This document shows, one piece after another, positions 1 through 52,728 of a stretch of 52,728 nt of DNA. A program made the position numbers and the translations under genes. The stretch lies in the NCBI GenBank assembly GCA_964504365.1, contig CAZDDW010000007.1, positions 1-52,728 on the forward strand, in the 5' to 3' direction. This stretch comes from an uncultured Gammaproteobacteria bacterium (GTDB lineage: Bacteria; Patescibacteriota; Patescibacteriia; UBA9934; CAZDDW01). The notes below the pieces were generated by a model, which ran no database searches, was not told the DNA's origin, and saw nothing but the letters and a program-made list of their open reading frames with translations. Every line of letters begins with the position of its first letter. Position 1 is the first letter of the stretch.

Positions 1-50
1 GCTAAAGGGCAGCAAGGAACCCCGGGCTTACGCCCGGGGTATTAGCTCTG

Positions 51-81
51 CTAACAAAAAAAGCCTTGCAGGGCAAGGCTT
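51..81 (-). terminator. Intrinsic terminator, copy 1 of a 31-nt direct repeat
   Basis: AAGCCTTG/CAAGGCTT hairpin followed by a T-run on the minus strand, directly after the lipoprotein stop. Confidence 0.7.
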
Positions 82-811
82 AGAGTTCTTCGTGTGGCAA
101 CACGGTTACCCGTTCCAGGTCAGGTGTATGCTTCCCATTACAGGTAATGAAGAAGCCCCAAGAGTATCCTTTCGGGTCCATACCACGGGACACAAACATC
201 TCTTGACACTCCACTTCCCGTGACGGCTCATCTTCCGAAAGTTCCTCGCCCCAATGAATGATCCAAGGGGCCGGCTGCCTAGCCTCGAACTTGAAGTAGC
301 TGGCAAACGGGAGATGGAAAACCGGATCATGAGTACTGTCTTCGGGATGAGTATCATGAACATATAACACTGATAATCCGTTGACCCTATAGGTCAGACG
401 GTCTGGGCCAGGGATGTTCGTCGGCATGTTGCGTCCATGTTCCTGTTCCCCATGATACATCCGCCAGCTGGTATTTCCTTCAATCACCATCTCCTTGGCT
501 ACCAATGGCTGGTTGTCAAGGAACCCGAGGATGAGGGCGTCGCTTGCTTCCTCACCAAGATCCCAGGTAAAGACCACGGATCCGGACTGATCAAGCTTGT
601 GCACGTAACACTGACCCGCTCGATTGACCACCTCAGCAGTATAATAAATACGTGCTCGATCGTAGTTGTAGACCATCACATCCAGGCTATCGTCTTCGGT
701 CGCGTGAGACTGAACCGATTCGTCAGACCCAGCCAGCTGACCAGATTCACTGGAACAGGCACTCAGCCCGACGATGAACAAGAACACGAGACCATATGTG
801 AAAGTGCGCAT
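80..811 (-). CDS. Hypothetical lipoprotein
   Basis: Start moved to ATG 811 behind AAGGAGGGAG; signal peptide ending in lipobox LSAC. Confidence 0.75.
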   Translation of the reverse strand: MRTFTYGLVFLFIVGLSACSSESGQLAGSDESVQSHATEDDSLDVMVYNYDRARIYYTAEVVNRAGQCYVHKLDQSGSVVFTWDLGEEASDALILGFLDNQPLVAKEMVIEGNTSWRMYHGEQEHGRNMPTNIPGPDRLTYRVNGLSVLYVHDTHPEDSTHDPVFHLPFASYFKFEARQPAPWIIHWGEELSEDEPSREVECQEMFVSRGMDPKGYSWGFFITCNGKHTPDLERVTVLPHEEL

Positions 812-851
812 AACTCCCTCCTTGGAGTTGGTGTTGTCACCTGCCCCAACC

Positions 852-882
852 CTAACAAAAAAAGCCTTGAAGATCAAGGCTT
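852..882 (-). repeat. Terminator-like hairpin, copy 2 of the 31-nt direct repeat
   Basis: 28/31 identical to 51-81; differences confined to the loop. Confidence 0.75.
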
Positions 883-952
883 GCACTATCTTTCATTGAC
901 AAGGGCTTGGGTAATTTAGTATATTTTAACCAATATTAATAATAAATTCTTT

Positions 953-1261
953 ATGTCAGAATTCTCAGAAGGTGGCGATCAACAAGGTAAAGTTAATCCG
1001 GTTGAACGCAAGGGTAAAAAAACATACACATTAAGTGAAATGACTGCTGGACTACAACAAGGCCTCAGATACAAACGGCCTTTTGACGATGGTGATGTTA
1101 GTGGAACCGAGTATCTTACACCTCTTAGTCATGGCTCACTCAAACACGAAGTGGTTGGAGATGGTGATGAACAAGGGGGCTGGGGAGGTTCTAGTACAGT
1201 GACTTTAAGCACTCTTGGTAATGGTCGGTGGGATAATGAGGGCTGGATACTTGTAGAATAA
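953..1261 (+). CDS. Hypothetical protein (102 aa)
   Basis: ORF after an AT-rich upstream region with TTGACA at 896; followed by a terminator. Confidence 0.55.
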   Translation: MSEFSEGGDQQGKVNPVERKGKKTYTLSEMTAGLQQGLRYKRPFDDGDVSGTEYLTPLSHGSLKHEVVGDGDEQGGWGGSSTVTLSTLGNGRWDNEGWILVE

Positions 1262-1290
1262 ATAGTCGTAGTCATTAGAATAAAAGATGT

Positions 1291-1328
1291 AAAAGCGCCC
1301 AGACTATCTCTGGGCGCTTTTTATTTTC
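1291..1328. terminator. Bidirectional intrinsic terminator
   Basis: AAAAGCGCCCAGA/TCTGGGCGCTTTT hairpin between convergent genes. Confidence 0.8.
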
Positions 1329-1358
1329 GAAATTGTATTTGGTTTAATCGAAGTAAGA

Positions 1359-2474
1359 CTATCTTACGGATGTATAACCTCCCTCAACCCCGTTTCTTGA
1401 ATACACAATCTGCCAAAGCTGGTTTTTGCGAGCACGGAAAGAGCCGGCGCAGCACAACAAATAATATTTCCACATTCTATAAAATCGCTCATCATATTTG
1501 TCACGCAACTCCGGCCAGTGCTGCTCAAAATTGGCATACCAAGCCATAAGCGTCTTATCGTAATCCTGCCCAAAGCTGTGCCAGTCCTCTAGCACGAACA
1601 GTCCTTCAGCTGCATCAGCCAGCTGCTTTGCCGAAGGCAACATCGAATTCGGAAAAATATATTTCCCAATCCAAGGATCAGTTGTAGTCACAGAACGTGT
1701 GCCACCAATCGACTGAAGTAAAAACAAACCATCATCTTTTAAACAACGGTGAGCAACTTTCATGTATGTTTTAAAATTCTTGTATCCAACATGTTCGACC
1801 ATTCCTAGCGAAATGATATGATCAAACTTTTCATTAAGCTGACGATAATCTTGCAAACGTATCTCAACCGGAAGCCCTTGGCATCTTTCCTGAGCCAATT
1901 TACACTGTTCTTTCGAAATCGTCACACCAACAACTTCTGCCCCATATTTTTCCGCAGCAAACTTGGCAAAACTTCCCCAACCACAACCAATGTCCAAGAC
2001 TCGATCACCTGGCTTCAAACCAGTCTTGCGACAAACCATATCAAGCTTTGCATCTTGTGCCTGATCAAGATTCTCCACATTCTTCCAATACCCACAAGTA
2101 TAAACCATGTTCTTGTCCAACATCGCACGATACAAGTCATTACCAACATCATAGTGTTGTTCTCCAACCTTGAACGATCGTCGACTTGTCTGGCGATTAG
2201 TTAATCGCGAAAGCACAGCGTTTAGAACTGCTGGCAAATGCTTTACACTAATCTTCTTACGTATATCATCACGCAAAATTTTTGTAAACAAAACATCCAG
2301 TTCATCGCAATCCCACCATTTATCCATATACGATTCGCCCAACCCAAGCGAACCTTGGCTTAACACCCGCTTATAAAACCGCTCGTCTTTAACATGAATA
2401 TCCCAAGGCCGATTGCCGTTTATGATAACGTCAAACGAACTTAGTATTTCTTCAGCTGCTTGTTTTGGATTCAT
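1359..2474 (-). CDS. cfa: Cyclopropane fatty acyl phospholipid synthase
   Basis: GSLGLGESYMD, HYDVGNDLY, SAM motif VLDIGCGWG, YIFPN and RMWKYYL motifs. Confidence 0.95.
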   Translation of the reverse strand: MNPKQAAEEILSSFDVIINGNRPWDIHVKDERFYKRVLSQGSLGLGESYMDKWWDCDELDVLFTKILRDDIRKKISVKHLPAVLNAVLSRLTNRQTSRRSFKVGEQHYDVGNDLYRAMLDKNMVYTCGYWKNVENLDQAQDAKLDMVCRKTGLKPGDRVLDIGCGWGSFAKFAAEKYGAEVVGVTISKEQCKLAQERCQGLPVEIRLQDYRQLNEKFDHIISLGMVEHVGYKNFKTYMKVAHRCLKDDGLFLLQSIGGTRSVTTTDPWIGKYIFPNSMLPSAKQLADAAEGLFVLEDWHSFGQDYDKTLMAWYANFEQHWPELRDKYDERFYRMWKYYLLCCAGSFRARKNQLWQIVYSRNGVEGGYTSVR

Positions 2475-2481
2475 GATTAGA

Positions 2482-3498
2482 TTATTTATTTGCTAACCCT
2501 CTTTTTATCATTGAGTCAATTTCATCATCTGCATTTATATAATGAATTTTAATGTCTGGATATTCATTGTTAAAAACTCGAAAAACCTCATCTACGAAAG
2601 CCTGGCCCACAGATTTGACCCCCTTAAAATCCAGCACGACTGTTTTAAACTTTTCTAGTCCAATTAACAATCGTTTTGCTTGAGATCTTGATACGTGAGG
2701 ATCGTCTGGATCCGCGCTTAATGCTACTGCTACGATCGTTTTTCCAAACCCGATCTCTTGGTCGGTATATTCGCCAAATACTTCTCCTGGTGATTTCTTT
2801 GAATCTAGAGATATCACCATTTCGATAAGAGTACCTTCTCCAAAATTTTCATTTTTTTCAGGCGAAAGAAACCAGTCTTCATTTTCAAATGTGTAGTACA
2901 TGTCGCTTGAAAAAATTGAAAAACTGTCGAACATTCTGGATGTAAAAAATATCCCTTCTCCGGTATGATTTGCAGGGTCAGTCGTAAATTTACCTTTTGA
3001 TAAATGAAGAATACTTTCCTTTATGGAATCTAATTTTAGTGCATGTTGAATTTTATTAAATATTCCGACCCCATTATCCATAACCCTGATAACTAAAGTA
3101 TTATCACTAATTTTTATATCTGTGAAAATTGTGGTTCCTTTTGAATGATCAATTGCATTGTTGAAAATCTCAGTAAAACCATAGGCACTAATTCTATATA
3201 TATTTTCTGGATAAGATAAAATAAGAGGCTTAACATACTTTGACCAGATTTTATCTTCTTCTAGACCAGATTTTATTTTTTCAATAAATTCAATATGATT
3301 TCCTTTGGCAAGAAAATAGCGAGTCCATCTCGTACGACCTGTTCTGATAATATTTCCATTTTCTATTTCTCTTCTTAAATACTGATGAGCTCTTTGTCTT
3401 GAAAATCCAAATTTTTCAACCAGAATCGTCGCAATGTCGCCTGGATGATTTTCAACATTGTCTATAATAAATTCTTGTATAACATTGGTTTTTTTCAT
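2482..3498 (-). CDS. Winged-HTH + HATPase-like + STAS-like (DUF4325-type) protein
   Basis: N-terminal FSRQRAHQYL HTH, EIFNNAIDH and DNGVG boxes, GEGIFFTSR, C-terminal VLDFKGVKSVGQAFVDEVFRVF; start moved to ATG 3498. Confidence 0.85.
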   Translation of the reverse strand: MKKTNVIQEFIIDNVENHPGDIATILVEKFGFSRQRAHQYLRREIENGNIIRTGRTRWTRYFLAKGNHIEFIEKIKSGLEEDKIWSKYVKPLILSYPENIYRISAYGFTEIFNNAIDHSKGTTIFTDIKISDNTLVIRVMDNGVGIFNKIQHALKLDSIKESILHLSKGKFTTDPANHTGEGIFFTSRMFDSFSIFSSDMYYTFENEDWFLSPEKNENFGEGTLIEMVISLDSKKSPGEVFGEYTDQEIGFGKTIVAVALSADPDDPHVSRSQAKRLLIGLEKFKTVVLDFKGVKSVGQAFVDEVFRVFNNEYPDIKIHYINADDEIDSMIKRGLANK

Positions 3499-3506
3499 AT
3501 ATCCAT

Positions 3507-3570
3507 TGTAAACTATTTTAGAATTCTTTGTAAACCCCCAAAATGCTCTTTGTAAACCCCTTATGTAAAC
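3507..3570. promoter_or_regulatory. Four TGTAAAC direct repeats over the promoter of the wHTH-ATPase gene
   Basis: Copies at 3507, 3529, 3551 and 3564; they overlap minus-strand TTTACA..TACAAT hexamers. Confidence 0.55.
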
Positions 3571-3695
3571 CCTTATTTTAGTCAAATCTTCTCTTTTATT
3601 GAAATATTATGACTAATTGTATCATATCTAAACTTCTGATAGGATATCTACTATAATAGAGAAAGAGGAACTATATAAATAATTAACTAAAAATT

Positions 3696-4448
3696 ATGTA
3701 CGAATCACTTGTACCGATTCTGATATTTATCCTGATTGTGGTCTTGGCCAGTATCAAGCAGATCAATCAGTACCAACGCGGAGTCAAGTTCCGCTTAGGT
3801 AAATTTGTTGGAATCATGGAACCAGGTTGGCGCTTGGTTATTCCGATTTTTTACTCATACAGAAAAGTTGATATCCGAGTTAAAGCGGTTGATGTTCCTG
3901 ATCAGGAGGCGATTACTAAGGACAATGTATCCGCTCGCATCAACGCCGTGATCTATTACAAGGTCAAAGACGCTGGCAAAGCAGTGATCGAAGTTGAGAG
4001 CTACCGTCACGCGGTTTCGCAACTTGCTCAAACCACAATGCGTAATATCTGTGGTGAGCTTTCACTTGATGAGCTGCTTTCTAACCGTGACCAGGCTGCT
4101 AAACGTATTCGCGAAATCGTTGATAATTTGACTGATCCTTGGGGGATCGACGTTGAGAACGTTGAGCTGAAGGACGTTACACTGCCAGAAGAGATGAAGC
4201 GAACAATTGCTAAGCAAGCCGAAGCTGAGCGTGAACGCCGAGCTGTTGTGATCAAGGCCGAAGGTGAGGTTGAAGCTTCTGCCAATTTAGCTAAAGCAGC
4301 CAACACATTGGCCACAAGTGCCGGAGCATTACACTTACGAACACTGTCCAGTCTAAACGACCTTAGTTCTGACCAATCAAATACGGTTGTCTTTGCTGTG
4401 CCGTTGGAGATCCTACGAGCATTTGAAAAAATGGGTGGTAAGGAATAA
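3696..4448 (+). CDS. SPFH/band 7 (stomatin/slipin) membrane protein
   Basis: N-terminal TM, RGVKFRLG, AITKDNV, LAQTTMR, AKQAEAERERRA. Confidence 0.93.
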   Translation: MYESLVPILIFILIVVLASIKQINQYQRGVKFRLGKFVGIMEPGWRLVIPIFYSYRKVDIRVKAVDVPDQEAITKDNVSARINAVIYYKVKDAGKAVIEVESYRHAVSQLAQTTMRNICGELSLDELLSNRDQAAKRIREIVDNLTDPWGIDVENVELKDVTLPEEMKRTIAKQAEAERERRAVVIKAEGEVEASANLAKAANTLATSAGALHLRTLSSLNDLSSDQSNTVVFAVPLEILRAFEKMGGKE

Positions 4449-4452
4449 ATAA

Positions 4453-4491
4453 TAAAAACAGACGAAGCACTATGCCTCGTCTGTTTTTTGT
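4453..4491. terminator. Bidirectional terminator
   Basis: AAAAACAGACGA/TCGTCTGTTTTTT hairpin between convergent genes. Confidence 0.8.
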
Positions 4492-4495
4492 TTTA

Positions 4496-6712
4496 CTAAT
4501 CTATCTTCCCTCCAACTCCAATTATCACTCGTGACCCGATTCCGATTCGCAAATGATAACTACTAAGATCCATATCCAACGAACCGTTTCCATTAATCGT
4601 TAACGTGACACTGTCAGCAACAATCACATTCGCAGGTGCAACTTCATCAGAACTAATTGTACAGTCACTGGTCACAGTCCAGTCCCCAGATCCTGGCACT
4701 GAACAATCATCCTCGTCATCGTTTTGTATAATCCTTTTATAAAGCGCGGGTTGAGGTTGAGGTTCATACCCATCTTCATAAATAACATACAAGTCATCAA
4801 TTATAATTATATCTGAGCTCGATCCTGTGGCATTAGAAATGTACATTTCATATTCTTCACCATCAGTTAAATCCACATCACCAATTAAAAGCCACTCATC
4901 ACAGCGCGCTGTTGAGCTCCAACCCTCCCAAATACCATCAATCGGATTAATATCCCGATCACATGTCCTATCCCCACCAGCAAAATCAAAAGTATCAGAA
5001 AGAATCGTGCCACCACCGTTAACCTCGGTTATCTCTATTGGTACTGAGTTGCTTTTAGTTTGTGTACTCCATGGGGCAAACATGTACAGTTGATGGTCAC
5101 CACTGTTGCTTGCAGTAAAACGAAGTGTTGCAGTTGCTGTAGGATTTGGTGATGAAGTTGTTGACGTGTAGTACAGATCGCTTTCTTCATGACCATCGCC
5201 ATTCCCTTTGGTGGTTACAGGTACCCATGTCCCTGTATGTGACCACATCGATGAACCCTCATCAATCCAGTGTAACCAATCAAACGCAGGATGACCCTCA
5301 ATGAATGATTCTGGATCTTGATAATACTGACCAACTTCGTCTTCTGAGCCTGGATCCCAGTGCCCAGCATGATATGGATCAGGATGATCTTCTTCTCGGA
5401 TCTCAAAGTGCAAATGACAAGCAAAATCTCCACCAACCGCACCAATACTACCAACCTCAACACGATCACCTTCATCATCTTCTAAAGCCACAGGAAAACC
5501 TTCTGAAACATCAACCTCATCAGCATGCCCATATTGAGATGTAACATAGTCTGAATCATAGCTCCCGTTGAATGGTGCATAATTATGGGTGATTGTTAAT
5601 GAGCCCCAACTAGCAACATCAACATCCTGAACACAACCAGCGGCTACAGTATTAAATCCATCATTTGGATTTGTACAAACTTCGATCCAGTTACCGTAAT
5701 CATCTTGCACATGCTCATGATCGTACGAGTTATTAAAATCAACTCCAGGATGATACCAACTGTAACTACATGAATAATTAACTCCTGGTTCACCTGAACA
5801 ACCAGCACTTGCTGGATACCCCATAAACAAATCACCATAAGTAATATCAGAGATTGGAAGGGCAAAACCTGAATATGCCGGCGTATCTTCAATAACACAA
5901 GTTTGATATACCTCACCTGCTTCTGCATGTGCAGCTGGAATCAATGACATTAACAAAGATTCGTTTTCGTACTTATCAGATGGATTCAATATCTGTTCAA
6001 GTATATTCTGCTCCTGTTGATTCAAATAAAAGTAGAAACCTGAGCTTCCAACCAGATCCTGAAACCCGGTAATATCAATTTCACTCTGACGATAAAGCTG
6101 TTTATCTTTGATATAACAAGGATTAGTAGAACTACATAACCCTGTATATTGAGCTGTTTCCAAGGCCATGACCTGAAGATCATTTTCAGACATTGCCTGA
6201 TAGTACAAGGACCAAGCCAAAGCAATTTCCGCTCGGCTACTTTCTGGATATTCAATGGCCAGTTTCCGAGCGTACTGTGCTGCGGTTTCAGGGTGCTTAA
6301 ATTTTATCGCCGCTCTTGTAGCTTGCTTCAAGGCAGTCTCGCCAACTGTTTTTTTGTTTATTATCTTGCTACCAAATTCAGCCTCTGCTAGTTCATACTC
6401 TGCCAAAGCGTTTTCATAGTCCTCGGCCTGAACATGGATATCCCCGTTCCAAACATGCATCAACCCCTCAGACTTTGGTTCTAACTCAATTATATTCTCA
6501 ATTACACCAAGCGCTGCTGAATAGTTTTTTTCTACCCTATAGCCACGAATCTGCTCAGACATTTCCGCCCAAAATTCTTGATGCGGATCAGATAAGTCTG
6601 ATCTAACAAAGACAGAGGATTCACTTTCCTGAGCAGCCATATGAATATCAACAGGTTGCAGATTTAACACCGACATCATGCTGATACCAATTGCGATAAG
6701 TATAGTATTCAT
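4496..6712 (-). CDS. Secreted protein with TPR-like region and M23 metallopeptidase domain
   Basis: Signal peptide; TPR-like helices; HPGVDF (HxxxD), YGH and HLHFEIR (HxH); C-terminal beta-rich domains. Confidence 0.8.
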   Translation of the reverse strand: MNTILIAIGISMMSVLNLQPVDIHMAAQESESSVFVRSDLSDPHQEFWAEMSEQIRGYRVEKNYSAALGVIENIIELEPKSEGLMHVWNGDIHVQAEDYENALAEYELAEAEFGSKIINKKTVGETALKQATRAAIKFKHPETAAQYARKLAIEYPESSRAEIALAWSLYYQAMSENDLQVMALETAQYTGLCSSTNPCYIKDKQLYRQSEIDITGFQDLVGSSGFYFYLNQQEQNILEQILNPSDKYENESLLMSLIPAAHAEAGEVYQTCVIEDTPAYSGFALPISDITYGDLFMGYPASAGCSGEPGVNYSCSYSWYHPGVDFNNSYDHEHVQDDYGNWIEVCTNPNDGFNTVAAGCVQDVDVASWGSLTITHNYAPFNGSYDSDYVTSQYGHADEVDVSEGFPVALEDDEGDRVEVGSIGAVGGDFACHLHFEIREEDHPDPYHAGHWDPGSEDEVGQYYQDPESFIEGHPAFDWLHWIDEGSSMWSHTGTWVPVTTKGNGDGHEESDLYYTSTTSSPNPTATATLRFTASNSGDHQLYMFAPWSTQTKSNSVPIEITEVNGGGTILSDTFDFAGGDRTCDRDINPIDGIWEGWSSTARCDEWLLIGDVDLTDGEEYEMYISNATGSSSDIIIIDDLYVIYEDGYEPQPQPALYKRIIQNDDEDDCSVPGSGDWTVTSDCTISSDEVAPANVIVADSVTLTINGNGSLDMDLSSYHLRIGIGSRVIIGVGGKID

Positions 6713-6731
6713 AATAATTTATTTTATATAC

Positions 6732-9302
6732 TTAGCACCCACTTCCAATACAAATCTCTCCATCTGAAGTAATATCGCCTGTTATTTCAATCTCACCATC
6801 CTTGTTCACAACAAATGCATCATTCCTGTCCGCATTTGATGTTCCGTTTCCAATAACAAATAATGGCTCAGTATCAACCCAAGCATCGTTCGATCCTTCG
6901 GCCTCATTGTATCGACCAACTACAAACGAAGCGTATGATTCAACATCTGTGCTGTACCCAAATCCTGTGGCGTAGTCTGCATCTACGTCAACATTCTTAT
7001 TAAAGGCTGCTGAGTAATTACCGTTTGCATCATTGCTCCACCCGGCAACAATTGAACCTTGCCCATCAGCACTATTGTACGCACCAAAGCCTGCTGAATA
7101 ATCACCAGTTACTTCAACATTATCTCCAAGTGAAACAGATGAGACTCCACTAGCTTCAGAACTATACCCAGAAGCAATTGAATAATATCCAATATTGTTT
7201 GAGTTCCATTCATCTGCAGCTACATGCCCAGCACGAAATGCTGCCTTTGCTGGATGCCACATCATGCGTGTTCCAGCGTCTTGTGCTGAAATTGAACCGC
7301 TTCCTATCGTACCCGTGAATAAAACTCCGTCATTTCCACCAACATGCAGTTCAGCGTCTGGACTTGATACACCGATACCAACATCACCGACATCATAGTA
7401 AATATCATCACCATTCACATTCCAGACAGTCGATCCTCCACCACCATCACCAATACAACCATTTACGTCACAGACAGTACCACTAGCAACAATGTTTCCA
7501 TTAACATCCAGAGCCTCTGCCGGACTAACGTTATTAATTCCGATTCTACCAGTATCCATAACTGTCATTAATTCCACATCATCAGAAGCACGTGAAAAAT
7601 TATATTGCCAACCAGTACCATCACCAAATTTCAATTGACCTACTTCTGGTGAGCCATCACCAGGTTCTAACGTGTACGAACTGATTGCAAATGTGTCTCC
7701 GGAAATTGTCCCTTCAACATCTAGATTATAGTTTGGATTATATGTACCAATACCAACGTTACCTGATGTATCAATAACTAACCTGTCTACCAGAGCGTCG
7801 CGATCATATAAGAAGAACTTTCCAAGGTGTTCTACTCCGTCGCCATATGTATCAGTTGAACCAACAAACATGTCCCAACGCCCACCATCTGCTTCGGTAT
7901 TATCTAAAGTAAGCATTGGTTCTTCTCCATCTTGTTCTATGGTCAAATCTTGCAAAAAGACACTTTCTGCTGCAACAGCCAATCCGTTTCCTTCGCCAAC
8001 ATATACACCCCCAGATCCAACAGCCAATCCGTTTCCAACACTCAAATCATTTCCAACACTCATGTTTTCGCTCACCGTAATACTATTGCTATTTACATCA
8101 CCGATGTTTGCTGCGTGTACGTCGGCTCCTCCAATATCAAGCACTGTCAGGCTGTCTGAAATAGAATTGGCAACATAAGCATATTTACCCGACACGTGCA
8201 CATCATAAGCACCATCCATATTGCCATGTGTAAGAGAACCTTCAAACACAGGACTGGTCGGATCTGAAATATCTACAATGGCAAGGCCATCGGATTCATG
8301 GCCTGTCACATAAGCATATTTACCCGATACATTAACAGAGTTGGGACTATCCATGTTAATACTATCAGCAACAGTACCTACTAACATTGGGTTAGCTGGA
8401 TTTGAAATATCAATCACAGACAAACTATCTGTAAAATGACTTGTCACATAAGCATACGTTCCAGAAACATAGACCGAGTTAATACCGTTTAAACTAGAAT
8501 GCTTTAACGAACCTGCAAGTGTTGGACTAGAAGGATCAGAAATATCTACAACCGCAAGATTATCTGAATAAAAACCTGCAACATATGCATACGTACCAGA
8601 CACAGTCACTGAACGAGCGCCGTATAGATTAGCGCCGTCTATAAGAGAACCTTCAAGTACTGGATTGGTTGGATCTGAAATATTAATTACTGCAAGACTA
8701 TTTGAATTTCGACCAACAACATACGCATACATACCTGATACAGAAACCGATCGAGCACTGTCCATTGTGGAACTATCAAGAATCGATCCTTCAAAAATTG
8801 GGTTGCTAGGATTTGAAATATTGATTATTGAAAGACCATCTGATTCATAACCAACAACATACGCATACATACCTGATACATCAACTGAAAATGCACCGTT
8901 CAAGTTAGGATGAGCTATTATGCCTTCAATCACCGGATTGTTAGGGTCAGCAATATTTATGATATTAAGTCGATCTGAGTTAAACCCTGTAACAAAGGCG
9001 TATTGATTTGACACATCAACTGAACAAGCGCCATTCAAACTTGTATTATTAACAAAACCCTCGAGCTCAGGGCTACCAGGGTTATCTACAAGAAGTGTTC
9101 CTTCAGTAATGTGCATTTTTTCTTCTGGTTGATCTGTTCCAATACCAAGAAAATTATTTAGACTATCGTACCAGACGCTGGAGTCAATGTACTCCACACC
9201 ATCCCAATACGGGATATTATTCACAGTGAGCGCTGCGGCTGGGAGGACAAGGATAGTAAAAAAAAGCATGGCCCCTGCCACAGAAATAAGTATTTTTTTC
9301 AT
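6732..9302 (-). CDS. Secreted LVIVD-repeat protein with tail-fibre/adhesin-like C-terminus
   Basis: About seven ~45-aa repeats (VSGxYAYV..LAVIDISDPxxP); GNVGIGT-type repeats; Gly/Ser/Ala beta-roll segment; EPLFVIGNG. Confidence 0.85.
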   Translation of the reverse strand: MKKILISVAGAMLFFTILVLPAAALTVNNIPYWDGVEYIDSSVWYDSLNNFLGIGTDQPEEKMHITEGTLLVDNPGSPELEGFVNNTSLNGACSVDVSNQYAFVTGFNSDRLNIINIADPNNPVIEGIIAHPNLNGAFSVDVSGMYAYVVGYESDGLSIINISNPSNPIFEGSILDSSTMDSARSVSVSGMYAYVVGRNSNSLAVINISDPTNPVLEGSLIDGANLYGARSVTVSGTYAYVAGFYSDNLAVVDISDPSSPTLAGSLKHSSLNGINSVYVSGTYAYVTSHFTDSLSVIDISNPANPMLVGTVADSINMDSPNSVNVSGKYAYVTGHESDGLAIVDISDPTSPVFEGSLTHGNMDGAYDVHVSGKYAYVANSISDSLTVLDIGGADVHAANIGDVNSNSITVSENMSVGNDLSVGNGLAVGSGGVYVGEGNGLAVAAESVFLQDLTIEQDGEEPMLTLDNTEADGGRWDMFVGSTDTYGDGVEHLGKFFLYDRDALVDRLVIDTSGNVGIGTYNPNYNLDVEGTISGDTFAISSYTLEPGDGSPEVGQLKFGDGTGWQYNFSRASDDVELMTVMDTGRIGINNVSPAEALDVNGNIVASGTVCDVNGCIGDGGGGSTVWNVNGDDIYYDVGDVGIGVSSPDAELHVGGNDGVLFTGTIGSGSISAQDAGTRMMWHPAKAAFRAGHVAADEWNSNNIGYYSIASGYSSEASGVSSVSLGDNVEVTGDYSAGFGAYNSADGQGSIVAGWSNDANGNYSAAFNKNVDVDADYATGFGYSTDVESYASFVVGRYNEAEGSNDAWVDTEPLFVIGNGTSNADRNDAFVVNKDGEIEITGDITSDGEICIGSGC

Positions 9303-9473
9303 ATATAAAAAATATCTTCTTAAGATTTAAGCCTGTTGGTTAAACATTAATTAGAATAATTACACCCATCATATTACGTATTTAAGCGATGTCAAGAAGG
9401 CAGGGCTTTACAACCGGCCCAAAAAATGCCAAACTTAAAAGTCACACTATTTAGACCATATAAGCACAAAAAG

Positions 9474-9503
9474 AAAATCCAGCACGCGTTCCGTGCTGGT
9501 TTT
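9474..9503 (-). terminator. Intrinsic terminator
   Basis: CCAGCACG/CGTGCTGG hairpin at the stop of the upstream gene. Confidence 0.65.
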
Positions 9504-10003
9504 TAGTTGCCGTCCCAATAGACATCGGCAGTAACGTTTCCGGCTCGGCCAATGAAGTGAGCCCGACCGTCGCTGCCGTAGTGAAGCTTGCGGACAGTCT
9601 GAAACGGTCCTTTGGTTTTCTCACCCCACTGAACGTGGTACTTACCATTTTCGCGGTAGTAAAAGAGTAGTTTTCCGTGGAAGACTCCCTTGACTACCAA
9701 CTCTTCGAACGGGCCATGATGTACTTCGCCCCAGTAGACGTGCCAGAGGCGGTCGCTGTCCTGGGCAGTGAAAAGCACGTGGTCTTCGTGGATCGACCTG
9801 TCAGTATGGGCGTAGGTGAATGGGCCATATCGCTGTTCATCCCAAACCACATACCAGTCGTTGTTTTCGATAACAACGCGAGGCTCGAACTGTTCAGGTG
9901 GCGGCGCGTCGTTGGCTTTGGCAACCATACTGACGCCGATGATGATCAAAAGCAGAATGAACGCAATACCACTAATCAAGGTTGACTTGTTCCAGGTGCG
10001 CAA
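9503..10003 (-). CDS. Hypothetical exported protein with short W-x4-GPF beta repeats
   Basis: TTG start after AAGGAG; hydrophobic leader; three xxVxWxxxxxGPF repeats. Confidence 0.7.
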   Translation of the reverse strand: MRTWNKSTLISGIAFILLLIIIGVSMVAKANDAPPPEQFEPRVVIENNDWYVVWDEQRYGPFTYAHTDRSIHEDHVLFTAQDSDRLWHVYWGEVHHGPFEELVVKGVFHGKLLFYYRENGKYHVQWGEKTKGPFQTVRKLHYGSDGRAHFIGRAGNVTADVYWDGN

Positions 10004-10018
10004 GGTGTCTGTTCTCCT

Positions 10019-10855
10019 TTAGAGCAAGATGACGACAGCGACAACCATCGCCAACAGGATTCGGTAGAAAACAAATGGCCAGTAGCTAATCCTAGAAACT
10101 AAGGCCAATAGGAATTTTATTGCTAAAGCACCGGAAATCATGGCCATGATAAAGCCAGCTAGTAACGGTGCGAATTCGATATTAACAGATCCTGAGGATA
10201 AATCAAGTAAAGACTTGGCTCCTGCTGCCCCGATCGCCGGGACACTGAGCAGGAACGACCAGCGAGCTGCAGTTTTTCGATCTATACCTGAGAACAAACC
10301 GGCTGTGATTGTGATACCGGATCGCGAGGTTCCCGGGATCAGTGCCAGAATCTGAGCCAGTCCGATCACGATAGCCTGCCACCATTTTATATCCTGTATT
10401 TTCCTAGCCGCTTTAGCGGCGTCTCGATTCAAGACGGGGCTAAAGCCCCTGGGAATTCTTTGTGAAACAACATCAGCTGCACCAAGCACGATCGCCCAGA
10501 GTACAAGCGAGACCACGACCACGACTGGAGTGCGCAAGGTACCTTCGATAAGATCGCTAGCAAAATATGCAACAGCAAGAACAGGAATTGTAGACACGAT
10601 CAACATCCAAGCCAAAGATCGCTCAGGAGATGATGTTTTAGAAAAAAAAGCGCGGATTAGTTTTTTAATGTCGCGTCGCAGAACAACCAGCACAGCAACT
10701 AAAGTCCCAAGATGTACCACGATATCGAAAGCCAGATCCTGCAACGGCCAACCAAAAAACTCAGGAACTAAAATCAAGTGCCCTGATGAGGACACTGGCA
10801 AAAATTCTGTCAGTCCTTGAATGAAGCCTAGGATTATTGCTTGTAGTACTGTCAT
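10019..10855 (-). CDS. uppP: Undecaprenyl-diphosphatase
   Basis: GLTEFLPVSSSGH and PGTSRSG motifs; multiple TMs. Confidence 0.96.
   Translation of the reverse strand: MTVLQAIILGFIQGLTEFLPVSSSGHLILVPEFFGWPLQDLAFDIVVHLGTLVAVLVVLRRDIKKLIRAFFSKTSSPERSLAWMLIVSTIPVLAVAYFASDLIEGTLRTPVVVVVSLVLWAIVLGAADVVSQRIPRGFSPVLNRDAAKAARKIQDIKWWQAIVIGLAQILALIPGTSRSGITITAGLFSGIDRKTAARWSFLLSVPAIGAAGAKSLLDLSSGSVNIEFAPLLAGFIMAMISGALAIKFLLALVSRISYWPFVFYRILLAMVVAVVILL
10401..10455. repeat. REP-like hairpin doublet inserted in frame in uppP
   Basis: GCCGC-TTTA-GCGGC and GGGGC-TAAA-GCCCC closed by TTCCTA/TGGGAA; encodes IPRGFSPVLNRDAAKAAR. Confidence 0.75.
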
Positions 10856-10863
10856 AGATATTT

Positions 10864-10923
10864 GGGGACCGACACGCGTAAGCGTGTCATCTTAATCGAC
10901 CCCGCCATGGCGGGGTCGATCCC
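10864..10923. repeat. REP-like hairpin doublet
   Basis: GGGACC-GACACGC-GTAA-GCGTGTC plus a second hairpin GACCCCGCC/GGCGGGGTC, closed by GATCCC. Confidence 0.8.
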
Positions 10924-10924
10924 G

Positions 10925-11584
10925 TCAGAGCCGTGATTCAATCCAACTAACAACTATGCCGATCAACTCCGGCTTAGCATGCAACATATCATTTGCATGC
11001 CCGATCTTTTTCTCTTCAATCTTTTCTGTCACATCAGGTCGTAGCTCATGCAGTGCCTTTATACCTTCGAATGCACGATGTGTGTCATCGTTACTAGCCA
11101 CGAGCAAAATCTTCTGGTCATCTGTGATGCGCTTTATCAATTTATCTGTTTTGATTCCATGATAATCCAGAGCCGGTGACAATGACACACCGGTTTTAAT
11201 TCCTGGCCGATCACCCATAATCTTGATTACTAAATTCGCACCAATCGATCCACCAACCATGATCGTATTTGCATCTGTCGCACCCTGCTCGGCCAACCAA
11301 GCCAAACCACTTCGTACATCATGAATCTTTTTTTGTTGTTCCTGACTTGTAAATTGCATGTAATCCAGTGTTCCACCCTCAGTTGATTCACCATGTCCGC
11401 GCTCGTCAATCGCCAGCGAAGCAATGTTCTGTCGTGCTAATGCCGAAGCAAGTTCTTTCCAAGTCTCCTTGGTCGCTGGCATCATGTGCAACAACAAAGC
11501 AAAAGCCTTTGGCGATTCAACCGCGTAGTAATCTCCAACAATTGTAATTCCATCATCGGTTTTAAAAGATATCTTTTCGGACAT
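10925..11584 (-). CDS. Alpha/beta hydrolase
   Basis: LLLHM, IDERGHGES, GGSIG nucleophile elbow, C-terminal GH. Confidence 0.9.
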   Translation of the reverse strand: MSEKISFKTDDGITIVGDYYAVESPKAFALLLHMMPATKETWKELASALARQNIASLAIDERGHGESTEGGTLDYMQFTSQEQQKKIHDVRSGLAWLAEQGATDANTIMVGGSIGANLVIKIMGDRPGIKTGVSLSPALDYHGIKTDKLIKRITDDQKILLVASNDDTHRAFEGIKALHELRPDVTEKIEEKKIGHANDMLHAKPELIGIVVSWIESRL

Positions 11585-11723
11585 AATTGATATTCATTAA
11601 TCGTTCCTTGTCATATTGAAATTGCAAAGATTCTCCTGGATACAAATTGCCACGAATCGGATCGACTTCGATCACTTCGTTAATTTCGTCTTCGATCAGA
11701 TTGTCCAGGAAGTTGATTTTCAT
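11562..11723 (-). CDS. Small hypothetical protein (53 aa, MKINFLDNLIEDEINEV...)
   Basis: Below the ORF-track cutoff; fills the gap between a REP and the hydrolase, overlapping the latter by 23 nt. Confidence 0.45.
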   Translation of the reverse strand: MKINFLDNLIEDEINEVIEVDPIRGNLYPGESLQFQYDKERLMNINYVRKDIF

Positions 11724-11729
11724 AAATTC

Positions 11730-11786
11730 GTAGGGACCGACAAGCGTCAGCTTGTCAATTTGACAGGCTTACGCCTGTCGATCCCT
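11730..11786. repeat. GTAG-type REP doublet
   Basis: GTAG-GGACC-GACAAGC-GTCA-GCTTGTC and inverted GACAGGC-TTAC-GCCTGTC-GATCCC. Confidence 0.85.
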
Positions 11787-13526
11787 TCATCTATTCTCCA
11801 TATAAACACGATAACACGGCTTACAGTAAATCTTGCGCTGTGGAAAAGCTAAGTTCTTTGCTACAGTTAGCGCCGTATTACACTTATCACATTTTGTTTC
11901 TTCAAACACAGCAATGTTAGCCCGACGAATCATGTTCTGCATACGGTATACAGGATGACAGTTAGGTGGCGCGATATTGAACTTGCGATAATACTCTATC
12001 TCAGGTTTTAAGAAGGCAAAACGTCGTCCATGCTCTTCATCCATGATCGGCACACCAACCCAATCTTCCGGATCAAGCTCTTCGGCTGTGTCTGGAATGT
12101 CTTTGTTCGATCGGGTTTTTGAAGAATCAATTAAATCTTCACCAATCGCACCCTCAGACTCTGGATCAAAATCTAATGCACCAAGTTTCTTCCCTGTCTC
12201 TTTATCAGCCCCAAAGTACAATGCTGCTCCAGACTGTGGAAAATAACACGGTGAATATTTGAGTGGAAAAAACTGACCATACTCCCCCACTTCTAACATC
12301 TGTAGTTTGATCTGATCAACTAGTTTCCAATACTCTTCTTCGGAATATTCTTTGTTAAAGATACAAAACTTCTTACGCTGCAAACCAATACAACCAAAAC
12401 AATTCTCGCAATTATAACAAGCTGTGCAATATTCAAGGTCCTGCGCATTGTTACATGAAAAACAAAAACGACAATTAATTCCCTGACTCATATCAACACA
12501 ACCATAAGAGTCAGCAACATTGTAAACACTAATACAATAAGCATTGTCGTGTGTATCCTGAGCAACAAAACTACATCGATACAAATCACGGGCCGCTTTT
12601 ACACACTGATAACAATATTTGCAATTTCGAGTATTAAACAAATACTCTCCAACAGAACCCTCATCATCAAAACTCATCTTCTCAGGCCAAACGCACTCAC
12701 GCATCATTTGATCAAATTTCTCTTTATATTTTTCAACCTCAGCTCTGGAACGCAAGTTAATTTCTGACATTTTCTCTGCATACTCCTCTTTACTCAACCG
12801 CTCGTTCATGAACAAATATTTCTTACGCTTCCAGTTCGTTGCCCCAAAAGACATTTCAATGTCAGAACACAAAAACAGAAAAGCAGAGCTTTGAATGTTG
12901 TTACAATCACGAATATAGCGAGAGTTGAAAATACGCGCCGCATCATCAACATTAACAGAACGTTGAGCTGTTTCAACGTTGTGTATCTCTGTTGACTCTT
13001 CAACCTTACCAGTCCAAATACAAAAAAACGAATTCTTACACTTGTCATTAAGGACAGTAAAGTAAGAATTAATGTCACCGTATGAATTTAAAGCGATTGA
13101 ATTTTCTGGCACTTCAGAATTACGGGATGCATTCAACGGCACTTCTAGTTGCAGTTCATGTAACTGATCAAAAAACGGACGACCAGACTCGTACTTACGA
13201 TTAACTGAAGAAAAATCCTGATTAAACCATTCCTTGTCTGGCAGAACTTTAATCTTGGTTGCCGGATGCACGTAAGTCAAAATCGGCTTCTTATTCGCTG
13301 GATGACGCTGCCACCACCACTGGTAACCAATCATGTACCCGGCCATGATCCTGTTCCGTGTCAACGGCGCCAAATCGGTCGCCGGTACCTGCATCTTTTT
13401 TAACCAATCAATTTCTTCCTGGTCCAGTTGCCACTTACCATTAGCTAACGGACATGTTCGCTCACCTGGTTTAGTATCAGCAAGCATTTGTTCTAGTCTT
13501 TTGTCGAATTGTGGAGTCTTTGACAT
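11787..13526 (-). CDS. Cys-rich repeat / zinc-ribbon protein, array copy 7
   Basis: Shared MSKTP N-terminus, CxxCxxCFGCxGL..KKFCIFNK motif, C-terminal CxxC..YCxxCY. Confidence 0.9.
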   Translation of the reverse strand: MSKTPQFDKRLEQMLADTKPGERTCPLANGKWQLDQEEIDWLKKMQVPATDLAPLTRNRIMAGYMIGYQWWWQRHPANKKPILTYVHPATKIKVLPDKEWFNQDFSSVNRKYESGRPFFDQLHELQLEVPLNASRNSEVPENSIALNSYGDINSYFTVLNDKCKNSFFCIWTGKVEESTEIHNVETAQRSVNVDDAARIFNSRYIRDCNNIQSSAFLFLCSDIEMSFGATNWKRKKYLFMNERLSKEEYAEKMSEINLRSRAEVEKYKEKFDQMMRECVWPEKMSFDDEGSVGEYLFNTRNCKYCYQCVKAARDLYRCSFVAQDTHDNAYCISVYNVADSYGCVDMSQGINCRFCFSCNNAQDLEYCTACYNCENCFGCIGLQRKKFCIFNKEYSEEEYWKLVDQIKLQMLEVGEYGQFFPLKYSPCYFPQSGAALYFGADKETGKKLGALDFDPESEGAIGEDLIDSSKTRSNKDIPDTAEELDPEDWVGVPIMDEEHGRRFAFLKPEIEYYRKFNIAPPNCHPVYRMQNMIRRANIAVFEETKCDKCNTALTVAKNLAFPQRKIYCKPCYRVYMENR

Positions 13527-13545
13527 AGTGAAACTATTGTACCAT

Positions 13546-13572
13546 GTGGGACCGACAAGCGTAAGCTTGTCA
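13546..13572. repeat. Single REP-like hairpin
   Basis: GGGACC-GACAAGC-GTAA-GCTTGTC. Confidence 0.8.
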
Positions 13573-15306
13573 CCCATTAGTTTCCAAATATTTTAGATAA
13601 CACTCTCGGCAATAAACTTTTCGATCTGGATATGTAAAGTTCTTGCCGATTCGGATTGCGGAGTCGCACTTCGAACAACTTGCATCTTCGAACACGGCTG
13701 TGTTCATTTCTTTCTGAATATCCAACAAGCGCGTAATAAAATGTTTGTTTGGCGGGGCGATTCGTTTTTTATGATACCACTCGATCTCAGGCTTTAAAAA
13801 CGCAAACTGTCGGTTCTTGTCCGGGTCAAACACTGGCTTCCCTGCCCACTCTTCGGCACCGAAGTCATCTAAAGCGTCCGGAATCTGTTCAACAGTCTTC
13901 CCTGTTTCTGGATCAAACTCAGCAAATCCACTGGCCCCGTTCGCATTCGGATCGTATTCATCCACTCCAAGCTGCTTAGCCTCTTTCTCGCCACATCCGA
14001 AAAATGCTGGCGCACCTGCTTCGTAAAAATATGATCCAGAAAAATTAGCTGGGAAAAACTCACCGTACTCGCCACGTTCTAACATGGCACACTTTAACTC
14101 ATCAACACGCTGCCAATACTCTTCTTCAGAATACTCTTTGTTAAAAATATGAAACTTCTTGCGCTGTAGCCCAATGCAACCGAAGCAGAACTCGCAATTA
14201 AAACAATTCATGCTGTATTCCATATCCTGACACTGAATCATATTATAAGAGAACTTGATATTCGAACCTTTCATAATACAGGAATTGTAGCACCGACTAG
14301 ATCCAATGCATGATGAAGAAAAAGCAACATCCTCAGAATTATCAATCGTGTGTGTACAGCAATAAACATTCGGTCCAGAGTTGAGTCCGAAGTATGAGTT
14401 CTTCACATCCGTAACATTTGTTAAGTACTCACCAGTTGATCCCTCGGCCTTTTCATTAAAATTCTCTGGCCAAACTGAATCTTTTACCAACTCTTGGAAA
14501 CGTTGACTGTATTCTTCAAAAACAGAACGCTTACTTAGATCTATCTGAGCCACACGTTCTCGCCACTCATTTTCTGTGAGCTGCTCGTTAAAAAACAAAA
14601 ACTTTTTATTTCTTTTGTTTGTTGCTCCGAAACAATTTTCGCAACGCCGACAGTCGAATAAAAAACTAGATTGGACACAGTCTCTTGAATGCCGAACTGT
14701 GCGGCAGTCATGCAGTCTTTCACTATGCAAAATATCATACGAACCAGTCACGTGGTGACCATAAGCCACTAACATCGAATCTTCACAGCGAAATGCATCA
14801 ATGCTGAAGAATCCATTCTTCATGCTGCAAGCCATGACAAAATAACTATTCACGTCTCCGAGTGAGGTCAAACAGATAGAATTCTCAGGCTCTTCGATAT
14901 TACGGCTAGCATTGAATGGAACGTCGAGCTCGAGCTTTCGCAACTGTTCGATAAAAGACTTTGCGGAATCGTACTCGCGACCAAACGAACTGTAATCATT
15001 ATCAAACCACTCTTTATCTGGAATGGCTTTAATACCACTGTTCGGGTTGTATCCACTGAGCACCGGCTTGTCTGTTTCAGGGTGCTTGTGCCACCACCAT
15101 TGGAAATTTGTAAAGAAACAGCTCAGGATCTTTAACCTGGTCTCAGGCGATCGACGAGATGGTGGTACGTTGAACTTTTTGTACCAAGAAATTTCCTCAT
15201 TCGTCATTTCCCATTTTTCATTCGTTAATTCACAATCCCGCTCGCCAGGCTCGAGCACATCCAAGATCTCTTTAATTTTCGCATCGTATTTTGGGGTTTT
15301 TGACAT
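13570..15306 (-). CDS. Cys-rich repeat / zinc-ribbon protein, array copy 6
   Basis: Same motif set as neighbours; 578 aa. Confidence 0.9.
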   Translation of the reverse strand: MSKTPKYDAKIKEILDVLEPGERDCELTNEKWEMTNEEISWYKKFNVPPSRRSPETRLKILSCFFTNFQWWWHKHPETDKPVLSGYNPNSGIKAIPDKEWFDNDYSSFGREYDSAKSFIEQLRKLELDVPFNASRNIEEPENSICLTSLGDVNSYFVMACSMKNGFFSIDAFRCEDSMLVAYGHHVTGSYDILHSERLHDCRTVRHSRDCVQSSFLFDCRRCENCFGATNKRNKKFLFFNEQLTENEWRERVAQIDLSKRSVFEEYSQRFQELVKDSVWPENFNEKAEGSTGEYLTNVTDVKNSYFGLNSGPNVYCCTHTIDNSEDVAFSSSCIGSSRCYNSCIMKGSNIKFSYNMIQCQDMEYSMNCFNCEFCFGCIGLQRKKFHIFNKEYSEEEYWQRVDELKCAMLERGEYGEFFPANFSGSYFYEAGAPAFFGCGEKEAKQLGVDEYDPNANGASGFAEFDPETGKTVEQIPDALDDFGAEEWAGKPVFDPDKNRQFAFLKPEIEWYHKKRIAPPNKHFITRLLDIQKEMNTAVFEDASCSKCDSAIRIGKNFTYPDRKVYCRECYLKYLETNG

Positions 15307-15317
15307 ATGTTTCGCAA

Positions 15318-15375
15318 GGGACCGACACCCGTAAGGGTGTCACCCTAATTGACAGGCTTACGCCTGTCGGTCCCC
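15318..15375. repeat. REP doublet
   Basis: GGGACC-GACACCC-GTAA-GGGTGTC..GACAGGC-TTAC-GCCTGTC-GGTCCC. Confidence 0.85.
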
Positions 15376-15378
15376 GAA

Positions 15379-17109
15379 TTAACCATTTTGTTCTAAATAT
15401 TTTAGATAACACTCTCGGCAATATACTCTCCGCTCAGGGAACTTCAGGTTTTTGTAAGTGACAATATCGGCCTGACACGAGTCGCATTTGCAAGATTCTT
15501 TAAGTGGTGAATTTGAGTGACGAATCAAATCTGTTAACCGAGAAATAAAATGACGCCGCGGAAACGGCCAACGCTTCTTTTTATAAACTTCAAACTCAGG
15601 CTTGATTACAGAATAATCTCGATCAAGCTCAGGATCATGAATTGGTACACCAACAAAACGCTGTGGATCAATCTCTTCAAGGCAATCAGGAATACTTTCA
15701 ACAGAGACTGATTTTTTCTCAGTATGTTGTGCTGAGAGAACAAGCCCACGACCCGCATCAAGCCTTTTCACTTTCCAATGGTCAAGTTCTTCATCGCTGA
15801 AACCAAAATATATTTGACCAAGTGAATATTGAAAGCCGTGCGAAGCAAACTTTGTTGGCCAAAACTCTCCATATATTCCCTCATCAAGCATGCGGCATTT
15901 TATCTCATCTAATTTCTGCCAATATTCCTCCTCTGAATACTGCTTGTTAAAAATACAATGCTTGCTTCGCTTTAATCCAAAACAACCAAAACAGTTCTCA
16001 CAATCAACACAAAAAGCACTGTACTCACAATTAATCATTGCTTCACCTGCCATACAGAATTTATTTTTTGCACTTCTTGATGTACCTGTATTCAGATACG
16101 TATCTTTGGCCCAACCAGAACCTGAAACATAAGCACAGTTCTCGTTCTCGAGCCCGAATCTGGATCGGTATATATCTGTACTGCGACGCATCCAATAACA
16201 ATCTTCACACCTCACACATTCTAAAACACGTTCACCAGAACTATTTTCATTTCTAAAAGAAAAAGTTTCTGGCCAAACCGTTTCTTCTTCTAATAGTTTA
16301 TGAAATTGCGCACGATACTCCTGAGCAACTGAAAAACATGATAGATCAACTTGCTTGCGACGCTCATGCCATTCTTTTTCTGATAACTGTTGATTAAACC
16401 AAATGTATTTTTTATTGCGCTTATTAGTTGCTCCAAAACAAAATTCACAATTACGACAATCAAAAATATAACTAGAACTTATGCATTCTGATGATTCAAA
16501 AGCAAACTCACAATCAGAAATTTTATCTGACCCATTAACAGAAAAAGATCTGTTAATACCTTCACCGTTTGCAATATCTACTGAGTCCTCGCTGTAGGCC
16601 GCGGTATAGGTGTAGAAACAACGATTAACCATTGAGGCGCAGGCCATAAAACTATCAACTGATCTGAACGAGGCCATGGCAACAGTGTTTTCGCAGGCTG
16701 TGCTACGGGTAGCTTTTTCTGGAACACGAAGACGTAATTTCCAAAACTGATCCCAGATCGGTTCGTTCGAGTTGTATGAAAAACCTTTATCCAAAAAATC
16801 ATGTTCGTCCCATTCGGTATCCTTCATGACTGAAATTTCTGAGTCCGGATGCACTGACGAAATAATCACCTCATCATGAACATCTTTTTTCCACCACAAT
16901 GCAAAACCAGTATTGAACCCGCTTAAATAATTCAAGCGCATCACAGGTTCGGTCTTACTCGGTGGGACATTGAACTTACGACAAATCTCAATTTCTTTCT
17001 CATCCAAAATCCAGGTCTTACCTGATAACGGACAAACTTGTTCTTGTCCTGGCTCAAGCCCGTCAAGGATCTTTTTTACTTTTGCATCGTATTTTGGTGT
17101 TTTTGACAT
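15379..17109 (-). CDS. Cys-rich repeat / zinc-ribbon protein, array copy 5
   Basis: Start set at the conserved MSKTPKYD (17109). Confidence 0.9.
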   Translation of the reverse strand: MSKTPKYDAKVKKILDGLEPGQEQVCPLSGKTWILDEKEIEICRKFNVPPSKTEPVMRLNYLSGFNTGFALWWKKDVHDEVIISSVHPDSEISVMKDTEWDEHDFLDKGFSYNSNEPIWDQFWKLRLRVPEKATRSTACENTVAMASFRSVDSFMACASMVNRCFYTYTAAYSEDSVDIANGEGINRSFSVNGSDKISDCEFAFESSECISSSYIFDCRNCEFCFGATNKRNKKYIWFNQQLSEKEWHERRKQVDLSCFSVAQEYRAQFHKLLEEETVWPETFSFRNENSSGERVLECVRCEDCYWMRRSTDIYRSRFGLENENCAYVSGSGWAKDTYLNTGTSRSAKNKFCMAGEAMINCEYSAFCVDCENCFGCFGLKRSKHCIFNKQYSEEEYWQKLDEIKCRMLDEGIYGEFWPTKFASHGFQYSLGQIYFGFSDEELDHWKVKRLDAGRGLVLSAQHTEKKSVSVESIPDCLEEIDPQRFVGVPIHDPELDRDYSVIKPEFEVYKKKRWPFPRRHFISRLTDLIRHSNSPLKESCKCDSCQADIVTYKNLKFPERRVYCRECYLKYLEQNG

Positions 17110-17120
17110 ATGTATTTTGA

Positions 17121-17171
17121 GGAGTGACAGGCGTAAGCCTGTCATGATGACACCCTTACGGGTGTCACTCC
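17121..17171. repeat. REP doublet
   Basis: GGAGT-GACAGGC-GTAA-GCCTGTC..GACACCC-TTAC-GGGTGTC-ACTCC. Confidence 0.85.
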
Positions 17172-17176
17172 CCGAA

Positions 17177-18907
17177 TTAACCATTTTGTTCTAAATACTT
17201 TAAATAACACTCATGGCAATATACTTTTCTGTTTTGATAAGCCAGATTACGAGCAACAGAAATCTGTTTACTGCATTGTGAACATGCCTGCTCATCAGCC
17301 ACTGCCAAATTTATTTCATTAAACGCTGTCCAGACTTTATTATAATAATGCATTTGCGAGGCCGGTATTCGATTTTTTTGACAGAACCTTAACTCACTAT
17401 CCGTAATTGAAAATGGACGATTGATCTGTTTATCGAGAATCGGCACATTGACCCAGGACTGGTCAACGTCGTCGATATTATCCGGCAACTGATCAACATC
17501 CCGGGCTTCATCTAACCTTTCAGCCAAGGGACCAAAGGCCCCTTTGTCAGAAAGCTGATAATCTGGAAGATCAAATTTTTTATATTCCTCAAGAGTCATG
17601 CCAAAAATCCAACGCCCACCTGTATCCGGAATATAACTTTGCCCCATTGACCAAGGAAAGAAATTTCCATATTCTCCAGCATCCAACATGGCGCATTTTA
17701 ATTCGTCTAAACGCTGATAGTACTCTTCTTCAGAGTATTCCTTATTAAAAATATGAAAACGCTTTCGCTTCAAACCAACACAACCAAAACAATCTTCGCA
17801 AGAGTAACAATTAATACAATACTCACAGCCAATGGAATCTGAGCAGGTCCAACAAAACTTACAATCCTCACTTTTAATCATGACTGAAAATTCATAACAG
17901 TTTGATGAGAAAGGACCGTCACATTGATAACAATCTCGAGCATTGTTGTACCAACAGCCCCAGCCTGAATGATTTGCTTTTTCTCCATAGTAGACATGAT
18001 CACAATCAACACAATCAATTAGATACTCACCGCTACTTGATTCAGAATTAATATTAAAGTTCTCCGGCCAAACAGCTTGTTCATTAACAACCTGTTTAAA
18101 TTGATTATTACTTTGATCAAAGACGGAACGCAGACCCAGGTCAACCTCAGCCCGTCGCTTCTTCCATTCTTCCTCAGAAAGCTGCTCGTTCCACCATAAA
18201 TATTTCTTGTTCCGTTTATTCCAAGCTCCAAAACAATTTTCACAATTTCGACAGTCAAAAATGAAATCACAATTAAAACAGTCACGTGACTCGCGCACGA
18301 CTTTTGAATCAGAGATGCGATATGAATGCAAGACATTAAAGGCCCGGGAAATCTGACCTGACAAAAAGACTTCCATAGCGTCTTCATACTCAATTCCATC
18401 AGAACAATAAAAACTTCGCTTTGACTGCGTGCCGATACAAAAGTAACTGTTTTCGTCACCAAGCGAACAAAGCGTGACTGAATTGATCGGCTCAATAAAG
18501 TTTCGTGACGCGTTGACCGGGACAACTTTAGTCAGGTCTTTTATCTGTTCAAGCGGGGTCCTGTTTGAGTCCACCTCTTGAGCAAGTCTTGAAAAATCAT
18601 CCTGATGCCAGTCTTTATCATTCATCACTTTCCAATCCGTACAAGGATGCACGTGGGTAACAATGCTTTTGTTGGTTTTACAATCAGTGTTGTAAAGCAT
18701 TTGGCAACCCATAAAAAACCCAGTCCGGATCTTCCACCTTGTATACGGCGCCCGATCCGACGGTGGGACATTGAACTTGCAATACCAATCAATCTCAGTT
18801 TGATCCATGTTCCACTTCTCGCCAGTGATTGAACAAGTCCGCTCACCAGGTTCAATGGTGTCGAGGATCTCTTTTATCTTGGAATCATATTTGGGTGTTT
18901 TTGACAT
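17177..18907 (-). CDS. Cys-rich repeat / zinc-ribbon protein, array copy 4
   Basis: Conserved MSKTPKYD start and array motifs. Confidence 0.9.
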   Translation of the reverse strand: MSKTPKYDSKIKEILDTIEPGERTCSITGEKWNMDQTEIDWYCKFNVPPSDRAPYTRWKIRTGFFMGCQMLYNTDCKTNKSIVTHVHPCTDWKVMNDKDWHQDDFSRLAQEVDSNRTPLEQIKDLTKVVPVNASRNFIEPINSVTLCSLGDENSYFCIGTQSKRSFYCSDGIEYEDAMEVFLSGQISRAFNVLHSYRISDSKVVRESRDCFNCDFIFDCRNCENCFGAWNKRNKKYLWWNEQLSEEEWKKRRAEVDLGLRSVFDQSNNQFKQVVNEQAVWPENFNINSESSSGEYLIDCVDCDHVYYGEKANHSGWGCWYNNARDCYQCDGPFSSNCYEFSVMIKSEDCKFCWTCSDSIGCEYCINCYSCEDCFGCVGLKRKRFHIFNKEYSEEEYYQRLDELKCAMLDAGEYGNFFPWSMGQSYIPDTGGRWIFGMTLEEYKKFDLPDYQLSDKGAFGPLAERLDEARDVDQLPDNIDDVDQSWVNVPILDKQINRPFSITDSELRFCQKNRIPASQMHYYNKVWTAFNEINLAVADEQACSQCSKQISVARNLAYQNRKVYCHECYLKYLEQNG

Positions 18908-18918
18908 ATGTTTCATGA

Positions 18919-18976
18919 GGGACCGACACCCGTAAGGGTGTCACTTTAATTGACAGGCTTACGCCTGTCGATCCCC
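18919..18976. repeat. REP doublet
   Basis: Nearly identical to 15318-15375. Confidence 0.85.
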
Positions 18977-18979
18977 AAA

Positions 18980-20716
18980 TTAGCCATGTTGTTCAAGGTA
19001 TTTTATATAACAAGGTTTGCACAGGAATTTTCTTTCTGTAAATTCGATGTTCTTAGCAACCATGATTTCTTTATTACACTCTGAACACTCGGCTGAAGAA
19101 AATGAAAAGCCGTTGGAACCAAAATGCATATCCAGAATGCGTTGGATGAAATGATTATCAGGCGGGAAAAAGTTGTGCTTTTTGTAAAACAAGAGTTCAG
19201 GTTTCAGAAAAGCAAACGGCCGACCCAGTCGATCGTCATAAATCGGCTTCCCTGCCCACTGATCAACATCAACATCATTTATGTCATCCGGAATCTGATC
19301 TGTGCTCACTGGCTCTACTTCAGGCTGCACACCTAAGGCGCCATCGTCCTTAGGATTAAACTTCTTGGCATTTAACTTATCAATAAGATCATCATCACCA
19401 TGCATGAAAACCCTGGCCGCGCTATCTGGCACATAACCATAACTCCATTTTGATGGCAAAAACTCTCCGTATGTTCCCTGCTCAAGCATCTTAGATTTTA
19501 TTTGATCAAGAAGCTGATAATACTCATCAGGCTCATATTCTTTGTTAAAAATATGATAGCGCTTGTGTTTCAACCCTACACACCCAAAACAATCCTCACA
19601 GTTGGAACAAGTGGTGCAGTACTCAAGATTTTGACTGTTCGAACAAGTAATTGAAAATTTAACGTTGTGACAATTAATGCTCGTGATCACATAATAGACG
19701 TCAGAAGAGCCGACCACGCCATGGGCACAATAACTATTTTCGGACCCGGTGTGAAACAAGAAAGAAGACTCATCGCAGCCAATAGCATTGCGGGCAAAAA
19801 AGCAACGCTTGCAGTTGGTTGAGTCAGACAAATATTCACCGCTGCAATTTTCTACATGTTCATTAAAGTTCTCCGGCCATACCGTGTCATTGATCATCAA
19901 CTGATGGAACTTATCTTTCATCTCTTTGAAAACAGAACGCTTTGATAAAGATACCTCGGAACGACGCTTTTTATATTCTTCCTCAGAAAGCTGTTCGTTG
20001 AACCACAAATACTTTTTGTTGCGCTTGTTGGTCGCCCCAAAACAGTGTTCACAGTTTCGACAGTCGAAGACAAAAGCACAGTCAATACAATCCGAACTCT
20101 CACGAACGAATACACCGTTGTGAATGTTAGAACTATGAACAACCTTCAGACAATTACTGGCACTGTGCACATGAAGGCACTCGGAACAGCTTTCAATATC
20201 TGTTGATGTTGTACTAAAGAAAGAATTTCGTGACTTGCTTCCCAAAACAAAATAGCTATCTATGTCTCCCAAAGAAGTGATAGCGATTGATCGCTCAGGC
20301 ACAGTGGTATTGCGCTGAGCAGGAAACGGGGTGTCTAAGAACAACTGATATAGTTGCTCAGCGATCGGCTGATCAAAATTGACGTCACGTCCTTGAGAAG
20401 ACAGATCTAGATCGTACCACTCTTTGTCTGGTAAAACCTTGTATCCGGTAGAGGGATGGATGTGCGACAGAATCGGCTTTCCGGTTTCAGGATGTTTGTT
20501 CCACCACCACTGACAACCTGAACCCCAACAAAAACATAAGCAAGCACGAGTGTATGGCATCATCTTGGATGGTGGGACATTGAATTTGTGATACCAATCA
20601 ATTTCGTTTTGATCCATCACCCACTTCTCTCCAGTCAACGCACAGGTCCGCTCACCCGGTTGAACAGCATCAAGGACTTCTTTAATTTTCGCATCGTAGT
20701 TTGGAGTTTTAGCCAT
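18980..20716 (-). CDS. Cys-rich repeat / zinc-ribbon protein, array copy 3
   Basis: Array motifs; 8-nt ATGGCTAA overlap with the upstream copy. Confidence 0.9.
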   Translation of the reverse strand: MAKTPNYDAKIKEVLDAVQPGERTCALTGEKWVMDQNEIDWYHKFNVPPSKMMPYTRACLCFCWGSGCQWWWNKHPETGKPILSHIHPSTGYKVLPDKEWYDLDLSSQGRDVNFDQPIAEQLYQLFLDTPFPAQRNTTVPERSIAITSLGDIDSYFVLGSKSRNSFFSTTSTDIESCSECLHVHSASNCLKVVHSSNIHNGVFVRESSDCIDCAFVFDCRNCEHCFGATNKRNKKYLWFNEQLSEEEYKKRRSEVSLSKRSVFKEMKDKFHQLMINDTVWPENFNEHVENCSGEYLSDSTNCKRCFFARNAIGCDESSFLFHTGSENSYCAHGVVGSSDVYYVITSINCHNVKFSITCSNSQNLEYCTTCSNCEDCFGCVGLKHKRYHIFNKEYEPDEYYQLLDQIKSKMLEQGTYGEFLPSKWSYGYVPDSAARVFMHGDDDLIDKLNAKKFNPKDDGALGVQPEVEPVSTDQIPDDINDVDVDQWAGKPIYDDRLGRPFAFLKPELLFYKKHNFFPPDNHFIQRILDMHFGSNGFSFSSAECSECNKEIMVAKNIEFTERKFLCKPCYIKYLEQHG

Positions 20717-22442
20717 ACTTTTCTAAATATTCTAGATAACACTTTCGACAATATACTTTCTTGTCTGGATAAGTTGCGTTCTTTGCCACAGTCGCAGCCG
20801 CACCACATGAACCACACTCTTTCTTTTCAAACACAGCGGAATTCTGTTCCAAAAATAAATCAAACACGCGTTTAATAAAATGTTCAGTCGGTACTGGAAC
20901 TTTTTTCTTGCGATAAAAATCAAGTTCAGGTTTCAAATAACTAAACCGTCGGCCCATGGCTTCATCAAGCAACGGAACATTGACCCAATCCTCGTCACTC
21001 ATATCAGAGATACAATCAGGAACCTCGCTAGTCTTACGCAAAGCTGACTCATCAATATCACCAATCGCTCCCTCAGCCTCAGGATCAAATTCCGGTGCAC
21101 CAAACTTCCCTGCTTCATCCTGTGCCATGTAAATAATCAAACCATTGTCCGGCCAATAACTGTAGAACGAGGATGCTGGGAAGAACTGCCCGTATTCACC
21201 TCGCTCCAGCATGGCACATTTAATTTCATCAACTCGCTGCCAATATTCTTCCTCTTCGTACTGCTTGTTAAAGATACAGAACTTTTTATGACGCAGTCCC
21301 AAACATCCAAAACAATTTTCACATTCATACAAGAACGAACTGTATTCAACATTTTGACAAGAAAAAACATTCCAGGAAAACTTAGTGTTTACACATCGCT
21401 CGGCAATGTTGTCTAAATAACAGTTATTCGAACCATATAAACCTCCACAGTAAGCTGAGCTGTGTGTTTCTCCGGCTAGATATGTAACTTGATGCAGGTC
21501 CTGGAAATTTCCATCAGTCCCAGCAAAAACATATTTACAGTTATTAGCGTTGACCATGTATTCACCAAGAGTATTCTGACACTTTTCATTAAAGTTCTCT
21601 GGCCAGACAGTGTTATTCTTCATTAGCTCGACAAACTGATCTTGATATTTCTTTAACGAAGTTCGACAAGAGTAATCTACTTCGGCCCGACGTTTGTGCC
21701 ATTCTGATTCTGTTAACTGTTCGTTAAACCATAGAAATTTTCTGTGACGCTTGTTAGTTGCGCCAAAACAGTTCTCACAGTTGCGACAGTCAAAAAGAAA
21801 AGCAGAATCAAGACAATCATAACAACCGTGAATGAAATCACAGTTGTGAATACGGTGCGATTGCAAAACATGATATGAATCAACCACCTTGCTCCCAGCC
21901 GAAACTTCGGCTGAGCGCTCTAGGTCCATGCCATCAGTACAGTAAAGGCTGTTACGTGATCGAGAGGCCATCATGAAATAACTATCAATGTCTCCGAAAG
22001 AACCCATGGCAATCGAGTTTTCTGGTTTGACAGCGTACCGGCTGGCTGGCAACGGAACCTTGAGTTGCAGACCTTTGAACTGATCAAAAAACGGTTTGTC
22101 AGAATCATATTCAATCGAAGTCCCGAGATAGTCATTTGCAAACCACTCCGAATCAGGCAGGGTAGGAATCTTAGTAACCGGATGAACAAACGAAACAAAC
22201 TGCTTGCCGGTGTCTGGGTGCTTGTGGTACCAAAACTGATACATCTCAAAAAAACCAACCAACTGTTTCATTCTAGTTAGTGGCGACCAGGTGTGCGGCG
22301 GGACGTTGAACTTTTTGTACCAACCAATCTCTTCCTCACCCATCACCCACTTCTCACCAGTCAACGCACAAGTCCGCTCGCCTGGTTCAAGGGCGTCGAG
22401 AATCTCTTTGACTTTTGCGTCGTACTTCGGAGTATTAGCCAT
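20709..22442 (-). CDS. Cys-rich repeat / zinc-ribbon protein, array copy 2
   Basis: Array motifs; 8-nt ATGGCTAA overlap with the upstream copy. Confidence 0.9.
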   Translation of the reverse strand: MANTPKYDAKVKEILDALEPGERTCALTGEKWVMGEEEIGWYKKFNVPPHTWSPLTRMKQLVGFFEMYQFWYHKHPDTGKQFVSFVHPVTKIPTLPDSEWFANDYLGTSIEYDSDKPFFDQFKGLQLKVPLPASRYAVKPENSIAMGSFGDIDSYFMMASRSRNSLYCTDGMDLERSAEVSAGSKVVDSYHVLQSHRIHNCDFIHGCYDCLDSAFLFDCRNCENCFGATNKRHRKFLWFNEQLTESEWHKRRAEVDYSCRTSLKKYQDQFVELMKNNTVWPENFNEKCQNTLGEYMVNANNCKYVFAGTDGNFQDLHQVTYLAGETHSSAYCGGLYGSNNCYLDNIAERCVNTKFSWNVFSCQNVEYSSFLYECENCFGCLGLRHKKFCIFNKQYEEEEYWQRVDEIKCAMLERGEYGQFFPASSFYSYWPDNGLIIYMAQDEAGKFGAPEFDPEAEGAIGDIDESALRKTSEVPDCISDMSDEDWVNVPLLDEAMGRRFSYLKPELDFYRKKKVPVPTEHFIKRVFDLFLEQNSAVFEKKECGSCGAAATVAKNATYPDKKVYCRKCYLEYLEKYG

Positions 22443-24165
22443 ATTGTTCTAAGTATTTAAGATAGCATTCATAGCAATAAATTTTACGATCTGGGAAAGC
22501 GCGGTTTTCGTTTACCGTTATCTTCTTCTGACAAACAGCACATTCCGCAGGAATACGGCACGCATTATTAACTTGATTAACCAACTCTTTCATTCGCGCG
22601 CGATAATGCTCTTTAGGAAACGGATAACCTTTTTCTTTCCGATGCTTTAATTCTTGTGCACTAACATTATATTGCCGTTCCTCAGCCACATCTTCAAATT
22701 GAACCCCAACCCACTCATCACCAACATCTTGAATACAATCAGGGGCATCTTTTGGATCTCGTTTTTGTGCGTCATTTGTATATGGTGCGTAACGCATGGC
22801 ACGTTTCGGATCGAACTTAGCCACATCCATGCGATCCAATTCTTCTCGAGTAAACGGAGAAGTCAAAGACGCAAAAGAGATCTCTGGTGGCTGTGTACCC
22901 AAATAAGATGGGAACCATTCACCATACTCACCGCGATCCAGCATCGCACACTTCAATTCATCAACCCTTGGCCAATATTCTTCTTCAGAGTATTGCTTAT
23001 TAAAAATACAAAAACGTTTTTTCTTTAATCCAACACATCCAAAACAGTCTGTACAATCAGTAGTTCGAATACAGTATTCAATGCCAGAACATCGGCTGGG
23101 AACATAACTGAATTTAACATCCTGACTAGCCAAGGAAACACAACTTAAATAAACATCTTGCGAATCATTCCCAATAACAACTGACTCACAGTTTCGTGAA
23201 TTAAACATAAACCAAGCATCATGCACATCGGTTGTATCCGTATTAAAATATCCACTAGAACGAGTACAGTCTAAGAGATAATCGCCTTCACACTCAGAGG
23301 TGTTGGTACTAAAATACTCTGGCCAGATGGCTTGATCATGCAAGATCTTATGAAATTTTTCTTTATACTTCTGTAAGGTTGAGTTACATGACAAATCAAT
23401 TTCAGACATTCTTTTTTGATATTCTTCTTTAGTCAACTGCTCATTCATAAAAACATATCTCTTTCGTCGCAGATTTGTTGAACAGAAGCAAAACTCACAA
23501 TTACGACAGTCAAACAAAAACTCAGAATTCATACAGTCTATACTATCGAATACCTGTGTACACCTGTTCAAACGAACAGACATACAAGAAGAAAATGTGT
23601 TTTCGCAATTTTCTAAAAAAGCCACATCTGTGCAGCGATCAACTTGTTTACAGCGAAAAGTAAACCATGAATCTTTGGCCTGATAAGTTCCGCACACCAC
23701 AAAACTATTAATACATTTACTAAAACCGTTTCCGATACAGCCCTCAGAATCATAAGCAAAAAAAGCGCCCACAGGAACATTCTTGATTAACTCTTCTTGC
23801 TGCTTAAAAAATGATTTACTGAAATCATAATCCATTGCTGCCTCATCTCCATAGTCCCGAGCCGCAAACTCAAGATCACCCACAACCTGAACAAGTGAAT
23901 CAGGATTAATACAAGATAAAATCGGTTTTTTGGTCTCAAAATGCGGCTTCCACCATAAATCAACTCCAGAGCCCCAAGTTGCCAAAACCCTCATACGAGT
24001 AAATGGACTAAGTTTACTTGGTGGCACACGCCATTTACGACAGCGGTCAATATAAGCCTGGTCCAACTCCCATGTCTCTCCTGAAATCGGACAAACCCTC
24101 TCGCCGGGTTCGAGGGTGTCGAGGATTTCCTTTACCTTAGCATCGTATTTGGGTGTTTTTGACAT
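22435..24165 (-). CDS. Cys-rich repeat / zinc-ribbon protein, array copy 1
   Basis: Start set at the conserved MSKTPKYD (24165). Confidence 0.9.
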   Translation of the reverse strand: MSKTPKYDAKVKEILDTLEPGERVCPISGETWELDQAYIDRCRKWRVPPSKLSPFTRMRVLATWGSGVDLWWKPHFETKKPILSCINPDSLVQVVGDLEFAARDYGDEAAMDYDFSKSFFKQQEELIKNVPVGAFFAYDSEGCIGNGFSKCINSFVVCGTYQAKDSWFTFRCKQVDRCTDVAFLENCENTFSSCMSVRLNRCTQVFDSIDCMNSEFLFDCRNCEFCFCSTNLRRKRYVFMNEQLTKEEYQKRMSEIDLSCNSTLQKYKEKFHKILHDQAIWPEYFSTNTSECEGDYLLDCTRSSGYFNTDTTDVHDAWFMFNSRNCESVVIGNDSQDVYLSCVSLASQDVKFSYVPSRCSGIEYCIRTTDCTDCFGCVGLKKKRFCIFNKQYSEEEYWPRVDELKCAMLDRGEYGEWFPSYLGTQPPEISFASLTSPFTREELDRMDVAKFDPKRAMRYAPYTNDAQKRDPKDAPDCIQDVGDEWVGVQFEDVAEERQYNVSAQELKHRKEKGYPFPKEHYRARMKELVNQVNNACRIPAECAVCQKKITVNENRAFPDRKIYCYECYLKYLEQYG

Positions 24166-24174
24166 ATGTTGTAT

Positions 24175-24229
24175 GGGAATGACACACTTCAGTGTGTCAT
24201 TGGGTGACAGACTAAAGCCTGTCATTCCC
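24175..24229. repeat. Divergent REP doublet
   Basis: GGGAAT-GACACAC-TTCA-GTGTGTC..GACAGAC-TAAA-GCCTGTC-ATTCCC. Confidence 0.75.
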
Positions 24230-24296
24230 CACTTAAAATAGACGGATAATTGCCCGTCTATATTAACACTTTAAGCTTATGTTGTCGAAACTTAAT

Positions 24297-24325
24297 TTGA
24301 CACCCTTACGGGTGTCGGTCCCTAC
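24297..24325 (-). repeat. GTAG-type single REP overlapping the ATPase stop codon
   Basis: Minus strand GTAG-GGACC-GACACCC-GTAA-GGGTGTC. Confidence 0.8.
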
Positions 24326-25740
24326 ACAATAACCTCAGATTCCTCAATCTTTTCCACCTTTTCCTCTTCCATATCCCCTGCCTCAATTGTCTTTTCAACC
24401 ACATCCTTTGGCCGAGCATACAACTGACGAATATTCTCAACAACCTTTTCCGTGTACGGCGGATGCTTTGGTGCAGTCACGGTTAAAACGTCTGCAGAGA
24501 ACGGATCCCAGCGTTTGCCATCGATAGTCATCTTAACGTAAATCTCTCGCTCTGCCAGGTTGATCATGTCTGATACTTCAAAGACTGGTTTCATTTCCTG
24601 TTCCATAATCGCTGCGTCTTCTGCAGAAATCTGGAAAACGATCATTGAGGCCACGTTTCCAAACAAAGCTGACCGCAAAGTTGGTGACAATTGCGACAGG
24701 TTCTGGTTAGCAACAGTCAAAGCAATGGCAAACTTTCGCGCCTCAGCCAAAATATTTTCAAAAGTCTTGGTAGCAATGTTTTGAAACTCGTCAACGTACA
24801 AGTAAAACGGTGTGCGCTCATCGCTTGGCAAGCGAATGCGTTGCATGGCTGCTTGATAAATCTTTGTAATCAACACAGCTCCAAAGAAAGCTGACTTATC
24901 ATCTCCAATTCGCCCTTTAGACAAGTTAACCAAGAAAATCTTTTCGTTCTGCATGATGTCAAAAAAATCGATCTTGTTGTCTTGCTGGCCAAAGATATTA
25001 CGCATCAGCGGATCAGATAGTAGCTGTCCGAGTTTATTCAACAAAGGCGATACTGCTTCTGCATCATAACGCTGTGACCATTCTGGAAACTCAATTGCCC
25101 AAAAACGGCGCACCACAGGATCCTTAATATGCTCAATCACCTTTCCACGATAAGGCCCACTAGATAACAAAGAGACCATGCCGTTCAACGTACCCTTAGG
25201 ATAATCAATCATGGCCAAGGTTGAAAAACGAAGCAAGTGTTCGATACGCGGTGTCCAATCAGAAGCAAACTGCTTTTTGAAAATCTCAATCATCGAATCC
25301 GTAACCATATGCTTGTCTTCTTCAGCAACATTAGCGATCGGATTAAATGAGATTGGAAAGTCTCGATCAGCAGGATCGATCAGCACCACATCCTCAATAC
25401 GATTCTCTGGCAAAAAATCCAAGATGTCCTGAATCAAATCTCCGTGAGGATCAATTACTCCTAGCCCGTGGTCAAAAAAGATGTCGGCCCGAATAAAGTG
25501 CTCAAGCAGCTTGGTCTTACCAACTCCACTTTTCCCAATAACATACAAGTGACGCCGACGATCACGGCGCTTAATACCAAAAACGTAACGCTTAGTTGAA
25601 AAACCAGAGCTATAATTCGAACGACCAAAAAGTGACAGATCCTCAGGCGGAACGTCTTCTTTGGTTGGAATTGTATCAGGTGGTTCGTGACGTCGAGCTA
25701 CAAATGTTTCTAGCTCGCCACCACCGTACATGTCGGACAT
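24322..25740 (-). CDS. VirD4/TraD-like (HerA/FtsK superfamily) ATPase
   Basis: DRRRHLYVIGKSGVGKT Walker A, IDPHGD, LYVDEFQN Walker B, EARKF, ANQ; start moved to ATG 25740. Confidence 0.9.
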   Translation of the reverse strand: MSDMYGGGELETFVARRHEPPDTIPTKEDVPPEDLSLFGRSNYSSGFSTKRYVFGIKRRDRRRHLYVIGKSGVGKTKLLEHFIRADIFFDHGLGVIDPHGDLIQDILDFLPENRIEDVVLIDPADRDFPISFNPIANVAEEDKHMVTDSMIEIFKKQFASDWTPRIEHLLRFSTLAMIDYPKGTLNGMVSLLSSGPYRGKVIEHIKDPVVRRFWAIEFPEWSQRYDAEAVSPLLNKLGQLLSDPLMRNIFGQQDNKIDFFDIMQNEKIFLVNLSKGRIGDDKSAFFGAVLITKIYQAAMQRIRLPSDERTPFYLYVDEFQNIATKTFENILAEARKFAIALTVANQNLSQLSPTLRSALFGNVASMIVFQISAEDAAIMEQEMKPVFEVSDMINLAEREIYVKMTIDGKRWDPFSADVLTVTAPKHPPYTEKVVENIRQLYARPKDVVEKTIEAGDMEEEKVEKIEESEVIV

Positions 25741-25746
25741 ATTATG

Positions 25747-25861
25747 GAAATGACCAATGATCAATAATCAATGACCGAGATAATAAACAATGATCTAATT
25801 TTCGAACATTGATTATTTGGTCATTATCTTGATCATTGTGATTTGGTTATTGGTTATTTTA
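25747..25861. repeat. Inverted array of degenerate heptamers (AATGACC / GGTCATT type)
   Basis: AATGACC-AATGATC-AATAATC-AATGACC on the left and complementary heptamers on the right form a long imperfect palindrome between the ATPases. Confidence 0.7.
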
Positions 25862-25865
25862 TTTC

Positions 25866-27701
25866 TTACCAAGGGAATACCCCGTCGCCTCCAGATGGTT
25901 TCGCTGGTGTTTGACCACCACCTCCGCCACCACCTCCACCTGGTTTTTTCCTACGTCGACGACGCTTCTTTTTTGGAGCTGAACCATCGCCTGCTGGTTG
26001 TGATTCGTTTCCCTTCTTCTCCGGCTTCTTTTCTTCAGGCTTTTTCTCTTCTGTTTTCTTTGGTTCTTCTTTTTTAACTTCTTTCTTTTTTTCTTTTTCC
26101 TCCCCACCAGCCAAAGCACTTAACCCAACTTCTTTACCAGTATCCTTAGCCACAACCTCACCTTCAGTTACCTTTGGCGCACTCTTTTTAGCAGGTGGCC
26201 TACTCTTCTTACCACTCTTTCGCTCTTCACGCACTATCTCAATACAGTCCTCACAATAAACCGGGCGGTTGCGATCAAGTTCAACCGGGATCGACATGTG
26301 CTTATTACAACGTGTGCAATCATAATCAAACAGTGGCTTACTATATGCTTTTTTCTTTGGCGGAGCTTTTTCTGGCATTCCAGCAACCTCGCCTTCAACG
26401 GTTGGTTTAGATTCACTCCAGCGTAGAATTGTTTCCTCGACTTGTGCTCTTGGTGTGCCAAAGCTAGCACGAGAGGCTTCAATCACCTTTTCAGCATTGC
26501 CTGTTTCGGCTGCGATTGGCGGCAAAGTTACTGCAGAAAATGCCTCTGAAGTAATCCCATCAATCATCAGTTTCAAATAGATATTAAACTTTGGTAAGTT
26601 AACCAGGTCCTCCTCAGTAAAGCGCGGGGCAAACTCAGTTACCAGCTTCAAGGCATCTGTTGCACCAACTCGGAAAGCCAGAATTGAACCAACGTTACCA
26701 AAAACAGCTGCAGCAACATCCTCGTCCAACTGTTCAATATACTGGTGAGCCATCATTAGGTTTAAACGATACTTTCTGGCCTCAGACAAAATATTTGCAA
26801 AAGATTCTGTGGCAAAGTTTTGAAACTCATCAATAAACAAATAAAAATCTTGTCGATCTTCTTCTGGCATGTCCACACGTTCCATAACTGAAAGCTGTAG
26901 TTTGGAAATCAATAGCCCACCAATCAAACGCGATGAATCTTCACCAATACGTCCTTTTGACAAATTCATGATCAAAATCTTGCGTTCATCCATGATCTCG
27001 CGCGGATTGATTGTTGATTTCACCTGACCAACAATATTACGAACTAAAGAGGTCGACAAAAACTGTCCAACTTTGTTTTGAATCGGAGCAATCGCCTCTG
27101 AACGAAATTTATCTTGCCATTGTTCATACTCAGTAATCCAAAACGACTTAACCACTGGATCCTTAATATTACTAATAACCTTGCGTCTAAAATCTCGATC
27201 AACTAACAAGCGGTTAATTCCAAGCAAAGTATTTCCCGGATTCTCAACCAAAGACAGAATACAGTTATTCATAATGTGCTCCATTCGAGCACTCCAAACG
27301 TCCGGCCAGATCTTTTTAAACACGGCCATCAACCCAGCAGCAATCAAGTGACGGCGGTCAGGATTAAGTGTTTCAAAAACATTAAAACCAAGCGGATGAT
27401 CAACATCAGCTGGGTTAAAGTAAATCACGTCATTAATACGATGATCTGGAATATAATCAAGAACCTTTTCAGCTGAGTCCCCGTGCGGATCAACAATGGC
27501 CACACCGTGTCCAAGATAAATATCAGACAAAATTAAGTTCTCCAGCAAGGTCGTTTTACCAACACCGGTCTTTCCAATCAGATACATGTGCCGACGCCGA
27601 TCATCGGTCTTGATTCCAAACTTACGCAAAGAATTACGGAAATTTGTTCGCGCAAAAAAGATTTTGTCGTCTTCGTGGTCGTGATTATATGGCTCTGGCA
27701 T
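25866..27701 (-). CDS. VirD4/TraD-like ATPase with C-terminal CxxC-x17-CxxC zinc ribbon and Lys-rich tail
   Basis: GKTGVGKT, FIDEFQN, EARKY; CTRC-x17-CEDC. Confidence 0.92.
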   Translation of the reverse strand: MPEPYNHDHEDDKIFFARTNFRNSLRKFGIKTDDRRRHMYLIGKTGVGKTTLLENLILSDIYLGHGVAIVDPHGDSAEKVLDYIPDHRINDVIYFNPADVDHPLGFNVFETLNPDRRHLIAAGLMAVFKKIWPDVWSARMEHIMNNCILSLVENPGNTLLGINRLLVDRDFRRKVISNIKDPVVKSFWITEYEQWQDKFRSEAIAPIQNKVGQFLSTSLVRNIVGQVKSTINPREIMDERKILIMNLSKGRIGEDSSRLIGGLLISKLQLSVMERVDMPEEDRQDFYLFIDEFQNFATESFANILSEARKYRLNLMMAHQYIEQLDEDVAAAVFGNVGSILAFRVGATDALKLVTEFAPRFTEEDLVNLPKFNIYLKLMIDGITSEAFSAVTLPPIAAETGNAEKVIEASRASFGTPRAQVEETILRWSESKPTVEGEVAGMPEKAPPKKKAYSKPLFDYDCTRCNKHMSIPVELDRNRPVYCEDCIEIVREERKSGKKSRPPAKKSAPKVTEGEVVAKDTGKEVGLSALAGGEEKEKKKEVKKEEPKKTEEKKPEEKKPEKKGNESQPAGDGSAPKKKRRRRRKKPGGGGGGGGGQTPAKPSGGDGVFPW

Positions 27702-27704
27702 AAG

Positions 27705-29438
27705 TTACACAGGTAAATTATCCGGTGTATTATCATCGTCTAAAATATTGTCACCTGCTGGAATATCCAAGGATGCGCTAGGATCGATTAAAATCCGAAT
27801 AGCGTCTGGGAGTTCAGATTTACCTTCGCTCTGAGCCTGCTTCACAGGCTCTGGTTTCGATACGGGCTCCACTTCCGGCTCAATCACAGACTCAATCGCA
27901 CCAGGAGTCTGAGCAGCCACCTCTGCAGTCAGCGGCTTAGTCGGCGCTTCAACTACTGGCAAATCAGGAGTCTCAACTTCAGGCTCAATAAACGGTTTAG
28001 CAGGCGTACCAGCCTGTGGCTCTTCATCCACGCCTTCAATTTCAAAATCCAAAGCACTTTCAGTTTTCGCGTCCGAAGCCGGGGTAAGCGAATGCTCTTC
28101 TTCCTCAGAAGCAAACCTGAGTTGTGGTGGTGGTTCAGCTCGTTTACTAACAGTCTTCTGGATCATTGGAGCCTTAATCAAAATTGATGGGAAGTGATAA
28201 AGCGTGGCCAACTCCTCAACGTTCAACACATACGGTGTTCCACCCTTGGTATGACTACGCGCCTTGTATGCTTGTAAAATTTTGTTTTGTTTACCGTGAT
28301 AAAACCACATGTGCCAGAAGTAATCACTCTTCTGACCAACCTTAGGCACAGTAAACATGGCATTCAAATCCAAGTGAGCATACTGACGGAAATACCCCTT
28401 AATCGTATCATTAATCAACTTTCGATTATAAACCTCCTTGCGAGCCAGATACATGTAACGAATCTTGCACTTAAAGCCTGACTTGGAAATCTTTTCATAA
28501 ACAGACTTAACCACAGACCGCTCTTGCTCAGTCACCTTAAACATCTTAAACATTTCTTCTTGAGCACTAGCAGATTTTTCTTCTGAAGGCTCTGCACCAG
28601 TTACCTCAGAAACCAATTCCTTTGGAATAGCCATAACCTGTCCGCCCAGCTCTTCAAAAAATCCTTTTTTCTTTTCATCCTTTAAACCAAATGTTTCCTT
28701 AATAAAAGCATCCCCGGCCTCTTTCCATTTATCTAAAGTCGGGATCAGAATAATCTGGATCCAAACCTGCTCTCCAGCCTTAAGCTGCGACAAAGCCTCA
28801 AGCAACGAACCAAGAGGATCCTTAAGCTCTTGCGACATGCTGTGTTCAAACATTTGCCATGTGCGAATTGGAAAATGTTCAGCCTTTTGCAAGCGATACT
28901 CATCACCGGTCATATCCCAATCGTCGTGTGGCATTTCGTCGGGCACAGCCTTGGTGTAATCCTCAGCTTCAAAAATTTCAGCATCTGGATATTGAGCATA
29001 GATGGCTGACTCAACCATGTTGCGATAACGAACATTGGTTCTGATGTAGTATTGAATGTATCCGTCGATTGAAACAATTTCTAAACTGAAAATTCTATAC
29101 TCCTGTCCTTCAATCCACTTGTCTTTGAAGTTTGGGATCTTAACGGTACCAGAAAGAACTGAGAAAATGTTTTCCACTGCCATTGGACTCTGTTCTGAAT
29201 CACGCGGCACGTTAATGGCTAGCAAAATATTTTCTTGCTTAGCATGCCACTGAATCTGTCGCTTGTCTTGCCAAACTTTTGCTATACCATAAAGGACAAC
29301 CAACAAAACAGGGATCCATCCAAGGTAGATCGAAACGTCACGCAAGATTTCGTCAATAGGTTGCGAAAAGATGTCAATTAAAAATCTTCCTGCGATGGTT
29401 TTTTCGAGGTAAGTAATAAACGGATCAAAAAAAGACAT
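27705..29438 (-). CDS. Membrane-anchored hypothetical protein, probable partner of the ATPases
   Basis: N-terminal TM; FSLEI, AIYAQYPDAEI and LNVEELATLYHFP motifs; Pro/Glu-rich tail; 3 nt from the ATPase start. Confidence 0.8.
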   Translation of the reverse strand: MSFFDPFITYLEKTIAGRFLIDIFSQPIDEILRDVSIYLGWIPVLLVVLYGIAKVWQDKRQIQWHAKQENILLAINVPRDSEQSPMAVENIFSVLSGTVKIPNFKDKWIEGQEYRIFSLEIVSIDGYIQYYIRTNVRYRNMVESAIYAQYPDAEIFEAEDYTKAVPDEMPHDDWDMTGDEYRLQKAEHFPIRTWQMFEHSMSQELKDPLGSLLEALSQLKAGEQVWIQIILIPTLDKWKEAGDAFIKETFGLKDEKKKGFFEELGGQVMAIPKELVSEVTGAEPSEEKSASAQEEMFKMFKVTEQERSVVKSVYEKISKSGFKCKIRYMYLARKEVYNRKLINDTIKGYFRQYAHLDLNAMFTVPKVGQKSDYFWHMWFYHGKQNKILQAYKARSHTKGGTPYVLNVEELATLYHFPSILIKAPMIQKTVSKRAEPPPQLRFASEEEEHSLTPASDAKTESALDFEIEGVDEEPQAGTPAKPFIEPEVETPDLPVVEAPTKPLTAEVAAQTPGAIESVIEPEVEPVSKPEPVKQAQSEGKSELPDAIRILIDPSASLDIPAGDNILDDDNTPDNLPV

Positions 29439-29495
29439 AGTTTGGACAAATTATACCATGTCTTAACCTAAATCTTAAGTTAAATTATAAACAGG

Positions 29496-30377
29496 TCATT
29501 TTCGAAAGCGCTCCCAGGCCACAAGCAGTGGTGAAGCAAGGAAAATTGAGCTGTAAGTTCCGCTAATTATACCTATAATTAGGGCTAATGCGAAGTGTCG
29601 GATAGTGTCACCACCAAAAATGAATACCGCAATTAAAACAAGCAATGTGGTGATTGAGGTATTCAGCGAACGAGTCAAAGTCTGATTAACACTTCGATTA
29701 ACAATACTTGGGAAGGTTTCACTAGAATCGATTTCAGACAAATTTTCACGAGTGCGATCGAATACAACAATTGAATCATTGATTGAGTAACCAAGAATAG
29801 TTAACAACGCGGCAACGAATGCAGTGTCGATTTGATAACCAAGGAAATGTCCAAGAACAGCAAAGACACCGATTGGAATAATCAAATCATGCATTGCTGC
29901 AACAATAGTTAACAACCCATACTTCCAAGAAGCAACTGGCTTGGAAACTTTTCTAAATGCCCAAGCGATGTATAACAAGATCAAAACCAAAGCAGCAACA
30001 ATGGCCCATAAAGCCTTGTTGCGCATCTCTTCTCCGATCACAGGACCAATCATGTCAAAACGCAGCTCTTCAATCGCACCATACTTAGTTTCTAATCCAG
30101 CCAACAACTCTTGATGCTCGTCTTCGCTCAAAGTTCCTAAACGGACAATGTAGTCTTCCCCACTTGGCTGTACACGCGCGGCCTCAAATCCAAGTTCCTC
30201 GATAGCACCACGTAGCTCAGACACACTTGTCTCGCTCTCGATATTCAACTCAGTCAAACTTCCACCAGTAAAATCAATTCCGAAATTCATTCCAAACACA
30301 GCAACAGCAAGAACACTAATTAAAATCAATGTTCCAGAGATACTAAACCAAATTTTTCGTTTTCCAATAATCTGCAT
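29496..30377 (-). CDS. secF: Protein translocase subunit SecF
   Basis: GIDFTGG, GYSINDSIVVFDR, GTYSSIF; start moved to ATG 30377. Confidence 0.96.
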   Translation of the reverse strand: MQIIGKRKIWFSISGTLILISVLAVAVFGMNFGIDFTGGSLTELNIESETSVSELRGAIEELGFEAARVQPSGEDYIVRLGTLSEDEHQELLAGLETKYGAIEELRFDMIGPVIGEEMRNKALWAIVAALVLILLYIAWAFRKVSKPVASWKYGLLTIVAAMHDLIIPIGVFAVLGHFLGYQIDTAFVAALLTILGYSINDSIVVFDRTRENLSEIDSSETFPSIVNRSVNQTLTRSLNTSITTLLVLIAVFIFGGDTIRHFALALIIGIISGTYSSIFLASPLLVAWERFRK

Positions 30378-30378
30378 A

Positions 30379-32385
30379 TTATTCTTGTGAATCTCTCTTA
30401 ACTCCGTACAGCCCCAACGGCTTAGCCCATTTCCAACCAGCAATCAAACGCAACCAAACTCGGGTAACAGTGATCGCAGTAAACATGCTCAGTAAAATAC
30501 CAATAGACAGAGTTAAAGCAAATCCTTTAATAAAGCTGGTACTAAACCAGAACAGGACTGCTGCAGCGATCAAGGTGGTCAAGTTCCCATCACGAATCGA
30601 AGTCCAGGCCCGCTTAAAGCCTTCATCAATCGCGCCAAGCACGTCACGCCCTGACTTAAGCTCTTCTCTAAATCGTTCAAAAATAAGCACATTAGCATCC
30701 ACAGCCATTCCAATAGACAAGATAAATCCTGCAATACCAGCCAAAGTCACAGTCACATCAAGCATCTTATACACAGCCAGGTTAAACGCGGTGTACATTA
30801 CCAAGGCTAACACAGCAAATAAGCCTGGGAGTCGATAATAAGCGATCATGTATAAGGCAACAAAAGCAAAACCGATCAAAGCAGCAATAATGCTCTTTTC
30901 AAGCGAGATCTGTCCCAAAGTTGGCCCAACTGTTTGTTGACTCATTAAATCCAGCGGAACTGGTAAAGCACCTGCATTTAGTCGCTGAGCCAGTAATTTA
31001 GCTTCTTCAACTGTGAACTGTCCTGTAATCACTGCTTGGCCACCATAGATCGCAGACTGCACGGTTGGTGTGGTGATTGCTTCTCCGTCTAAGAAAATAG
31101 CGATTGGCTGGCCAATTAGTCGTTCAGTTAACTCACCAAATAAATTATCCCCTTCTCCATTAAAATTAATAGAAACATGTGGGGCTCCAGTGGTTTGATC
31201 AAATTCTACGTTTGCTCTTGTCAGATGCCGACCGGAAAGTTCAGTGTTTTTCCAAGGAGACGCCGGAGGAAACATGTCAGTCTTACTGGTGTATGGCATC
31301 AGGATTCGTGAAATGTTGTATACGGTTGCGGCTTGTGCGTCGCGTTTGTAAATAATGTGATAACCAAATTCTGTTTCAACCACGTCTGAGACAGCACCAA
31401 TTTCAGTTGCCACTGCAGCTAGTTCAAAAGCTGGAACAGTCTGCCCTGGCTGAACCCAATCCAAATCTCCACCATTCCCTACCCCTGACGGATCATCTGT
31501 GTTCTCATTGGCCAGCTGAGCAAAATTATCAGCTGTTGCCTGTTCTTTCAGATTGTTAATCAACAATGAAGCATCAAGTGCTTCGCGATCACTTTGACAA
31601 CCAGTCTTCCCTTCAAAACAAACCAAGATGTGTGAGAGTTGCATTTCTTCACTTTCTTCTGTTCCATCAAAACGGACGATATTTGTTCCCTCATCGTTTT
31701 CAACTAAGTTCGGCAAAATACGACCTTCCCATGACCAAGAATCAATAGCTGATACAAGTTCACCAAAAACATAGTGATCTGCTGAAATCCCCTTCAGTGC
31801 CCCGTTATCAGACGAGGTCATGGTGTCAATCGAATTCTCAGTTACCAAAGCATTCCAGTCTTCTCCAGCGACCGCTCGATTTAAAATAACCTGAGCAGCA
31901 GCCTCTTCTTCCATATTCAACATTGTCAACTGGGATAACTCATCAGCAGTTGGCACATAATCCGTTTCGTAAGATGGTTCTTTAAATTCAAGAATCGGGG
32001 TTTCCCCGATCAGGTTAATCGCTTCGTTTACATCTAAAACACCAGCCAGCTCTATAATCACTCGATATGAATCATTGGAAATAGTGGTTTGAACAACTGG
32101 CTCAGAAACACCAAAAGCATTCACCCGGCGCTCAATTACGTCTTTAACACCCTCAAGCGCGCTAACCCTATCATCACCTGGAATCTCGCTCATATCAGCC
32201 TCATATACTAAGTGTGTACCACCTTGCAGATCAAGACCGAGCCGGAACGGAGTACTTGTGGAAAAAACAAAAGTTGCACATAAAATAAAAAGAACTGCAG
32301 TAGCTACTACAGTAAAATAAGTTCGGCTGCGGGTTGAGCGAACCGGTTGTGCGTACTTACTAGTCGGCGTTCGGTGATATTTCAT
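30379..32385 (-). CDS. secD: Protein translocase subunit SecD with inserted parvulin (PpiC) domain(s)
   Basis: LGLDLQGG, GALPVP, GMAVDANVLIFER; internal SHILV..GGDLDW..ETEFGYHII. Confidence 0.95.
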   Translation of the reverse strand: MKYHRTPTSKYAQPVRSTRSRTYFTVVATAVLFILCATFVFSTSTPFRLGLDLQGGTHLVYEADMSEIPGDDRVSALEGVKDVIERRVNAFGVSEPVVQTTISNDSYRVIIELAGVLDVNEAINLIGETPILEFKEPSYETDYVPTADELSQLTMLNMEEEAAAQVILNRAVAGEDWNALVTENSIDTMTSSDNGALKGISADHYVFGELVSAIDSWSWEGRILPNLVENDEGTNIVRFDGTEESEEMQLSHILVCFEGKTGCQSDREALDASLLINNLKEQATADNFAQLANENTDDPSGVGNGGDLDWVQPGQTVPAFELAAVATEIGAVSDVVETEFGYHIIYKRDAQAATVYNISRILMPYTSKTDMFPPASPWKNTELSGRHLTRANVEFDQTTGAPHVSINFNGEGDNLFGELTERLIGQPIAIFLDGEAITTPTVQSAIYGGQAVITGQFTVEEAKLLAQRLNAGALPVPLDLMSQQTVGPTLGQISLEKSIIAALIGFAFVALYMIAYYRLPGLFAVLALVMYTAFNLAVYKMLDVTVTLAGIAGFILSIGMAVDANVLIFERFREELKSGRDVLGAIDEGFKRAWTSIRDGNLTTLIAAAVLFWFSTSFIKGFALTLSIGILLSMFTAITVTRVWLRLIAGWKWAKPLGLYGVKRDSQE

Positions 32386-32397
32386 ACGTCGCCCTGC

Positions 32398-32426
32398 ATT
32401 CTACTTAATATGAGAAAAAAAGGCAA
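32398..32426 (-). promoter_or_regulatory. sigma70-type promoter of secDF
   Basis: TTGCCT-17-TAGAAT, 12 nt before the ATG. Confidence 0.6.
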
Positions 32427-32436
32427 CCTGAACCGC

Positions 32437-32652
32437 AGGCCGGCCACTTCTCTTGCCGTAAGAAGCAAGGGCCGAAGGGTTTTTAATTGTGGCACACTCC
32501 GAGGCCGTGCTTTCAAACCTTAACTCCGATCTAATACCTTTGGTTAATGTCACGGCCTTGGCGTGAGCGAGGCAATGATCATACTTGACTTAACCACCCT
32601 GCTGGCCGAGCGTTGACCACAATAAAAACCCTGAGGCTCCCCGTGGCCGGCC
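32437..32652 (+). other. ~215-nt long imperfect stem-loop element (ncRNA or MITE-like)
   Basis: Nested pairings GGCCGGCCAC/GTGGCCGGCC, AGGGTTTTT-ATTGTGG/CCACAAT-AAAAACCCT, CCGAGGCCGTG/CACGGCCTTGG; G-U pairs favour the + strand. Confidence 0.6.
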
Positions 32653-32656
32653 AAAG

Positions 32657-32681
32657 AAAAAACCCGACCGTCAAGTCGGGT
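32657..32681 (-). terminator. Intrinsic terminator
   Basis: CCCGAC/GTCGGG hairpin with a T-run on the minus strand after the 32689 stop. Confidence 0.75.
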
Positions 32682-32688
32682 GTAGAGT

Positions 32689-34056
32689 CTAGTCCTCAGA
32701 CATGACTTCGTCCAGGTCTGGGTCATCACCAGGAGGCATCACTATCTCAGGCTGCTCCCAGTCAGTGTTGACGTTGTACATCGTCCACTGGTTGTCAACA
32801 AAGATCTGACAAAGCGCAAGGTAGCGCTCACGATCACTTCGTCTCAACCAGAGCAATGCATTATCTGCCTTCGGAACCACAACGTGTAGATCACCTACTG
32901 CGGGATCGAAGATAAAGCCAAGCTGACTCAACAGTTCGGCCAGCTTGCGGACCTCCACCTTGGCCAGGATCTGACGGATCAAGTCCTCTTCCAAAGCGGT
33001 CAACTCGACCCTCAGCTGCCCTGCAACCTGGCGCGGTCGTCCACGAATCGCCTGTTGAAGTCGAAGGCGATTGTCTTCTTTGGGCGATCCGGTCAGAGCA
33101 AAGTCTTCAATGTCTTCACCTTCGTTTTCGAGCTCGAATGCTTCTACACCATCGTAGTACAGACTATCACTGAGCAACAACCGAACACGATAGCTGGCTT
33201 CTGGAAAGCTAGACTCACTGGTCAACAGATCATTTAGCTCCTTTAGCCCACCTTCGAGCTGACGCATCCACCAGGACGGATCTTTGATCGAACGCAAGCG
33301 AACGGACGAGAACCAGGCGCGAATTCGACTACACGTCCCTGGCTTGATCCCGTCAGCATCAACATGCTCATCACGAAAACGGATCACGTCTGCCAGCTCA
33401 AGCACCCTGGGCTCATCGTACAACCCAATGGCCACAGCCAAGGTCTCGATAAGCATGTCCAGAGCATTCTCGTGTACCAGTCGTGCATCCTGGGGCTGAA
33501 AACGGAGCTCAGCCAGCAAAGATGCTTCCAAATGGAGCCGACGTACCGCAGATATTTCAGGAGCGACCTCAGACCAAGGTAACGGATCGGACAGATCAGA
33601 AACCCGTTCTAGCTGATCCCCCAACATTGCGTTTGCCACAATATCAGCCCCAAGTAACCGGGCTTGTGAGGTCAACTGACCTCCAACCAGATCGTCGCAC
33701 ATGTCACGAGCCACCTGAGCTCGCCGGACCAAACAATCACCAGCCTGATCAACCAACACAGACAGTTCATGCTCAGTAATATAGTCAGCACAGGCAGCCA
33801 GATTGCGATTGAGCGGAATTCGCTCTTCGAGCAAGATCGAAAGAGAATCGACCAGCTTGTTGGCAATGGACCGCACCAAGCGATTATTCGGCGCTACCCC
33901 ATCTGCTGCCTCAAAAGCGTATCTTTCGGCTGTCTCGAACAAGTTGACTATCCACTCATCCAAGATCATTCCACGCTCAAGGGCGTAATTCAGTGCTTGC
34001 ACAAACAATGGTGAATCCGGTGAAGGAATCTCCCATGGTAAAGCAACTTGATTCAT
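32689..34056 (-). CDS. Hypothetical helical protein (455 aa)
   Basis: Long ORF; start moved to ATG 34056 after GAGGT; no family recognised. Confidence 0.75.
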   Translation of the reverse strand: MNQVALPWEIPSPDSPLFVQALNYALERGMILDEWIVNLFETAERYAFEAADGVAPNNRLVRSIANKLVDSLSILLEERIPLNRNLAACADYITEHELSVLVDQAGDCLVRRAQVARDMCDDLVGGQLTSQARLLGADIVANAMLGDQLERVSDLSDPLPWSEVAPEISAVRRLHLEASLLAELRFQPQDARLVHENALDMLIETLAVAIGLYDEPRVLELADVIRFRDEHVDADGIKPGTCSRIRAWFSSVRLRSIKDPSWWMRQLEGGLKELNDLLTSESSFPEASYRVRLLLSDSLYYDGVEAFELENEGEDIEDFALTGSPKEDNRLRLQQAIRGRPRQVAGQLRVELTALEEDLIRQILAKVEVRKLAELLSQLGFIFDPAVGDLHVVVPKADNALLWLRRSDRERYLALCQIFVDNQWTMYNVNTDWEQPEIVMPPGDDPDLDEVMSED

Positions 34057-34114
34057 GATTACCTCGGTTGAAAATACCCCTGACCAGTCGTATGGCCAAG
34101 GGCATGAGTCGGTC

Positions 34115-35203
34115 CTATTCGCTGCCAGAACCGATCTGGACGACAAAGTCGCCTTGATCGATCACAGCGATCTCTCGTTCCAGACAAGCGCGATAGAGCA
34201 CTTGCCAGAGCTTGGTCAGATGACTGGGATTGGGACGACACTCGCCTTTGAGCATGCCCACGACCACCTGTGGCGGCCAGTCGAAGATCTGTTCCAAGTC
34301 CTCTGGGGCCAGGTGCTGGCGGGCAACCAAGGTCCGAATACGGGCCAGGAAGCTAATCCAGTCGCCACGCCAACCATCCCTGTGTCGCCGTAAGCGAACC
34401 ATCTCTTTGGAGCTGTCGTAACTGCCCTGCAGGCCCTCGAGGCCGCGCCGAAGCACGAACTCGCTGACCATGCGATGAAACAGGTCCGGTGCCTCTTCGT
34501 GCATGGCATCGACCACTATACGAACACGCTCATCTTCGACAATCAACTGATCCGGTGTGAGCAGACCAGCCTCATTGGCCAGCGCGGTCAAACCAGAGCC
34601 TTCGACTGTGCTGTGGGCCATGTATTCATCAGCAATGTCCGGCGCAGCCACGGTGTGTGTCTGGGTCGGATCCAGGTACTTACCGAAGCCTCGGCTTTTC
34701 TGGGCTCGAATCTGAGTCCCGACCGTCCGGGCTACCAGCCCCTGATCAGAAGCTTCGAGAAAGGCCAAGAAGCGCTTCGGAACGAACTCGATCAACGAGC
34801 TGAGAAAGTCGATCGCCAGGTCGCCCTTGGGTTTGCGCTGACCACCCTTGGTGGTCCGGAAAACCGAAACCTTGAAAACCTCGGCTAAACGTCTCGGCGG
34901 AATGATCTCGAATGCCTCGGCACCGAATTCATCACCACCCTGACCGCCAAGGGCCAAGCGCAACGTATTTACCGGAACACTGCGCACGAGCTCTTCACGA
35001 TGAATGCTCAGTCGAATGATCCGTGCTTTCATCTCCGGCGCGGCCCGTCGAATGATCAGTTCGTGTTCTGCGGGACTGAATCCCTGTAACTGAATGGCGA
35101 TCTGGACATCATCCATATCATCGAGTTCGACAGCAACCTGGCCGGCCGACATGATAGTCAGCGGTCTTGCGATTGGAAGGAGCCTTTTCTTGTCTTCTGC
35201 CAC
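34115..35203 (-). CDS. Hypothetical protein with possible C-terminal XRE-like HTH
   Basis: GTG 35203 after GGAGG; C-terminal LAPEDLEQIFDWPPQVVVGMLKGECRPNPSHL resembles an HTH; N-terminus weakly recalls DUF6178-like proteins. Confidence 0.7.
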   Translation of the reverse strand: MAEDKKRLLPIARPLTIMSAGQVAVELDDMDDVQIAIQLQGFSPAEHELIIRRAAPEMKARIIRLSIHREELVRSVPVNTLRLALGGQGGDEFGAEAFEIIPPRRLAEVFKVSVFRTTKGGQRKPKGDLAIDFLSSLIEFVPKRFLAFLEASDQGLVARTVGTQIRAQKSRGFGKYLDPTQTHTVAAPDIADEYMAHSTVEGSGLTALANEAGLLTPDQLIVEDERVRIVVDAMHEEAPDLFHRMVSEFVLRRGLEGLQGSYDSSKEMVRLRRHRDGWRGDWISFLARIRTLVARQHLAPEDLEQIFDWPPQVVVGMLKGECRPNPSHLTKLWQVLYRACLEREIAVIDQGDFVVQIGSGSE

Positions 35204-35233
35204 GTTGTCCTCCGTTGGTGAACAGGGAAATAA

Positions 35234-35260
35234 ATTATCATGGTCATCATCCTTTGTCAA
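35234..35260 (-). promoter_or_regulatory. Promoter of the two-gene operon, divergent from the RNA cluster
   Basis: TTGACA..GATAAT on the minus strand. Confidence 0.55.
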
Positions 35261-35308
35261 GTATTTACCCAAAAATTAGCTAAAAAATGCCGATATTTTA
35301 AGTAAGGG

Positions 35309-35337
35309 TTGACAGATTTAAACAGATGCTATATAAT
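35309..35337 (+). promoter_or_regulatory. Perfect-consensus sigma70 promoter P1
   Basis: TTGACA-17-TATAAT. Confidence 0.85.
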
Positions 35338-35343
35338 TCTGCT

Positions 35344-35767
35344 CGCGACTCGCAATTTGCGAGGCCTGAGGCAGGTTTCTGGGTAAAATGGAGCTTCGGA
35401 TGTGCTGACGAAAGTCATAAAACTTAGTCCTGATAGATAACGGGTAAAATCAGGCTGCTCTTCGGAGCATATGGAGCCAGTTGTTTCGACGGCTGGTCCA
35501 CGAGGATCCCGATAGGCCGACCGGGTAACACCGGTGCAACCTGACCGACGGAACGTGCCGGCGATTCAACCCCGCTTCTGAGGCGGGTACGCTGCGGCAC
35601 TACAACCGACGATCTCCGAACTCCTACTGGTGTCTCCAAGCACCAGTACCCAGAAACCTGCCACCATATAGGGAGGGTACCCAATAAAGCAACGTTACCC
35701 ATGCGTTAGCCTAAGGTATTACCTCCCGACCAAACTTCTCGACCCCACCTCAGGGGTCTTTTTCTTT
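35344..35767 (+). ncRNA. Candidate structured ncRNA 1 (~420 nt)
   Basis: P1 to terminator; perfect 16-bp helix 35370-35385/35647-35662; GAAA, UUCG and GUAAC hairpins; no + strand ORF in the track. Confidence 0.65.
35740..35767 (+). terminator. Intrinsic terminator T1
   Basis: GACCCC/GGGGTC + T-run; identical 28-mer at 36124-36151. Confidence 0.85.
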
Positions 35768-35770
35768 AGC

Positions 35771-35799
35771 TTGACCAAAAACGCGTCGCTTGCTAGGAT
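35771..35799 (+). promoter_or_regulatory. sigma70 promoter P2
   Basis: TTGACC-17-TAGGAT with extended -10 TG. Confidence 0.7.
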
Positions 35800-35805
35800 A
35801 TCCGT

Positions 35806-36151
35806 GATGTTTAGGAAGAAACACCAGAGGATGGTGCTTTAGGGAATGTCAGGTACCTGAAGTAGCCGGTGCTATGCGCTCTTTGAGCGCGGTGACAATG
35901 AGCTGTGCGTCTTGGCGGAGCGAATACGCGAAGAAACCGAAACACACAAAGCGCTTGTCATGCGAGGAAATAAGCCAACCTCATCCATCCCCCTGACTAC
36001 GTTGGGAAATCCTCTCTGATAACGAACCTTGAACGTCAGTGGGCTCCTGAACGGAGTTGCCCCCTTTCTAGGAGCCCACACACCTACTCCACCCTGAGTT
36101 TATCGAAGGGTGATTCTCATCTCCGACCCCACCTCAGGGGTCTTTTTCTTT
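35806..36151 (+). ncRNA. Candidate structured ncRNA 2 (~345 nt)
   Basis: P2 to terminator; pairings AGAGGAT/ATCCTCT, GTCAGG/CCTGAC, GCGCTC/GAGCGC, TGACAA/TTGTCA, GTGGGCTCCT/AGGAGCCCAC. Confidence 0.6.
36124..36151 (+). terminator. Intrinsic terminator T2 (identical to T1)
   Basis: Exact 28-nt repeat of 35740-35767. Confidence 0.85.
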
Positions 36152-36167
36152 CTGTGGATAACTAGAT

Positions 36168-36196
36168 TTGACAAGGTTTTAACTCTTGTGTAGACT
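36168..36196 (+). promoter_or_regulatory. sigma70 promoter P3
   Basis: TTGACA-17-TAGACT; TGTGGATAA (DnaA-box consensus) at 36153-36161. Confidence 0.75.
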
Positions 36197-36202
36197 GCGC
36201 AT

Positions 36203-52728: not shown

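Follow-up and report, generated by a model that had tools for sequence, protein, structure and literature searches.

The window, by which we mean the whole 52,728-nucleotide stretch of DNA analysed, carries at positions 11787-24165 seven intact, co-oriented minus-strand genes that fill this interval and encode proteins of 576-579 aa. ORFs and alignment confirmed what an initial annotation, made from the sequence alone, had described there as seven genes of about 577 aa. On this basis (ORF plus alignment for every copy), and counting lengths from the conserved M(S/A)(K/N)TP start, the copies are c1 (22435-24165, 576 aa), which adjoins the ATPase gene T4CP2; c2 (20709-22442, 577 aa), the copy used for the AlphaFold2 model; c3 (18980-20716, 578 aa); c4 (17177-18907, 576 aa, or 3 aa more from an alternative start at 18916); c5 (15379-17109, 576 aa); c6 (13570-15306, 578 aa); and c7 (11787-13526, 579 aa), the last of the array. 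The start of c2 overlaps the stop of c1 by 8 nt, as does the start of c3 the stop of c2. The c5 ORF contains an upstream ATG at 17184, inside the conserved ...NG-stop end of c4; none of the other copies has anything equivalent to the 25 aa gained by starting there, and we read this ATG as presumably accidental.

A profile built from the seven copies scored each of them at E 1e-266 to 1e-289, which excludes chance, and a profile search located an eighth copy on another contig of the same genome (G000:C2:123672-125405). The 577-aa ORF at 27705-29438 was considered as a further array copy and rejected, having no similarity to the family. Identity to c1 is 33-38% for the other six window copies, and the 28 pairs among the eight copies of the genome are 33-49% identical, with a mean of 40%. 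The scaffold motifs FLFDCRNCExCFGATN, VWPENF, CFGCxGL...IFNK and VYCxxCYLKYLE, read previously from the sequence, were all found in the alignment. The absence of signal peptides was likewise upheld, as the N-termini of the seven copies are hydrophilic and no TM-like window occurs in any of the seven (Kyte-Doolittle scan, 19-residue windows).

A three-stem palindromic, REP-like element lies just after the c7 stop (11730-11789). Further copies are located at 13544-13589 (a half element), 15315-15378, 17117-17176, 18916-18979 and 24172-24233, with weaker ones at 10862-10927 and 24284-24326. The element comprises 21 pairs, 6 with compensatory changes, and its covariance model R1 produced 55 matches when both strands are counted, corresponding to about 28 sites spread over 10 of the genome's contigs. 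A match to CRISPR-DR36 at E 0.6 was rejected as a chance match to the palindrome. Rfam detected nothing at the gathering score on the array or the whole window, and promoter and terminator scans over 10800-30500 remained at shuffle level (35 versus 39.8 and 18 versus 16.8, respectively). Among 8 runs, no RNA run carrying the array is listed.

The AlphaFold2 model of c2 (pLDDT 91.2, pTM 0.90) contains two narrow beta-solenoids, with strand ladders at residues 135-240 and 279-395 divided by helices at 245-276. A Cys-rich cap closes each solenoid, and modules of the zinc-finger type lie on either side of the pair, giving the order double zinc-finger module, narrow beta-solenoid plus Cys-rich cap (twice), acidic linker, double zinc-finger module. 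Profile-profile comparison aligned half A with half B at E 1e-35 and the N module with the C module at E 5e-30; judged by sequence, both the solenoid halves and the terminal modules arose as internal duplicates. The earlier guess of a beta-solenoid is supported by this confident model, although matches to known narrow solenoids were weak, the solenoid half matching 3ult_B at Z 5.4 (95 aa aligned, rmsd 2.7) and 1ezg_A at Z 4.8. Foldseek of the whole model against the PDB returned nothing at E<=0.001, and a PDB sequence search with the family profile gave finger matches at chance level only (E 0.46 and 0.67).

Zinc-site cysteines are 60-100% conserved in 121 classical family members. In the Uhrbacteria-type subfamily, three of the four CxxC...CxxC sites are devoid of cysteines and only the C-terminal treble-clef-type site is intact; its residues C543, C546, C565 and C568 are Cys in 57, 57, 56 and 48 (plus 7 Asp) of 57 Uhrbacteria-type copies, and CxxC-x18-CxxC is present at the C-terminus of all seven window copies. 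The label 'zinc-ribbon protein' therefore fits this C-terminal site but not the other three. Neither PF23477 nor TIGR04272 gave a row at E<=1 for any of the seven, and the PF23477 scores of two classical relatives were 27.8 bits (P0185) and 26.2 bits (P0143) against a cut-off of 27. Because the window copies have no profile match, we assigned the zinc finger by within-family homology and not by score.

Cysteines number 25-34 per window copy and 19-36 across all 57 copies. Those of the caps form the patterns CX8CX2CX2C and CX2CX2CX2C plus a C/H position, and are kept in 51-55 of 57 copies (cap A) and 50-57 of 57 (cap B); position 389 is C in 36 copies and H in 20. Of the three cysteines of the CxxCxxC motif in cap A, c7 retains only one, and in the solenoids Cys positions alternate with Ser. 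Net charge is +1 to +6 for the C-terminal module, 0 to -3 for solenoid A and -2 to -11 for solenoid B. The idea of a DNA mimic was dropped, as the solenoids are nearly neutral and the acidity is located in the linker.

The paralogs are cytoplasmic and the family is unnamed. No Pfam or NCBIfam family covers the seven copies, a literature search found nothing on the family itself, and ESM Atlas returned only 'hypothetical protein' clusters with no Pfam family, from which no function was gained. At E<=0.001 the family comprises 3,599 cluster representatives, and nearly all named members come from Patescibacteria (CPR), which bears out its earlier description as an uncharacterised CPR family. The accompanying claim that it is common there holds for the number of representatives but not for their spread, since only 13 of 201 sampled Patescibacteria genomes and 13 of 41 genomes of the window's order have a match, the window's own genome being included in both counts. 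Copy number ranges from 0 to 18 matches per genome among these 41, and reaches 26 in the phylum, in one 0.9-Mb genome where some matches are fragments. The family is patchy but multicopy across Patescibacteria. Tiny as these genomes are, in some lineages this single family takes up a considerable part of them.

Copies also occur at other loci, for example adjoining a radical-SAM gene in both the window's genome (G000) and G002, and the arrays of relatives have toxin-antitoxin, Fic and RhuM genes inserted within or next to them. Small ORFs beside arrays share no family, with the exception of one 168-174-aa protein. One fusion was seen (P0237, 731 aa, with a GNAT domain at its N-terminus); no fused forms of 964-2750 aa were found, which is weak evidence.

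The age of the paralogs was apparent from a tree of 57 full-length copies from seven genomes. The eight copies of the genome need eight label changes in this tree; none clusters with another copy of this genome, and every one is joined, with a star in the tree, to a sister copy or a small clade belonging to other genomes. The sister of c1 (G001_L002_4661-6397, 66% identical) likewise opens the series of copies that follows the ATPase of G001. Orthologs were found for c2 in G001 (81% identical), c4 in G002 (83%), c5 in both G001 and G002 (about 65%), c6 in G001 (62%) and c7 in G002 (73%) and G003 (59%), the last being the sole copy at that locus in G003. The nearest relative of c3 is G017_L016_16747-18570, on long branches, and its best identity to any copy is 46%.

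Within the solenoid blocks (residues 166-210 and 301-360) paralogs are 0.17-0.33 identical and orthologs 0.66-0.74 (14 ortholog pairs). This ortholog rung identity of 66-74% is close to the whole-protein level, and ortholog divergence is evenly spread (0.55-0.87 identity per 15-residue block). Caps and termini are common to all paralogs, and rungs are paralog-specific yet conserved in orthologs; the proposed arrangement of a conserved scaffold around paralog-specific rungs is borne out by block identities. Orthologs of the family are 59-83% identical, equal to the level of the neighbouring BacA, hydrolase and SecF (62-76%). Synonymous sites are saturated in most pairs; the sole unsaturated pair has a dN/dS of 0.08 overall and 0.016 in the rungs. 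The copies share no long near-identical DNA tracts; repeat families are 60-87% identical. Four metagenome runs from two studies contain the array and gave no variant rows on their low-depth contigs, and one joint from 15963 to 17771 (side 24, one contig) does not suffice as evidence for a variant with a deletion. Taken together, these results show that the paralogs are ancient, individually conserved and under purifying selection.

The initial annotation had proposed a diversified recognition repertoire, acting in sensing, immunity or as secreted effectors. Its own counter-pattern, one-to-one orthology with uniformly spread variation, largely holds, except that copy number is not fixed. Pairing of copies across genomes, even divergence, housekeeping-level rates and the low dN/dS all speak against diversification, as does the strain-level read check with its absence of variants. 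An immune or sensor role found no support in PADLOC-DB 2.0, which gave 0 families for c1, c2, c7 and the classical member P0185 (three of the seven copies plus one). The array with its 'hypervariable' segments here is an old, stable specificity set and not an arms-race locus.

Upstream of c1 lie three genes on the same minus strand. T4CP2 (24322-25764, 480 aa, no TM segment) encodes a VirD4/TraD-like ATPase matched by Pfam TrwB_AAD_bind, T4SS-DNA_transf and TraG-D_C, and weakly by NCBIfam TraD/VirD4. It has an acidic tail with a hydrophobic end, as do fused ATPases adjacent to the family in other lineages; since this tail is common to both, we infer from sequence that T4CP2 is probably orthologous to them. 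T4CP1 (25866-27701, 611 aa) is a paralogous ATPase with a basic low-complexity tail ending FPW. BLAST identity to the fused ATPases (T4CP2 44-47%, T4CP1 46-49%) does not separate the two. T4CP1 also has a CxxC-x17-CxxC finger of its own, of the same kind as that of the family. The third gene (27705-29438, 577 aa; BLAST and alignment) encodes an N-domain protein with one N-terminal TM-like segment and with homology, over residues ~100-450, to the N-domain that the fused ATPases carry. The predicted fold of this N-domain (model pLDDT 84.3) matches the VirB4/TrwK N-terminal domain (7o42_A, Z 15.1, 245 of 280 residues aligned, rmsd 3.8; next row Z 9.0). PF03135 (VirB4) has no match in the genome at E<=0.001, matches to AAA_10 (PF12846) are all below cut-off, and the motor is by sequence nearest TrwB and DotL.

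The array sits between the ATPase genes and BacA at the loci of G000, G003, G005, G008 and G017 (four genera, three families of the order). An alpha/beta hydrolase precedes BacA in G000 and G003, and SecDF and the N-domain protein lie upstream wherever the annotated locus reaches that far (G000, G003 and G008); the G001 locus shows the ATPase side only and that of G002 the hydrolase-BacA side only. Among 12 distant genomes of the phylum, 8 have a family copy within 2 kb of the best-scoring ATPase subtype, spanning 6 families by the tool's codes, with related genomes as non-independent samples; in one of the 8, a closed genome, there are just two copies and the ATPase lies between them. The other 4 have no copy beside the ATPase. 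Of the other 27 ATPase hits, only 1 has a copy within 5 kb, and this hit is itself beside the best subtype. The ATPase works without the family, since the ATPase module is present in 41/41 genomes of the order and the family in only 13/41. Inheritance, rather than function, could account for the conserved ATPase neighbourhood. A predicted complex of c1 and T4CP2 (residues 40-463) scored 0.00 in two uncontrolled runs and weighs neither way.

The anatomy of the copies, their age, the purifying selection on them and their gene neighbourhood are shown by these analyses, the fold as a confident prediction. To account for them we favour, at a probability of roughly 45%, the reading that the paralogs are fixed-specificity binding proteins and clients of the neighbouring ATPase. 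Each would combine a framework common to all with a binding surface that is fixed and specific to that paralog; the shared caps and termini would dock to one partner, for which the adjacent soluble VirD4/VirB4-type ATPase is the likeliest candidate. On this view the family would form the client set of that ATPase, either as cargo or as substrate adaptors; ligand binding and ATPase contact, like any export, are what such an arrangement would entail. Against it, no homolog of known function bears on this reading, neither a translocation signal nor an effector domain of any known type was found in the copies, a rigid 577-aa protein with bound zinc is poorly suited to secretion, and a third of the distant genomes (4/12) have no copy beside the ATPase.

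The paralogs might instead be autonomous zinc-finger/solenoid binders of nucleic acid or protein, acting in regulation, with ATPase adjacency as inherited synteny devoid of a functional tie. The terminal treble-clef-type fingers, the positive C-terminal module, the copies at other loci such as that of the radical-SAM gene, and the 28 of 41 genomes that keep the ATPase module but not the family are all consistent with this. Adjacency in 8 of 12 distant genomes from 6 families would be hard to keep without selection, however, and three of the four zinc sites were lost in the subfamily though the fold was kept. We consider this alternative rather unlikely.

A sharper form of the client explanation is that the paralogs are exported effectors, which the ATPase feeds through a type IV-like channel to the surface or interior of the epibiont's host cell, with a different host molecule targeted by each solenoid. 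We retain the secreted-effector idea because the family adjoins a VirD4/VirB4-like ATPase; the VirB4 fold of the N-domain also favours it, and multi-paralog arrays are usual beside secretion ATPases. In Patescibacteria themselves, tandem arrays of 2-11 diverged VirB2 pilin genes, about 25% identical, occur near virB4, according to the available part of PMC12102498. Nonetheless, the copies lack a signal peptide, a TM segment and any Pfam match to an established translocation signal or domain (such as BID or XVIPCD), the ATPases here have no TM segments, the genome has no clear PF03135 match and only sub-cut-off AAA_10 matches, and selection is purifying at housekeeping level rather than host-driven. 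Export in this form thus appears quite improbable.

A metal or redox function, with zinc or an iron-sulfur cluster coordinated by the Cys-rich caps and a role for the proteins in storing metal, buffering redox state or carrying clusters, would suit the abundance of cysteines, the conserved cap positions and the C/H alternation at 389. CxxC-x17-CxxC small proteins of Methanosarcina bind zinc by ICP-MS (available part of PMC12704099). Yet the c7 orthogroup has lost most cap-A cysteines and is still conserved, the Cys/Ser alternation in the solenoid suits small packing residues, and storage needs no eight diverged paralogs, making this function very unlikely. A fast-diversifying repertoire, as immune sensor or in an arms race, accords with the tandem array, the paralog-specific rungs, the variable copy number and the toxin-antitoxin, Fic and RhuM insertions, but is largely refuted by orthology across genera, even divergence at housekeeping rates, low dN/dS, lack of near-identical tracts and variants, and the PADLOC result.

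In its broadest form, the client-set explanation would assign the family, as the missing set of clients, to the orphan VirD4/VirB4-type ATPases, which almost all Patescibacteria encode apart from their type IV secretion genes. These would belong to an undescribed ATPase-driven system, in which a hexameric motor with a VirB4-like N-domain handles, and perhaps exports to the host, a panel of zinc-finger-capped solenoid proteins, every one with a fixed target of its own. We regard this extension as doubtful. Such a panel can occupy 3-5% of a 1-Mb genome. The available part of PMC12102498 counts 5,713 VirD4-like T4CPs in Patescibacteria, only 148 of them near virB4, and states the role of those away from virB4 as open. 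The conserved pairing of ATPase and family, together with the confident predicted structure, gives a testable clue to the role of the orphan ATPase.

Several known systems resemble parts of this locus. Left-handed beta-helix acyltransferases (LpxD, GlmU, LpxA) were the top Foldseek rows and share a hexad-like strand spacing (6 residues at 202-217), but with E 1.5e-3 at best, TM-scores of 0.06-0.18 and Z of 2.0-3.7; Hexapep Pfam gave no row at E<=1 for any of the seven copies. The best structural matches per solenoid half were narrow beta-solenoid ice-binding and antifreeze proteins (Lolium perenne IBP, 3ult; Tenebrio TmAFP, 1ezg) and trimeric-autotransporter heads. TmAFP is Cys-rich. Unlike the family, those proteins are secreted, and Z values of 4.8-5.4, in the generic-similarity range, at 6-8% identity do not support shared ancestry or function. 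The zf_Tbcl_2 or CxxC-x17-CxxC treble-clef fingers (TIGR04272, PF23477) resemble the C-terminal CxxC-x18-CxxC of every window copy, a finger that accounts for about 35 of 577 residues.

The VirB2 arrays and orphan T4CPs of PMC12102498 belong to the same phylum and involve the same ATPase superfamily, as far as the available part of that paper goes; its main text has 'zinc' 0 times and 'cysteine' once (about VirB1), and its section 13 makes no mention of the family. The VirB2 proteins are small membrane pilins, in contrast to the 577-aa cytoplasmic proteins of the window. Copies of the family are encoded beside a VirD4-type ATPase in several lineages, in a conserved slot within the order as well as in the distant genomes. 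In Bartonella, virB/virD4 with the bep genes likewise places a VirD4-type coupling ATPase beside a tandem array of substrates. The window copies differ from such substrates in lacking a BID-like or other known translocation domain and in their housekeeping-level constraint; the ATPase here is soluble, with a VirB4-like N-domain, and transfer is no more than a candidate role. What the two arrangements have in common is a row of diverged paralogs, with conserved ends and variable middles, beside an ATPase of the VirD4 superfamily.

Seven intact, co-oriented genes occupy the minus strand at 11787-24165, confirming the array claimed in the initial annotation. Counted from a conserved M(S/A)(K/N)TP start, the products of c1 (nearest the ATPase genes) to c7 (far end) measure 576, 577, 578, 576, 576, 578 and 579 aa, with 25-34 cysteines per copy and no TM-like window in any of the seven. 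The other six copies align to c1 at 33-38% identity, and a profile built from c1-c7 recovers each copy at E 1e-266 to 1e-289. The genome to which the window belongs (G000; 1.07 Mb, 19 contigs, 98.9% complete) has one more full-length copy, an eighth, which the profile detected at G000:C2:123672-125405 (E 2e-225); pairwise identity among all eight averages 40% (28 pairs, range 33-49%). The ORF at 27705-29438, considered as a further copy, is equal in length yet unrelated. Named homologs are nearly all from Candidatus Uhrbacteria and other Patescibacteria. At the c1/c2 and c2/c3 junctions the genes overlap by 8 nt, which places the start codon inside the conserved ...YG-stop end of the preceding gene; the remaining junctions are spacers of 43-72 nt.

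The array spacers contain a palindromic element of ~60 nt, in which an outer stem encloses two hairpins. Copies lie at 24172-24233, 18916-18979, 17117-17176, 15315-15378 and 11730-11789, with a half copy at 13544-13589 and weaker copies at 10862-10927 and 24284-24326. Five copies define 21 pairs, 6 of them with compensatory changes. The element ends about 10-14 nt upstream of the c1, c4, c5 and c6 start codons; one more copy comes after the stop codon of c7. A covariance model gave 55 matches over both strands (about 28 sites by our own count) on 10 contigs of G000; the element is also present in the loci of three relatives (G001, G002 and G003), and the model did not find it in those of three others within the order (G005, G008, G017) or in distant loci. 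No Rfam family corresponds to it. It represents a REP-like dispersed element of the genus or family that is over-represented around the array.

Upstream of c1 lie two VirD4/TraD-like ATPase genes, T4CP2 (24322-25764) and T4CP1 (25866-27701), and the gene for a TM-anchored protein of 577 aa (27705-29438), all on the minus strand. The ATPase is T4CP-like by Pfam (TrwB_AAD_bind, T4SS-DNA_transf and TraG-D_C), its nearest solved chains by sequence are TrwB and DotL, and no TM segment was detected in it. Other lineages encode ATPases in which an N-domain and the motor are fused in one protein. The 280-aa N-domain of such fusions has its homolog in residues ~100-450 of the 577-aa protein, and T4CP1 and T4CP2 are paralogous motors; 24322-29438 (-) thus looks like one ancestral VirB4/VirD4-type gene, split in three in the window's order. 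An N-domain model (pLDDT 84.3) matched the TrwK/VirB4 N-terminal domain with Z 15.1 over 245 residues (rmsd 3.8), the next row reaching Z 9.0. T4CP2 would be the ortholog of the fused forms, a common acidic tail with a hydrophobic tip being taken as the sign, and T4CP1 has acquired two features present in its orthologs in 4/4 genomes, a CxxC-x17-CxxC finger and a basic tail with FPW at its end. Small CxxC-x17-CxxC proteins of Methanosarcina bind zinc, according to PMC12704099.

Every one of the 41 genomes in the order has the N-domain, usually at two loci, which makes the ATPase module core; the family is accessory, with no match in 28/41 genomes and 2, 3, 6, 7, 8, 10, 11, 12, 17 or 18 matches in the others. 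G000 has a third ATPase of the same superfamily at G000:C5:26219-28789 (L037 9219-11789), with N-domain and motor in 856 aa. A second N-domain locus of this type exists in nearly every genome of the order. The ORFs around the G000:C5 gene are small and without Pfam family, and possibly encode membrane components of a type IV system.

Within the order, the main array occupies a slot that reads SecD, SecF, a one-TM protein of roughly 555-580 aa, T4CP1, T4CP2, array and BacA, an alpha/beta hydrolase preceding BacA in some genomes. The complete series including the hydrolase was seen in G000 and G003; G008 is without a T4CP2-type gene and without the hydrolase. The fetched loci of G005 and G017 contain ATPase gene(s) and array, with BacA directly after the array in G005, and the ATPase side alone was seen in G001 and the hydrolase-BacA side alone in G002. 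Copies in the slot number 1 (G003), 6 (G005), 7 (G000), at least 8 (G017) and 10 (G008). The eighth-copy locus, adjoining a radical-SAM gene, is common to G000 and G002.

Several other features of these loci were recorded. A beta-propeller-like protein of 856 aa, encoded at 6732-9302 (-) of the window, has LVIVD repeats and a hydrophobic N-terminus. Its identity to the G002 counterpart, which has YadA-head repeats in addition, is 48%, vs 76% for the adjoining genes; it evolves fast and is likely a surface protein. GC content is 0.51-0.54 at 32689-37620 vs about 0.41 in the array. This region holds two large ORFs (485 and 385 aa) without any Pfam family, beyond which about 1.9 kb (35703-37621) lack any ORF of at least 90 aa; Rfam gave nothing at gathering score, a suhB/mmgR-like match at 35702-35773 (E 0.009) being below cut-off. 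Toxin-antitoxin-type genes (L009 6052-6450, L009 8945-9997, L020 14527-15174, L007 10734-11228) were seen inside or at the edge of arrays: a PemK/MazF-like toxin, Fic/DOC (in one case joined to a DeoR HTH) and a RhuM-like gene in G002, and a Fic gene in distant G071. TrmB-like regulators are scattered within the arrays of G071 and of another distant genome, G121.

In a spread sample of 201 genomes of the phylum, 13 were positive for the family, the window's own counted. The 12 others gave 1, 2, 2, 5, 6, 7, 9, 10, 10, 15, 15 and 26 matches, some of them fragments, and 1-5 genes each matching the ATPase profile, the best-scoring subtype being a protein of 730-760 aa. This subtype lies <2 kb from a family copy in 8/12 (G121, G071, G238, G204, G181, G067, G112 and G158), at distances of 9 to 1,773 bp. 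Among the other ATPase matches, 1/27 is <5 kb from a copy (same tables, read by eye), and that one adjoins the best subtype. In G238, a closed genome with two copies only, both flank the best subtype. The family recurs beside one ATPase subtype; no P value is attached to this adjacency because related genomes are not independent. As side observations, a 168-174-aa protein without Pfam family directly adjoins a family copy in G003 (L012 6293-6817) and in G204 (L027 9185-9691), the two being 65% identical, unusually conserved at such distance. P0237 (731 aa), the sole fused form seen, joins an N-terminal GNAT acetyltransferase domain to a full member of the classical, more distant type, and G238 has a stand-alone GNAT gene about 1.5 kb away from one of its family copies.

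We favour, with a probability of about 45%, the reading that the paralogs are fixed-target binding proteins docking to the ATPase, the family being its clients, cargo or adaptors. Autonomous zinc-finger binders whose synteny with the ATPase was merely inherited are a doubtful alternative, which the finger sites of the family would suit and against which the recurrence of copies beside one ATPase subtype speaks. A sharper form of the ATPase-client idea, exported effectors, would suit a T4CP-like neighbour and is unlikely.

Pfam, NCBIfam and PADLOC have no family for the copies, the sole matches being sub-threshold finger matches at the C-terminus. The AlphaFold2 model of c2 (alignment depth 73 sequences) was confident (pLDDT 91.2, pTM 0.90). 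Residues 1-130 form its N-terminal part, which is alpha/beta. Two strand ladders follow (135-240 and 279-395) with helices 245-276 between them, then a helix at 397-413, a less regular acidic stretch to about 490, and a C-terminal part finishing in a zinc-finger-like hairpin. The ladders bear out the structural guesses made initially, and the model points to two solenoids that form a rigid chassis, the caps and termini being conserved. Foldseek returned nothing at E<=0.001, its weak rows being left-handed beta-helix acyltransferases. The best matches of an exhaustive structural scan were narrow solenoids: ryegrass ice-binding protein 3ult_B (Z 5.4, 95 aa, rmsd 2.7), followed at Z 4.8 by a beetle antifreeze protein and autotransporter heads. 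The likeness is of a kind generic to solenoids and does not indicate kinship.

Among 1.84 billion representatives, 3,599 clusters matched with E<=0.001, and 1,354 of these with E<=1e-30. Classical members, roughly 550 aa long, have four CxxC...CxxC sites, two per end, whose cysteines are 60-100% conserved (121 sequences); some reach the cut-offs of zf_Tbcl_2 and related models. Profile-profile comparison reveals two internal duplications, one linking the N and C finger modules (E 5e-30) and one the two solenoid-plus-cap halves (E 1e-35). The window's subfamily has lost the cysteines from 3/4 sites, C25 and H521 persisting as relics; the last, CxxC-x18-CxxC, alone is intact. Each solenoid terminates in a conserved Cys-rich cap: C210, C219, C222 and C225 (cap A) in 51-55/57 copies, and C371, C374, C377 and C380 (cap B) in 50-57/57, the position after the cap B cysteines alternating between Cys (36) and His (20). 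This pattern would suit structural metal sites. That the copies are metal or redox proteins in their own right is improbable, cysteine-rich as they are.

The 57 copies used to build a tree were full-length, those covering <540 of 580 profile positions being left out, and came from G000 and six relatives (two congeneric genomes, one from elsewhere in the family and three from the order's other families). The eight G000 copies never cluster together (8 rows, 8 label changes), each having a well-supported sister or small clade from other genomes. Sisters are G001 copies for c1 (66% identical), c2 (81%) and c6 (62%), a G002 copy for c4 (83%), G001 and G002 copies for c5 (65%), and G002 (73%) and G003 (59%) copies for c7; the eighth copy falls within a clade of four genomes. 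Only c3 has a distant partner, in G017, with at most 46% identity to any copy.

The solenoid rungs (166-210 and 301-360) seem hypervariable between paralogs, with identities of 0.17-0.33 vs 0.58-0.74 in caps. Between orthologs (14 pairs) they are 0.66-0.74 identical vs 0.55-0.87 across all blocks, no less conserved than the remainder of the protein. Neighbouring genes show the same degree of divergence: in BacA and the hydrolase, G000 shares 76% identity with G002 and 62-64% with G003, and for SecF the figure is 71%. Most ortholog pairs are saturated at synonymous sites (pS 0.7-0.9); the sole unsaturated pair, two near-copies in G002 (dS 0.82), gave dN/dS 0.08 overall and 0.016 in rungs. DNA repeats between copies are 60-87% identical, without the long identical tracts expected from gene conversion, and no variant rows were obtained for the array in four marine/seawater metagenome runs from two studies, where contigs were short and of low depth. 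One contig of run X3 joins 15963 to 17771, omitting 1,807 nt, about one gene unit across c5/c4; the fit on the shorter side is only 24 letters long, and the junction may reflect a rare deletion variant or a misassembly at a conserved motif.

The copies are under strong purifying selection, with rungs that are paralog-specific and ortholog-conserved. They do not form a DIVERSIFYING repertoire: orthology across genomes, even rung conservation and neighbour-level divergence speak against it, and the refuting test set out with the diversified repertoire proposed initially largely goes against that proposal. An immune or sensor repertoire under diversification, suggested by rung differences between paralogs, is accordingly very improbable. 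Copy number and gene order are what varies between genomes. Ortholog rank differs between arrays (order compared by eye with the tree), yet the c1 type is repeatedly found next to the ATPase and the c7 type at the opposite end.

Under the favoured reading of ATPase clients, each paralog would be a binding protein with its own fixed target, and the parts common to all would dock to one partner, most likely the neighbouring ATPase. The family's architecture is now predicted with confidence, its evolutionary profile is clear, and it has a specific candidate partner that can be tested. Literature searches by domain names returned PMC12704099 alone, and searches by Uhrbacteria, cysteine-rich and paralogs nothing relevant among the text available. 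The available part of PMC12102498 does not mention the solenoid family. It counts 5,713 VirD4-like T4CPs across 2,918 Patescibacteria genomes, 148 of them near virB4, leaves their function open, and describes TrsD as a VirB4-N-terminal-like protein. A bolder reading, doubtful at present, is an ATPase-client system of CPR bacteria so far undescribed; in its general form, the family represents arrays of paralogs beside a secretion-type ATPase, an arrangement that is already known.
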